Source: Halomicrobium mukohataei DSM 12286 (GTDB taxonomy: Archaea > Halobacteriota > Halobacteria > Halobacteriales > Haloarculaceae). From it: DNA of 32,000 nucleotides. Positions 1 through 32,000 of the stretch are shown piece after piece (within the stretch, counting starts at the first letter, position 1; each line of letters begins with the position of its first letter). The stretch lies in NCBI RefSeq assembly GCF_000023965.1, contig NC_013202.1:3078488-3110487 (forward strand). Direction: 5' to 3'. The translations under genes and the position numbers were made by a program. The notes below the pieces were generated by a model. The model ran no database searches, was not told where the DNA came from, and saw nothing but the letters and a program-made list of their open reading frames with translations.

Positions 1-459
1 GCCGACCCAGCCGGCGATCGGCAGCGTCGCGTCCAGCCCCGACATCGGCAGTTCGGCCCGAAACTGCGTGAGCTTCGCTCGCTCGCCAGACGCGACGCGG
101 ACACGCTCCGTACGGCCCCGTCCGATCGACTCGAAGCCGCGGTCTCGCAGCTCGGACTTGAAGGTCCTGTTGGCCTCCGAACGGACCGTCGGGAGGATCA
201 TCGCGGGGCCGATGCCGGGCGACAGCGACGGCGTAAACGTCAGCTTCGTCGCGAAGAAAAACCGCCAGCGCTGGTCGAGGCCGCCGTGCTCGGCGGCCGC
301 CCGACGAGTTCGCTCGTCACCGTACAGCAGCGTCGCGCCTTCGACACGGGTCCCGGGGAGCTGAAACACCGTCTCGACGGTCGCGTCCGTTCGGGTCCAG
401 CCGCCGTCTTCGAGTCGCCGCTCGGGGACCGAGGGGTACCGCTCGTCGGAAGGTGACAC
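1..459 (-). CDS. hypothetical protein, partial (N-terminal part in window, C-terminus beyond left edge)
   Basis: The frame opened by GTG at 457-459 stays open to position 1. The translation (VSPSDERYPSVPERRLEDGGWTRTDATVETVFQLPGTRVEGATLLYGDERTRRAAAEHGGLDQRWRFFFATKLTFTPSL...) has normal acidic composition, unlike the Arg/Pro-rich listed ORFs 68..364 and 240..461. No family recognised. Confidence 0.4.
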   Translation of the reverse strand, partial: MSPSDERYPSVPERRLEDGGWTRTDATVETVFQLPGTRVEGATLLYGDERTRRAAAEHGGLDQRWRFFFATKLTFTPSLSPGIGPAMILPTVRSEANRTFKSELRDRGFESIGRGRTERVRVASGERAKLTQFRAELPMSGLDATLPIAGWVG

Positions 460-504
460 ACCTCGTACTGGTGGCGGAACTCACCTAACAGTTCCGTCGA
501 ACGG

Positions 505-846
505 TCAGTGGTCGTCTTCGCGCCACTTGTGGTCGCACTCGGTACAGGTGAAAAAGCGCGTCTCGGACTCGTCGGCGGCCCGGATCTGCTTCATCTCCCA
601 GAAGGCCCGGTCGTTGCCACACTCGGGACAGTGTGCGTCCGTCGTCGGCCCCATGTCTTCGGCCTCGACCTCGGAAGTGTCGACGATCTCGCTCTCTTCC
701 TGGCCCTGCGTGGTCACCATCGAACTTTCGTCCGCCGCGTCGCGGGCCCGCTCGGCACCGCAGCTGCCACAGACCCAGACGCCGTCTTCGGCTTTCATCA
801 TCGAACCGCAGTCGTCACAGAACTCCATGGTTGACTGGGATTGCAA
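505..846 (-). CDS. tfs: transcription factor S (TFS / RpoM-like transcript cleavage factor)
   Basis: 113 aa. It has an N-terminal Zn ribbon (CDDCGS...CGSCG) and a C-terminal TFIIS-type Zn ribbon (CPECGN...CTECDHKW) with the acidic loop IRAADESETRFF, equivalent to the SADE catalytic hairpin. Confidence 0.85.
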   Translation of the reverse strand: MQSQSTMEFCDDCGSMMKAEDGVWVCGSCGAERARDAADESSMVTTQGQEESEIVDTSEVEAEDMGPTTDAHCPECGNDRAFWEMKQIRAADESETRFFTCTECDHKWREDDH

Positions 847-883
847 TCGAAGTGGTTTAAGCTCGGGGGTTCATCGCTCGGCG

Positions 884-1195
884 GTGTTCAGATAAGCAGC
901 AGCACTGACTGACATATAGACACCGAAAGCCCTCGTGCAGTTGCGGTCCCGCGGCTCGCTGCGCGCGCTCCGCGTGCTTGCTTCGCCGGGGTTCCCGCAA
1001 CTGCACTCGCCCTTTCATCCGCCAGGGTTCAGACGGTGAACCAGCCGATTCCTGGTGGATGAAAGGGCGAGGTGCGGTCGACGGTTCTGCGGCGGCACTA
1101 TCGAACGCAGTGAAGATATCCGCCACAGAACCGCCGAGCGTGCCGAGGGCTTTCGGTGCCTCGACGATGCTACTCTCGATCTCTTATCTGAACAC
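884..1195. repeat. nested inverted-repeat element; candidate structured ncRNA or MITE-like palindromic element
   Basis: Perfect complementary blocks read by eye: 884-896 gtgttcagataag / 1183-1195 cttatctgaacac (13 bp); 921-935 caccgaaagccctcg / 1144-1158 cgagggctttcggtg (15 bp); 936-946 / 995-1005 (11 bp); 1007-1020 / 1057-1070 (14 bp); 1082-1095 / 1120-1133 (14 bp with 1 mismatch). It fills the tfs / membrane-gene intergenic region. Confidence 0.8.
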
Positions 1196-1205
1196 TACCC
1201 ATCGC

Positions 1206-2222
1206 TCAGCGTTCCAGCCAGCTCGAACAGGCGTCGAGGTCGTCCATGGTTCGCTCGTGGAGCTGGCAGTACGGCCTCGACTCGCCGTCTTCCATCACGT
1301 ACTCGAAGTGTCGACAGTTCCCACAGTACGCTTCGAGGGAGTCTTCGTTCTCGTCACCGTCGCTCGTCGAATCGAGGACGTCGTTGCTGAAGGCTGCGCC
1401 ACCGGTCACCGTTCCGTCGCCTTCGATCACTTCGCCGCCGTCGGCGCTGGGTTCAGTCTGTAGTCCTCTGGAGTAGCCCGTGGCGGTGTCCGCGATGGGA
1501 TCGAAGGACTCCGTCTGGGTGGCATCGGCCGACCGTCGATCGGCGGCCGGCGACCCGCCGTCGTCGGCCGCGTCGCTGTCGTCGCGTGTTGCGCCCGTGA
1601 CGGTCGCGCCGTCGTGACCGGTCGACGCGGTCTCGCGGTTCGTCTGGGTCTCGACCTCGCCGTCGAGGTCCGTCCCGAAGAGGCCGACACCGCCAAAGCG
1701 GCCGAGCGAGCGGGCCTCTTCGACGAGCTGGATCGTCCCCTGGCGGGTGATCTCCATGCGGGCCGTCCCGCCGGGATCGTTGCGGGTCTTGAACGTCGCC
1801 AGTGCGACGAACAGACACCAGAAGATCGTGACGACGCCGAAGAAGTAGACGGCCGTCGTCGCCAGCGTCAGCAGCGGCGCGGCGGTGACCCAGTCGTAGG
1901 GATAGACGTGCTGGAACATGGCGACACCGATCGCCGTGATTCCCGTCCCGACGATTGCAGCCCCACGGACCGACCGCGACGCCGGGAGGACGGCGAAGAC
2001 GCCGAGCAACACGGCCGGTAAGCCGAGTCCCGCGAGGACCCCCGCAAGCTCTCGGGCAGGATACCGCCCCAGCGACTGGACACCCACGTTCGTCGTCGCC
2101 AGCGCGATGGCACCCACGACCATCGACCCACCGACGAGAAAGAGCGCGCTGCCGAGGAGCTGTTGTCGCCGGCTGGCCACCCGGCCGACGTTGCCCTCGT
2201 ACACGTCTGTGAGACTCGTCAT
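1206..2222 (-). CDS. membrane protein (about 4 TM) with acidic linker and C-terminal Cys-rich (zinc-ribbon-like) domain
   Basis: 338 aa with an ATG start. It has hydrophobic helices in the N-terminal 150 aa, a long D/E/T/G-rich linker, and a C-terminal YCGNCRHFEYV...PYCQLHERTMDDLDAC motif (CxxC...C...C). Composition is halophile-like. Confidence 0.75.
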   Translation of the reverse strand: MTSLTDVYEGNVGRVASRRQQLLGSALFLVGGSMVVGAIALATTNVGVQSLGRYPARELAGVLAGLGLPAVLLGVFAVLPASRSVRGAAIVGTGITAIGVAMFQHVYPYDWVTAAPLLTLATTAVYFFGVVTIFWCLFVALATFKTRNDPGGTARMEITRQGTIQLVEEARSLGRFGGVGLFGTDLDGEVETQTNRETASTGHDGATVTGATRDDSDAADDGGSPAADRRSADATQTESFDPIADTATGYSRGLQTEPSADGGEVIEGDGTVTGGAAFSNDVLDSTSDGDENEDSLEAYCGNCRHFEYVMEDGESRPYCQLHERTMDDLDACSSWLER

Positions 2223-2416
2223 GGCACGTCATAGGGCCGCTCCCCTCAAAACTACCCGTCAGACGGGTGGCATACGAGGCGGGAGCGACCGCCTCGGAAC
2301 ACGCGAGCGGGAGAGCGAAACGACACGCGAGCAGCGGGACGGTCCTCGGTAGCGATCGCGTCGAACGACGCCAGCGTTCCGAAAACCCTAATCACGGCCG
2401 CTCGGAACGTGGGCGT

Positions 2417-2701
2417 ATGAGCGACGACGAGGAAACCGACGACGGGCCGGCAGTCGAACTCGGCGAGGGCGATTCGGTCGCCGGTGCGCCGCTGGCACGC
2501 GTGAGCTCCCGACTCACCTGGGGTATCGAGCACAGCACGATCGTCGAACGCGAGGGCGACAGCGACATCCGTACGCCCGACGGTCCACAGCCACTCGCCG
2601 ACCTGATGGCCGACGTGGACGTGCCGTACTTCGAGCACCGGCGCGAGTTCGAGTCGGCCGTCCGTGGAGTGCTCGGCGACGGCCCGGTTGCGACCGAATA
2701 A
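2417..2701 (+). CDS. small acidic conserved hypothetical protein (94 aa)
   Basis: An ATG at 2417 gives MSDDEETDDGPAVELGEGDSVAGAPLARVSSRLTWGIEHSTIVEREGDSDIRTPDGPQPLADLMADVDVPYFEHRREF.... The upstream part of listed ORF 2267..2701 is Arg/Ser-rich and unlikely to be coding. A TATA-like ccctaatc lies about 30 nt upstream. It resembles small haloarchaeal DUF-type proteins, but the family name is not certain. Confidence 0.65.
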   Translation: MSDDEETDDGPAVELGEGDSVAGAPLARVSSRLTWGIEHSTIVEREGDSDIRTPDGPQPLADLMADVDVPYFEHRREFESAVRGVLGDGPVATE

Positions 2702-2821
2702 CACAGCGGACTGTTCTGTCGCAGTCGGCGTTCGCGGAGTCCGCGCTGTCGGCCACGCCGTCGGTTCGGTCGGGGCGTCTCCGAGCACACGACGCCAGTG
2801 TGGTCCGTGTCGCCCTCGCGG

Positions 2822-3100
2822 TTACCCGTGAGAACCGTCGTCGGTCCGATCTCGACGGTCGTCGGCGGCGTCGCTGTCGGCGCTGGACTGCTGTTTTCTG
2901 AGCTCGTCGACTTCGCGTTCGAGTTCGGCGATGCGCTCGTCCGTGCCGTCGTCCGAGGACCGGCGGAAATAGCGGATCGCCAGTCCCGCAGCCACAACGA
3001 CTGGCGCGGTCAACAGGACGAATATCAGAAGGACGATAATCAGTTCTTGCGTACCTGGGAGACCGAGCTGGAGGGCAATCACGTCCGGCACATCTGTCAC
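2822..3100 (-). CDS. small membrane protein: one TM helix plus acidic coiled-coil tail (start uncertain)
   Basis: LQLGLPGTQELIIVLLIFVLL is followed by a hydrophobic helix, then RIAELEREVDELRKQQ. Possible starts are GTG at 3100 or an internal GTG near 3082. It is a paralogue of the next gene. Confidence 0.55.
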   Translation of the reverse strand: MTDVPDVIALQLGLPGTQELIIVLLIFVLLTAPVVVAAGLAIRYFRRSSDDGTDERIAELEREVDELRKQQSSADSDAADDRRDRTDDGSHG

Positions 3101-3114
3101 GCCAGAACAAGAAC

Positions 3115-3318
3115 TTACTGGTCGTCGAGTCGATCCACCCGGCGCTGTAGCTCCTCGACCTGCTGTTCCAGTCGGTCGAGGCGTTGCTGGTCTGGCGAGC
3201 GGTTCTGCCGGACGAGCAAGACGCCGCCGACGAGCGCGAGCGACACCACGAGAAAGAGCAATAAGAGCGCGCCGACGAAGAGCAGTTCGACGCCGACCGG
3301 GAGCTGTAGCGGTTCCAT
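3115..3318 (-). CDS. small membrane protein: one TM helix plus coiled-coil tail (67 aa)
   Basis: ATG at 3318 gives MEPLQLPVGVELLFVGALLLLFLVVSLALVGGVLLV...RLDRLEQQVEELQRRVDRLDDQ. The architecture matches 2822..3100. The listed 3363 start is a TTG that overlaps the nreA stop. Confidence 0.55.
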   Translation of the reverse strand: MEPLQLPVGVELLFVGALLLLFLVVSLALVGGVLLVRQNRSPDQQRLDRLEQQVEELQRRVDRLDDQ

Positions 3319-3359
3319 ACCGGCGTCTGGACGGCGAGGCGTATAAGCGCTGTCGGCGA

Positions 3360-4643
3360 TCAAAAGTCGGCCAGCGTCGACTGGAGTCCCGCGACCATGT
3401 CGGATTTGCGCCGGAGCGTCCCCAGCGACACCGGGAGCTGTTCGGTGACGGCGGTCACGGCGTCGCGGAAGCTCTCGGCGACGGCGGGCTGATCGTGATA
3501 CCGGTGGTTCGCGTCGCCAGCACCCTCATCGAAGGCGTTTCGGACACCTTCGCGGACCTGCCAGACGCCGACGGGGGCCCAGTAGTCGTCGGTGACCTCT
3601 CGGAGGACGAGACACTTCGCCTGGCGGTCTCGCTCCTGGAGGTGTTCGAGCACGCCCAGCCGCGAGGCGTAGTACGCGCCGGCAGTCTCCTCGACGTAGC
3701 CGGTGCGGCCCTCGTAGCCCTCGTTAGCGCTGGCGAGGTAGTGAGTCTGGCCGGTCGGGTTCCAGACGCTCTCGGGGGCCTTCATCTCGACGAGTTCGAA
3801 CTCCCACTGGCCAAGGGTCATGAGGACCCAGTAGCGGTTGCCCATGTACTCGTTGTACCAGACCTCGGTCTGGTCGATGGTGTTGCGGTTCTGGATCGTG
3901 CCCCGGAGATACTGCCCGACCGTGTCGTCGACGGCGGTGATCGACCACCGCGTCGGGACGAGTGTGCGCTGACGGCGCTGGCCCAGCGCACCCGCCGAGA
4001 GGATCGTGTTGACCTCGTACACGTCGAAGCCACGGCGGTAGAGGTAGTTCATCGCGCCCTCTGCCTGCCAGTCGTCGTCCTCGAGGGTCTTCTCGACGGC
4101 GCGGGGGACGTGTGGGTTCTCCGCGAGGTCGGCGGTCGTCGCGTTGGCACGCGGCCCCGTGGGCGTGCCCACGTCGTCGAAGCGAACGTCCAGGTCCGGC
4201 GTGCCGTCGAGTCCGACCTCCACGTCGACGGGATGGTCGGCGATCGCGACCTCGCGCTGCGTGCCGACGAAGCCGTCCCACACGTCCGACACGTCGACGT
4301 TCGCCGAGCGCGTGCTGTTGAGCATCCCGGTCCGTCGCTGGAGCACGTCGTCGATCCCCAGCCCGTCCCGGTACCACTGGCCGCTGGTGGCGAACTGCTC
4401 GGCGTCGGCGTCGGACGCCATCGGCGAGAGCACGCCCGTCGACACGTCGGGATAGCCCGACCGGCCGACGAAGATCTCCGGCGCGGTCGAACCAAAGAGC
4501 GCGTCGCCCTGGACGGTCTCCTCGAACTGCCGTTCGACGTCCTCGAGGTGGTTCGTGATCTCGTAGGACTTCTCTTCGGCGAGGCGACGCCGCTCGGCGG
4601 CCTCGTCGCGATCGAACCCCTCGATGAACTCGTCGAGACGCAT
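3360..4643 (-). CDS. nreA: Nre-family DNA repair protein (NreA-like, DUF650/DUF651 type)
   Basis: 427 aa. It carries the conserved FGSTAPEIFVGRSGYPDVSTGVLSP block typical of archaeal Nre proteins. The C-terminus GLQSTLADF fits a PCNA-interacting PIP box (QxxLxxF). A TATA-like ttttatc lies about 30 nt upstream. Confidence 0.8.
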   Translation of the reverse strand: MRLDEFIEGFDRDEAAERRRLAEEKSYEITNHLEDVERQFEETVQGDALFGSTAPEIFVGRSGYPDVSTGVLSPMASDADAEQFATSGQWYRDGLGIDDVLQRRTGMLNSTRSANVDVSDVWDGFVGTQREVAIADHPVDVEVGLDGTPDLDVRFDDVGTPTGPRANATTADLAENPHVPRAVEKTLEDDDWQAEGAMNYLYRRGFDVYEVNTILSAGALGQRRQRTLVPTRWSITAVDDTVGQYLRGTIQNRNTIDQTEVWYNEYMGNRYWVLMTLGQWEFELVEMKAPESVWNPTGQTHYLASANEGYEGRTGYVEETAGAYYASRLGVLEHLQERDRQAKCLVLREVTDDYWAPVGVWQVREGVRNAFDEGAGDANHRYHDQPAVAESFRDAVTAVTEQLPVSLGTLRRKSDMVAGLQSTLADF

Positions 4644-4709
4644 CGAGAGAGCGTTGGACGCTCGGCGATAAAACAGTGACTCTCGTGGCGGGCACGCCGA
4701 CCGACGACT

Positions 4710-5081
4710 TCACGCGTACTGATCGTAGAAGTAGAGCCCGACCGCGACGAGCAGCGCGAACGAGCCGACGGTGTCGATCGAGCGCATCTGCGGGACGAGC
4801 TCGAACCCAGCGAGACCCTGATAGGCGATCGACAGCCCGGCGATGCCGAGTGTCGCCACCAGCGCGACCGCGACGGGCTCCGTCTCGCGGGCGCGACTGA
4901 TCCGCCGAGTGCCGACGCCACAGGCCAGTAACACGAGCACGCCGATGAGGAGGTCCGAGAGCGGCCCGGCGTAGGGATTCGTCGTCGAGAGTTCCGTGAC
5001 GAACAGCGCCACGTACACCAGCAGCGCACCGACGACGATCTGTCGCTGGCGCTGTGAGCGGATCGCGAAGATGTCTGTCAT
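4710..5081 (-). CDS. small integral membrane protein (about 4 TM, 123 aa)
   Basis: ATG at 5081 gives MTDIFAIRSQRQRQIVVGALLVYVALFV.... Only the C-terminal 123 aa of listed ORF 4710..5447 look like real protein. The upstream part is Arg/Thr-rich shadow sequence. Confidence 0.6.
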   Translation of the reverse strand: MTDIFAIRSQRQRQIVVGALLVYVALFVTELSTTNPYAGPLSDLLIGVLVLLACGVGTRRISRARETEPVAVALVATLGIAGLSIAYQGLAGFELVPQMRSIDTVGSFALLVAVGLYFYDQYA

Positions 5082-5229
5082 CGTCGGGCAATGGACAGGG
5101 GGAAAGATAACAGTGACGAGCACGAGGCGGTGCCAGCCGGCGACGTTCCGGACACCGGCGTCTCGCTGGTCGACGGCCCGACGGGACCGCCGTCGCGCTC
5201 GATCGGGACAGAACGTAACGTATACCAGA

Positions 5230-5889
5230 GTGGCACCGACAGTGGCGTCTGTGCCCTCCAACACAGACAGCGACGGTCCGCGAGACGTAGCCGCCGTCGT
5301 GCGTCGATACCGACGGCTCGAACGACCGATCAGCGCCGGCATCGCCGTCCTCGTCGGACTCGTCGCGGCCGTCGCGATCATCACGCTCCCGCTGGTGGTC
5401 GGCCTCGCGGTCGCCCTCGCCGTGTTCGTCGCCGTCCGCGTCCCCATCTTCGAGACCGGCGGGACGACGACGCTGTCGACCCAGCAGCGTCCCGACGAGG
5501 TGCGTGCGGCCTTCGAGAGTGCCAGCCCGCCGCCGCTGGTCTTCCAGTGGGGACTGGCCGACGAGGTCGAACAGACAGACGGAGGCTGGTCCTACGAGAT
5601 CTCGTATCTCCTGGGACTGCGGTCGGTCCGACTGCACGTCGAGACCCACTCCGGCGACGACGCCGACCTCGAACTGGTGGTCACCGTCGGCGACCAGTCG
5701 TGGGGGACCTACCGCGTCGACATCGAGGCCCGCGACGACGAGACGATCGTCGTGATCGACACGACCTCGGATCGCAGATTCGGCCTCCGACGGCTGCCAC
5801 AGTGGTTCGTGGGCCAGCGATACCGGGTGGCGGCGCTGTCCGCACAGGGCTACACCGTCGTCGAGCAGGACGCGCGACTGACGCTCTAG
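5230..5889 (+). CDS. hypothetical membrane-anchored protein (2 TM plus soluble beta-rich domain); start uncertain
   Basis: In-frame GTG candidates lie at 5230, 5242 and 5251. The sequence is ...RRYRRLERPISAGIAVLVGLVAAVAIITLPLVVGLAVALAVFVAV, then an acidic domain (WSYEISYLLGLRSVRLHVETHSGDDADLELVVTVGDQSWGTYRVDIEARDDETIVVID). The upstream part of listed ORF 4996..5889 is shadow-like. Confidence 0.55.
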   Translation: MAPTVASVPSNTDSDGPRDVAAVVRRYRRLERPISAGIAVLVGLVAAVAIITLPLVVGLAVALAVFVAVRVPIFETGGTTTLSTQQRPDEVRAAFESASPPPLVFQWGLADEVEQTDGGWSYEISYLLGLRSVRLHVETHSGDDADLELVVTVGDQSWGTYRVDIEARDDETIVVIDTTSDRRFGLRRLPQWFVGQRYRVAALSAQGYTVVEQDARLTL

Positions 5890-6146
5890 CGCCGCTCGAC
5901 GACCCGGTCGATCGTCAGCCGGTCGTAGCCCAGCCCCTCGTGGACCGCGAGCTCCAAGGCGTTGACGAGATAGTGGGCGACGACGACCACGAGCAGGCTG
6001 TCGGTGAGGACGAACCCGGCCGCCAGCGCCAGACCGAGCCCGCCGGTGACGAGCATCCCGACTCGCCCCTGCGCGCCGTGAGCGGCACCGAAGACGACCG
6101 ACGAGGCTGCGTGCAGCCACGGCGAGAGAGAGAAGCCAGCGGTCAG
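5886..6146 (-). pseudogene. 3' fragment of a CPBP (CAAX/Abi) protease gene; truncated duplicate of 7739..8551
   Basis: It translates to ...LTAGFSLSPWLHAASSVVFGAAHGAQGRVGMLVTGGLGLALAAGFVLTDSLLVVVVAHYLVNALELAVHEGLGYDRLTIDRVVERR*. This matches the C-terminal ~80 aa of the full gene, but there is no N-terminal part and no start. The stop (5886-5888) overlaps the convergent gene's stop. Confidence 0.8.
5908..6105. repeat. direct repeat, copy A (partner 7755..7952)
   Basis: Hand alignment gives 198 bp with 5 mismatches and an offset of 1847 bp. Weaker similarity continues to about 6146 / 7993. Confidence 0.9.
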
Positions 6147-6493
6147 CGCGCTAGGCGAGACCGTGACCGTCGAGAGTGTTGGCGACCATACGGGCGGCGA
6201 GGTCAGCCAGCTTTACGTGAAAGACCCCGTCAGATCGAAGGTCACGCCGTCCCACAAGATCTGTGGGGAAGAGTGCGTGCGTTTCGACGACAGTGAGTCG
6301 ACGACCGTCAAGTTCGACCACACACCCACGATCGGGCAACCATCATGTGACCGGACGGCGAGAAGCACGTCGAGGCCGACAGCTTCGAACCGATCGTCGG
6401 CGAGGACACTGTCCGGCTCGAAGTCGCAGACAGAGTTATTTATAATCGATTATAGACGCTGTCTTTTTCTTCAAACACCGGAAATATATTCAC

Positions 6494-7321
6494 TCACAAC
6501 ACAGCCTCTGCCTCTTCTTGGTCTTCCGGATACGACCATGAATCCGCACCTGTATCAATATTCACCCCGAGCGGAGGATATGTAAGAACAACACTTTCTA
6601 AGAAATTAAGACCAGCATTCCCAAATACGCTCCAGGTGTGTTCGTATGTTCCTGCGATTCTGCCCGGTACCCTATCCGGGAAGTTTTGTTTGTTCAGAGT
6701 GAATTGGAGGCTTCCAACAATTTTCTCCGGATGCTGGAAGCTCAAATCATTATCACTTACTTTTATTCCAACTGCTGAGGCACCATCACTGCCGATAGGG
6801 TTGTCGTCAGGTTCTTCGGTTTTAATGTCTTCAACTTCTCCAGATGTGCTGTACCCCTGGCAACTATGTTCGATAGAATCACTACCATCTAATCCAAATT
6901 GGCTGTCCTCCCATCCAATAACTACTCCATCTTTGGGTGGTGCTCCGTCAATGTCTACTTTTTCTTGGAAAAACAAGCTCCAGCTTAGCATAACATCAAT
7001 CTTTTTGCCGAGATCATTTGCCATAAATTGGCAATTTGATTCGCTTGAGTCATAATGGCTGAAAAAGTCTTGAGTTTGGACCGAATCTGATTTTTCACCC
7101 GGCGAGAATTCGCCAGTTAGATCATTTGCTTTGAGTTTAAAGCCCGCATGCTCAGCGAGAGCATACGCTTCCTCAAAGTTTTGGTTAGCAACCGCCGTCT
7201 GGATTTGACTCCGAATATGCTTTTTATGTCTCCCACGACTCCCTTGTCCCGAGACAGTTGCGCTAATGAATGGTACTGATAGGGCGGTACCTGCGGTCTT
7301 TAGAATCGATCTTCGATCCAT
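6494..7321 (-). CDS. secreted orphan protein with twin-arginine (Tat) signal peptide
   Basis: ATG at 7321 gives MDRRSILKTAGTALSVPFISATVSGQG..., that is, RR plus a hydrophobic stretch plus A-x-V-S-G. The mature part is about 250 aa, acidic and beta-rich, with 2 Cys. Codons are AT-rich. No family recognised. Confidence 0.7.
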   Translation of the reverse strand: MDRRSILKTAGTALSVPFISATVSGQGSRGRHKKHIRSQIQTAVANQNFEEAYALAEHAGFKLKANDLTGEFSPGEKSDSVQTQDFFSHYDSSESNCQFMANDLGKKIDVMLSWSLFFQEKVDIDGAPPKDGVVIGWEDSQFGLDGSDSIEHSCQGYSTSGEVEDIKTEEPDDNPIGSDGASAVGIKVSDNDLSFQHPEKIVGSLQFTLNKQNFPDRVPGRIAGTYEHTWSVFGNAGLNFLESVVLTYPPLGVNIDTGADSWSYPEDQEEAEAVL

Positions 7322-7428
7322 ATTGCAGATTGACATTCGTATAGACATGTATTAAATGTATGTAATTAGGATATAAACTCCTATAGTATATCACAAAATA
7401 CTTATATGTGTTGATAATTATTTTAGGT

Positions 7429-7611
7429 ATGGATGAAATCAAAGGATACCTATCAATTATAACAATTCTCCTCGGAATTCAGACACTCAACGCGGTTTCT
7501 GATAACACGAGCAGTCTTTTTACTGAAGTTGGAGCAGCCCTCTCCATCTTAGTGATACTTCTTGTCCCAATTTTCCTCCTCGGAAAAGCAGTCCACTCGA
7601 AATTGCGATAA
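7429..7611 (+). CDS. 60-aa two-TM membrane protein (island family, copy 1)
   Basis: The sequence is MDEIKGYLSIITILLGIQTLNAVSDNTSSLFTEVGAALSILVILLVPIFLLGKAVHSKLR. It has the same length as 26659..26841 and 29/60 identical residues by hand alignment, with little DNA identity. This argues for real coding sequence under selection. It is divergent from 6494..7321. Confidence 0.65.
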   Translation: MDEIKGYLSIITILLGIQTLNAVSDNTSSLFTEVGAALSILVILLVPIFLLGKAVHSKLR

Positions 7612-7738
7612 TATGATCTTCTGAGGAAGTTAAGCATGTGGTAACAAAGTGGCTCGTCGCGCGGCGATACCGCAACGAGCCGTTGGCCGCATAGGGGTAC
7701 AGGGTCGTCGACCGAGAGACCGAGCTCTCGTTCGGAAG

Positions 7739-8551
7739 TTAGTCGATGAGCGTCTCGATCGTCAGCCGGTCGTAGCCCAGCCCCTCGTGGACCGCGAGCT
7801 CCAGGGCGTTGACGAGGTAGTGGGCGACGACGACCACGAGCAGGCTGTCGGTGAGGACGAACCCGGCCGCCAGCGCCAGACCGAGCCCGCCGGTGACGAG
7901 CATGCCGACGCGCCCCTGCGCGCCGTGGGCGGCACCGAAGACGACCGACGAGACGACCGCGAGCAGCCACGGCGAGACGGAGAATCCGGCCGCCATCGCG
8001 CCGATGGCAGCGCCACGGAAGACGACCTCCTCGACGACGGCGACGGTCGGCAGCGCGACGCCGAGCAACAGCACCCACCCACCCAGTGAGTCGGGGGCGA
8101 GCAGTTCGCGGACGGCCTCGTCGTAGCCCGCACCGGTGGCGTCGGCGACTGCACCCGCGGCTTCGTTGGCCAGCCAGAGGGCGACGCCGAAGCCGATCCC
8201 GACGGCGACGCCGGGGAGCCCACGGGCGAGCGCGGTCTCGGGGATCCCGAGCGCCCACGGCGGGATCGAGAAGTACACCGCGGCCCCGACGACGACCGCG
8301 CCGAACAGCCCCTGGGTCACGACGACGTTGGCGAGCAAGGCACCGGGCGACAGCCGCGCCCGCGGGTCCGCTACCGGCCGCTCGAAGCGCGGCACGACCG
8401 GGTCGGTCGGTCGCGGATCGCGTGGCGAGGGCTCCCTGAACCGGACTGGGTCGTCGTCGCCGCTCAGGGCAGACTGGGACGCTCTCGCGAGTGCGAGAAG
8501 CAAGAACAGAGAGAGGGCGAGCAGGCCGGCGAAGGCGGCCCACCGCGCCAC
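7739..8551 (-). CDS. abi: CPBP family intramembrane glutamic endopeptidase (CAAX protease / Abi)
   Basis: 270 aa with multiple TM helices. Motifs present are EEVVFRGA (EExxxR), FGAAHG (FxxxH) and HYLVNALE (HxxxN). The GTG start lies 4 nt after the lonB stop on the same strand. Confidence 0.85.
   Translation of the reverse strand: MARWAAFAGLLALSLFLLLALARASQSALSGDDDPVRFREPSPRDPRPTDPVVPRFERPVADPRARLSPGALLANVVVTQGLFGAVVVGAAVYFSIPPWALGIPETALARGLPGVAVGIGFGVALWLANEAAGAVADATGAGYDEAVRELLAPDSLGGWVLLLGVALPTVAVVEEVVFRGAAIGAMAAGFSVSPWLLAVVSSVVFGAAHGAQGRVGMLVTGGLGLALAAGFVLTDSLLVVVVAHYLVNALELAVHEGLGYDRLTIETLID
7755..7952. repeat. direct repeat, copy B (inside the intact CPBP gene)
   Basis: See 5908..6105. 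Confidence 0.9.
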
Positions 8552-8555
8552 GGTT

Positions 8556-10637
8556 CTACTGCGGGCTGGGTGAGCCGCTCTGCTGGCCCACTTCGCGTTC
8601 GAGCGCTTTGCCGGTGATGGACTTGAGCCGGTCGACCAGCGAGTCCTTCTCGGGCTCGCCGGCCAGGGCCACTTCCAGCACCTCGGAGATGTGCGAGACC
8701 GGGACGATCTCGATCATCTCCTCGTACTCCTCTTCGATCATCACGTCCTGGGTGTTTGCCTCGGGGATGATGACCGTATCGAGCCCGGACTTGGCCGCGG
8801 CCTCGATCTTGTGGGTCACGCCGCCGACGGGCAACACGTCGCCCCGCACCGACAGCGAGCCGGTCATCGCGAGGTTCTGCTCGATCGGAACGTTCTCCAG
8901 CGCGGAGATGACCGCCGTCGCGACCGTGATCGAGGCGGAGTCGCCGTCGACACCGCCCTCGCCGGCCTGAACGAACTGGATGTGAACGTCCTTCTCGGAG
9001 ATGTCCTCGTCCGAGAACTTCTTGATGATCGCCGAGACGTTCTGGACTGCCTCCTCGGCCATCTCCTTGAGCTGGCCGGTGGCGATCACCTGACCGGGAC
9101 CCTGCGAGGGCGTGACCTCCGCCATGACCGGGAGGACGATCCCGCTGTCCTCGCCCATCACGGCCAGACCGTTGACGCGGCCGACCACGTCGCCCTCGTT
9201 GACGGTCAGTTCGTAGTCCTTGCGGCGTTCGATGTAGTCGTCTGCGAGCTGTTGCTCGATGGAGCGACTCCGGCCTTTGGCCTGGAGCACGTCCTCGCGA
9301 GTGGTCACGTCCTGATCCTCCGCGCGGGCGATGTCGCCCGCGACGCGGACCAGTCCGCCCAGTTCGCGCAGTTTCAGGGTCAAGTGCCCTTTGCGGCCCG
9401 CGCGGCGGCGGGCTTCGAGGATGATCTCCTCGACGGCCTCGCGGTCGAAGTGGGGGAGTCGCCCGTCGTTCTCGACTTCCTGTGCGATGAAGCGGGTGAG
9501 CTTCCGGCGCATCTCCGGGGTGTCCTCGATGGTGTCGTCCATGTACACCTCGTAGCCGTACCCCTTGATCCGGGAGCGCAGCGCGGGGTGCATGTTCTCC
9601 ATGGCGTCGAGGTTCCCCGCCGCGATCATGATGAAATCACAGGGGACGGGCTCGGTCTGGACCATCGCGCCCGAGGAGCGCTCGGACTGGCCAGTGATGG
9701 AGAACTCGCCCTCCTGGATCGCGGTCATGAGTTTCTGCTGGCTGCGGATGTCCAGCGTGTTGATCTCGTCGACGAACAGGACGCCCTTGTTGGCCTTGTG
9801 GATCGCGCCGGCCTCGACGCGGTCGTGGCTGGGCGTCTCCATCCCACCGGACTGGAACGGGTCGTGGCGAACGTCGCCCAGCAGCGCACCGGCGTGGGCA
9901 CCGGTCGCGTCCTCGAAGGGCGCGGTGGTCTGGTTCGCGCGGTTGACCAGCAGGTTCGGGATCATCGAGTCGTTGCCACGCGAGCCATAGCGGAAGGCCA
10001 GGTAGATGACACCGGCCGCGAGGATCCCCAGCAGGACCGACCCCTGGATGATCAGCGCGTAACCGATGATGATGGCGATGATGATCCACATCAGGAAGGT
10101 CCGCATCTGGTTTCGCTTGCGGGCCTCCTCCTTGTGGGCGTCGACGATCTGTTCGCCCTTCCCGGCGGGGACGGTTCGAACCTTCGGCTCGTTTCCGTCG
10201 TCCGGGTTGTGGTAGACCAGAACGTCCTGTAGTTCCTCTTTCGGGAGCAGTTGGCTCATCGCTTTGGCCAGCATCGACTTGCCCGTCCCGGGCGAGCCGA
10301 TCATCATCACGTGACGGCGCTGTTTGGCTGCCTTTTTGATGACGTCACGGGCGTGGTCCTGCCCGATGACCTGATCGACGAGTCGGTCGGGGACTTCGAT
10401 GTCGCTGGTCGACTCGATGCCGAGCCCACCGAGGAGCCCGTCTTCGTCGTCGAGGGACGCGCCGCTCTCGACTTCGACCTCACTGCCGAGGTCGTCGAGG
10501 CCGCCACCTTCGGCCCCGCCACTCTCCACAGTGTCACCAGCGTCGTCGGCCGCGCTGTGGTCGTCGTCTTCGGGCGGCGTCCCGGTCACCTCCCGCTCGT
10601 CGTCGGGAGTGTCGTCGATCTCGGTATTGTCGCTCAT
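8556..10637 (-). CDS. lonB: archaeal membrane-bound ATP-dependent protease LonB
   Basis: ATG at 10637 (MSDNTEIDD...). It has Walker A GSPGTGKS, two TM helices inserted in the AAA+ domain (MRTFLMWIIIAIIIGYALIIQGSVLLGILAAGVIYLAF), and a Lon protease domain with GDSASI (catalytic Ser) and the downstream GGV.HK block. The listed 10757 start adds non-protein-like sequence. Confidence 0.9.
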   Translation of the reverse strand: MSDNTEIDDTPDDEREVTGTPPEDDDHSAADDAGDTVESGGAEGGGLDDLGSEVEVESGASLDDEDGLLGGLGIESTSDIEVPDRLVDQVIGQDHARDVIKKAAKQRRHVMMIGSPGTGKSMLAKAMSQLLPKEELQDVLVYHNPDDGNEPKVRTVPAGKGEQIVDAHKEEARKRNQMRTFLMWIIIAIIIGYALIIQGSVLLGILAAGVIYLAFRYGSRGNDSMIPNLLVNRANQTTAPFEDATGAHAGALLGDVRHDPFQSGGMETPSHDRVEAGAIHKANKGVLFVDEINTLDIRSQQKLMTAIQEGEFSITGQSERSSGAMVQTEPVPCDFIMIAAGNLDAMENMHPALRSRIKGYGYEVYMDDTIEDTPEMRRKLTRFIAQEVENDGRLPHFDREAVEEIILEARRRAGRKGHLTLKLRELGGLVRVAGDIARAEDQDVTTREDVLQAKGRSRSIEQQLADDYIERRKDYELTVNEGDVVGRVNGLAVMGEDSGIVLPVMAEVTPSQGPGQVIATGQLKEMAEEAVQNVSAIIKKFSDEDISEKDVHIQFVQAGEGGVDGDSASITVATAVISALENVPIEQNLAMTGSLSVRGDVLPVGGVTHKIEAAAKSGLDTVIIPEANTQDVMIEEEYEEMIEIVPVSHISEVLEVALAGEPEKDSLVDRLKSITGKALEREVGQQSGSPSPQ

Positions 10638-10795
10638 ACAAACGTTGCTAACACCAGATTGGAGGGACTGTCCACTGATATACTTTCTCCCCGCGACCGT
10701 GCTTGCCACACGAGTGGAACCGCAAGAGGGGAGCCGATTGTAGAGGAGAGAGACCACTCGTCGGGTTTATCATTTCCGACACCCAGAGATGGGGT

Positions 10796-11344
10796 ATGCG
10801 GGGTTTCTATATCGGTCGATTCCAGCCGTACCACAACGGCCACCACACGGTCGTCGAGGAGATCGCGACCGAGGTCGACGAACTCGTCCTGGGGATCGGA
10901 AGCGCGGGCGACTCGCATACGGACCACGATCCGTTCACTGCCGGCGAACGGATCATGATGATCACGCGCGCGGTCCGCGAGTTCGAGCGTGCGAACGATC
11001 TGGTCACGTACGTGGTCCCCATCGAGGACCTGAACCGCAACTCGGTGTGGGTGAGCCACGTCCAGAGCATGTCGCCGACATTCGACGTGGCCTACTCCAA
11101 CAACCCGCTGGTGATCCAGCTGTTCGAGGAGGCGGGCATCGAGGTCCGACAGTCGAAGATGTTCGACCGAGAACGGCTGGAAGGCAGCGACATCCGGGAG
11201 GCGATGATCGAGGGGGACGCGTGGCGCGAACGCGTGCCCGACGCCGTCGTCGAGACGATCGAAGAGGTACACGGCGTCCAGCGGATCCGGACCGTCGCCA
11301 AAGACGACGTGGTCGAACGCTGGGAAGTCGGTGACGAGGAGTGA
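10796..11344 (+). CDS. nadM: nicotinamide-nucleotide adenylyltransferase (archaeal NMNAT)
   Basis: MRGFYIGRFQPYHNGHHTVVEEI contains the (H/T)xGH nucleotidyltransferase motif GRFQP.H.GH. The protein is about 180 aa. TATA-like gtttatca lies about 30 nt upstream. Confidence 0.85.
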   Translation: MRGFYIGRFQPYHNGHHTVVEEIATEVDELVLGIGSAGDSHTDHDPFTAGERIMMITRAVREFERANDLVTYVVPIEDLNRNSVWVSHVQSMSPTFDVAYSNNPLVIQLFEEAGIEVRQSKMFDRERLEGSDIREAMIEGDAWRERVPDAVVETIEEVHGVQRIRTVAKDDVVERWEVGDEE

Positions 11345-12108
11345 TGATCACCCTCAGTAGCGACTTCGGTTCGCCGTACCCCGCGGCGATGAAGGGCGTC
11401 ATCCTCCGGGACAGCGACGCGCGCATCGTCGACGTGAGCCACGAGTTCCCGCGACAGGACGTGCCCGGCGCGGCGTTCTGGCTCCGAGAGGTGCTGCCGT
11501 ACTTCCCGCCGGCAGTCCACTGTGTCGTGGTCGATCCCGGCGTCGGGACCGACCGGGCCGCGATCGTCGTTCGAGTCGGCGACCACGCGATCGTCGCGCC
11601 GGACAACGGCGTCGCGCTCCCGGCCGCCAGGGCGATCGCGGACGACGGCGACGTGATCGAGGTCTTCGAGATCGAGACCGACGAGCCGGCGAGCGCGACT
11701 TTCCACGGCCGAGACGTGTTCGCGCCGATGGCGGCCGCCGTCCACGAGATCGGCGTCGACTCCCTCCACGAGGTCGCGGATCTCGTCCGGGCCGACGGCT
11801 ACGAAGAGCTCGCCTTCCCGGAGCCGACCGTGAGTCAGACCGGAGCCAGCGGCGCGGTGCTCGTCGTCGACGGTTTCGGGAACGCGATCACGAACGTGCC
11901 GGGCGAGGCGATCGAGGACCGGTTCGGCCAGCAGGTCCGGATCAACGGTGAGCCCGCACCGGTCAGACGGACGTACGCGACGGTGGACCCGGGCCAGCGA
12001 CTCGTCACCGTCGGCAGCCACGGCAACGTCGAGCTCGCGGTGAATCGCGGGCGTGGAGACGAGGCCTTCCGCGTCGGCGCTGGCGATCGGGTGGAGCTGT
12101 CGTACTAG
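11341..12108 (+). CDS. S-adenosyl-L-methionine hydrolase / SAM hydroxide adenosyltransferase family (DUF62, fluorinase/chlorinase-like)
   Basis: ITLSSDFGSPYPAAMKGVI...VVVDPGVGT...HGRDVFAP is characteristic of the DUF62 family. The start (GTG 11341 or ATG 11344) overlaps the nadM stop (GTGATGA), suggesting an operon. Confidence 0.8.
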   Translation: MMITLSSDFGSPYPAAMKGVILRDSDARIVDVSHEFPRQDVPGAAFWLREVLPYFPPAVHCVVVDPGVGTDRAAIVVRVGDHAIVAPDNGVALPAARAIADDGDVIEVFEIETDEPASATFHGRDVFAPMAAAVHEIGVDSLHEVADLVRADGYEELAFPEPTVSQTGASGAVLVVDGFGNAITNVPGEAIEDRFGQQVRINGEPAPVRRTYATVDPGQRLVTVGSHGNVELAVNRGRGDEAFRVGAGDRVELSY

Positions 12109-12160
12109 TTTTAGGCACTCCGAAAAACCGACAGGCTTATTACTTTTAGGCTGTCCTAAA
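12109..12160 (+). promoter_or_regulatory. promoter/operator module A: two imperfect palindromes flanking a TATA-like box
   Basis: Site 1 is 12109-12126 (TTTTAGGC AC TCCGAAAA), TATA-like CTTATTAC lies at about 12136-12143, and site 2 is 12144-12160 (TTTTAGGC TG TCCTAAA). It is about 75% similar to module B by eye. Confidence 0.5.
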
Positions 12161-12338
12161 CAAATGCGTGGGTCGCCGACGGTCGTGATCGTTCCCTGGT
12201 TCCGGGAACACACTCCGTGGAGACCGTCGAGCCCCACCGTCTCAGGTCCCAGTTGCATCGTCGGCCACCGTGGCCATACCCTGGCGGCTGTGGGCATCGC
12301 TGCCGCCACCGTCTGTCCCTCTATCCACCACCCCCAGT

Positions 12339-12390
12339 TTTTAGGCTCGCCGAAAATTCGACGGCCTTATGTACTTTAGGCGTGCCAAAA
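12339..12390 (+). promoter_or_regulatory. promoter/operator module B upstream of the cupredoxin lipoprotein gene
   Basis: Site 3 is 12339-12356 (TTTTAGGC TC GCCGAAAA), TATA-like TTATGTAC lies at about 12367-12374 (-30 to -23 from ATG 12397, consistent with a leaderless or short-leader mRNA), and site 4 is 12375-12390 (TTTAGGC GT GCCAAAA). Confidence 0.55.
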
Positions 12391-12396
12391 TCACGT

Positions 12397-14820
12397 ATGC
12401 AACACAGAAGAGACGTGCTTGCGAGTCTGGGCATCGCACTGTCGACTGCACTTGCCGGCTGTTCGGAAGACACCGACGGCGAGACCGACGGCGAGAGCAG
12501 CGACGAAGCGACCGAGACGGACCGGACACAGTCGAGTGGCCCCGAACTCGCGGCTTCGGCCCAGCTCAACGTCTACCGCGCCCGGCTCTTCGACGCCGTC
12601 GCGCTCGGTCGTGCCGGCCAGACCGCCGCGGGAGCGTCCGTCGCCCAGTCGATCTTCCAGCGGTTCGAGAACGCGACCGGGGAGTACGGCGCTCACGAGA
12701 CGCTGGAACGGACCAGCGAGTCGGCCTACGAGGGATTCGAGAGCGCGCTCGGGGAACTCCGGTCGACGCTCGAAGACGGCGACACCGACGCCGCCGCCGA
12801 GGCGGCGACGACGGCCAGCGACCAGCTCCAGATCGCCCAGCAGGCCCTGATCGGCAACGACGCCACGCGCGCACTCGACGCGCTCCTCCTCGGGAGCCGC
12901 GCCGCCAACACCCGCGTACTGGGCGAGGCTGGTCACTTCGAGGCGGCGGCGACCGTGGCCACCGAAACGACCGAGCGGTTCGAAGACACGCTCGTCCACG
13001 GCGCACTCGAAAGCGCCGACGGGGACGCCTACGAGGACTTCGAGTCCGGACTGGCGTCGATCCAGCGCGCCGCCAGCGAGGGGGACGCCGAGGGCGTGAC
13101 CGACGCCGTCGCCGCGGCCCAGTCGGCGGCGGTGGCGGGTGCCTACGCGCTGGGAACCGAGTCGGTCGCCGGGACCGGTCACCTCGCAGCGATGCAGTCA
13201 GTGGGGTACGACGCCGCGGCACTCGCCGGTCTCGGCGGCCCGAGTGAGGCCCTCGCGCACGCGACGACGCTGACCACCTACCGGGCGCGGATCCGGGACG
13301 CGGCGTGGCTGGCCGACGCCGACGAGGGATCGACGGCGGGCACGGTCGTCGGGAACGTCTTCGCGGACTTCGAGGGTGCGCGTGCCCACGAAGCGCTGGA
13401 AGAAGCCGACCACGAGGCCTACGAGGGGTTCGAGAGCGGCCTGGAGTCGCTCCAGTCGGCCGTCGAGAGCGGCGAAGGCGTCGACGACGCCCTCGCCACG
13501 GTGGACGAACACCTCCGGACCGGCGTCGCGACGCTGGCCGGCGACCACGCCCCGGTCCTGCAGGCCGGCTTCTTCCGGGCGCGTCTCGCCGACGCACGCG
13601 AACGCTACGAGCGAGGTGCGCCCTCGGTCGCCGCGTCGATCACCCAGGAGCTGTTCGAGCGGTTCGAGGCCGACGAGCTCGGGTTCCACGAGACGCTCGA
13701 AGAGGCCAGCGAGGACCTCTACCACCGCTTCGAGGAGGAGCACCTGGCCGGCCTGATCGAGGCCTACGAGAACGACGACAGCGAGGCGGTCACCACCCAC
13801 CACGAGGGCGCGCTCGACGCGCTCCTGGAGTTCGAGGCCACCACCGGGGACAGCGTCGCGAGCGCGGCCGAGACCGCGTACTTCGTCGCTCGCGGATTCG
13901 ACAGCGCTACCGTCGCCACGCTGGGCGACAGCGAGCGCGCGGCGACGATTCCACGGGCCGCCTTCGAGCACTTCGAGAGCGGTGCAGCGGGCTACCACGA
14001 GGCACTGGAACACGCCGACCACGAGACCTACGAGACGTTCGAGTCCGATCTGGGCGCGATCCGGTCGACCGCGGAGTCGGGCGGCGACGTGCGCAGTGCC
14101 GTCCAGACGTTCGTGAGCACCGCGATCGACGGCATCTACGCCATCGTCGGCGCTGCCGGCGGCTCGAACGGCGCGGCCGCTGCCGCGATCGTACAGGACG
14201 TGTACGCCACCTTCGAGGAGGCCCGCGTCCACGAGGCGCTGGAAGAAGCCGACCACGAGGCCTACGAAGGATTCGAGGCGGCGCTGGAAGCGTACGCGGG
14301 CGGACTGGACGGCGAGGGCGACGTGCCCGTCGGTCGCCTCGCAGACGCGACGCTGCGCGCTCAGTTCGCCGTCGCGGGTGCGCTCGACGACGCTCCCGTC
14401 GGCCAGGACGGCGAGGGGAGCGCCGAGACGGAAGAGACCGAATCGTCGCTGGAAGGGGGCCCGAACGTCGTCGACGGCGTCCCGGACGACGCCGACCACG
14501 TCGTCTCGATGCAGGCAGTGGCCTTCGAGCCGGCCGAGTTGACCGTCTCGGTCGGCGATACGGTCGCCTTCGAGCACGTCGCCGGTGAAGCCCACAACGT
14601 GGTGGCCCGAGAGGAAGAGCTACCGGCGGACGCGAGCTACTGGGCCTCCGGCGACTTCGACTCCGAGACGGCCGCAGTCGAGGGGTGGGACAACGGACAG
14701 GGTGCCGTCCAGTCGGGCCAGTCCTACGTCCACACCTTCGAAACGGCCGGCGAACACCCCTACTACTGTGTCCCACACGAGATGGCGGGCATGGAAGGCA
14801 CGATCGTCGTCGAAGAGTAA
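12397..14820 (+). CDS. Tat lipoprotein with six helical H/E-rich repeats and a C-terminal halocyanin/plastocyanin-like cupredoxin domain
   Basis: ATG at 12397 gives MQHRRDVLASLGIALSTALAGC (twin-Arg plus lipobox LAGC). There are six ~110-125-aa repeats, each with F..FE......HE.LE......YE.FE..L, for example HEALEEADHEAYEGFESGL. The C-terminal domain has type-1 Cu ligands (AGEAHNV ... YYCVPHEMAGM). The listed start at 12217 adds Arg/Pro-rich non-coding-like sequence. Confidence 0.85.
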   Translation: MQHRRDVLASLGIALSTALAGCSEDTDGETDGESSDEATETDRTQSSGPELAASAQLNVYRARLFDAVALGRAGQTAAGASVAQSIFQRFENATGEYGAHETLERTSESAYEGFESALGELRSTLEDGDTDAAAEAATTASDQLQIAQQALIGNDATRALDALLLGSRAANTRVLGEAGHFEAAATVATETTERFEDTLVHGALESADGDAYEDFESGLASIQRAASEGDAEGVTDAVAAAQSAAVAGAYALGTESVAGTGHLAAMQSVGYDAAALAGLGGPSEALAHATTLTTYRARIRDAAWLADADEGSTAGTVVGNVFADFEGARAHEALEEADHEAYEGFESGLESLQSAVESGEGVDDALATVDEHLRTGVATLAGDHAPVLQAGFFRARLADARERYERGAPSVAASITQELFERFEADELGFHETLEEASEDLYHRFEEEHLAGLIEAYENDDSEAVTTHHEGALDALLEFEATTGDSVASAAETAYFVARGFDSATVATLGDSERAATIPRAAFEHFESGAAGYHEALEHADHETYETFESDLGAIRSTAESGGDVRSAVQTFVSTAIDGIYAIVGAAGGSNGAAAAAIVQDVYATFEEARVHEALEEADHEAYEGFEAALEAYAGGLDGEGDVPVGRLADATLRAQFAVAGALDDAPVGQDGEGSAETEETESSLEGGPNVVDGVPDDADHVVSMQAVAFEPAELTVSVGDTVAFEHVAGEAHNVVAREEELPADASYWASGDFDSETAAVEGWDNGQGAVQSGQSYVHTFETAGEHPYYCVPHEMAGMEGTIVVEE

Positions 14821-14870
14821 CGCCGCACCCTGTTTTTAGCCACACGGCGACGGTGCGGTCTGTGTGGCGG
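14821..14870 (+). terminator. possible terminator region (T5 tract plus interleaved stems)
   Basis: TGTTTTTA lies at 14830-14837, just 10 nt after the stop. Stems are 14823-14829/14852-14858 and 14839-14845/14862-14868. Haloarchaeal terminators are usually U-tracts. Confidence 0.3.
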
Positions 14871-14946
14871 GCGGCTCGATTCGTGGGATAGCCGTCGCTG
14901 CTCCGGCAGTCGAAGAAAAATCGAAGGTGGTCGTCGACGGGCGTCG

Positions 14947-16533
14947 TTACGCGTCCGAGGAGATGACGTCGTCGATCCGAGCGATCATCGTCGCTGCCTC
15001 GGTGGCGCTCTCGACGGCTTCGCGCTTGACCGCGGCGGGGTCGAGGACGCCGTAGTCGATCGGGTCGTCGATGACGCCGGTCTGGCCCTCGCTGATGATG
15101 CCCGCGATGCCCTCACTCTCGTGTTCGGCGCGCAGGTCGACCAGCGCGTCGATCGGGTCCATGCCCGTGTTCTCCGCGAGCGTGCGCGGGATCACGTCGA
15201 CGGCGTCGGCGAAGGACTCGACGGCGAGTTGCTTGCGGCCCTCGATGGAGGCGGCCTCGCTCCGGATGTGGTCCGCGATGGCGATCTCGGTCGCACCGGC
15301 ACCGGGGACGACGCCGCCCTTGTCGAGTGCGGCGACGACCACGTCGAGCGCGTCGTTGAGCGCGCGTTCGAGTTCGTCCGTGACGTGGTCGGTCCCGCCG
15401 CGGGCGAAGATCGTCACCGTCTCGGAGCTGGCACCGCCCTGCACGAAGGCCAGTTCCTCGTCGCCGTACTTCTGGACGCTCACGTCCTCGGCCTCGCCGA
15501 GGTCGTCTGCCTCCAGCGTGTCGACGGAGCCCACGCGGCTCGCGCCGGTGGTGTGGGTCACGTCCTGGAGTTCGTCGCTGTCGACGCCGTCGAAGGCGAC
15601 GATGCCCTCCTTGGAGAGCTGTGCGCCGACGCGGTCGTCGACGTCACCGGAGACGAACACGACGTCTGCGCCGACCGCGGCGATGGCCTCGGCGTAGCTC
15701 GACAGCTCTTCCTCTTCGGCCTCGATGGCGGCGTTGAGCTGGTCGACGCTGGAGACGTTGTACTCTGCGTCGATGTTGCTCTCTCGGACTTCGAGGTCGG
15801 CGTCGATCACGGCGATGGTCGCGTCGGCGACCGAGCTCGGCATGTTGCCGTGGACCGGCTCCTCCTCGATGATGATCCCCTCGACGAGCTCCGTCGCAGA
15901 GGAGGACGCGCCGGCCTGGCTCCGAATCGCGATCTGGTCGCGCGTCGAACCGGAGCCGTCGGTCGCCTGCCGGACGGCGGCGACGACGGTCTCGGCGAGT
16001 GCGCCGGCCTCCACGTCGCCGGTGCCTTTCCCCGTCATGGAGGACTCGGCGACGCTGATCAGCGTCTCGTCGTCGATGTCGACGTCCAGCACTTCGGCGT
16101 CGATGGCTTCCTGGGCGAGCTGTGCCGCCTCGTGGTAGCCTTCGACGATCGTCGTCGGGTGGACGTCGTCTTCGAGCAGGTCCTCGGCCTGTGTCAGGAG
16201 CTGACCGGCCAGGACGGAAGCCGTCGTGGTACCGTCACCGACCTCCTCTTCCTGGGTCTCGGCGACTTCGACGATCATCTGGGCCGCGGGATGCTCGATG
16301 TCCATCTCGTCGAGAATCGTCGCACCGTCGTTGGTGATGACGACATCGCCCGAGTCCGAGACGAGCATCTTGTCCATGCCACGGGGGCCGAGTGTCGTCC
16401 GTACGGACTCGGTGACTGCCTTCCCGGCGGCGATGTTCGAACTCTGTGCGTCGTCTCCTTGCGTACGCTGGGCGTCCTCGTCGAGAATGAAGAGAGGCTG
16501 GCCACCCATGCGTCGCTGGCCGGACTGTGACAT
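14947..16533 (-). CDS. cct: thermosome subunit (group II chaperonin, CCT)
   Basis: [58 protein letters not shown]...ITNDGATIL...GDGTTT...VPGAGATE are canonical thermosome motifs. ATG at 16533 is preferred over the listed 16548. Confidence 0.9.
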
Positions 16534-16568
16534 TGTTGTATACCTCACTTATGTGTCGTTAGCGGTTC

Positions 16569-16577
16569 TATATAAAA
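16569..16577 (-). promoter_or_regulatory. TATA box candidate for the thermosome gene
   Basis: The minus strand reads TTTTATATA about 36-44 nt upstream of ATG 16533, in an otherwise GC-rich spacer. Confidence 0.4.
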
Positions 16578-16671
16578 CCATCGGTAGGGAGAGAGCCTTC
16601 GAGGACACTCGCCGCCGTCCGATCGGCCGGACCGTCAACGCTTTACTACCCGAACCCGCCACGTTAGTGCA

Positions 16672-17481
16672 ATGCTGGAGCTGGAGCACGGGTTTCGGGT
16701 CGTCGACGTACACGCGCGACTGGAGCCCGAGGCGTCGCGCCGTCCGCGGGAGGGGATGGGCGACCCCGAACGGCTGGAACGCGAGATGCACCAGGCCGGT
16801 GTCGTCCGTGCCGTCACGTACTCCGACTACCGCGAGCGCGGATATCTGAAGGCGAACAACGCCGTGGCCCGGATGACCGTCGGCCGTCCGATGGTCGCGT
16901 TCGCACGCGTCGACGGAGCCCGCGATCCGGGCGCGGGAGCCGGCTCCCGGCTCAGGAACATCACGGCCTCGCGCGAGGAGTACCACACCTCGCCCGAAGA
17001 CATCGAGCAGTACGCCTACGACGACCGATTCGTCGGGTTCAAGCTCCACCCCGCCAGAGACGGCCTCCCCGACGAGGCCGTCCTCGAAGCACTCGCCGCC
17101 GTCGACAAGCCGATCCTGGTTCACGGCGGCGAGGAGTTCCCGCCGAGCGCCGTCGAAGAGCACTTCCTGCAGTACGATCTGCCGGTGATCGTCGGCCACT
17201 TCGGCGCACACCCGCTGCGGCGCGATCTGATGCACGAGTCGATCGACCTCCTCGAAGCGTACGACCAGTGCTACCTCGAAACGAGCGCGGTCCGGTACCG
17301 GGACCCCCTGGAGCGAGCGATCATGGAACACCCGGATCGAGTCTGCTTCGGCAGCGGTGCGCCCAACGTCCACCCGAACGTCGCCGTCATGGAGATTCTG
17401 ACCCTCGACGTGCCCGAAGACGCGATGAAGAAAGTCTTCTCGAACAACCCCGTTCGCGTCATCGAAGAACTCGCGCCGTAG
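16672..17481 (+). CDS. amidohydrolase-family metal-dependent hydrolase (TIM-barrel fold)
   Basis: 269 aa. VVDVHARL..., FKLHP...LVHGGEE..., VIVGHFG... and ETSAV...FGSGAP follow the pattern of amidohydrolase_2-type proteins. The specific substrate is unknown. Confidence 0.6.
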
Positions 17482-17507
17482 CGCCGGAAGCCGCCGGCCG
17501 ATGTCGG

Positions 17508-18428
17508 TTAGGCCGTCGGGCCGTCGTCGCGGTCGTCGTACACCTCGACGGCGCGGTCTCTGCGTGCGGATCGACCGTTCGGATTGCGCCGCGGCGGGGC
17601 GTCGTGACGACGGGCCGTGACGCCGTCTTTCCCTCCGAGAGCGGTCCCACGAAGGACGCGCCGGCCGGTCCCGAGCCACTGTGAGGGATCGGCCTCCCCT
17701 CTGATCACGTCCAGCAGCGAGTCGACGGCGTCGCGACCGGCGTGGGCGACGACACGCCGCGCGACGGTCGGGCGGACGCCGTAGTTTTTCACCAACCGAT
17801 AGGTCAGCGACCGGTACTTGGCGTGCCAGTCTTTCTGTCGGATCCCGCCGTCGGCCTCGAACTCGCTGCGGACGCACATCGCGCTCTCCCAGGTCACCTC
17901 GTGGTCGCTCTCTGCCAGTCGGTGGGCCAGATCGCGACTTCCGCCGATGTCGAGGTACTCGTCGAAGCCGTCCAGTTCGTCCAGCACGTGGCTGGCGAAC
18001 GCGACGTTGCCGGGGTTGAAGTAGGTCACGTCACGCCCCGCGATCGTCCGCTCTTCGGGGGCCTCCGTCGTCATCCCGGCCGGGAGCTTGCGGTGTGTGG
18101 GTCCGGTGACGACGGCGGCGTCGGCCAGCGCGTCGGTCACCGCGTCGAGCCACCCGTCCTCGACCGAGAACGAACGGTCGAGCAGCGCAACGGCGTCTCC
18201 GGTCGCACGGTCGATACCCGCGTTACGCGCCGTGTTGATCGTCCGGTCGGCGATCTCGACGAGCACCTCGACGTCGTCGCGCGCTCGGACCATCCCCGTG
18301 GTTCCGTCGGCCGACGGCCCGTTGACCACGATGGTCTCGGCGTCGGGGACGTGAGCCGTCAGGGTGTCGAGACACCGTGACAGCTCTTCCCGACCGTTGA
18401 GTGTCGGGACGACCACGGAGAGATTCAT
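17508..18428 (-). CDS. glycosyltransferase family 2
   Basis: ATG at 18428 gives MNLSVVVPTLNGREELSRCLDTL...IVVNGPSADGT...ARNAGIDRATGDAVALLD, the GT-A fold signature with a DxD-like region. The listed 607-aa ORF is extended by shadow sequence. Confidence 0.8.
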   Translation of the reverse strand: MNLSVVVPTLNGREELSRCLDTLTAHVPDAETIVVNGPSADGTTGMVRARDDVEVLVEIADRTINTARNAGIDRATGDAVALLDRSFSVEDGWLDAVTDALADAAVVTGPTHRKLPAGMTTEAPEERTIAGRDVTYFNPGNVAFASHVLDELDGFDEYLDIGGSRDLAHRLAESDHEVTWESAMCVRSEFEADGGIRQKDWHAKYRSLTYRLVKNYGVRPTVARRVVAHAGRDAVDSLLDVIRGEADPSQWLGTGRRVLRGTALGGKDGVTARRHDAPPRRNPNGRSARRDRAVEVYDDRDDGPTA

Positions 18429-18511
18429 GGGCCAACCACGACGCTCGAAGGTCTTAAAGATCACCGAAATACGGCCGGTATTTCGGAATATCCGTCCGAA
18501 AAGGGACGGAA

Positions 18512-19216
18512 TTAAACTCGCGTGTCCCAGTAGGAGACCGACGCGACCTTGTCGCCGACGGGACTCGCGCCGACGACCTCGTCGATCGAGCGGAAGCCGG
18601 ACGCGAGGTCGTTCGGGATCTTCCGGTAGAAGCCGTAGGGGAGGACGAAGTCGTGTGCTTCGCCGGCCAGTTCGAGGCCCGCACCGTCGAGGAGGCGGTC
18701 GACTTCCCACCGAGAGTAGAGGCGCGATCCCATCGGGAGCGCCCAGTTGTACAGCGATCGCAGCGAGAAGCGATTGAACGTGTCGAAAAAGACCTGGTGC
18801 TTGGAGACCCGACGCATCTCCGCGAGGAAGGAGGCCGGCGTGTCCGCCAGGTGGAAAAAGCGCATTGCGACGACGGTGTCGAAGTGGTCGTCGGGGAAGG
18901 GCAGTCGAGCGGCGTCGCCACGCATGAACTCCAGGTGGTCGTCGACGCCGGCCGATTTCGCCTTCTCGCGGCCCTGTGAGAGCATCGGACCGGAGATGTC
19001 CAGGCCGACGATGTCGGCACCGCGATCGGCCAGCATCGCGGTGAAGCGCCCGGTTCCACAGGCTACTTCGAGCACGGACTTGTCGTCGACCGGACCGATG
19101 GCGTCGAGGACCGCTTCCTTCTCGCGACGGTCGATGAGTTGTCCGCCACGAGAGAACCGCTTCGAGTCGTACTCCTCGGCGACATCGTCGGTCTGGTACC
19201 ACTCCTGCCCTTTCAC
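18512..19216 (-). CDS. class I SAM-dependent methyltransferase
   Basis: VLEVACGTGRFT is motif I (GxGxG). It is followed by GLDISGPML and DTVVAMRFFHL, the typical Methyltransf_11/25 pattern. Confidence 0.85.
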   Translation of the reverse strand: MKGQEWYQTDDVAEEYDSKRFSRGGQLIDRREKEAVLDAIGPVDDKSVLEVACGTGRFTAMLADRGADIVGLDISGPMLSQGREKAKSAGVDDHLEFMRGDAARLPFPDDHFDTVVAMRFFHLADTPASFLAEMRRVSKHQVFFDTFNRFSLRSLYNWALPMGSRLYSRWEVDRLLDGAGLELAGEAHDFVLPYGFYRKIPNDLASGFRSIDEVVGASPVGDKVASVSYWDTRV

Positions 19217-19433
19217 GGTATCGGGTGATGGCTACCCGGGGATAAAACGGTGCTGTTTCACTGTAGTACACCGTCGGACGGACGGATCGACCACAGACAG
19301 CGGGCAGTTCTGGCGGCGGCCAGCGTTGCACGCGTCAGAAAATATAAGGAGTCATTATACACACTGTAGACTTCCTATTGTATGGTCATACATATAGCCA
19401 AGTTTTACGAGTACCCTCGGGGGAGTAGCGTGT

Positions 19434-19703
19434 ATGAGCACGATTCAGGAGGAGACGAAGCCCGCGGCGTTCACCCAGACGGAGTTTCGCGAGCAGCTCC
19501 GCGAACTCCCGCCGAGCGCGAAGCTCGTCGCGAAGGTCCTGGAGACCGACGCGCCGCTGTCCCAGGGGCAACTGGCCGAGGCGTCGCTGTTGCCCGACCG
19601 GACGGTCCGCTACGCGTTGAACCGACTCGAAGAGTGTGAGCTGGTCGACTCCCGGTACAGCTTCAACGACGCTCGCAAGCAGGTCTACTTCCTCACCAAC
19701 TGA
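19434..19703 (+). CDS. small winged-helix (MarR/ArsR-like) DNA-binding protein
   Basis: 89 aa. SAKLVAKVLETDAPLSQGQLAEASLLPDRTVRYALNRLEECELV fits an HTH plus wing. An AT-rich promoter patch lies upstream (19330-19430). Confidence 0.7.
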   Translation: MSTIQEETKPAAFTQTEFREQLRELPPSAKLVAKVLETDAPLSQGQLAEASLLPDRTVRYALNRLEECELVDSRYSFNDARKQVYFLTN

Positions 19704-19706
19704 TTT

Positions 19707-19790
19707 CGTACGGTTTCTTGTAGTTGCTTACCGGTGATCGTCGCCACGGAGTAGACGATCACCGGTAAATCGCTACAATAATCCGTATCC
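19707..19790 (+). ncRNA. conserved ~84-nt hairpin element, copy 1 (candidate 3'-UTR element or small RNA)
   Basis: Blocks are CGTACGG (19707-13), N4, TTGTAGTTGC, a perfect 15-bp stem 19728-19742 / 19754-19768 with an 11-nt loop, N13, and TCCGTATC (19782-19789). It starts 4 nt after the stop of 19434..19703. Confidence 0.55.
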
Positions 19791-19812
19791 GTCGCTCCTC
19801 CCTGGGGTGGGT

Positions 19813-20589
19813 ATGGAGCGGATCAGCGTCCCCGTCGCGACGCGCGCGCCGAGCGGACAGACGAACGCGTACGTCCTCGGCCGCGACCGCGCGGCCGTGA
19901 TCGACCCGTGTGCTCGCCACGAACGCGTAGACGACGCGCTGGCGTCGCGCTCGCTTGCTCACGTTCTCGTCACGCACCACCACCCGGACCACGTCGGCGG
20001 CGTCGCCGACTACGCGGCCGAACACGACGCCACGGTGTGGGCGCGTCGGGGCCGTGAGGCGGCCTTCGAGGCCGCGACCGGCGTCACACCGAACCGAACG
20101 TTCTCTGAGGGGACGGAAATTCCCGTCGACGACGGCCAGCTGCGAGTCGTCGAGACGCCGGGCCACGCGCCCGAACACGTCGCCTTCGCGACCGACGACG
20201 GGCTCGTCTGTGGCGACCTGGCCGCGGCCACCGGCAGCGTCGCAGTCGGGGCACCGGAGGGAGAGATGCGAGCATACTGTTGCTCGCTGCGGCGCGTGAT
20301 CGCGCGTGCTCCCGGCCGACTCTTCCCCGGTCACGGCCCCGTCGTCGACGACGCGGGCGAGACCTGCCGTCGCCTCCTCGCACACCGGCTCGATCGCGAA
20401 CGCCGGGTCGAAGCGGCCGTCGTCGAGGGCCACGAGACGCTGCCGGCGATCACCGACGCGGCCTACGACAAGGGCGTCGAGAACGTGCGAGATCTCGCCG
20501 AGGCGACCGTCGCCGCCCACCTCGAAAAGCTCGCCGTCGAGGGGCGAGTCGCGTGGGACGGCGAGCGCGCACGGCCAGCGTCGGCGTGA
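19813..20589 (+). CDS. MBL-fold metallo-hydrolase
   Basis: VLVTHHHPDHVGG (HxHxDH motif), TPGHAPEH and a later FPGHG. ATG at 19813. Confidence 0.85.
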   Translation: MERISVPVATRAPSGQTNAYVLGRDRAAVIDPCARHERVDDALASRSLAHVLVTHHHPDHVGGVADYAAEHDATVWARRGREAAFEAATGVTPNRTFSEGTEIPVDDGQLRVVETPGHAPEHVAFATDDGLVCGDLAAATGSVAVGAPEGEMRAYCCSLRRVIARAPGRLFPGHGPVVDDAGETCRRLLAHRLDRERRVEAAVVEGHETLPAITDAAYDKGVENVRDLAEATVAAHLEKLAVEGRVAWDGERARPASA

Positions 20590-20625
20590 CGCGGTCCTTT
20601 TGTCCGACCGGCCCGAACGGCGCGT

Positions 20626-21318
20626 GTGACGCTTGCATCGGACCTCGAACGGGCGCGAGAACTCGACGTGGGCGAGCTGGCCGACGCGATCGAGGCGATC
20701 GGCTTCGAGTGTACCCGCTGCGGAGAGTGCTGTACGGCGACGGAGCCCGCGGTCGACCCCGCCGACGAGGAAGACACGGCCGAGAGCGCGGAGAACGAAC
20801 CCCACACGGCGACGATCTTTCCCGACGAGATCCGCCAGCTACGAGACGACGGCAGGGACTTTCGCGACATCGCTCGTCCGATGCCCTACGGGCTCTCGGA
20901 GACCGCAGACGGCGTCGAGGGCGAGACCTTCGAGTGGGCGCTCCAGACCGACGGCTGTGGCGACTGCACGTTCTACGCCGAAGAAGACGGCGTCGGATCC
21001 TGTACGGTCCACGAGGACCGGCCGCTGATCTGCCAGACGTACCCGTTCTCGGTGGCGCTCGACAACACCGTCCAGCCGATGGGCGAGGCCGTCGACGAGG
21101 CGGGACTCGTCCGCGCCCACGAGTGTGAGGGGCTCGGCCGCGACATCGAACGCGAAGACGCCGAGAAACTGGCCGCGACGCTCAAAGAGCGGGCGATCCG
21201 CGAACTGGAAGAAGCGATCGCAGTGAGAGACAGCTACGAGCCGGTCGAGCGCGCGGACGGCGAGGTGGTCGTCTACGACTCAGAAGGAGCGAAACGGCCC
21301 GACGGCACGCCTCGCTAG
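20626..21318 (+). CDS. YkgJ-family cysteine-cluster protein (UPF0153, putative Fe-S/Zn protein)
   Basis: CTRCGECC near the N-terminus, then CGDCTFY...GSCTVHEDRPLICQTYPF, the typical CxxCxxCC plus second Cys cluster. GTG start at 20626. Confidence 0.7.
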   Translation: MTLASDLERARELDVGELADAIEAIGFECTRCGECCTATEPAVDPADEEDTAESAENEPHTATIFPDEIRQLRDDGRDFRDIARPMPYGLSETADGVEGETFEWALQTDGCGDCTFYAEEDGVGSCTVHEDRPLICQTYPFSVALDNTVQPMGEAVDEAGLVRAHECEGLGRDIEREDAEKLAATLKERAIRELEEAIAVRDSYEPVERADGEVVVYDSEGAKRPDGTPR

Positions 21319-21725
21319 ACGGTCTCGTCGATGATCTCGCCGACGGCGAAGTTCGACTTGACTTCGCTGACTTCGACCTTGACGCGCTCGCCGATCTCAG
21401 CGCCGGGGACGATGATCACGTAGCCCCGTTCGACGCGGGCGATGCCGTCGCCTTGCTTGCCGATGTCTTCGATCTCCACGTAGCGGATCTCGCCCGGTTC
21501 GACCGGGGGCTGGGGCTCCGAAGACGGCGTCTGTGACGGCTGTGGCGACGGCTCCTCGCTCTCCTCGCTCGCTTCGTCGGCCCGGATCAGCGCGACGCGA
21601 TACGTCTCGCCGGGATCGACGGATCCGGTGTCGACCTCCCGCTGTGGGACCTCCACGGTGTAGCGGTCGCCCTCGTCAGTGATCTCCGCACTAAACAGAC
21701 ACAGTAGTTTCTCCGAGATTTCCAA
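21315..21725 (-). CDS. TRAM domain protein
   Basis: The C-terminal GEIRYVEIEDIGKQGDGIARVERGYVIIVPGAEIGERVKVEVSEVKSNFAVGEIID is a TRAM fold signature. I prefer the TTG start at 21725 ((M)EISEKLLCLFSAEI...) with GGAGGT 9 nt upstream and an AT-rich TATA patch. The listed ATG at 21809 would add an AT-rich, Cys/Tyr/Lys-rich extension. Confidence 0.7.
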   Translation of the reverse strand: MEISEKLLCLFSAEITDEGDRYTVEVPQREVDTGSVDPGETYRVALIRADEASEESEEPSPQPSQTPSSEPQPPVEPGEIRYVEIEDIGKQGDGIARVERGYVIIVPGAEIGERVKVEVSEVKSNFAVGEIIDETV

Positions 21726-21874
21726 GGCTGTAGACCTCCGCTTTTCGTATGTACATCCATTAATAAAGTATTTGCCGTCGGTCTCGGGAGAGACGCCCCT
21801 CGCTCGCACCGAACGTCGGGGCGTCGGGAGGAACTATTACATACGATGGCTCGGTAACTACAGCTGTAATACCT

Positions 21875-22282
21875 ATGTCTCGCATCACGAAGGGGGTCTC
21901 GCTGCTCGGGACGCTCGTCGCGGTCGCGACCGTGTTTACGCCCGCGGTGTACGCGGTCAGTCACACACAGGCGCTGGCGAACGTCTTGCTGGGCCAGTTC
22001 GCCGCGATGACGATCGGCTACACGGCGTACCGCATCGCGTCCGGAAAGCGGCCGACGCTCCGACCGGCACTGGTCGGCCTGCTCTGCGGGCTCGGAATCG
22101 CGATCTCGCCCGTGGTGCTCGTCCCGGTCACCGGTTTCACGACGGTGACGATGTTCGGCGGCGGCTTCGTCGCCGCGATCGGTCTCTACGGCGTCGTCGC
22201 GAGTCAGCTCGGCGAAGACGAGGAGCGGATTCCGGACCTGTCGGCAGAACGCAGTCCCGACGAGAGCCCGAAAGCAGCCTGA
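21875..22282 (+). CDS. hypothetical integral membrane protein (4 TM) with acidic tail
   Basis: 135 aa with an ATG start and hydrophobic helices, then GEDEERIPDLSAERSPDESPKAA. Confidence 0.6.
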   Translation: MSRITKGVSLLGTLVAVATVFTPAVYAVSHTQALANVLLGQFAAMTIGYTAYRIASGKRPTLRPALVGLLCGLGIAISPVVLVPVTGFTTVTMFGGGFVAAIGLYGVVASQLGEDEERIPDLSAERSPDESPKAA

Positions 22283-22345
22283 TACTGTCGCCGGCCGTCC
22301 CCGCCCCCGGAACGACTTCTCTGGACACAGTGACTACCGGCGGTG

Positions 22346-23260
22346 TCAGGCGTCCCGAAGCGCGTCGAGATCGACGCCGTACCGTGCGAACCGACGGCTC
22401 AACGGCGGGTGTGTCGCGGTGACCCGTGCGACCAGCCCGCGCCCCTCGCCGGTCGCGGGAGCGGCGAGCGGTCCGTCCGCTCCCGAAGCCTCGTTGCGGG
22501 CAGTCGTGACGCCCAACAGCCCCCGGCAGAACGCGTTCGCGCCGGCAATCGCGACCGCCCGGTCGTCGGCCTGTCGCTCTTCGAGACGCCGTCCCAGCGC
22601 GACCAGTGCGAGCGGAACCAGTACCACGCCGAGACTCCCAGCGAGGTAGTACAGCTGTGGGAGTGCGGTACGCCGTAAGACACCAGTCCCGACGTAGACG
22701 GCGAGTCCGACGAGCGACAGCGCGGGACCGAGGTGCTGCCCGACCACGACCCAGAACACCGCGGCTCCGACGACGTGTGCGACCGGGTCTCGGCTGTCGA
22801 GCCAGTCGATGTGGCCGCCGTCGAGGTGCGCGAGTTCGTGCCCCACCACACCCCGGAGCGCCTCACAGTCGAGGTCGTCGACGATCCGTTCCGAGAGGAG
22901 CAAGACCGGCCCGTCCCCGCCCTGGAGGACGGTGACGCCGGGCTCGGGCGACGACTCGACGACGACGCGAGGCGTCGAAACGTCGACTCGATCGGCCACG
23001 TCGGTCACCAGCTCGCGGAGGCGTCGGTCGGCGGGTCGTCCCGTCTGCGCTGCGGTGTCGAGGATCCTGCGACGGGTGAGCCTGCCGACGGCGCGTTCCA
23101 GCCCGACGCTGCCAGCGACCAGCGCCGCGACGGCGACCGGCTGGAGACCGGTGAGCCAGCAGGCCGTCACGGCGGCGAGGAGACACGCGACCAGCGCGCC
23201 GTCGACGAGACGGCCGGCGGTCTCGGTCCCGAGGGCGTCGGGCAGGATCCTCTCGACCAT
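22346..23260 (-). CDS. M48-family (HtpX-like) zinc metalloprotease, membrane-bound
   Basis: ATG at 23260 (MVERILPD...). It has TM helices, HELAH (HExxH) and a downstream E...D. The listed 389-aa ORF is extended by shadow sequence. Confidence 0.8.
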   Translation of the reverse strand: MVERILPDALGTETAGRLVDGALVACLLAAVTACWLTGLQPVAVAALVAGSVGLERAVGRLTRRRILDTAAQTGRPADRRLRELVTDVADRVDVSTPRVVVESSPEPGVTVLQGGDGPVLLLSERIVDDLDCEALRGVVGHELAHLDGGHIDWLDSRDPVAHVVGAAVFWVVVGQHLGPALSLVGLAVYVGTGVLRRTALPQLYYLAGSLGVVLVPLALVALGRRLEERQADDRAVAIAGANAFCRGLLGVTTARNEASGADGPLAAPATGEGRGLVARVTATHPPLSRRFARYGVDLDALRDA

Positions 23261-23309
23261 CGAACGCCGGAGCGTAGGGCTCCCGCGAGCAAATACGTGC
23301 GGGTCGAGA

Positions 23310-24544
23310 TCACTCGTATCGGAGGGCGTCGATCGGATCGACGCGGGCGGCCCGCCACGCGGGGTAGAGCCCCGCGACGACGCCGACCAGCACGCCGACC
23401 AGCACGGCCAGCGCCGACCAGACGGGTGCGAACGCGAAGCCCACCTCGGCGTAGCGGGTCGCGCCCCAGGCGACCGCGAGCCCCAGTGGGAGTCCGAGCA
23501 ACGCGCCCCCGGCACCCAGCAGCGTCGCCTCCAGCAAGAACAGCTCCATCACGTCGCGGTTGCGCGCGCCGACGGCCTTCATGATCCCGATCTCGCGGGT
23601 GCGCTCGGTGACGCTGACCAGCATGATGTTGGCGATGCCGATCGCGCCCACCACCAGCGCGATGACCGCGATCCCCGTGACGAAGCGCGTGATCTGGTCG
23701 ATCACGTCGCTGATCTGCTCGGCGAAGTCACCGCTGGTCCGGGCGACCAGTTCGACGCCGTCGGGCGCGAGCTGGCGGGCGTCGGACCGCTCCTGTAAGT
23801 ACGTCTCGACCGCGTCGGTGACGGCCAGCGTCGAGGCCGGATCGGAGATCACGGTCGCCTGCGGGTACGCGCGCAGCCGGGCGTTCGCGTTCGGACTCTC
23901 GACGACGCTCTCGTAGAAGGGATCGGCGGGGACGTAGAGCCCCGGCTGCGGGCCGAAGTCGCCCACCGGCAACTCACCGGCGGTCCCGTTGACGATGCCG
24001 ACGACCGTCAGCGTCCACGTCTCGTCGGCGCGGTCGACCGTGATCTCGTCGCCGACGGTGACGTTCTCCTCGAAAGTGGCCTCGGCCGCGGCGCGGTTGA
24101 GCACCGTCTCGTTCGCACCGCGCTCGAAGCTCCGCCCGGCGACCAGCGTCTCGTCGGTGACGGCCTCGGGCGTCGTGGCCGTCGCCTGCTGGAGCGCCAC
24201 CGTGTCCCCGCGGTGAGTCACCGCGTTGATCGGGATCGTCCCGCGGGGAACGACCGCCTCGACGCCGTCGATCTCCGCGAGGCGGTCGAGGTCGTACTCG
24301 GTGAACACGGGCTGGAGCGCCTGCTGGAACCCCTCCTCGTCGGCTGGCTGGCCGAGCACGTAGACGTTGTTCGCGCCCGAGTCGGCGATTCCCCCGACGA
24401 TCTCGGCCTGGACGCTCGCGCCGAAGGTCGCGAAGGTGACGACCGAGGCGATACCGATGACGACGCCGATCACCGTCAGCGTCGAGCGCAGCTTGTGCGA
24501 GCGGATCGAGCGGGCCGCGATCGTGAACGACTCGCGCGGGTCCA

Positions 24545-24545
<1 letters not shown>
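23310..24545 (-). CDS. ABC transporter permease, MacB/FtsX family
   Basis: It has an N-terminal TM helix (RSHKLRSTLTVIGVVIGIASVV), a large extracytoplasmic domain, and a C-terminal FtsX-type 3-TM bundle with TERTREIGIMKAVGA. Confidence 0.85.
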
Positions 24546-25246
<701 letters not shown>

Positions 25247-25345
25247 TCGCTCTCGCTAGGGCCGGGACACCTATCAGCGTTGTCCGAACCCCTCGAATAT
25301 CGGACAGCAAGAACACACTTTACAGTCGAGCCCTAACCCCGAGCA

Positions 25346-26407
25346 ATGAGCCCCAGACTGAACGGTCGCCGCGGTCTCGTCCTCCTCCTGGTCGCCGCCG
25401 TCGCCGTCGCTGGCTCGGCGGCAGTCACGGGCGCGTTCGCCACGTTCCAGCAGCCGACGGGCGACGAGGTGCTCGACGGGGTCGAACAGCGGTACGAGAG
25501 CGCCGACTCGATCACGAGCACGGCCACCGTGACCGTCGAAAACGAGAGCGCGTCGACGACGGCCACCGTGGAACTGGCCGCAGACGACGAGAATCGGACC
25601 CGGATGGTCGTCGAGCGAAACGGCGAGACGGTGCGGGCGGGCTCGAACGGCACCGTCGCGTGGTACGTCGGTCCGAACCGATCGGCCGCCTGGTCGGTCG
25701 ACTCGCTCGAAGGCGAGGCCGGCGAGCAGTGGACCGGAGCCGAGGGCGAGTACGGCGAGACGAGCGAGCGCCTCGCACCCGACGGGACGCCCGCACTGAA
25801 CGCCTCGAACGCCTCGGCGACGGTCGTCGGGACGCCGACGGTCGACGACACCAGCACCTACGAGGTCGAACTCACGCACCCAGAGGCCGACGGATCGACG
25901 ACGCTGTGGGTCGCCCAAGACGACTACCGCGTCGTCCGGGCGGTCGCCACCGACGGCACGAACCGCACGGTCGTGGCCGTCGAGTCGACGGTGTTCGACG
26001 TGTCGATCCACGACAGCACCTTCGACCCGCCGACGGATCGCGTCGCGCTGACGACGGTCGATCGCTACGACAGCTTCGACGCCGCGCAATCGGCGACGGA
26101 CCTGTCGCTGCCGACCCTCGACGCGAGCTTCACCGAGGCGACGGTGACGGTCCGACAGGGCGAGACCATCGTCGGCCAGCGCTACGTCGACGACGGGGCG
26201 AACGTGACCCTCCTCTCGACGACCGCCGACGATCGCCTCGATCGACTGACCGAGAACGCCACCGAGCGAACGGCCGACGGCCGGACGGTCCACGTGACCA
26301 CGGACGAGGACCGCGCCATCGCGGTCTGGCAGAACGACGGCGTGACGACCGCGGTCGTCGTCGAGGGATCGAGCGACAGAGCGGTCGAAGTTGCGGGCGA
26401 GCTGTAA
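25346..26407 (+). CDS. secreted LolA-like / lipoprotein-sorting-fold protein (two-domain)
   Basis: It has an N-terminal signal/anchor (RRGLVLLLVAAVAVAGSAAV). Beta-rich domains follow the pattern Y.SADSITSTATVTVEN...RMVVERNGETVRAGSNGTVAWYVGPN, typical of LolA-like proteins. It is divergent from the MacB-type ABC pair. The assignment is by pattern only. Confidence 0.55.
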   Translation: MSPRLNGRRGLVLLLVAAVAVAGSAAVTGAFATFQQPTGDEVLDGVEQRYESADSITSTATVTVENESASTTATVELAADDENRTRMVVERNGETVRAGSNGTVAWYVGPNRSAAWSVDSLEGEAGEQWTGAEGEYGETSERLAPDGTPALNASNASATVVGTPTVDDTSTYEVELTHPEADGSTTLWVAQDDYRVVRAVATDGTNRTVVAVESTVFDVSIHDSTFDPPTDRVALTTVDRYDSFDAAQSATDLSLPTLDASFTEATVTVRQGETIVGQRYVDDGANVTLLSTTADDRLDRLTENATERTADGRTVHVTTDEDRAIAVWQNDGVTTAVVVEGSSDRAVEVAGEL

Positions 26408-26658
26408 TCTGGGAAGCGACCCCGAGCAGGAGCAGCGTCACACATCGTCCAACAGGCTCGTCGCACTCATCTTTCGAATTCTTGCTGCCTTCGTCCGTGA
26501 GATCAGAGGACATGTCGCTTCAATCGGTGTGTAACGATTCACCTGCTCCGACCACGAGCACACCGTTGTGCCGCGTGATCAGTTGTCCGCAATATCGAGA
26601 CTGCTAATTCCGATCCATGTTGCTACACAGTTATGCCGATATTTGATGTGGATGTGAG

Positions 26659-26841
26659 TTATCCGACCATAGAATAGACGATGCGACCAACGAGATACAG
26701 TGGGAGAATCAGAAGAACCAAAATGGCGATTGCGCTCCCTATGTCCTGAAACAGGCCACTTGTACTGTCTGAGACGATCTCAAGCGTAATTATGGAAAGT
26801 AAAACCGTAATGATTGCAAGGTATGAATTTTCTGACTCCAT
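26659..26841 (-). CDS. 60-aa two-TM membrane protein (island family, copy 2)
   Basis: The sequence is MESENSYLAIITVLLSIITLEIVSDSTSGLFQDIGSAIAILVLLILPLYLVGRIVYSMVG. It is a paralogue of 7429..7611 and shares the loop motif VSD(N/S)TS(S/G)LF. Confidence 0.65.
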   Translation of the reverse strand: MESENSYLAIITVLLSIITLEIVSDSTSGLFQDIGSAIAILVLLILPLYLVGRIVYSMVG

Positions 26842-27343
26842 GTGTATAGAAACCCAGTACAGATACAGATCATATTTCTTTCGGAACAAATAAGATCAAC
26901 GGAAAGATCTGCTGGGTGTGGGTCAGACACTGTTAGAGCGCGAGGAAGACAGCCAATGCGGGTTATACTGCCAGCTGTACGTCTGTGAAGAATTTCGCGA
27001 TCCCGTGATCGCGAATCTCTTGCAATAGTTACAGCCGGCAGTAGTAGCAGGAGGTTGTCAGATAAATTGAGGCGGTTCAGGATACGACATTGAGATTTAG
27101 CTAACTATACTACGAGATAATAGTCTCTGGTACAGAGAGTTATAAAACAGCTCACAGTGGGATTAATCTCAGGACTATATAGTATGAATTGGCCACTCGG
27201 TCCGTGTGCATATTTACCGTCACTATTCTGATAAACCTGATTGTACCCACAGAAATGAGCAAGATACAGGACGTGGATCTTGGAGAAAAGTGAACGGTAG
27301 GTACAGGGGAAAGTGATACCGAGATAGTCCATTCCCAAATGTA

Positions 27344-28390
27344 CTATTTGTGACGGCTTGCAAAGGGAGACTCATCAAAGCTGATGAAATCTAATTTTTC
27401 AGAACTACCTTCAATATCTGAACCGAATTCTTTCTGTAGATGTCGGATTGCATCTAAACATTCCTCATGTGCACTTCTAACTGTTTCTTTGTCCGGCAAA
27501 TAGCCTTCGTGTACCACTTTATTTCTAATTTCATAGAAATCATCATACCACTGGTCAAATCGGCAATAGTCCTCGAACTCGACTCCGGCCTTTGGATAAT
27601 GGTCGGTGACGATATTGTAGATAGCATAATACTGTCCAGAATCATCCTGAATGGATTCTCGAGCCTCTAATTCAGTATTTTCTGAAGATATTTTAGCAGC
27701 GACGAATGCGTTTTTTGCCCATGACTCAAACAGATTGAAGCTGAGAATGATAGCCGTTCTAAATTCACCCAGATCAACTTTATTTAATACATCTAGATGA
27801 AGTTGTAGATAGGTATTAGCAGACTCATTATTCTTAAGTGCTTCAGCCATTTGACGGGCTTTATTTTCAGTAAGTCCAGTTTTGGCACCTAACTCAAGAG
27901 GGCCTCCAGTTACAGAGCGGTTGCGAAAGCCACGCTCATCTGTTCGTATCCGAAACCTAATGATATCTTCAACTACAAGGGGGCGTATCCAATGATAACC
28001 AGTATTCTGTCGATAGTGTTGAAGAAATTTATTGAGAGCCATTATAACTGATTTAATCGCACGTCCCTCACGGTCTTGCATACTGGAACCCATCATAGCG
28101 ACTGCTCCGGGTATCTCGTCCGGCCCACCTGCCGGAATGGATTTGTACACGTCATGATGAATGGTTCCCTGAACTTTCGAACGGGTCGCTTTCCCAAGCC
28201 GATCTCGCTTAACCGTTACTGTTCCTTCAATTCCGGAATCACCAGATGTTCGCTCAAAGCTTAATCCGAATGGGTGTCCAAAAACTTGCGGAAAAAACAT
28301 CGGGCCGTCATCGTCGGATTCAATTCCATCAGGTACCTCGATATGGTATGGAATTTCAAATCTGACCAAGACGTGTTGCATACGAGCCAT
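27344..28390 (-). CDS. orphan 348-aa protein: N-terminal unknown domain plus C-terminal HEPN-like helical domain (Rx4H)
   Basis: ATG at 28390 (MARMQHVLVRFEIPY...). The C-terminal ~150 aa are helical (TYLQLHLDVLNKVDLGEFRTAIILSFNLFESWAKNAF ... WYDDFYEIRNKVVHEGYLPDKETVRSAHEECLDAIRHL) and contain RNKVVH (27509-27526), which fits the HEPN Rx4-6H motif with the common R-N start. Codons are AT-rich. Confidence 0.65.
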   Translation of the reverse strand: MARMQHVLVRFEIPYHIEVPDGIESDDDGPMFFPQVFGHPFGLSFERTSGDSGIEGTVTVKRDRLGKATRSKVQGTIHHDVYKSIPAGGPDEIPGAVAMMGSSMQDREGRAIKSVIMALNKFLQHYRQNTGYHWIRPLVVEDIIRFRIRTDERGFRNRSVTGGPLELGAKTGLTENKARQMAEALKNNESANTYLQLHLDVLNKVDLGEFRTAIILSFNLFESWAKNAFVAAKISSENTELEARESIQDDSGQYYAIYNIVTDHYPKAGVEFEDYCRFDQWYDDFYEIRNKVVHEGYLPDKETVRSAHEECLDAIRHLQKEFGSDIEGSSEKLDFISFDESPFASRHK

Positions 28391-28653
28391 AACGATACTC
28401 AAGAACCCTTAATATTTCTCGCAGCTCTTCTATCTTCGAGTATATCGAACAGTCTACGTATTTACTGGTCGGATGGTCTTTTAGTTTTTCTTATCTAAAG
28501 AGGCCTATTCTACAAGGCCCAGACCCTGTATTAAATGATTAACTGGTATCACAACTGCTCTGTGACGCCCCTTTGATGTAACTGACACGCAGCCAACTCT
28601 ATTCTGTGTAGAATTCGGCAACGCTTACGGCCCCCGACCTGTTTTCCCGATGC

Positions 28654-29493
28654 ATGACAGACGAGGCGACGGCGTTCGTGCCCGGTCACGTGACGGGCTT
28701 TTTCACGACCGATCCGGCCGACGATCCGACGAAAGCGGGATCGCGCGGGGGCGGGCTCGCGTTGGCCGACGGCGTGACCGTCACCGTCGAGCGCAGCGAC
28801 GAGCGATCGGTGACGCTCGACGGCGTCGACATCGAGATCGAAGCCGTCGAGCGCGTGCTGGACGCGCTGCGAGCGACCGTCGCGGTGCGAGCGGAGACGC
28901 CGCTGCCGCTGGGCTCGGGCTTTGGCGTCTCGGGGGCGACCGCGCTTGGGGCGGCGCTGGGGACCAACGCCCTGCTGGAGCGGGGGCTCTCGGAGAACGA
29001 ACTGGTGACGATCGCACACGGCGCGGAGGTCCAGGCCGGGACCGGGCTGGGCGACGTGGTCGCGCAGGCCCGCGGCGGCGTCCCGCTGCGGCTCGAACCG
29101 GGCGGGCCACAGGACAACTACATCGACGCCATCCCGGCACGCGGCCGCGTCGAGTACCACGTCATCGGCGAACTCTCGACCGAAGCCATCCTCGACGGCG
29201 ACACCGCGGCACTGACCCGTGCCGGCGAGAAAGGGCTCTCCCGGGTCGTCAAGGAACCGACGACGGAGTCGTTCCTCCGGGCCTCGCGCCAGTTCGCCCG
29301 CGAGGCGGGGCTGCTGACCGACGACGTGCGGTCGGTGCTGGAAGACGTGGCGGCGGCCGACGGCGACGGCGCGATGGCGATGCTCGGAGAGACGGTCTTT
29401 ACCGTCGGCTCGGGGCTGACCGACGCGGGCTACGACGCGACGATCACCGAGATCCATCCCGGCGGTGCGACGGTGCTCGACTCGTCTGACTGA
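28654..29493 (+). CDS. pantoate kinase (archaeal CoA pathway, GHMP kinase superfamily)
   Basis: AFVPGHVTGFF at the N-terminus, the GHMP motif PLGSGFGVSGA, and GTGLGDV. About 280 aa, as in archaeal PoK (COG1829). Confidence 0.8.
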   Translation: MTDEATAFVPGHVTGFFTTDPADDPTKAGSRGGGLALADGVTVTVERSDERSVTLDGVDIEIEAVERVLDALRATVAVRAETPLPLGSGFGVSGATALGAALGTNALLERGLSENELVTIAHGAEVQAGTGLGDVVAQARGGVPLRLEPGGPQDNYIDAIPARGRVEYHVIGELSTEAILDGDTAALTRAGEKGLSRVVKEPTTESFLRASRQFAREAGLLTDDVRSVLEDVAAADGDGAMAMLGETVFTVGSGLTDAGYDATITEIHPGGATVLDSSD

Positions 29494-29574
29494 TACGGAC
29501 GGTCGTCGGAATGTACCGGTGAGCGTCTACCCCATGGCGACGCTCACCGGTAAGCAACTACAACGTTCCGTATG
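29492..29574 (-). ncRNA. conserved ~84-nt hairpin element, copy 2 (opposite orientation to copy 1)
   Basis: The minus strand reads CATACGG, N4, TTGTAGTTGC, a 14-bp perfect stem (29514-29527 / 29539-29552) with an 11-nt loop, N14, and TCCGTATC. It lies about 37 nt 3' of the MFS transporter stop in sense orientation. Confidence 0.55.
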
Positions 29575-29611
29575 ATACGGGACCGCTCGACGAGGGGCCG
29601 TACGACCGCGC

Positions 29612-31018
29612 CTATTCGCCCGAGTCGCCGACGGCGGCCGCGGGCGTCGACGAGACGTTGCTCCGGAGGTCCGCCTCGATCGCTTCCAGGGACCGCCCCT
29701 TCGTCTCGGGCACGAGGCGGTAGGTGAACACGAGCGCGACCAGGCTACAGAGTCCGAACAGCCAGAACGTCGAGGGCTGCCCGACGCTGGCGGTCAGGAC
29801 GGGGAAGGCCAGCGAGACCGCGAGGTTCGCGCCCCAGTTGGCGACGGTGACGAGCCCCATCGCGCTGCCACGAGTCGCCAGCGGGTAGATCTCGGAGATG
29901 AGTAGCCAGAAGACCGGGCCGAGCCCGATCGCGAAGAAGGCGACGAACAGCATCAGGCTGCCCGTCGCGATCCAGCCCAGCGCGCCGCCGAAGCCGGGCA
30001 GGTAGAAGACGACACCGAGGATGCCCAGCGTGACGACCATTCCGCCGACACCGACCAACAGGAGGACGCGTCGGCCGACCCGGTCGATCAGTGCGATGGC
30101 GACGACCGTCATGACGACGTTGATGACGCCGATCCCGACCGTCGCGAGGATCGACGTGACGCTGCCGAAGCCGGTCGATTCCAGAATGGTCGGGGCGTAG
30201 TAGATGACCGCGTTGATCCCGGTGATCTGCTGGAAGACGGCCAGCCCGAGGCCGACGATCAGCGCGGGGCGCATCCACGGCTGGAGCAGGTCGCGCAGGC
30301 CGGTGCCGGACTGCTTTTCGACGGTCGAGCGGATCTCCGCCAGCTCCTCCTCGACGCCTTCCTCACGGGTGCGTGCGAGGACGGCACGAGCCTCGTCCAC
30401 GCGGCCGTTTTCGAGGAGCCAGCGAGGGCTCTCGGGCATCTTGACCATCCCGATCGCGAGGACGACCGCCGGCACCATTCCGGCACCGAGCATCCACCGC
30501 CACGCCCCCGCGTCGGCGAAGGCGTAGTTGACGAAGTACGAGACGAGGATACCGACGGTGACCATCAGCTGGTTCAGCGAGGTCAACGCACCGCGGATCT
30601 TCGGCGGCGAGATCTCGGAGATGTACAGCGGGCCGACGATCGAGGCGAACCCGATCGCGACGCCGTCGATGAGCCGTCCGGCGACGAGGACCGGCACCGA
30701 CGGGGCGACGGCCATGGTGAGCGAGCCGACGAAGAACACTCCGGCACCGAGCAAGATGAGCCGGCGGCGGCCGATCCGGTCCGCGAGTCGTCCGCCGACG
30801 GCCGCGCCGAAGGCGGCTCCCGCCATCGCACCGCTGACGACGATCCCCTCGACGAGCGGGGACATCGTGAACGTGTCTTGGATGTAGAGGAACGCTCCGG
30901 AGATGATTCCAGTGTCGAACCCGAACAGGAGGCCGTTGAGCGCGGCGAGGGCGGCCGAGAGGTAGATGAACCGCCCCCCGTCGCCGTCCAGAACGCGCCG
31001 GAGTTGTGCTGTCGACAT
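29612..31018 (-). CDS. MFS sugar porter family transporter
   Basis: ATG at 31018 (MSTAQLRR...). It has 12 TM helices and the sugar-porter signatures GFDTGIISGA, GRLADRIGRR, PESPRWL and PETKGRSLE. Confidence 0.9.
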   Translation of the reverse strand: MSTAQLRRVLDGDGGRFIYLSAALAALNGLLFGFDTGIISGAFLYIQDTFTMSPLVEGIVVSGAMAGAAFGAAVGGRLADRIGRRRLILLGAGVFFVGSLTMAVAPSVPVLVAGRLIDGVAIGFASIVGPLYISEISPPKIRGALTSLNQLMVTVGILVSYFVNYAFADAGAWRWMLGAGMVPAVVLAIGMVKMPESPRWLLENGRVDEARAVLARTREEGVEEELAEIRSTVEKQSGTGLRDLLQPWMRPALIVGLGLAVFQQITGINAVIYYAPTILESTGFGSVTSILATVGIGVINVVMTVVAIALIDRVGRRVLLLVGVGGMVVTLGILGVVFYLPGFGGALGWIATGSLMLFVAFFAIGLGPVFWLLISEIYPLATRGSAMGLVTVANWGANLAVSLAFPVLTASVGQPSTFWLFGLCSLVALVFTYRLVPETKGRSLEAIEADLRSNVSSTPAAAVGDSGE

Positions 31019-31208
31019 GTGTGAATCCCACACGAGCGTTTACAACATCTATAAAGAAGGCTTGCGATTTATCATCAAGATACGATCATGAAATAGTAGA
31101 GATGACAGTGTAGTACTTCAGTAAAGCGGTTACCGGCTAAAAAGAGATGGTAAGAGATATGTAACGATGGAGCGATGGACTTTCGACGCTCGGCGGCGAC
31201 GTGTCTCC

Positions 31209-31952
31209 ATGAGCGAGATCGACGTTCCGGAGTCTCACCCTCGATACGAGTCGCTGCTGACCCGCCACCGGATCGAGGACGGGGTCGAGACGGGCATCAC
31301 CTCGAAACAGGGACTCATCGCACAGGGCCGCGGCGAGGCGTTCGACTATCTGCTCGGCGAGCGGACGACCGACACCGCCGCCGCCGCCGAGCGGGCCGCC
31401 GCGGCCCACCTCCTGCAGGCCGACCACGCCGTGCTCTCGATCAACGGCAACGTCGCCGCGCTGGTTCCCGGAGAGATGGTCACGCTGGCCGAAGCGACCG
31501 GTGCCGACCTGGAAGTGAACCTCTTCAACCGGACGGCGGCGCGGATGGAGCGGATCGCCGACCACCTGCGCGAACACGGGGCCGAGGACGTGCTCGGACT
31601 CACCGCCGACGGCCGGATCCCCGGCCTCGACCACGAGCGCGCGAAGGTCGACGCCGACGGCATCGGCGACGCCGACGTGGTGCTGGTCCCGCTGGAGGAC
31701 GGCGATCGCGCCGAGGCGCTTGCCGACATGGGCAAGACCGAACTCGTCGTCGATCTCAATCCCCTGTCCCGGTCGGCCCAGACCGCCGCCGTGCCGATCG
31801 TCGACAACATCATCCGGGCCGTCCCGGCGATGACCGAGCACGCCCGAGAGCTGGCCGGCGACGAGGCGGCCCAGCGCGAGGCGATCGAGTCCTTCGACGC
31901 CGCGGAGGCGCTGTCCGCGGCCGAGCGGGCGATCCGCGACGGCGAACTCTGA
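31209..31952 (+). CDS. 4-phosphopantoate--beta-alanine ligase (phosphopantothenate synthetase, archaeal CoA pathway)
   Basis: MSEIDVPESHPRYESLLTRHRIEDGVETGITSKQGLIAQGRGEAFDYLLGE...LSINGNVAAL...VPLEDGDR...DLNPLSR is typical of the COG1701/DUF137 PPS family. Confidence 0.85.
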   Translation: MSEIDVPESHPRYESLLTRHRIEDGVETGITSKQGLIAQGRGEAFDYLLGERTTDTAAAAERAAAAHLLQADHAVLSINGNVAALVPGEMVTLAEATGADLEVNLFNRTAARMERIADHLREHGAEDVLGLTADGRIPGLDHERAKVDADGIGDADVVLVPLEDGDRAEALADMGKTELVVDLNPLSRSAQTAAVPIVDNIIRAVPAMTEHARELAGDEAAQREAIESFDAAEALSAAERAIRDGEL

Positions 31953-32000
31953 AGGGCGTCCTGTCGCACAGTCGACCGGAAGGCGTTTTTGCGACCGCTC

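What the first reader, a model, noticed from the sequence alone, without database searches (positions are those of the whole stretch)
884..1195. A ~312-bp nested inverted-repeat element folds as a closed four-way junction between tfs and a membrane-protein gene
The 359-bp spacer is almost entirely taken up by a set of long, perfect complementary segments.
- Outer stem: 884-896/1183-1195 (13 bp).
- Second stem: 921-935/1144-1158 (15 bp).
- Hairpin A: 936-946/995-1005.
- Hairpin B: 1007-1020/1057-1070, whose apical part continues with CCAGG/CCTGG and GTTCA/TGAAC.
- Hairpin C: 1082-1095/1120-1133, with 1 mismatch.

Linkers at the junction are 0, 1, 11 and 10 nt. The two unpaired spacers between the outer and second stems are both exactly 24 nt but unrelated in sequence.

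Such a compact multi-helix architecture is what a structured ncRNA of about 300 nt looks like. The near-perfect stems and symmetric block spacing would also fit a MITE-like or cruciform DNA element with terminal and subterminal repeats. I could not match it to SRP RNA, RNase P RNA or an ORB-type origin.
Basis: seen in the sequence. Interest (0 to 1): 0.7.

Follow-up and report, generated by a model that had tools for sequence, protein, structure and literature searches.

The report
Haloarchaeal IS6-type MITE, inverted dimer
The folded 312-bp element is a small non-autonomous transposon (a MITE with the ends of the haloarchaeal insertion sequence ISH29) that landed between cdpA and tfs; its "four-way junction" arises because it carries two inverted copies of a conserved hairpin module, so it is a fairly ordinary mobile element with one unexplained, conserved structured core.

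Summary
Every stem is at the stated coordinates, and the fold is far stronger than shuffled sequence (z about -14 on either strand).

The element is not a stand-alone RNA gene. Its true span is 880-1199 (320 bp). It has 17-bp terminal inverted repeats, GGCGGTGTTCAGATAAG and CTTATCTGAACACTACC, and a perfect 8-bp target-site duplication, CATCGCTC. These repeats match those of ISH29-type IS6-family insertion sequences, which also make 8-bp duplications.

Two Halomicrobium relatives lack the element at this site. Removing it plus one duplication copy reproduces their sequence.

A pattern scan found at least 120 related stretches, almost all in Halobacteria. Fifty-seven are complete copies, and about half of these have perfect 8-9-bp duplications.

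A covariance model of the 118-nt core hits the window twice, at 925-1026 (+) and 1051-1154 (-). The four-way junction is therefore an inverted dimer of one hairpin module.

That core shows strong covariation (24 of 29 pairs) and matches no Rfam family. It also occurs, without transposon ends, at the start of a conserved ~650-nt non-coding region on 77 haloarchaeal plasmids. Its function is unknown.

Verdict: a new member of a known kind. Interest is modest.

The parts
872..879 (.). Left copy of the 8-bp target-site duplication, CATCGCTC
   Evidence: Identical to 1200-1207. A single copy is present in the reconstructed empty site of relatives L148 and L149.
880..896 (+). Left 17-bp terminal inverted repeat, GGCGGTGTTCAGATAAG
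   Evidence: 15/17 complementary to 1183-1199. Same sequence as the TIRs of ISH29 (L150), an IS in L022 and an IS in Halomicrobium urmianum (L160).
897..920 (.). 24-nt variable spacer S1 between the TIR and the core
   Evidence: Not conserved among family members. It swaps sides, as its reverse complement, with S2 in H. katesii copies L085 and L049.
925..1026 (+). Core module copy 1.
   Evidence: Covariance model R1, 84.3 bits, E = 1.8e-15, full length 1-118.
1027..1050 (.). Junction between the two inverted cores. The centre of the dimer's symmetry is near 1036-1038.
   Evidence: Inverted repeat I1, arms 1006-1037/1040-1071. It lies between the two R1 hits.
1051..1154 (-). Core module copy 2, inverted (tail to tail with copy 1).
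   Evidence: Covariance model R1, 43.2 bits, E = 2.1e-6, full length 1-118 on the minus strand.
1159..1182 (.). 24-nt variable spacer S2
   Evidence: Unrelated to S1; see the inversion in L085 and L049.
1183..1199 (-). Right 17-bp terminal inverted repeat (CTTATCTGAACACTACC on the + strand)
   Evidence: Two independent Logan unitigs stop at window 1170, which is 30 nt (k-1) inside a repeat boundary at 1199/1200.
1200..1207 (.). Right copy of the 8-bp target-site duplication, CATCGCTC. It overlaps the last 2 nt of the cdpA stop codon.
1206..2222 (-). Neighbour gene cdpA-like membrane protein (DUF7139; PF23600/PF23601). It is not disrupted; the element starts 6 nt past its stop codon.
505..828 (-). 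Neighbour gene tfs (transcription factor S). Its TATA-like box at 855-861 remains intact, 19 nt from the element.
   Evidence: TIGR01384, 80.6 bits. The sequence GCTTAAACC, 26 nt upstream of the ATG, is conserved in relatives that lack the element. Its promoter role is inferred.

Best explanation
Window 880-1199 is a miniature inverted-repeat transposable element (MITE) of the IS6 family, belonging to the ISH29/ISH14 group.

It encodes no transposase. It carries the 17-bp terminal inverted repeats that ISH29-type DDE transposases act on. It was inserted, in an ancestor shared with Halomicrobium katesii, into the short gap between the cdpA stop codon and the tfs promoter, duplicating 8 bp of target (CATCGCTC).

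Mobilisation is by a transposase supplied in trans from a full-length ISH29-like element. This step is inferred. For this family the usual route is replicative cointegrate formation followed by recombinational resolution, which leaves a simple insertion with an 8-bp duplication.

The interior is unrelated to the IS. It consists of two inverted, tail-to-tail copies of a ~105-nt hairpin module (the 'core'), arranged as TIR - spacer - core> <core - spacer - TIR.
- Pairing of the two 3' blocks (CTCGCCCTTTCA.CC) gives 'hairpin B'.
- Each core's own hairpin gives 'hairpins A and C'.
- The TIRs give the outer stem.

The closed four-way junction is therefore a geometric consequence of an inverted dimer, not evidence of an RNA gene.

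The core is a conserved, covarying structure of unknown function. It also exists outside transposon ends on haloarchaeal plasmids.
For: TIRs and TSD:
- 17-bp TIRs (15/17) and a perfect 8-bp TSD.
- The same TIRs and an 8-bp TSD occur on ISH29 in pNRC200 (GGCAGTGTTCAGATAAG ... CTTATCTGAACACTACC, TSD GATAGGCC).
- They also occur on a 697-bp IS in L022 (TSD GGTTTGAC), whose 211-aa ORF scores 199 bits against NF033587, IS6 family transposase.
- They occur again on an intact copy in the Halomicrobium urmianum chromosome.

Empty site:
- L148 and L149 lack the element.
- Removing it plus one TSD copy from the window gives GGAACGCTGAGCGATGAACCCCC. This matches their sequence once their own unrelated small insertion is removed.

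Dispersed family:
Nearly all are in Halobacteria, and 18 loci are in H. katesii.
- There are 57 complete copies. Twenty have a perfect 8-bp TSD at fixed offset, and 28 have 8-9 bp when a 1-nt offset is allowed.

Other evidence:
- Unitig breaks point to a repeat boundary at 1199/1200 in the window's own lineage.
- Two R1 hits in opposite orientation show the dimer. The same architecture is seen in Haloplanus, Halonotius and metagenome-assembled genomes.
- No tnp-like sequence is found in the element or in any other fetched MITE locus.
- Literature: IS6 family elements are 700-890 bp with 8-bp TSDs. ISH29, ISH14 and ISHarch12-14 are 696-698 bp, encode 211-aa transposases and have GG-starting 15-17-bp TIRs. 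ISfinder already lists IS6-family MITEs (PMC7986276, PMC6807381).
Against: - No other copy lies in the 32-kb window. I could not scan the window's own genome, so multi-copy status there rests on the unitig inference and on the close relative H. katesii.
- No ISH29-type transposase was shown in the same genome, only in the genus.
- Trans-mobilisation by an IS6-family transposase has not been demonstrated for this element. ISfinder lists only two MITEs for this family (PMC7986276).
- The strong covariation in the core is more than a neutral transposon relic needs, and it is not explained by the MITE model alone.
Confidence: 0.92

Rival explanations
1. The element is a MITE, but its core is functional cargo. 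It would be a strand-specific structured RNA, or a single-stranded-DNA hairpin such as a plasmid replication or transfer signal. It would have been captured from a conserved plasmid non-coding region, and its structure would be kept by selection. This complements the best explanation rather than replacing it.
For: - 24 of 29 core pairs show changes on both sides, and 92.9% of cells are paired against 34-48% for slid registers. 0 of 500 shuffles reach the observed covariation.
- One G.U pair is kept in 64 of 78 MITE cores and in 9 of 9 plasmid cores. It would be an A.C mismatch on the other strand.
- The core occurs without transposon ends on 77 haloarchaeal plasmids, usually once per plasmid and always in the same gene context and orientation.
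- The IS itself has no core.
Against: - Outside that single pair, G.U/U.G (53) and A.C/C.A (42) are nearly balanced, so both strands pair equally well.
- Paired and unpaired columns are equally conserved.
- The alignment was fitted to the model's structure, which inflates pairing.
- Long palindromes can stay complementary through template-switch correction, without selection.
- No Rfam match was found, and there are no expression data.
Confidence: 0.3
2. It is a stand-alone, chromosomally encoded structured ncRNA gene of about 300 nt, conserved at the cdpA-tfs locus.
For: - Very stable multi-helix fold, z about -14.
- Compensatory differences between copies in hairpins A and C.
Against: - No Rfam family was found, including SRP RNA and RNase P RNA.
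- It is absent from the same spacer in two Halomicrobium relatives.
- Dispersed copies with TIRs and TSDs occur at unrelated loci.
- The fold is equally good on both strands.
- The inner 244 bp is inverted relative to the outer spacers in near-identical copies L085 and L049. That would scramble a single defined RNA.
Confidence: 0.03
3. It is a locus-specific DNA palindrome or cruciform with a local role, such as a regulatory site for tfs, a terminator for cdpA or an origin-like element, rather than a mobile element.
For: - It sits exactly between a stop codon and a promoter.
- The arms are perfect.
Against: - Relatives keep the same tfs promoter region without it.
- The same unit occurs at many unrelated sites with different flanks.
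- The ends are those of a known IS.
Confidence: 0.02

Closest known systems
ISH29 / ISH14-group insertion sequences (IS6 family; ISH14, ISH29, ISHarch12-14)
   Same: The 17-bp terminal inverted repeats are the same, GG(C/T)(A/G)GTGTTCAGATAAG. The target duplication is the same 8 bp. The host range is the same, Halobacteria (table in PMC6807381).
   Different: The IS is 696-698 bp and encodes a 211-aa DDE transposase. The window element is 320 bp and has no transposase. Its interior is unrelated to the IS: no core match in L022, L150 or L151 and no tnp match in MITE loci.
MITEHarch3, the haloarchaeal IS6-family MITE listed in ISfinder (with MITEBth2; sizes 227 and 336 bp)
   Same: It is a non-autonomous IS6-family element from a haloarchaeon that also carries ISH29-like ISHarch12-14. 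The two reported sizes bracket the monomer (about 217-229 bp) and dimer (about 320-343 bp) forms found here (PMC7986276, PMC6807381).
   Different: Neither paper describes a conserved core, a dimer architecture or a plasmid homologue.
Other haloarchaeal MITEs (Haloquadratum HqIRS families, Halobacterium MITEHsal1-14, ISH2)
   Same: All are transposase-free elements whose TIRs and TSD length match a resident IS and whose interior is unrelated to that IS. They are frequent strain-specific insertions and are nested in other mobile elements (PMC3119063, PMC7002104). Nesting is seen here in H. katesii L147.
   Different: Those MITEs belong to the ISH4, ISH8, ISH9 and ISH11 classes. Table 7 of PMC7002104 lists no MITE under the ISH14 class. 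None of the passages I read reports a covarying structured core shared with plasmids.
Structured bacterial MITEs (Correia/NEMIS, ERIC, RUP, BOX)
   Same: From general knowledge: short TIR-bounded repeats that fold into long hairpins and sit in intergenic or 3'-UTR positions. There they can affect transcript processing.
   Different: The hosts and transposase families differ. No effect on RNA has been shown for the present element.

Membership tests
[quoted passage not shown] | Terminal inverted repeats at both ends | tested here: met
   880-896 against 1183-1199, 15/17, with the inner 13 perfect.
[quoted passage not shown] | Direct target-site duplication flanking the TIRs | tested here: met
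   CATCGCTC at 872-879 and 1200-1207. 20-28 of 57 complete family members have perfect 8-9-bp TSDs.
[quoted passage not shown] | Too short to encode a transposase, and none encoded | tested here: met
   The element is 320 bp. tblastn with the ISH29-like transposase hits only L022 among all loci and the window.
[quoted passage not shown] | Multiple dispersed copies at unrelated loci | tested here: met
   At least 120 stretches, with the scan truncated. 18 loci are in H. katesii, 7 of them full-length 320-322-bp copies with 84-88% overall identity to the window. For the window's own genome there is only indirect evidence, from unitig breaks.
[quoted passage not shown] | Presence/absence polymorphism with a reconstructible empty site | tested here: met
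   L148 and L149 lack it. The reconstructed sites agree except for one A/G difference.
IS6 family (as a non-autonomous derivative of the ISH29/ISH14 group) | TIRs of about 14-17 bp starting with GG and matching an autonomous family member | tested here: met
   Identical 13-nt inner TIR and GG start in ISH29 (L150), L022 and L160. NF033587 scores 199 bits for the L022 ORF.
IS6 family (as a non-autonomous derivative of the ISH29/ISH14 group) | 8-bp target duplication | tested here: met
   The family value is given in PMC7986276 and PMC6807381.
IS6 family (as a non-autonomous derivative of the ISH29/ISH14 group) | Mobilised in trans by an IS6-family transposase (cointegrate route) | not testable with these tools
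   This needs a transposition assay. An intact ISH29-like IS was shown only in the genus, not in this genome.
MITEHarch3 (ISfinder entry) | Sequence identity to the ISfinder reference | not testable with these tools
   No reference sequence was available. Only the name and sizes come from PMC6807381 and PMC7986276.
Known structured RNA families (Rfam 15, including archaeal SRP RNA and RNase P RNA) | Covariance-model score at or near the gathering threshold | tested here: not met
   0 hits at gathering in the whole window. At E <= 10 there are only spurious miRNA-like hairpin hits, far below threshold. Nothing was found for monomer copies or for the plasmid region.
Structured ncRNA (generic) | Strand-specific structure (excess of G.U over A.C) and a defined transcript | tested here: inconclusive
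   G.U/U.G total 117 against A.C/C.A 42, but 64 of the G.U come from one conserved pair. The remainder is 53 against 42. A transcript is not testable here.

The most novel reading that the evidence does not exclude
The ~110-nt core of this MITE family may be a previously undescribed, widely conserved haloarchaeal structured nucleic-acid element. It would be an RNA, or a single-strand DNA hairpin used in plasmid replication or transfer. Its native home would be the start of a conserved ~650-nt non-coding region of haloarchaeal megaplasmids. ISH29-type ends would have captured it and spread it through chromosomes as monomers and inverted dimers.
Probability: 0.3. Interest if true: 0.6.

Novelty: new member of a known kind. 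Interest (0 to 1): 0.33.

Why it matters
For annotation, it removes a candidate 'new 300-nt ncRNA'. It also gives exact boundaries for a mobile element that gene callers overlay with spurious ORFs, such as 857-1126 and 978-1463.

For mobile-element biology, it shows that IS6-family MITEs are abundant across many genera of Halobacteria, although ISfinder holds only two for the family. This is notable for a family thought to move mainly by cointegrate formation.

The open point is the core. It is a covarying hairpin with an invariant G.U pair, shared between MITEs and a conserved plasmid non-coding region. It could lead to an unrecognised plasmid cis-element or RNA.

Tried and rejected
- Rfam at gathering threshold on the whole window found nothing. 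At E <= 10 on 780-1300 it gave only hairpin-shaped miRNA and sRNA models far below threshold. This rejects SRP RNA, RNase P RNA and all other curated families.
- tRNA/tmRNA scan found none.
- The phage collection gave no match.
- Other copies within the 32-kb window were sought; there are none.
- I considered a 12-bp TSD (CATCGCTCGGCG / CATCGCTCAGCG, D4). I rejected it in favour of an 8-bp TSD plus 17-bp TIRs, because ISH29, L022, L160 and many MITE copies show that arrangement.
- Derivation of the interior from the IS by internal deletion was rejected. The IS copies have no core match.
- A strand-specific RNA test by G.U versus A.C counts was inconclusive.
- A loops-versus-stems conservation test showed no difference.
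- Literature searches for the TIR and for core motifs found no relevant paper.
- One protein search failed because the H. urmianum plasmid IS copy is a pseudogene.

Full report
**1. The observation**

The window is high-GC haloarchaeal DNA. The region is identical to a locus in two NCBI Halomicrobium assemblies, CP045142.1 and RZNE01000001.1. The neighbouring 338-aa protein is named 'MULTISPECIES ... [Halomicrobium]'.

The finding lies between two minus-strand genes. One is tfs (505-828, TIGR01384). The other is a CdpA-like membrane protein gene (1206-2222, PF23600/PF23601).

Folded as RNA, 884-1195 gives -188.5 kcal/mol on the plus strand and -194 on the minus strand. Shuffles give about -117 to -119 with sd 5, so z is about -14.

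**2. Not a known RNA**

Rfam 15 gives no hit at gathering threshold anywhere in the window. A permissive search of 780-1300 gives only generic hairpin (miRNA-type) matches far below threshold. No tRNA or tmRNA is present.

**3. True ends and target duplication**

Three clues pointed to a mobile element.

- A weak BLASTN match in Halorhabdus tiamatea plasmid pHTIA turned out to be a shorter (~217 bp) element. It carries the same termini, GTGTTCAGATA...TATCTGAACAC.
- Two independent Logan unitigs that carry cdpA both stop at window position 1170. That is k-1 = 30 nt inside position 1199/1200, as expected if sequence inward of 1199 is repeated elsewhere in those genomes. This is an inference.
- Extending the outer stem by 4 nt gives 17-bp terminal inverted repeats: GGCGGTGTTCAGATAAG at 880-896 and CTTATCTGAACACTACC at 1183-1199, 15/17 complementary. 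They are flanked directly by a perfect 8-bp direct repeat, CATCGCTC, at 872-879 and 1200-1207.

**4. The autonomous partner**

A scan of viral contigs for the TIR found one contig (L022) with two inverted matches 697 bp apart. They are flanked by an 8-bp duplication, GGTTTGAC, and enclose a 211-aa ORF. That ORF is an IS6 family transposase (NF033587, 199 bits against a cutoff of 125).

Its closest annotated relatives on haloarchaeal plasmids are 'IS6-like element ISH29 family transposase' and ISH15.

ISH29 itself, on pNRC200, has the ends GGCAGTGTTCAGATAAG ... CTTATCTGAACACTACC and the 8-bp duplication GATAGGCC. An intact copy in the Halomicrobium urmianum chromosome has the same ends and the duplication GATTCGAA.

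This agrees with the published description of the group: 696-698 bp, 211-aa transposase, 15-17-bp TIRs starting with GG, and an 8-bp TSD (PMC6807381; family overview in PMC7986276).

**5. Empty site**

The closest CdpA relatives are 90% and 86% identical. They lie in the same gene order but with a 130-bp cdpA-tfs spacer. They lack the element.

Deleting 880-1199 plus one TSD copy from the window gives GGAACGCTGAGCGATGAACCCCCGAGCTTAAACC. The relatives give GGAACGCTGAGCGGTGAACCCCCGAGCTTAAACC once their own unrelated ~80-bp palindromic insertion is removed. The insertion and its 8-bp duplication are thus directly reconstructed.

H. katesii is 95% identical in cdpA and has the same left junction (GAGCGATG|GGT...). 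There, however:

- the TIR has been split at its internal TCA by the small palindromic element,
- one core is deleted,
- the far flank is no longer tfs.

The insertion therefore predates the split of those two lineages and has since been a site of nesting and rearrangement.

**6. A large family**

Nearly all are from Halobacteria: Halomicrobium, Haloplanus, Halonotius, Halovenus, Halorussus, Halococcus, Natronococcus, Halolamina, Salinarchaeum and many metagenome-assembled genomes.

Fifty-seven complete copies with both TIRs were extracted. Twenty have a perfect 8-bp duplication at the fixed offset. Twenty-eight have 8-9 bp when a 1-nt offset is allowed.

Sizes cluster at about 205-240 bp, about 264-283 bp, about 317-343 bp and about 364-460 bp.

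H. katesii alone contributes 18 loci. Five of them (L125, L107, L070, L112, L096) hold full-length 320-322-bp copies 84-88% identical to the window copy over the whole length. Two others (L085, L049) hold copies whose inner 244 bp is 98% identical to the window.

**7. Why it looks like a four-way junction**

The ~217-bp 'monomer' form has the layout TIR - variable ~25-40 nt - conserved core - tail - TIR. I built a covariance model (R1: 118 positions, 29 pairs) from 13 monomer cores.

R1 hits the window twice: 925-1026 on the plus strand (84 bits) and 1051-1154 on the minus strand (43 bits). The 320-bp element is therefore an inverted, tail-to-tail dimer.

- The two GAAAGCCCTCG blocks pair as the 'second stem'.
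- The two CTCGCCCTTTCA.CC blocks pair as 'hairpin B'.
- Each core's own long hairpin is 'hairpin A' or 'hairpin C'.
- The TIRs are the outer stem.

The same dimer layout occurs in Haloplanus sp. C73, Halonotius roseus and several metagenome-assembled genomes.

The two 24-nt spacers are unrelated because this segment is variable across the whole family.

In two H. katesii copies (L085, L049) the inner 244 bp is 98% identical to the window but inverted relative to the outer spacers. Their spacers are the reverse complements of S2 and S1, on swapped sides. This is as expected for recombination between the 15-18-bp inverted blocks.

**8. The core is a conserved structure of unknown function**

On 83 distinct cores, 92.9% of cells are paired, against 34-48% in slid registers. 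Twenty-four of 29 pairs show changes on both sides. No shuffle reaches the observed covariation. RNAalifold on full monomers gives the same picture independently: 16 of 41 pairs are compensatory. Copies within Halomicrobium also differ by compensatory changes in hairpins A and C.

One G.U pair is kept in 64 of 78 cores. Outside that pair, G.U (53) and A.C (42) are balanced, so both strands pair about equally. Paired and unpaired columns are equally conserved.

These data fit selection on a structure. They also fit self-correction of a DNA palindrome, and they do not identify a strand.

The IS copies contain no core. Rfam has no match to monomers.

**9. Unexpected relative of the core**

A monomer used as BLASTN query against PLSDB matched 77 haloarchaeal plasmids. 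In nearly all of them only the core and tail align (query 43 to about 168), without TIRs, and usually once per plasmid.

In eight plasmids examined (Haloferax, Halobacterium, Haloarcula, Natrinema, Natronobeatus, Halomicrobium, Halorubrum), the core opens a roughly 550-730-nt GC-rich non-coding region that is conserved across genera. In six of them this region lies between a TrmB-like HTH/DUF7437 gene pair and an OB-fold 'DNA-binding protein' gene.

R1 scores these cores at 62-79 bits. The same G.U pair is invariant in 9 of 9. Rfam finds nothing in the region.

The MITE core is therefore homologous to part of a conserved plasmid cis-region. Whether the plasmid region is the source or an ancient domesticated insertion cannot be decided here.

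**10. Mechanism, shown and inferred**

Shown:
- the ends, the duplication and the empty site,
- family membership,
- the dimer architecture,
- absence of a transposase.

Inferred from family knowledge:
- an ISH29-type transposase made elsewhere binds the TIRs and inserts the element;
- for IS6-family enzymes this normally proceeds through a replicative cointegrate, which homologous recombination resolves to a simple insertion with an 8-bp duplication (PMC7986276).

Local consequences:
- cdpA is intact, because the element begins 6 nt after its stop codon.
- The tfs TATA-like box (855-861) and its downstream sequence are unchanged compared with relatives.
- cdpA transcripts probably read into the element. 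This is speculation.

**11. Comparison and novelty**

Haloarchaeal MITEs whose ends match a resident IS but whose interior does not are well described (PMC3119063, PMC7002104). ISfinder already lists an IS6-family haloarchaeal MITE, MITEHarch3 (PMC6807381). The two IS6-family MITE sizes given, 227 and 336 bp (PMC7986276), are close to the monomer and dimer sizes here. Identity could not be tested.

I therefore file the element as a new member of a known kind. What appears undescribed is the breadth of the family, the inverted-dimer form, and the covarying core shared with plasmids.

Interest is modest for the finding as such. It would be higher only if the core proves functional.

Noticed in passing
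window 19709-19787 and 29494-29572; also L148 3539-3620, L149, and eight sites in H. katesii loci (L033, L105, L107, L110, L141, L147): A second family of small mobile elements. They are ~80-bp palindromes of the form (A)TACGG...TACCGGTGA(G/T)CGTC-loop-GACG(A/C)TCACCGGTA...CCGTA(T). In most copies they are flanked by a 3-bp duplication, TGA or TCA. Several sit exactly on or next to a TGA stop codon: window 29491-29493, and the cdpA stop codon in two relatives. One has inserted into the TCA inside the ISH29-type TIR in H. katesii.
   Followed up: partly
L152 3985-4480, L153 4001-4640, L154 4001-4550, L155-L159 near 3500-4150 (haloarchaeal plasmids): A conserved GC-rich non-coding region of roughly 550-730 nt that starts with the MITE core and contains further conserved blocks (for example CCTCCGCGTCGCTCGCGACCGACCAT) and long palindromes. 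Seventy-seven plasmids match the core. In the eight plasmids examined the region is conserved across genera, and in six of them it lies between a TrmB-like HTH/DUF7437 operon and an OB-fold protein gene. There is no Rfam match. Candidate roles are a plasmid cis-element or a long ncRNA.
   Followed up: partly
L147 441-800 (Halomicrobium katesii scaffold 1, 1872001-1880000): The orthologous copy of the window's MITE is degraded. Its TIR is interrupted by the small palindromic element, and one core is deleted. The sequence beyond the far TIR is not tfs and shows no TSD, which suggests a rearrangement at the MITE.
   Followed up: partly
L085 2997-3316 and L049 6034-6353 (H. katesii): The inner 244 bp of the dimer MITE is 98% identical to the window but inverted relative to the outer 24-nt spacers. 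This implies inversion between the 15-18-bp inverted GAAAGCCCTCG blocks.
   Followed up: yes
L155 2221-3297 and L156 686-1762: Plasmid-borne paralogues of peptide chain release factor aRF-1 (prf1) lie close to the conserved non-coding region on Haloferax mediterranei and Natronobeatus plasmids.
   Followed up: no
window 5896-6105 and 7743-7952; window 12693-14324: A 210-nt direct repeat, 95% identical, with copies 1.8 kb apart. Separately, five copies of a ~96-nt unit (67-74% identical) inside a long ORF region. These are probably paralogous or repetitive coding sequence.
   Followed up: no
L005 2959-3175 (Halorhabdus tiamatea pHTIA): The monomer MITE overlaps the 3' end of an annotated 'HNH endonuclease' CDS (3104-3535, minus strand). 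The annotated C-terminus of that gene is therefore probably MITE-derived or truncated.
   Followed up: no

Follow-up and report, generated by a model that had tools for sequence, protein, structure and literature searches.

Island I of Halomicrobium mukohataei is a 1.5-kb AT-rich cassette that lies inside a direct duplication (~358 bp) of the junction between a CPBP protease gene and a convergent neighbour (geneX), and we think it somewhat probable that it is an integrase-less cassette, which was integrated by host homologous recombination, is kept uniform by gene conversion and can be removed by a crossover between the repeats. Directly observed are the anatomy of the locus, the xenology of the junction at one repeat copy (copy B), the mosaic structure of the other (copy A), the lack of an integrase and the recurrence of the architecture on a distant metagenomic contig (L011).

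Anatomy of Island I and its direct repeat

The features of the window (the whole 32,000-nucleotide stretch of DNA that was analysed) that matter here are the following.

5251..5889, plus strand: geneX, the resident convergent gene, for a 212-aa hypothetical membrane protein (ACV49299.1); no Pfam match
5886..5907, minus strand: copy A tail (..DRVVERR*), a resident-type CPBP C-terminal tail; 79% nucleotide identity to the L009 tail, 54% to the copy-B tail
5908..6105, minus strand: copy A core, 198 nt; 97.5% identical to copy B, 5 synonymous differences
6106..6151, minus strand: copy A left part, decayed (3-nt deletion, non-synonymous changes); 77% to copy B
6154..6434, plus strand: frameshifted C-terminal remnant (Fn3-like domain) of a GH3 glycosidase gene; 72.8% nucleotide identity to the intact L004 GH3 gene
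6494..7348, minus strand: cargo gene 1, 284-aa protein with a twin-arginine signal, from a small uncharacterised family
7429..7611, plus strand: cargo gene 2, apparently two-helix membrane protein of 60 aa, present in every island-bearing Halomicrobium
7644..7742, plus strand: geneX', a pseudogene fragment that comprises the final ~32 codons of a foreign geneX, joined to the copy-B tail; in-frame TAG at 7692-7694
7739..7754, minus strand: copy B tail (..ETLID*), the ET-type surrogate C-terminal tail in which functional CPBP now ends
7755..8001, minus strand: copy B by repeat alignment, 198-nt core (7755-7952) plus left part (7953-8001), wholly within intact CPBP
7739..8551, minus strand: intact CPBP/Abi (Rce1-like) intramembrane protease gene, 270 aa; PF02517, E = 2.9e-14
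8556..10757, minus strand: lonB (context), directly upstream of CPBP

The CPBP start adjoins the end of lonB, immediately downstream of which CPBP lies on the same strand; in Haloferax volcanii, lonB and abi (CPBP) form a single transcription unit, and an abi null mutant shows no evident phenotype (PMC4343526). As the first-pass annotation had described, copy A and the convergent gene ending at 5889 overlap at their stops (by 4 bp), and the DNA between the repeats is AT-rich, with a G+C content of 39-46% at 6401-7600 versus 65-75% in the surroundings.

A repeat search paired 5896-6105 with 7743-7952 (210 nt, 95% identity, spacing 1847). The gapless match proposed earlier between 5908-6105 and 7755-7952 was reproduced with 5 mismatches in 198 nt (at 5957, 5970, 6057, 6063 and 6081), all of them synonymous in the CPBP frame (copy A TTG, TAT, GGG, CGA, GCT; copy B CTG, TAC, GGC, CGC, GCC), and the weaker continuation of the repeat is real, too, reaching 6151/8001 at 73-77% identity and with a 3-nt indel. 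Homology on the second side had escaped the earlier note: 5798-5864 and 7645-7711 are 73% identical at the same spacing and, since they are the 3' end of the convergent gene, some 358 bp of the junction are duplicated. Positions 6553-6910 of the island-free scaffold L009 map twice onto the window, to 8001-7642 and to 6149-5795. Near-identity is confined to the 198-bp core and the repeat flanks are 65-77% identical, with segment identities along the ~358 bp of 77%, 97.5% and 54-65%; divergence of the core (5/198) differs from that of the left part (10/44 plus the indel) with p = 2e-5 (Fisher test).

Two unlike junctions

Copy B is collinear with CPBP through the conserved ..GYDRLTI codons and then passes into an L015-like tail and geneX', and the insertion in L003 begins at the very point where copy B of the window switches. 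ET-type tails are the native form in L015, L016 and L006 and occur in most of the closest non-Halomicrobium CPBP homologues, and the L003 tail matches that of L015 in 25 of 28 nt. In translation, geneX' (WLVARRYRNEPLAA*GYRVVDRETELSFGS) is a better match to the C-terminus of L015 geneX than to that of the resident gene, with identities of 81% (nt) and ~75% (aa) to the L015 end versus 65% and 43% to resident geneX, whose own end differs by 5.5% between Halomicrobium clades. Being 19% divergent from L015 versus 35% from the resident gene, geneX' is not a decayed in-situ duplicate; copy-B tail and geneX' fragment are xenologous and closest to the sister lineage L015. The distance between window and L015, taken relative to other lineages, drops from 5' to 3' along CPBP (lonB 8.3 vs 9.1/9.2, repeat 9.8 vs 17/19), a marginally significant signal that would fit a recombination breakpoint within CPBP. 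The host gene is little affected, as the change is limited to 5-8 non-conserved residues at the end of the protease.

Copy A continues into resident geneX in just the way seen in L009 (92.8% over 1.5 kb). Its last seven codons, previously taken to be unrelated sequence, are in fact homologous to the CPBP tail of L009 (IDRVVERR vs IDGVTERL), and its left part is nearer to CPBP of clade-K Halomicrobium (86%) than to that of L015 (73%). Clade-K isolates are without any copy A, so the duplication is not obligatory. The first-pass annotation had likened the locus to an attL/attR pair, and its notion of a surrogate end with a displaced original is probably right, because copy A runs into resident geneX and copy B ends in the foreign tail plus geneX'; integrase-type att sites are not supported, there being no integrase in the islands examined.

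Cargo, second instance and search for a recombinase

An intact GH3 gene sits downstream of CPBP in L004, and the remnant in Island I joins copy A abruptly at 6151-6154, where a possible GCGC microhomology is not significant in such GC-rich DNA. The named members of the cargo gene 1 family are haloarchaeal; its predicted model (pLDDT 70.6) has a beta-sandwich fold with weak PDB matches, and its closest homologue, P0132, is located in the same architecture in L011. Cargo gene 2, for which window and clade K differ by 6-9 synonymous and 8 non-synonymous codons, has paralogues in Island II and L011. Between CPBP 3' repeats, L011 carries homologous cargo in the order CPBP 3' end, small membrane ORF, 277-aa Tat-signal homologue and start-less CPBP 3' fragment; this fragment overlaps the local convergent gene, which differs from geneX, by 4 bp. 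Its repeat is 65 bp long, 100% identical and cut by the contig start. The architecture is known from these two instances only.

That no integrase lies between the repeats, as had been noted from the sequence, agrees with the outcome of Pfam and PHROGs scans that covered every island ORF of the window. Neither an integrase nor a remnant of one was found among the main island ORFs of L003, L010 and L008 (Pfam, PHROGs) or in L011 (precomputed Pfam), nor an integrase or fragment of one in the island versions of L020/L024, and the sole transposase nearby belongs to a secondary IS1595-family insertion in H. katesii. This speaks against the earlier view of Island I as the decayed remnant of a larger element, given that no Halomicrobium island version examined has an integrase and L011 has none either. 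The proposed search for a full-length plasmid or provirus with the CPBP 3' segment returned nothing similar from phage, plasmid and IMG/VR collections: island DNA and CPBP 3' end had no match in phage and plasmid records, the 284-aa cargo ORF none in plasmid records or IMG/VR, and the full CPBP protein none in IMG/VR. No circle, linear donor or donor genome with the full arrangement was found in the collections searched, chromosomes and metagenomes having been scanned in part for a free or full-length form. We also tried a short identical att core with element-specific arms and rejected it, the repeat being ~358 bp long and mosaic, with geneX' homology that reaches into the would-be element arm.

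Island-free relatives and homogenisation of the repeat core

An empty site had been predicted and was found in the Halomicrobium scaffold L009, where CPBP, ending in LTIDGVTERL, has a 4-bp overlap with the geneX orthologue, as is also the case for CPBP and convergent geneX in the sister lineages L006/7, L015 and L016/17. Flanks are ~99% identical between L009 and its island-bearing relatives, which amounts to presence/absence inside one clade. L009 is a metagenome assembly nested within the island-bearing clade, and secondary loss, or a collapsed assembly repeat, is more likely than an ancestral state. The island is common to H. katesii and clade K at a divergence at or above neutral and, judged from these sequences, it is older than the mukohataei/katesii split.

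Derived states specific to mukohataei are common to copies A and B at 3/3 sites in the core and at 0/3 in the left part. Since the cores share such states and the left part of copy A does not, the core was homogenised after arrival of the island; that it does so although the island is older than the mukohataei/katesii split points to gene conversion. The five synonymous differences had been attributed to divergence in separate genomes, a view that is not supported in the light of this later homogenisation. With neutral decay, five out of five would have a probability of about 0.002-0.045, varying with the mutation model, and is suggestive only. Earlier papers report that gene conversion is efficient in polyploid haloarchaea (PMC8223754) and that homologous replacement occurs between haloarchaeal species (PMC3542582). 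Caution is in order with repeats of this kind: gene conversion can yield a near-identical core with synonymous-only differences, so that the synonymous-only pattern alone is no evidence for functional evolution in different genomes.

Origin of Island I

In the scenario we favour, the incoming DNA may have carried a CPBP 3' segment, the ET-type tail and ~100 bp of foreign geneX from a relative of the L015 lineage, and host homologous recombination would have used the conserved CPBP 3' coding region as homology arm. Entry may be envisaged either as a Campbell-type crossover of a circle or as a homology-anchored event with an illegitimate end at the GH3/copy A junction. The functional gene would thus end in the imported tail (copy B), while the resident 3' end would be left on geneX as start-less copy A. 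The left end of copy A would then decay and its 198-bp core be re-homogenised with copy B by gene conversion, in a tract that may be bounded by the indel on one side and by tail heterology on the other, and a crossover between the copies could delete the island precisely. As in 3'-end displacement, a target-homologous stretch ends at novel sequence and the resident 3' fragment is kept in its native context. Against this, the junctions are symmetric, each copy having one whole gene and one fragment, and polarity is not proven; the left part of copy A, nearer to clade K than to L015, is a poor fit to a simple Campbell model with an L015-like donor; and five synonymous changes out of five are somewhat unlikely if conversion was followed by neutral decay of copy A.

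Were the repeats instead attL and attR of a site-specific integrative element at the CPBP 3' end that has since lost its integrase and most genes, then an intact gene with an element-side tail and a displaced end that is kept, like icd/icdC around e14 (PMC13626634), would be expected, and so would the empty-site variant and the occupation of an identical gene position, with homologous cargo, in two distant lineages, all of which are observed. We regard this as distinctly unlikely, however: the window, L003, L010, L020/L024, L008 and L011 lack an integrase or fragment of one, the nearby transposase is secondary, no element-borne CPBP 3' copy was found in the phage, plasmid and IMG/VR collections, and decay of two lineages to the same two-gene content is unlikely. 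Moreover, the 'surrogate' takes in 100 bp of a neighbouring chromosomal gene, in place of a short exact core there is a long, mosaic repeat, and SNJ2-type elements almost always have one border that overlaps a tRNA gene (PMC5861418). Direct repeats at identical spacing on either side of the insertion might also stem from the insertion event itself, had it simply duplicated the junction locally, in the manner of a long target-site duplication, with random substitutions later on. This is very improbable, because the two junction copies differ more from each other (35% in the geneX part, unrelated tails) than from other lineages, geneX' is nearer to L015 than to the resident gene and divergence along the repeat is strongly heterogeneous.

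The symmetry of the architecture further allows for reverse polarity, in which copy-B tail and geneX' were inherited vertically, geneX was broken by the AT-rich insertion, and copy A with full geneX was imported through homology on the geneX side. Informative sites indeed group L015 with Halomicrobium (lonB 43 vs 10/17, CPBP 13 vs 6/3; outgroup L004), and the native junction of L015 has an ET-type tail, as do most of the closest homologues, and a fragment-like geneX end. Yet L015, L016 and L006 are all equally far from resident geneX (55-61% aa), which is what vertical descent in a near-trichotomy would give, L015 is additionally close only in the 3' half of CPBP, the tail and the fragment, as import on the copy-B side predicts, and in L011, too, it is the start-less copy that overlaps a local downstream gene by 4 bp; so to our minds this reversal is quite doubtful. 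Nor need the cassette be mobile at all: a single ancient insertion in a Haloarculaceae ancestor, inherited vertically with gene-converted repeats and repeatedly lost by crossover, would make L011 and Halomicrobium products of the same event. Cargo protein divergence (42-44%) far beyond that of a recent transfer, an island older than the splits within Halomicrobium and the ease of repeat-crossover loss, of which L009 may be an example, argue for it; the need for a minimum of four or five separate losses (L015, L016/L006, L004, L013, L009), the difference in downstream genes between the two instances and the L015-likeness of the copy-B junction, but not of copy A, which it leaves unexplained, argue against it, and we judge it unlikely.

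If integration by host recombination is true, the end of a conserved gene can take up accessory genes and release them again without a dedicated recombinase, the sole requirement being that the cassette travels with a copy of the conserved 3' coding sequence of its target. This may be a common but overlooked route for small islands in polyploid, recombination-prone haloarchaea, and its footprints (direct repeats, displaced gene end, 'empty site') would mimic att sites. An extension that we think unlikely to hold sees a recombinase-free mobile unit, in which the target-gene fragment serves as a portable homology arm ('attP by homology'), using host recombination for entry, uniformity and exit at the lonB-CPBP end across haloarchaeal genera, with a cargo of one secreted beta-sandwich protein and one small membrane protein that might be a toxin/immunity-like pair tied in function to the CPBP/Abi protease.

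Comparison with known systems

In E. coli, e14 occupies the 3' end of a protein-coding gene (icd), as does Island I, and phage 21 is similar. Here as there, the element side supplies an alternative 3' end that leaves the gene intact, the displaced original (icdC) is retained start-less at the far end and the copies differ mostly at synonymous sites. Recombination between the icd copies removes e14 and yields a chimeric gene (PMC13626634). e14 is, however, a prophage of 15 kb that encodes its own integrase and has a defined att core, whereas the 1.5-kb insert of Island I has no recombinase, its surrogate end drags along part of a neighbouring gene and its repeat is mosaic. C-terminal displacement by homology-facilitated illegitimate recombination is described for Rhs, CdiA and T6SS effector loci (PMC5361080, PMC3240628). 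There, too, a conserved upstream coding stretch of the incoming DNA is the homology anchor, and a new 3' module replaces the old one, which is shifted downstream as an 'orphan'. What is exchanged at these loci, under diversifying selection, are toxin domains and immunity genes, whereas in Island I 5-8 non-conserved C-terminal residues of a protease change and the cargo is not part of the gene. Minimal mobile elements of Neisseria are cassettes without an integrase that pass from genome to genome through homologous recombination in conserved flanks. Their flanks are two different conserved genes without target duplication; the arms of Island I are copies of one gene end. SNJ2-type tyrosine-integrase elements of haloarchaea share with Island I the AT-richness and direct repeats that include a host gene 3' end, but they encode an integrase and almost always have the tRNA-gene border mentioned above, and Island I has neither.

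Results

Island I lies within a duplicated CPBP/geneX junction

The window, from the chromosome of Halomicrobium mukohataei, matches CP045142.1 and RZNE01000001.1 at 100% identity, and its proteins are ACV49301.1 and ACV49299.1 of DSM 12286. Island I separates copy A, a start-less CPBP 3' fragment (5886-6151), from copy B, the 3' end of an intact Rce1-like/CPBP gene (7739-8551, minus strand; PF02517 match). A repeat search of the window returned 95% identity over 210 nt (5896-6105 versus 7743-7952), and the 198-nt core described by the first-pass annotation (5908-6105 versus 7755-7952) is indeed a gapless direct repeat with 5 mismatches, all of them synonymous in the CPBP frame. Weaker homology does continue past it, as had been reported (6106-6151 versus 7953-8001; 73-77% identity, with a 3-nt indel). 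The other flank is homologous, too: 5798-5864 and 7645-7711 share 73% identity at equal spacing and correspond to the 3' end of geneX, the resident convergent gene (5251-5889). Since homology extends beyond both core ends, the convergent CPBP/geneX junction is duplicated over roughly 358 bp, around a 1490-bp insert, and the duplicated stretch is wider than first reported. CPBP tails of the copy A and copy B types differ only in their last 5-8 residues, past the last conserved motif. Within copy A lies a 56-aa ORF starting with ATG (5886-6056, minus strand), annotated as a gene in one public assembly (P0128). No T-run of at least 5 stands out from the stop of geneX to ~6460, so transcription of geneX may continue through copy A; the resulting RNA would be antisense to the 3' region of CPBP.

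Contents of Island I

6154-~6434: C-terminal part of a GH3 glycosidase gene, a remnant with a frameshift; intact GH3 gene at the equivalent position in L004, a locus from another lineage
6494-7348, minus strand: 284-aa protein with a twin-arginine signal
7429-7611: 60-aa membrane protein
7644-7742: geneX', the 3' end (~32 codons) of a geneX homologue, containing an in-frame TAG and immediately adjoining the stop of CPBP

The insert is AT-rich as claimed (G+C 39-46% versus 65-75% in its surroundings), and within the window the island matches no integrase, in agreement with the first reading, and no transposase. Among tRNA and Rfam matches, nothing relevant falls in the Island I region. A blastn search with 6106-7754, which the first-pass annotation had proposed, found no match among plasmid and phage records. 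Nothing came from tblastn with the C-terminal 78 aa of CPBP against phages and plasmids either, or from scanning IMG/VR for CPBP and the 284-aa ORF. Scanning genome contigs with CPBP yielded at least 3 loci; the geneX scan of metagenomes gave, among the matches listed, 1 further locus of clade K (see below), the other geneX homologues being distant.

With the 284-aa ORF, a word-based homologue search found 1 relative (P0132) and a full HMM search a small family of 44 representatives, in which the twin-arginine signal and the AWEDSxFG and YxHTWS motifs are conserved; the 2 named members that were checked are hypothetical proteins from haloarchaea. Near the sole plasmid homologue (Haloprofundus) there is neither a CPBP fragment nor a small ORF. 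AlphaFold gave a useless model from 2 sequences (pLDDT 43) and, from 28, a predicted beta-sandwich (pLDDT 70.6), whose PDB matches, including leukocidin/alpha-haemolysin-type toxins and adhesin or CBM beta-sandwiches, are weak (TM <= 0.28). Hence, we make no functional call.

A second instance in a distant lineage

P0132, the sole close homologue of the 284-aa protein (42-44% identity), is encoded on the metagenomic contig L011.

Order of features on contig L011

1st: contig start inside a CPBP 3' end (..AHYLVNALELTIHEGLGIDRLG-stop)
2nd: 62-aa homologue of the small membrane ORF, opposite strand
3rd: 277-aa gene, homologue of the 284-aa ORF
4th: start-less CPBP 3' fragment (..HEGLGIDRLGA-stop)

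The stop of the start-less fragment overlaps by 4 bp a convergent gene (PF01035) that differs from geneX, and the repeat (1-65 versus 1417-1481) is 100% identical. This locus has no integrase either, and its CPBP is of the H. salinisoli/urmianum-group type, a group ~63% identical to the window protein. Position 1 of L011 lies exactly inside the identical repeat, which is typical of assemblers breaking at repeats.

Island-free and island-bearing relatives

In the metagenomic sister lineages (L006/L007, L015, L016/L017) CPBP converges directly on geneX, with stops overlapping by 4 bp. The empty site predicted by the first-pass annotation turned up in a metagenomic Halomicrobium scaffold, L009, where CPBP meets geneX without an island and ends in a tail (LTIDGVTERL) homologous to that of copy A; both junction copies of the window align to its positions 6553-6910. 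Flanks of L009 are ~99% identical to island-bearing genomes of clade K (L003, L010, L020, L024), and the scaffold is best explained by island deletion through crossover between the repeats or by a repeat collapsed in assembly; breakage of assemblies at repeats, as on L011, could also have made this 'empty site'. Simple deletion from an L003-type island was rejected, as it would need to recreate 8 bp, GATCGACG.

The CPBP-proximal part (tail, geneX', 60-aa ORF) is common to all Halomicrobium loci with an island that were examined. In H. katesii (L008) island homology breaks at an IS1595-family transposase. This gene (7531-8478 of L008; DDE_Tnp_IS1595 in Pfam, E = 1e-6; PHROG 8828, E = 7e-88) sits exactly at the end of homology with the window island (~7026), inside the 284-aa ORF, and synteny to geneX is absent from there onward. 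In clade-K loci copy A is missing, the GH3 remnant is shorter, a replacement of 538 bp is present, and just the last 20 bp of the resident tail are left. Because the longer GH3 remnant of the window could not be regenerated, we infer that the window-type island is ancestral and the clade-K type derived. In the clade-K CPBP genes of L003, L009 and L010, the 245-bp repeat region (6553-6797 in locus coordinates) holds 11 clade-specific substitutions versus 9 in the preceding 552 bp. Of the 11, 3 are non-synonymous and change a residue that is conserved elsewhere (F->Y, D->N, L->M). The cluster may have been left by conversion from a decayed copy A, itself lost later. L004/L005 have an intact 735-aa GH3 glycosidase gene (7003-9210) in the geneX position, convergent on CPBP, and L013 has neither geneX nor a GH3 gene downstream of CPBP. 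Across lineages, the stretch 3' of CPBP is a hotspot of rearrangement.

Island II and an implied genus-level inversion

Island II (~26400-28800) contains a 76-aa small membrane ORF (26659-26889, minus strand), a paralogue of the 60-aa ORF of Island I in inverted orientation (47% aa identity over 66 aa; tblastx E = 2e-18), and a 352-aa orphan ORF (27344-28402) without a Pfam match; flanking direct repeats were not found. We compared 4710-5081 and 28654-32000 of the window with L006, L016, L004 and L013. Sister lineages have a 123-aa gene beside geneX, followed by the genes for GHMP kinase and PPS. The Halomicrobium 123-aa gene adjoins Nre, and GHMP kinase/PPS lie ~23 kb away there, inverted and directly adjoining Island II. 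This order implies that ~22-24 kb were inverted at the genus level, Island II marking one of the junctions.

Discussion

Judged by sequence comparison, the two junctions are xenologues, at least one of them imported, as geneX' (WLVARRYRNEPLAA-stop-GYRVVDRETELSFGS) is nearer to the geneX C-terminus of the sister lineage L015 (about 75% aa and 81% nt identity) than to resident geneX (43% and 65%), whose end diverges by just 5.5% from one Halomicrobium clade to another. Also, the L003 tail matches that of L015 at 25/28 nt. In-situ duplication followed by decay, which would make geneX' a decayed copy of resident geneX, is ruled out by this closeness to L015, and heterogeneous divergence along the repeat (5/198 in the core versus 10/44 in the decayed left part of copy A, 6106-6151; p = 2e-5) speaks against it as well. 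As to which side came in, the window is as far from L015 as from L016 in lonB and the first part (5') of CPBP and distinctly nearer L015 in the CPBP 3' half (9.8% divergence versus 17-19%), with resident geneX equally distant from all three sister lineages. These distances favour the polarity of the first-pass annotation, the copy-B side probably imported and copy A probably resident, in a structure that is symmetric and with statistics that are marginal. The left part of copy A is poorly accounted for by a simple Campbell model in which the donor resembled L015.

Copy A itself is a mosaic: its core holds all 3 mukohataei-specific derived states of copy B (CGN Arg codon, GGT), its left 47 nt 0/3 of copy B's specific states, a 3-nt deletion and non-synonymous changes. 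Island divergence between Halomicrobium lineages is at least that of four-fold degenerate sites in flanking genes, so the island predates the mukohataei/katesii split. As the cores coalesce after this split, we infer that they were homogenised by gene conversion, in a tract apparently limited by the indel at one end and at the other by the heterology of the tails. Polyploid haloarchaea are documented to carry out gene conversion efficiently (PMC8223754). The idea that the cores diverged as functional genes in separate genomes is not supported, for they share mukohataei-specific states and coalesce after the island was present. At the 4 polarisable core differences, copy B has the state of other lineages. 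Synonymy of all 5 differences (P 0.002-0.045 under neutral change, depending on the mutation model) is suggestive and compatible with chance, relics of pre-conversion allelic divergence or import of a conspecific allele.

That the repeats are att sites of an integrase-mediated element seems unlikely to us: the surrogate CPBP end and the displaced original end, both recognised by the first-pass annotation, stand, whereas its att-site assignment is opposed by the lack of an integrase and by the same architecture in L011. Nor does Island I look like the decayed remnant of a larger integrative element, as equal cargo and architecture recur in a distant lineage, which argues for a two-gene cassette with its CPBP repeats as the unit. 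The most economical reading invokes host homologous recombination, whereby DNA with a CPBP 3' segment and cargo would enter through the conserved CPBP 3' coding region, either by crossover of the Campbell type or by an event anchored in homology at one end and illegitimate at the other. The resident CPBP end would be displaced, the repeats later kept alike by gene conversion, and the island would be deletable by crossover between them. Minimal mobile elements of Neisseria are among the closest known parallels. So are e14 in icd with icdC (PMC13626634) and C-terminal displacement by homology-facilitated illegitimate recombination at Rhs and T6SS loci (PMC5361080, PMC3240628).

What the first reader, a model, noticed from the sequence alone, without database searches (positions are those of the whole stretch)
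19707..19790. An ~84-nt conserved hairpin element occurs twice (19707-19790 plus strand; 29492-29574 minus strand) with a compensatory base-pair change
Both copies have the same block order: C(G/A)TACGG, N4, TTGTAGTTGC, a 14-15-bp perfect stem, an 11-nt loop (GCCACGGAGTA versus GCCATGGGGTA), N13-14, and TCCGTATC.

The stems differ at one position on each arm (TTACCGGTGATCGTC/GACGATCACCGGTAA versus TACCGGTGAGCGTC/GACGCTCACCGGTA). A T-A pair is replaced by a G-C pair, which is classic covariation. The outer blocks (ATACGG/CCGTAT) can also pair, with a G-U wobble in copy 1 that works only at the RNA level in this orientation.

Each copy sits just 3' of a gene in sense orientation: 4 nt after the wHTH gene stop, and about 37 nt after the MFS transporter stop. 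Neither is followed by a U-tract, so they are not classical haloarchaeal terminators. Possible roles are a 3'-UTR stability or processing element, a small RNA family, or a REP-like genomic repeat.
Basis: seen in the sequence. Interest (0 to 1): 0.65.

Follow-up and report, generated by a model that had tools for sequence, protein, structure and literature searches.

The report
Small hairpin-shaped jumping DNA repeat
The two "conserved hairpins" are copies of a 79-bp miniature transposon (MITE) present more than 100 times in Halomicrobium genomes; it inserts at the triplet TCA/TGA, very often exactly on a gene's TGA stop codon, so it is a mobile DNA repeat and not a dedicated RNA element.

Summary
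Two about 80%-identical, near-palindromic copies lie at window 19709-19787 (+) and 29494-29572 (-).

They are members of a large repeat family, not a two-copy RNA motif:
- About 10 copies lie on a Halomicrobium mukohataei plasmid.
- At least 104 hits lie in 67 sampled 8-kb tiles of H. katesii.
- 59 distinct sites occur in hypersaline metagenomes.

The unit is exactly 79 bp, with ends TACGG...CCGTA. It is flanked by a 3-bp direct duplication, TCA/TCA or TGA/TGA, in 82 of 87 genomic copies and 54 of 59 metagenomic sites. Empty sites exist:
- The window lacks a copy that H. katesii has at 2899-2901.
- A close relative, strain KBTZ05, lacks window copy 2.

The "compensatory" T-A to G-C change separates two subfamilies whose two arms are terminal inverted repeats. 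The loop occurs in both orientations, even at one orthologous site. Both strands fold equally well, and there is no orientation bias relative to genes (18 versus 21).

In about 45% of copies the duplicated TGA is the stop codon of a converging gene. This includes window copy 2 and the GHMP-kinase gene.

The ends resemble those of an IS630-family (DDE_3) insertion sequence found in H. katesii and in metagenomes, which is the likely mobiliser.

Verdict: a MITE family, apparently not yet described. A 3'-UTR hairpin role is possible only as a by-product.

The parts
19709..19787 (+). MITE copy 1 (subfamily A, 79 bp, TACGG...CCGTA), between the wHTH gene and the MBL-fold hydrolase gene
   Evidence: Identical in a second strain (L002). 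Present at the same site in strain KBTZ05 with the loop inverted, and in metagenome contig L127 with the core inverted. Absent in the more distant L128/L129.
19706..19708 (+). Left flanking triplet of copy 1 (TCG here; TCA in relatives): a decayed target-site duplication
   Evidence: KBTZ05 and L127 have TCA at this position.
19788..19790 (+). Right flanking triplet of copy 1 (TCC): a decayed target-site duplication
29494..29572 (-). MITE copy 2 (subfamily B, 79 bp), between the converging GHMP-kinase and MFS-transporter genes
   Evidence: Absent from the orthologous site of Halomicrobium sp. KBTZ05.
29491..29493 (+). Target-site duplication of copy 2 (TGA on the + strand), which is also the stop codon of the GHMP-kinase gene (28654-29493)
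   Evidence: In KBTZ05 a single TGA is followed directly by TACGGGAACG...
29573..29575 (+). Second copy of the duplicated triplet of copy 2 (TGA on +, TCA on -)
29576..29602 (-). 27-bp TACGGCCCCTCGTCGAGCGGTCCCGTA stretch next to copy 2, with MITE-like ends. Either an old internally deleted remnant or an end-like target. It predates copy 2.
   Evidence: Conserved in KBTZ05, where copy 2 is missing.
2899..2901 (+). Empty target site (TGA) in the window. H. katesii carries a 79-bp copy plus a second TGA exactly here.
   Evidence: L036:6712-6790 filled; window empty.
19434..19703 (+). 89-aa winged-helix (MarR/HTH_24-like) gene upstream of copy 1
19807..20589 (+). MBL-fold hydrolase gene downstream of copy 1. 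In relatives without the MITE it starts only 28 nt after the wHTH gene.
28654..29493 (+). GHMP-kinase gene whose stop codon was the insertion target of copy 2
29612..31033 (-). MFS sugar-transporter gene converging on copy 2

Best explanation
The element is a 79-bp non-autonomous DNA transposon (MITE) of Halomicrobium and related haloarchaea.

Anatomy. Almost the whole element is a pair of terminal inverted repeats: TACGG-N4-TTGTAG-N4-TTACCGGTGAKCGTC and its complement, around an 11-nt centre. Either DNA strand, or an RNA copy of either strand, can therefore fold into a long hairpin.

Mechanism.
- Shown: it inserts at the triplet TSA (TCA or TGA, preferably in C-TSA-G) and duplicates those 3 bp.
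- Inferred: it encodes nothing, so a transposase supplied in trans must move it. The best candidate is an IS630-family insertion sequence (orfA with HTH_29/32/33 domains, orfB with a DDE_3 domain). Its ends share the TACGG terminus and a TTACCG block at the same distance, and its relatives duplicate TNA.

Stop codons. TGA is both a target and the commonest tolerated TSA, so about 45% of copies sit exactly on a gene's TGA stop. The duplication regenerates the stop and leaves the gene intact.

The stem difference. The two-sided stem difference between the window's copies marks two subfamilies, A (GATCGTC/GACGATC) and B (GAGCGTC/GACGCTC). Paired changes arise because both arms are copies of one binding site and because palindromic DNA homogenises its arms. 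RNA selection is not needed.

Loop inversion. The central loop, and sometimes the whole core, inverts in place by recombination between the arms.

RNA effects. Inferred, not shown: a copy transcribed within a 3' UTR or an operon will form a hairpin of about -40 kcal/mol. This may affect mRNA ends or stability as a side effect.
For: - Multi-copy family. About 10 copies lie on plasmid NZ_CP039376.1. 104 nhmmer hits lie in 67 H. katesii tiles and 6 in a Halobacteriales MAG. 59 distinct metagenomic sites were found.
- Exact 79-bp length and TACGG/CCGTA ends in 86 of the 88 full-length copies whose ends were located.
- Target duplication. TCA/TCA in 42 and TGA/TGA in 40 of 87 copies. With a search pattern that did not include the flank, 54 of 59 sites had a perfect TSA/TSA and none had mixed triplets.
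- Empty versus filled sites. H. katesii L036 has TTGTC-TGA-[79 bp]-TGA-GCTCG where the window has TTTTC-TGA-GCTCG at 2899-2901. Window copy 2 is filled where KBTZ05 is empty. Copy 1 is absent in L128/L129.
- Assembly behaviour. Short-read contigs L003 and L004 break inside copy 1, as they do at repeats.
- Subfamilies. A = 69 copies, B = 19. The loop is forward or reversed in both (40/29 and 13/6). The orthologous copy 1 in KBTZ05 has its loop flipped.
- Pair counts. Two-sided changes are concentrated in three subfamily-diagnostic pairs, and many single-copy changes are unpaired.
- Strand symmetry. Both strands fold equally well, and gene orientation is 18 versus 21.
- Stop codons. 39 of 87 copies have the duplicated TGA as the stop of a long high-GC3 ORF, and 5 of 9 full-length copies in the annotated plasmid and the window do so. 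The null expectation is 5-10% raw and at most about 25% conservatively.
- Candidate mobiliser. The truncated IS630-type copy in H. katesii (L029) ends ...TTACCAGTAAAAACTAATGCACGACCGTA|TGA. Full copies with TACGG...CCGTA ends occur in L117 and L132. The proteins carry DDE_3 and HTH_29/32/33 domains. Relatives with TAGTG ends show a direct TNA duplication in 7 of 7 sites, including TTA/TTA.
- Wider distribution. Related MITEs with the same ends and TSA flanks occur in Natrinema and Halomontanus plasmids.
Against: - No autonomous partner with matching ends was found intact in a Halomicrobium genome. The only copy seen there is cut off by a contig start.
- Identity between the MITE and IS ends is limited to two blocks, 16 of 27 positions.
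- In the IS subgroup whose ends are closest (TACGG/TAGGG-TCGTGCG), only 2 of 8 full-length copies have matching flanking triplets. Six have TGA on one side and TCA on the other. I cannot explain this.
- The canonical IS630/Tc1-mariner duplication is TA, not TNA (from my own knowledge).
- Gene calls behind the stop-codon statistic are heuristic (ORF length plus GC3), except on the annotated plasmid.
- No transcript data were available, so an additional RNA-level role is not excluded.
- A weak trend in loop orientation relative to the adjacent gene (26 versus 13, p = 0.053) is unexplained.
Confidence: 0.9

Rival explanations
1. A dedicated structured RNA element, either a 3'-UTR stabiliser, processing site or terminator, or a small RNA family. 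Its hairpin would be kept by selection on RNA pairing, and the repeats would be spread copies of a functional RNA gene.
For: - Very stable hairpin, z = -5 to -8.
- Two-sided stem changes exist.
- Most copies lie just past gene ends, about 45% directly on the stop codon.
- One G-U pair in copy 1.
- A weak trend in loop orientation relative to the adjacent gene (26 versus 13, p = 0.053).
Against: - No Rfam match.
- No orientation bias (18 versus 21), and both strands fold equally well.
- The loop sequence is inverted in about 40% of copies and differs at an orthologous site.
- A 3-bp target duplication and empty sites show transposition.
- Two-sided changes are subfamily markers, and private mutations are mostly uncompensated.
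- No U-tract follows the hairpin.
- Copy 2 is absent in a relative whose flanking gene product is 95% identical, so it is not needed there.
Confidence: 0.05
2. A REP/BIME-like or PATE-like palindromic repeat, moved by a tyrosine (HUH) transposase of the IS200/IS605 or RAYT type acting on single-stranded hairpins.
For: - Extragenic palindromic repeat in high copy number, often right after genes.
- Contains a GTAG tetranucleotide (TTGTAG) in each arm, reminiscent of REP heads (from my own knowledge).
- TnpB/IS605-type genes exist in these genomes.
Against: - IS200/IS605, REP and PATE elements make no target duplication and lack terminal inverted repeats (PMC3119063).
- Here a 3-bp duplication is present in more than 90% of copies, with clean empty sites.
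- The ends match a DDE-type IS630 element.
- No RAYT gene was seen next to any copy.
Confidence: 0.02
3. A MITE, but mobilised by a different transposase family that typically duplicates TNA (IS5-family subgroups, or PIF/Harbinger-like) rather than by the IS630-type element.
For: - The 3-bp TSA duplication in a C-TSA-G context resembles the TNA duplication of some IS5-family and Harbinger elements (from my own knowledge).
- The closest IS630 subgroup shows inconsistent flanking triplets.
Against: - No IS5-type element with TACGG ends was found in about 0.8 Mb of Halomicrobium sequence examined.
- The IS630-type element shares the terminus, an inner block at identical spacing and TSA flanks.
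- Its TAGTG-ended relatives duplicate TNA in 7 of 7 sites.
Confidence: 0.12

Closest known systems
Prokaryotic MITEs in general (for example the Haloquadratum HqIRS MITEs, Halobacterium MITEHsal elements, Neisseria Correia elements)
   Same: - Short and non-coding.
- Terminal inverted repeats, target-site duplication, high copy number.
- Presence or absence varies between strains.
- Mostly intergenic.
- Ends related to those of an autonomous IS (PMC3119063, PMC7002104).
   Different: - Very small (79 bp) and almost entirely inverted repeat.
- Strict TSA target with a 3-bp duplication.
- About 45% of copies lie exactly on TGA stop codons.
- The central loop is found in both orientations.
- No description of this family was found in the papers searched. 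ISfinder itself could not be consulted.
IS630/Tc1-mariner insertion sequences and their Stowaway-like MITEs
   Same: - The candidate partner has the IS630 layout: an HTH orfA plus a DDE_3 orfB, about 1.14 kb, with inverted repeats of about 30 bp.
- The MITE shares its terminal TACGG and an inner TTACCG block.
- The target has a symmetric context (C-TSA-G, compared with the canonical C-TA-G).
   Different: The canonical duplication is the dinucleotide TA (from my own knowledge). Here it is a trinucleotide, T-S-A. Empty sites contain no TA.
REP/BIME and ERIC elements of bacteria
   Same: Palindromic extragenic repeats located just after genes. When transcribed they form 3' hairpins that can stabilise upstream mRNA (from my own knowledge). 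The Halomicrobium element could behave in the same way.
   Different: REPs have no target duplication and are moved by RAYT tyrosine transposases. This element has inverted-repeat ends, a duplication and a DDE-type candidate partner.

Membership tests
MITE (miniature inverted-repeat transposable element) | Short and without coding capacity | tested here: met
   79 bp in 86 of the 88 full-length copies whose ends were located.
MITE (miniature inverted-repeat transposable element) | Terminal inverted repeats | tested here: met
   TACGG-N4-TTGTAG-N4-TTACCGGTGA... on both ends. 94.6% of arm positions are paired across 87 copies.
MITE (miniature inverted-repeat transposable element) | Target-site duplication of fixed length | tested here: met
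   3-bp TSA direct repeat in 82 of 87 copies and in 54 of 59 unbiased metagenomic sites.
MITE (miniature inverted-repeat transposable element) | Many dispersed copies | tested here: met
   104 hits in 67 H. katesii tiles, about 10 on one plasmid and 2 in the window.
MITE (miniature inverted-repeat transposable element) | Insertion polymorphism (filled and empty sites) | tested here: met
   Window 2899-2901 is empty where H. katesii is filled. Window copy 2 is filled where KBTZ05 is empty.
MITE (miniature inverted-repeat transposable element) | Ends and duplication length shared with an autonomous IS that supplies the transposase | tested here: inconclusive
   An IS630-type IS shares the TACGG terminus, a TTACCG block at equal spacing and TSA flanks. 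However, no intact copy was seen in Halomicrobium, and the flanks of the closest subgroup match in only 2 of 8 copies.
IS630/Tc1-mariner-derived (Stowaway-like) MITE | Duplication of the dinucleotide TA | tested here: not met
   The duplication is T-S-A. Empty sites read C-TGA-G with no TA.
IS630/Tc1-mariner-derived (Stowaway-like) MITE | Partner transposase with a DDE_3 catalytic domain and an N-terminal HTH domain | tested here: met
   For the candidate partner only. PF13358 at E = 7.5e-34; HTH_33, HTH_32 and HTH_29 in orfA.
REP/BIME (RAYT-associated) or PATE (IS200/IS605-associated) repeats | No target duplication, no terminal inverted repeats, and association with a Y1 (HUH) transposase | tested here: not met
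   A duplication and inverted-repeat ends are present. No Y1 transposase was seen beside any copy.
Curated RNA family (Rfam) or intrinsic-terminator-like 3' element | Match to a covariance model, a U-tract after the stem, and a fixed orientation relative to the gene | tested here: not met
   No Rfam hit at gathering score. No T-run follows the element. Orientation is 18 versus 21.
Functional 3'-UTR hairpin (works like REP in mRNA stabilisation) | Transcript 3' ends, or protection from decay, at the hairpin | not testable with these tools

The most novel reading that the evidence does not exclude
The family is a stop-codon-seeking transposon. An IS630-type transposase that cuts T-S-A with a 3-nt stagger (instead of TA) would direct the MITE onto TGA stop codons and regenerate the stop by duplication. 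The resulting hairpins of about -40 kcal/mol would have been taken over as transcript-end or mRNA-stability elements in an archaeon that otherwise lacks hairpin terminators. The in-place inversion of the loop would be a regular flip-flop of the palindromic DNA.
Probability: 0.15. Interest if true: 0.6.

Novelty: new member of a known kind. Interest (0 to 1): 0.35.

Why it matters
- It removes a false lead. The paired stem change is not evidence for a structured RNA. Covariation within palindromic mobile repeats should not be read as RNA selection.
- It adds a high-copy MITE family to the haloarchaeal mobilome, apparently not yet described. The family has three features worth follow-up: a strict TSA target with a 3-bp duplication linked to an IS630-type element, a roughly 45% landing rate on TGA stop codons, and in-place inversion of the loop.
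- Such repeats break short-read assemblies and mark recent differences between strains.
- They place strong hairpins in many 3' UTRs and inside at least one former two-gene unit (wHTH-MBL). They may therefore shape gene expression in Halomicrobium.

Tried and rejected
- Rfam scan of the whole window at gathering thresholds found nothing.
- Search for an autonomous element inside the fetched Halomicrobium DNA, by pairing left and right ends 20-4000 bp apart with equal flanks, found only separate MITEs, an 80-bp sister family and a 136-bp variant.
- All-against-all BLAST of the tiles found two other IS types, one with GCTCTT... ends and one with CTCAGCTTTGAACG ends and an 8-9-bp duplication. Their ends do not match, so both were rejected as partners.
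- The solo end at L029:2477-2506 proved to be a 30-nt remnant overlapped by the 3' end of an ArsR-like gene, not an IS end.
- A TA-duplication model (element CGG...CCG) was considered and rejected, because empty sites contain no TA.
- A "no duplication, element includes the triplets" model was considered for the IS copies with TGA...TCA flanks. It does not fit the MITE copies and remains unresolved for the IS.
- Literature searches for a described Halomicrobium or haloarchaeal MITE with these properties found none. The Haloquadratum supplement lists IS630-type elements without a determined duplication.
- A scan of viral contigs for the element found nothing.
- A test of whether loop orientation follows the adjacent gene's direction gave 26 versus 13, p = 0.053, which is not convincing.

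Full report
**1. The observation**

They align over about 88 nt at 80% identity and form the longest inverted repeat pair in the window (I1: 19706-19793 and 29488-29575). The inner 15-bp stem, the 11-nt loop and the two-sided T-A to G-C difference are all present.

Each copy folds at -40.9 and -43.3 kcal/mol, with z-scores of -7.9 and -5.5 against shuffles. The opposite strands fold almost as well, at -40.2 and -39.3 kcal/mol. Rfam finds nothing in the window.

**2. Source and copy number**

The wHTH protein next to copy 1 is encoded identically in CP045142.1, a 3.09-Mb record of assembly GCA_009217585.1, and in a second assembly, GCA_003992375.1. The organism names of these two assemblies were not shown. 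Relatives place the window in Halomicrobium: a flanking protein is 95% identical in Halomicrobium sp. KBTZ05, and the DNA is 95% identical to H. katesii.

- BLASTN of the element against plasmids hit the H. mukohataei JP60 plasmid NZ_CP039376.1 at 11 places. Weaker hits fell on plasmids of Halostella, Salinibaculum, Halococcus, Natrinema and others.
- I fetched the whole plasmid. It carries seven full-length and three partial or weak copies.
- One scan of the species-representative genomes with TSATACGGNNNNTTGTAGTTGC returned 99 tiles. Of these, 67 were from H. katesii DSM 19301, 5 were from a Halobacteriales MAG, and the rest were chance bacterial hits.
- A profile search of those tiles found 104 hits in H. 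katesii alone, including a more distant 80-bp sister family.

The unbiased samples are the window (2 copies in 32 kb) and the plasmid (10 in 222 kb). From these I estimate, by extrapolation, 150-200 copies per genome.

**3. Anatomy**

I located both ends in 88 full-length copies. In 86 of them the unit is exactly 79 bp, starting TACGG and ending CCGTA. One copy has a 2-bp deletion, and for window copy 1 my search pattern overshot.

- **Flanking triplets.** They are TCA/TCA in 42 copies, TGA/TGA in 40 and imperfect in 5. That scan's pattern required TSA on one side. I therefore repeated the test on metagenome contigs with a pattern that did not include the flank. Of 59 distinct sites, 54 had a perfect TSA/TSA (30 TCA, 24 TGA) and none had mixed triplets.
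- **Wider target.** It is C-TSA-G: C at -4 in 61 of 87 copies and G at +4 in 60 of 87.
- **Subfamilies.** A has 69 copies, with inner stem GATCGTC/GACGATC and outer TTTATTGTAG/CTACAATAAT. B has 19 copies, with GAGCGTC/GACGCTC.
- **Loop.** The 11-nt loop occurs in both orientations relative to the asymmetric arms, in both subfamilies (A 40/29, B 13/6).

**4. Proof of mobility**

- The H. katesii tile L036 is collinear with window 1712-6969 at 95% identity, except for an extra 82 bp. The filled site reads TTGTC-TGA-[79 bp]-TGA-GCTCG. The window reads TTTTC-TGA-GCTCG at 2899-2901.
- The orthologous region of Halomicrobium sp. KBTZ05, whose MBL protein is 95% identical, has copy 1 but lacks copy 2. 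There the GHMP-kinase stop TGA is followed directly by TACGGGAACG..., and the gap between the genes is 36 nt instead of 118 nt.
- Copy 1 is also present in a metagenomic relative (L127). It is absent in more distant ones (L128, L129), where the wHTH and MBL genes are only 28 nt apart.
- In relatives the left flank of copy 1 is TCA. The window's TCG/TCC flanks are therefore a decayed duplication.
- Short-read contigs L003 and L004 end inside copy 1, as assemblies do at repeats.

**5. DNA-level behaviour versus RNA-level selection**

- On 87 aligned copies, 94.6% of arm cells pair. The two-sided changes sit mainly in three pairs that separate the subfamilies: 30-50 (UA 34, GC 14, GU 2), 9-71 and 20-60. 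Many private changes are unpaired.
- Both arms must bind the same transposase, and palindromic DNA can correct one arm from the other. Paired change is therefore expected without any RNA.
- The orthologous copy 1 in KBTZ05 has its loop reversed relative to the window, with identical flanks. In L127 the whole core is reversed. The centre therefore inverts in place, which would swap the loop for its complement in any transcript.
- Among copies sitting on a stop codon, 18 have one arm towards the gene and 21 the other.
- A weak tendency for one loop orientation in the sense transcript (26 versus 13, p = 0.053) is noted but not relied on.

**6. Stop codons**

On the annotated plasmid and in the window, the duplicated TGA is the annotated stop of a converging gene in 5 of 9 full-length copies:
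- an ABC ATPase,
- a GH2 hydrolase,
- a hypothetical gene,
- an ABC substrate-binding protein,
- the window's GHMP kinase.

Using long, high-GC3 ORFs as gene proxies, 39 of 87 copies qualify. Among all TSA sites outside such ORFs, only 5% are stops, and 10% in the C-TSA-G context. Even a generous correction to 25% leaves p = 5e-5.

Target preference or selection could each produce this excess. An insertion on the stop regenerates the stop and harms nothing. The data do not separate the two.

Related MITEs in Natrinema and Halomontanus plasmids show the same ends and the same TSA flanks. In Halomontanus the duplicated TGA is again an annotated stop codon.

**7. The likely mobiliser**

- The first 0.5 kb of H. 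katesii scaffold 2 (L029) holds the 3' part of an IS630-type transposase gene. It is followed by ...TTACCAGTAAAAACTAATGCACGACCGTA|TGA.
- Read inward, this end shares TACGG(T) at positions 1-6 and TTACYG at positions 20-25 with the MITE end, with identical spacing.
- Homologues are widespread on haloarchaeal plasmids. They have an orfA with HTH_29/32/33 domains and an orfB with a DDE_3 domain.
- Full copies with TACGG...CCGTA ends occur in hypersaline metagenomes (L117, L132).
- Relatives with TAGTG ends have a matching TNA triplet at both sides in 7 of 7 sites, including TTA/TTA. This clade therefore appears to duplicate 3 bp rather than the canonical TA.

Caveat: in the subgroup closest to the MITE, only 2 of 8 copies have matching triplets. 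Six have TGA on one side and TCA on the other. I have no explanation for this.

**8. Comparison and verdict**

The element meets every defining feature of a MITE that could be tested. It fails the defining features of REP and PATE elements (no duplication) and of a curated RNA or terminator.

It works like other MITEs. It may act like bacterial REP hairpins when transcribed, but that is inference. Copy 1 now separates two genes that are 28 nt apart in relatives, so it could affect their co-transcription. This is also untested.

I found no description of this family in the searchable literature. ISfinder could not be checked.

I rate it a new member of a known kind, of modest interest. The TSA duplication, the stop-codon landing rate and the loop inversion are its more unusual traits.

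Noticed in passing
L114, L117, L118, L119, L121, L131 (full-length IS630-type copies): In the IS subgroup with TACGG/TAGGG-TCGTGCG ends, six of eight copies have TGA on one flank and TCA on the other. These flanks extend the inverted repeat instead of forming a direct duplication. In L119 the inverted symmetry of the flanks runs for 12 nt. The MITE copies never show this pattern.
   Followed up: partly
window 29576-29602 (minus strand): A 27-bp TACGGCCCCTCGTCGAGCGGTCCCGTA stretch with MITE-like ends lies next to copy 2 and is conserved in KBTZ05, where copy 2 is absent. New copies often have CCGTA-TCA just upstream, which suggests insertion beside older ends.
   Followed up: partly
window 26500-28600: Low-GC island (GC 0.41-0.56, against about 0.67 elsewhere) containing a 352-aa ORF (27344-28402, minus strand). 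The corresponding interval is about 1.7 kb shorter in strain KBTZ05, so this is probably a recent insertion.
   Followed up: no
window 5896-6105 and 7743-7952, enclosing 6000-8000: Two 210-bp direct repeats (95% identical) bracket a low-GC stretch (GC 0.51-0.53). This looks like an integrated segment flanked by a duplicated gene end.
   Followed up: no
window 12693-14324: Five diverged repeats of about 96 nt inside the 807-aa DUF5059/copper-binding protein gene. These are internal protein repeats.
   Followed up: no
window 1006-1071, and window 884-1200 against L047:6107-6423: A 32-nt-arm hairpin (81% complementary, 2-nt loop) lies inside a segment of about 320 bp. That segment recurs at 88% identity at a non-orthologous place in H. 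katesii. It may be another repeat family.
   Followed up: no
L006:7362-10262 (H. mukohataei plasmid NZ_CP039376.1, about 57.4-60.3 kb): An unannotated array of about 44 units with a period of about 66 nt. It looks like a CRISPR array.
   Followed up: no
L126:12136-13383 (Halomicrobium sp. KBTZ05): A TnpB/OrfB_IS605 gene is present between the TRAM gene and the next gene in KBTZ05 but absent at the same place in the window. This is another strain-specific mobile element.
   Followed up: no
L101:1228-1250 and L022:6300-7610 (H. katesii): An IS of about 1.3 kb with CTCAGCTTTGAACG ends and an 8-9-bp duplication has inserted into one of the MITE copies. Mobile elements here target one another.
   Followed up: partly
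39 stop-codon-associated MITE copies (H. katesii tiles, plasmid, window): In the sense transcript of the adjacent gene, the loop would read UACUCCGUGGC in 26 copies and GCCACGGAGUA in 13 (p = 0.053). The copies are not independent, so this is a hint only.
   Followed up: partly

Follow-up and report, generated by a model that had tools for sequence, protein, structure and literature searches.

Hmuk_3218 of Halomicrobium mukohataei, a predicted HEPN protein encoded by a low-GC single-gene cassette

Results

A low-GC island with two genes

The low-GC intergenic island studied here (26408..28653, no strand assigned) is numbered within the window, that is, the whole 32,000-nucleotide stretch of Halomicrobium mukohataei DSM 12286 DNA that we analysed. 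It separates the gene encoding a DUF2092 periplasmic protein (25346-26407), which we take to have a LolA-like fold, from the gene encoding a GHMP kinase (28654-29493), for which pantoate kinase (PoK) is a fitting assignment because a PPS_PS gene lies nearby. In 400-bp windows covering 26401-28800 the GC content is 0.50, 0.43, 0.41, 0.41, 0.47 and 0.54 as compared to 0.67-0.73 on both flanks, and the low-GC block that a first-pass annotation of this DNA had placed between a LolA-like and a pantoate kinase gene is therefore real (0.41-0.50 versus about 0.70). A second low-GC island of the window (island I) spans 6401-7600; comparison of islands I and II detected no kinship at the DNA level. Beyond the HEPN gene and the small gene described below, the ORF list contains no credible ORF in island II. 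We found neither a tRNA within the window nor, near the HEPN gene, an integrase or other defence gene within the window, and no att-like direct repeats flanking island II. An Rfam scan of the island gave no match, and a scan for sigma-70 promoters and terminators, whose models are unsuited to archaea, was uninformative.

The larger gene is an ORF on the minus strand, supported by the ORF list and by conserved orthologues, that encodes a HEPN-family protein of 345 aa when read from the ATG at 28381 (27344..28381). It corresponds to Hmuk_3218 (C7P2K6_HALMD, WP_126967057.1) and is a 100% match to P0001 from Halomicrobium, with intact and identical copies of the protein present in at least three genomes. 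The 348-aa version reported by the first-pass annotation (27344..28390, minus strand) is indeed in the ORF list, nested within a 352-aa ORF that starts with TTG; the sequence includes FYEIRNKVVHEGY. We consider ATG 28381 the likelier start, since the copy at locus L001 (82% identical) does not have ATG 28390 in frame. Residues are numbered here according to the 348-aa frame, in which the catalytic arginine and histidine are R289 and H294 (R286 and H291 in the 345-aa NCBI protein); the R293/H298 numbering given earlier is correct for the 352-aa TTG start and wrong for the 348-aa frame. Literature searches with the locus tags and accessions found nothing.

The smaller gene, Hmuk_3216 (26659..26841, minus strand), encodes from its ATG a predicted two-TM protein of 60 aa with two hydrophobic segments, and is located on the same strand as the HEPN gene, about 0.5 kb downstream. 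As had been noticed before, the protein has a relative in the other island, 51% identical (E=1e-19) and encoded at 7429-7611 on the plus strand of island I. In the 0.5-kb stretch that follows the HEPN gene lies an inverted repeat forming an imperfect palindrome or hairpin of 78 nt (26966..27043, no strand assigned), with a predicted RNA fold of -44.1 kcal/mol (z = -7.9). It is present in one copy only in the window, and matched nothing in Rfam or among metagenome contigs; the hairpin may act as a terminator or represent the scar of a recombination event or the remnant of an element.

The C-terminal domain of Hmuk_3218

Residues from about 175 to 330 (27401..27868, minus strand) make up a predicted HEPN domain, as judged by the predicted model, Foldseek and the Pfam matches of family members. 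HEPN proteins are recognised by an Rx4-6H motif in which the arginine is followed by a polar N, D or H, by an acidic residue in helix 2, typically as part of Ex3[K/R], by a motif located where helix 3 ends or the loop to helix 4 begins, and by an insert that separates helices 2 and 3 (PMC3710099). In the AF2 model of the domain (pLDDT 93.4, pTM 0.87), helices 1 to 4 span residues 193-206, 210-235, 278-295 and 301-326, with a helical insert (236-277) between helices 2 and 3 and a loop (296-300) before the final helix. The Rx4H motif RNKVVH (R289, N290, H294), found at 27509..27526 of the minus strand exactly as first annotated, closes helix 3 at its C-terminal end. The second signature, E222-x3-K226 (27713..27727, minus strand), was identified by the Ex3[K/R] pattern and is located in helix 2.

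Conservation was counted in an alignment of 119 divergent relatives, in which the mean column identity is 10%. Two columns only, R289 and H294, are invariant (119/119 each), N290 is an asparagine in 110/119 relatives and D or H in five more, and E222, within helix 210-235, is a glutamate in 116/119 and an aspartate in the other three. The position four residues after E222 is K or R in 55/119 relatives and invariant in the close family. Since it is invariant over 119 relatives at a mean column identity of only 10%, the HEPN motif goes beyond chance.

When the domain-only model was compared with the PDB using Foldseek, the top four matches were HEPN proteins (2q00, 2hsb and 2jpu), with TM scores of 0.53-0.64 when target-normalised and 0.40-0.46 when query-normalised, at probabilities of 0.33-0.72 and non-significant E-values of 1.2-2.5; 1ufb and AbiV appear further down the list. 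The whole chain gave no significant Foldseek matches in the PDB or BFVD. At the sequence level, a PDB search with the single sequence returned nothing, and the sole match to the family profile was a marginal one, the CdiA tRNase (E=0.08). The Pfam model nearest to the query is HEPN_RiboL-PSP (PF18735; 13.5 bits, E=0.069), below the gathering cut-off of 28.4 bits. Scanning the 119 relatives against Pfam yielded 24 matches spread over six HEPN families, and no other family recurs: PF18735 is matched weakly by 12 of the 119 (best E=1.4e-5), PF18739 (Apea-like HEPN) weakly by seven (best E=9.6e-5) and AbiU2 (PF18734) by one family member (6.8e-9). The PADLOC matches of relatives are weak and fall on generic HEPN components (Csx1/Csm6, RT-associated HEPN).

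A C-terminal HEPN domain with an Rx4H motif was the proposal of the first-pass annotation, which suggested examining R/H conservation among homologues and the predicted structure. Both examinations came out in its favour: the two residues are retained by every relative in the alignment, and the model is a helical bundle in which helix 3 ends with the motif, the nearest structures being HEPN proteins at non-significant E-values. The conservation and the predicted model thus support the assignment of the C-terminal domain of Hmuk_3218 as a HEPN domain whose R-N-x3-H site is intact.

The N-terminal domain

As judged by AF2 secondary structure, residues from about 4 to 165 (27896..28381, minus strand) form an alpha/beta domain. 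The earlier impression that the N-terminal region resembles nothing recognised holds for these about 165 aa, which found no match in Pfam, NCBIfam, the PDB or by Foldseek. Its conserved positions among the 119 relatives include P14 (111/119), N120 (115/119), Y126 (109/119) and R/K127 (112/119), and the family motifs are DRxG (about residues 63-66) and NxFxxxYR (comprising N120, Y126 and R127). The domain is presumably a regulatory or sensor module.

An inserted cassette and a resident small gene

In blastn comparisons with L001-L003, the DNA homology to L001, the locus of the closest homologue, is confined to 27332..28426 (minus strand, 82.6% identity), and we therefore regard this segment as a single-gene cassette. 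Alignment of its ends with L001 shows that the cassette consists of the ORF, about 36-45 bp upstream of it and 12 bp downstream; the conserved upstream stretch contains the A/T-rich, TATA-like ATATTAAG, which is probably the promoter. Exactly at 28653 the synteny with L021/L022 is lost; it is regained within the small gene at 26687-26825. A comparable low-GC islet is found at L031. The foreign composition claimed by the first-pass annotation is borne out by the GC contrast, and its horizontal acquisition is supported by the restriction of homology to the cassette and by the lack of a HEPN gene between the flanking genes in L021/L022. As judged by these comparisons of loci, the Hmuk_3218 gene is shown to be a horizontally acquired, low-GC single-gene cassette that was inserted between Hmuk_3216 and the pantoate-kinase gene.

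The linkage of the HEPN gene to the small TM protein, central to the first-pass annotation, did not survive the survey of co-occurrence: tblastn searches with the 60-aa protein detected it at no other homologue locus. The Hmuk_3216 family is restricted to Halomicrobium, its other copies have no HEPN neighbour, and the orthologue in L021/L022 (73% identical) is located 225 bp from PoK with no HEPN gene in between. Since the small gene is unlinked to the HEPN gene elsewhere, the island is best described as a composite of a resident AT-rich small gene and a separately inserted cassette; Hmuk_3216, gene order indicates, is a resident gene outside the HEPN module. In 6 of 14 contexts the homologue is followed by TM-containing ORFs. 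That their products form a functional class was considered and rejected, as they are mutually non-homologous and not more frequent than expected (p about 0.11).

Distribution and genomic contexts of the family

The close family comprises seven orthologue clusters with identities of 38-81%; only these seven were found when 5.8 billion proteins were searched, and the distribution is sporadic and unlike that of a core gene. The wider family, with about 340 clusters at 50% identity, is patchily distributed across haloarchaea and bacteria, and an indexed search with the broad alignment added a single further relative, P0113. None of the Pfam, NCBIfam and PADLOC models covers the family. The HEPN protein itself had zero matches among the PADLOC models, in line with the first-pass statement that no named defence system could be assigned. 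What is new is thus the family, unnamed in Pfam, NCBIfam and PADLOC; the HEPN kind itself is known.

Scans of IMG/VR and of GenBank phages found no relatives; matches were obtained to two phage families with no assigned function, phrog_37158 and phrog_28299. In PLSDB, 2 of 72,556 plasmids carry relatives, both of them haloarchaeal, and three different queries agree on this result. These two plasmids correspond to loci L026 and L027, and the relatives in L001 and L007 belong to integrase-associated elements. The Halorubrum relative (L011) is located beside a PD-(D/E)XK nuclease and Orc1/Cdc6, and the bacterial relative in L018 adjoins a Bsp6I restriction-modification pair. In the bacterial locus L014 (Steroidobacteraceae) the gene order is OLD, NucC-like, homologue and DRT4 (E=1e-205 for DRT4). 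The neighbourhoods in L012, L013, L016 and L035 contain nothing defence-like, and defence-linked contexts amount to about 3 of about 14, a small sample. Homologues therefore do occur in mobile and defence contexts, as had been anticipated (plasmids, integrase elements, OLD/NucC-like/DRT4, restriction-modification), although in a handful of cases.

All-against-all comparison of the neighbours led us to reject a conserved partner gene. Only a wHTH gene recurs, in three related contexts: homologous wHTH genes are located upstream of the homologue in L007, L009/L010 and L031. Furthermore, AbrB/MazE-type genes are present near the homologue in L007 and L026, neither adjacent to it nor co-oriented with it.

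Discussion

Hmuk_3218 shares with the HEPN superfamily the R-[N/D/H]-x3-H motif with which helix 3 ends, the helix-2 Ex3[K/R], the core of four helices with its insert after helix 2, and possibly also the occurrence in conflict systems (PMC3710099); it differs in falling outside the existing family models and in having an N-terminal alpha/beta domain of its own. The best-matching profile families are RiboL-PSP-HEPN (PF18735) and Apea-like HEPN (PF18739). Like Hmuk_3218, ApeA – a single-gene antiphage RNase according to a preprint (bioRxiv 10.64898/2026.03.20.713152) – is a stand-alone protein that combines a C-terminal HEPN domain with an uncharacterised N-terminal region. The N-terminal domains of these families are, however, unrelated to that of Hmuk_3218, which matched neither PF18739 nor the PADLOC ApeA models. 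The lactococcal HEPN Abi proteins (AbiU2, AbiV, AbiD/F and AbiJ) are comparable as single-polypeptide, plasmid- or prophage-borne effectors of abortive infection, whereas the query matches none of their models and the Hmuk_3218 clade is haloarchaeal. AbiV, which lacks the canonical H and acts with a partner (PMC3710099), is a weak Foldseek match (TM 0.35-0.39). Finally, the HEPN-MNT (HepT/MntA) toxin-antitoxin (TA) systems share the predicted minimal HEPN fold, the nearest solved structures (2q00, 2hsb and 1ufb) being small HEPN proteins of the HEPN-T type, but Hmuk_3218 is about three times larger, has the additional N-terminal domain and displays the full RNxxxH as opposed to the altered motif of AF0298-type proteins (PMC3710099). 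There is no MNT antitoxin gene in the island and no conserved neighbour in the homologue loci.

We think it probable, with considerable room for doubt, that Hmuk_3218 is a stand-alone Abi-type conflict RNase that travels on mobile elements and stayed behind in the chromosome, the small membrane protein being uninvolved. By analogy with other HEPN proteins possessing an intact Rx4-6H, the protein would be a metal-independent endoribonuclease. Since each chain has one HEPN domain, a homodimer would be needed to juxtapose two Rx4H motifs. The N-terminal alpha/beta domain may hold off or gate this activity until a trigger is sensed, for example a component of a virus or plasmid, whereupon the activated protein would cleave cellular and/or invader RNA (tRNA, rRNA or mRNA); the resulting growth arrest would abort the infection or exclude a competing mobile element. 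The part of this reading that concerns defence or abortive infection draws on guilt by association at a few loci.

Two alternatives concern the domain and its supposed partner. In one, the C-terminal domain is an unrelated, non-catalytic helical bundle in which R-x4-H occurs by chance. While the Foldseek E-values above 1, the failure of the query to reach the gathering score of any Pfam HEPN model and the marginal CdiA tRNase as best PDB sequence match would all be compatible with this, the invariance of R and H and near-invariance of N and E over 119 sequences, the correct placement of the motif in a pLDDT-93 model, and the fact that the top structural and the recurrent profile matches are all to HEPN proteins make such a coincidence very unlikely. 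In the other, the HEPN effector acts together with the 60-aa two-TM protein as a two-gene defence module. The shared strand, the common low-GC block and the TM ORFs that follow 6 of 14 homologues invite this idea, to which we give hardly any credence: the small gene is missing from every other homologue locus, its family is confined to Halomicrobium with copies that have no HEPN neighbours, its orthologue abuts PoK with no HEPN gene, the TM ORFs elsewhere are non-homologous and no commoner than expected, and the two genes are set apart by 0.5 kb of spacer containing a strong hairpin.

The remaining alternatives concern the role of the gene. Hmuk_3218 could be a TA or addiction toxin that stabilises plasmids and integrated elements to the benefit of the element and not of host immunity, the chromosomal copy being an orphaned toxin and the antitoxin either encoded elsewhere or identical with the small wHTH gene upstream of some homologues. 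HEPN toxins make up one of the main TA classes (PMC3710099), and the plasmid and integrase-bearing contexts of homologues, the nearby AbrB/MazE-type genes in L007 and L026 and the wHTH genes in L007, L009/L010 and L031 would fit; against this, no partner is conserved across contexts, the MazE-like genes are neither adjacent nor co-oriented, and an MNT-type partner was not found. Moreover, the window copy has no neighbouring ORF fit to be an antitoxin, yet is intact and identical in at least three genomes, and as an unneutralised toxin should not persist unless self-inhibited, this too renders the toxin reading unlikely. Alternatively, the gene could be a domesticated or decaying remnant, that is, a host RNA-processing RNase or the unexpressed hitch-hiker of a lost mobile element. 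The isolation of the cassette among core genes, in surroundings that within the window include no integrase, att site or further gene for mobility or defence, is as expected of a remnant, and housekeeping HEPN RNases do exist in eukaryotes and archaea, e.g. Las1 and Swt1 (PMC3710099). We nevertheless rate a remnant as quite improbable, given an intact ORF with all catalytic residues kept, the sporadic distribution (seven close clusters in 5.8 billion proteins) in varied contexts, and a still low GC content that argues against long residence.

Archaeal innate immunity beyond CRISPR and restriction-modification, above all that of haloarchaea, is poorly charted. Extending the stand-alone conflict RNase reading, we tentatively raise the possibility, on balance doubtful, that Hmuk_3218 founds a new antiviral or anti-plasmid system that consists of one protein and is shared by haloarchaea and bacteria. 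Its N-terminal domain, with the conserved P14, DRxG and NxFxxxYR, would be a new sensor that binds a component of the invader directly and licenses activation of the HEPN dimer. If true, haloarchaea would have their first demonstrated stand-alone HEPN system of abortive infection; if it is merely another HEPN Abi protein or toxin, the gain is incremental. The family combines a clean catalytic signature and a confident domain model with about 340 clusters over two domains of life, and a single gene of 345 aa is easily tested by genetics and well worth considering for catalogues of defence systems.

The locus also bears on how low-GC islands are read. In GC-rich haloarchaeal chromosomes an AT-rich island can bring together resident AT-rich genes and single-gene insertions, and the composite nature of this one cautions against taking adjacency for an operon. 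A further observation is that the cassette is AT-rich in each of its GC-rich hosts (the window, L001 and L031), and this persistent AT-richness may reflect dedicated single-gene mobility or a xenogeneic-silencing regime.

Island II holds a HEPN-family gene

Over ~26400–28650, a GC scan of the window, in the Halomicrobium mukohataei chromosome, gives values of 0.41–0.50 versus 0.67–0.73 in the flanks, in agreement with the first-pass annotation, which had described an AT-rich block between housekeeping genes (here island II); a second low-GC island (island I) lies at 6400–7600. Island II is flanked by a DUF2092 (LolA-like) periplasmic protein gene (25346–26407) and a GHMP kinase gene (28654–29493), the proximity of which to a PPS_PS gene fits its identity as pantoate kinase (PoK). 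Both the minus-strand ORF of 348 aa (27344–28390; Hmuk_3218, C7P2K6_HALMD, 100% identical to WP_126967057.1) and its RNKVVH motif (27509–27526) were found as annotated, with the motif residues being R289 and H294 in the 348-aa frame; the R293 and H298 of the first-pass annotation are numbered from a 352-aa TTG start. In the copy at the closest homologue locus (L001; 82% identity) ATG 28390 does not lie in frame, and the true start is probably ATG 28381, giving 345 aa.

The small gene on the same strand (26659–26841, minus) encodes 60 aa with two hydrophobic segments, and its product does have the relative previously noticed in the other island, being 51% identical to that of 7429–7611(+). The spacer between the two genes contains a 78-nt imperfect palindrome (26966–27043; fold of −44 kcal/mol, z = −7.9) that is single-copy in the window and has no match in Rfam and no exact match in metagenome contigs.

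The C-terminal domain is predicted to be a competent HEPN domain

The hallmarks of HEPN domains are an Rx4-6H motif, a polar N, D or H after the arginine and an acidic residue of helix 2 presented as Ex3[K/R] (PMC3710099). A word-indexed search of 5.8 billion proteins recovered only seven close clusters (38–100% identity), within which R289, K291, H294 and E295 are invariant, and a profile search run exhaustively over 1.84 billion representatives recovered 340 relatives at E≤1e-3, 110 of them at E≤1e-10. Among 119 aligned relatives, with a mean column identity of 10%, the only invariant columns are R289 and H294 (119/119 each); N290 is retained in 110, E222 in 116 (D in the other three), and K or R occupies E+4 in 55. 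The R289/H294/N290/E222 pattern corresponds to the defining HEPN features of PMC3710099. Among the clusters listed, an acid-rich, haloarchaeal-like composition is found in the ~27 best-scoring ones and is absent in the others.

The model of residues 166–348 (125-sequence alignment; pLDDT 93.4, pTM 0.87) has the topology given for HEPN in PMC3710099: helix 278–295 bears the motif at its C-terminal end and is followed by a short loop and a long final helix (301–326), with a helical insert (236–277) between the E222-bearing helix (210–235) and the motif helix. The top four Foldseek hits to this model are all HEPN structures (2q00 chains A and B, 2hsb and 2jpu), with 1ufb and AbiV further down the list; TM-scores normalised to the target are 0.53–0.64 and the probability reaches 0.72, but the E-values of 1.2–2.5 are non-significant. 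The query itself misses every Pfam threshold (13.5 bits for RiboL-PSP, threshold 28.4) and has zero matches to PADLOC and NCBIfam models. Recurrent Pfam matches of the 119 members are to HEPN-clan models only (RiboL-PSP 12, Apea 7, Swt1 2, and AbiU2, HEPN and MAE_28990 one each), and PADLOC matches of family members are to HEPN components (RT-associated HEPN 9, Csx1/Csm6 5). Invariant motif residues, HEPN-only profiles and the motif's position in the model thus bear out the HEPN call of the first-pass annotation, and the C-terminal domain is very likely HEPN and catalytically competent, in a family lacking its own model.

Residues ~4–165 are predicted to form an alpha/beta module (strands 7–13, 39–50 and 68–77, a long helix 107–130 and a hairpin 145–159). 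P14 (111/119), N120 (115/119), Y126 (109/119) and R/K127 (112/119) are kept across the family, as is a DRxG motif. This region had been described as resembling nothing recognisable, and it indeed has zero matches in Pfam, NCBIfam, PDB sequences, PDB structures and BFVD; we infer that it may be a sensor or regulator.

The HEPN gene was acquired alone

The DNA common to the window and L001 is restricted to 27332–28426 (82.6% identity), i.e. the ORF with ~40 bp upstream and 12 bp downstream, and the L001 homologue again has a GC content (0.41–0.48) below that of its neighbours. In L031, a 184-kb metagenomic haloarchaeal contig of GC ~0.70, a 2.7-kb islet of GC 0.37–0.49 (7300–10000) contains the homologue together with a wHTH gene and an unrelated ORF of 218 aa with a single TM segment; a faint integrase-like gene lies alongside. 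Low GC thus persists in this family in GC-rich hosts. Comparison of neighbours across homologue loci found no universal partner gene: the sole recurring neighbour is a wHTH gene (L007, L009/L010, L031), and the TM-containing ORFs that come next after the homologue in 6 of 14 contexts share no homology with one another and are no more frequent than expected (p ~0.11). Locus comparison shows horizontal acquisition of the HEPN gene as a single gene.

The small-protein family is limited to Halomicrobium, and tblastn found no copy at any other homologue locus. The H. katesii copy occupies the island-I position, where it adjoins Rce1-like and LonB genes and no HEPN gene is in the vicinity. For the island-II protein, the closest relative (P0165, 73% identity) is encoded in metagenomic contigs L021–L024, at a distance of 225 bp from the pantoate-kinase gene and with no intervening HEPN gene. 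The small gene is therefore a resident, naturally AT-rich one. Homology of this type of locus to the window ends at 28653 and restarts within the small gene, and the HEPN gene was inserted between the small gene and PoK.

Several relatives of Hmuk_3218 occur in mobile or defence contexts

In haloarchaea, homologues lie in two elements associated with an integrase (L001, and L007, which also has MazE, DnaJ and AAA_16 genes), beside a PD-(D/E)XK nuclease and Orc1/Cdc6 in Halorubrum (L011), and on two plasmids: one of 80.7 kb from H. salinisoli, which also carries ArdC-like and T4SS-coupling genes, and plasmid 5 of Halalkalicoccus jeotgali (23.7 kb), which carries a P4-type primase. Among bacterial homologues, that of L018 immediately adjoins genes for a Bsp6I restriction enzyme and a methylase fused to LexA, and that of Lentibacillus (L015) adjoins DUF4238. 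A Steroidobacteraceae MAG (L014, 6943–12603) carries a compact four-gene defence island, in which genes for an ATPase-TOPRIM nuclease of the OLD family and a NucC-like/DUF6602 nuclease are followed directly by the homologue and DRT4 (E=1e-205); this locus lends itself to asking if the homologue acts as a system of its own or as an accessory to the genes around it. Mobile or defence contexts are thus observed for several relatives, but those in Nostoc (L012), a cyanobacterium (L013), Herpetosiphon (L016) and L035 are uninformative. Two uncharacterised phage protein families match, phrog_37158 (the query, 4.5e-5) and phrog_28299 (other members); the HEPN family is absent from IMG/VR and GenBank phages, as it is from almost the whole of PLSDB.

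Hmuk_3218 is probably a stand-alone Abi-type conflict RNase, which would work like the single-protein HEPN Abi effectors ApeA, AbiU2, AbiJ, AbiD/F and AbiV. With a single HEPN domain in each chain, it would be an obligate homodimer. Judging from HEPN biology (PMC3710099), H294, R289, N290 and E222 would support metal-independent endoribonuclease chemistry, the N-terminal domain would autoinhibit or sense a trigger, and activation would lead to growth arrest or cleavage of invader RNA. For a gene with homologues on plasmids and in integrase-associated elements, a role as a TA or addiction toxin also comes into question, and we regard it as unlikely; that a gene with a motif invariant across its family is a domesticated or remnant one is less likely again. 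A fold other than HEPN, to which the Foldseek E-values and missed Pfam thresholds leave some room, is highly improbable beside the conserved motif and its modelled position. The two-gene module initially proposed, pairing the HEPN protein with the small two-TM protein, does not survive the lack of co-occurrence at other loci and the P0165 gene adjoining PoK on its own, and we give it hardly any credence.

The putative stand-alone RNase has the sequence signature and modelled topology of the HEPN superfamily and fits none of the named families. No paper mentioning Hmuk_3218 came up in literature searches by its locus tags and accession numbers, and the HEPN literature found contains no paper on its family, which we regard as new within HEPN, as is its N-terminal domain. 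A further HEPN family will not surprise the specialist; as a candidate for innate immunity in haloarchaea, Hmuk_3218 is clean, compact and open to testing.

Other features of the window

Island I (6152–7644) encodes the small-protein paralogue and a protein of 284 aa that has a twin-arginine-like signal and matches no family. On either side of it lies one copy of an imperfect direct repeat of 354 bp (5798–6151 and 7645–8001, 83.5% identity), which corresponds to the 3' end of an Rce1-like (CPBP protease) gene. This suggests that an insertion duplicated its target or brought along a copy of it, as integrative elements do. Contig L022 has the order PoK, the small gene, a segment like window 4712–6140 and Rce1/LonB, with one small gene only, whereas the window has two inverted paralogues, 7429–7611(+) and 26659–26841(−), 19 kb apart and each with one L022-type flank, which suggests duplication together with an inversion or rearrangement whose breakpoints fell at the small genes. 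The MFS sugar-transporter gene at 29612–31033(−) separates the pantoate-kinase and PPS_PS genes, which are adjacent in L021, and is apparently another local insertion or rearrangement near island II.

A palindromic element of ~76–80 bp at 19709–19787 has an 83%-identical inverted copy just past the PoK stop (29488–29563), and there is an additional self-complementary stretch at 1006–1071; these may be common terminators or a small repeated palindromic element. Finally, three mutually similar segments of ~90–110 bp within ~1 kb (13355–13462, 13959–14071 and 14198–14288; 76–84% identity), also present in H. katesii (L025), are probably repeated domains inside one gene.
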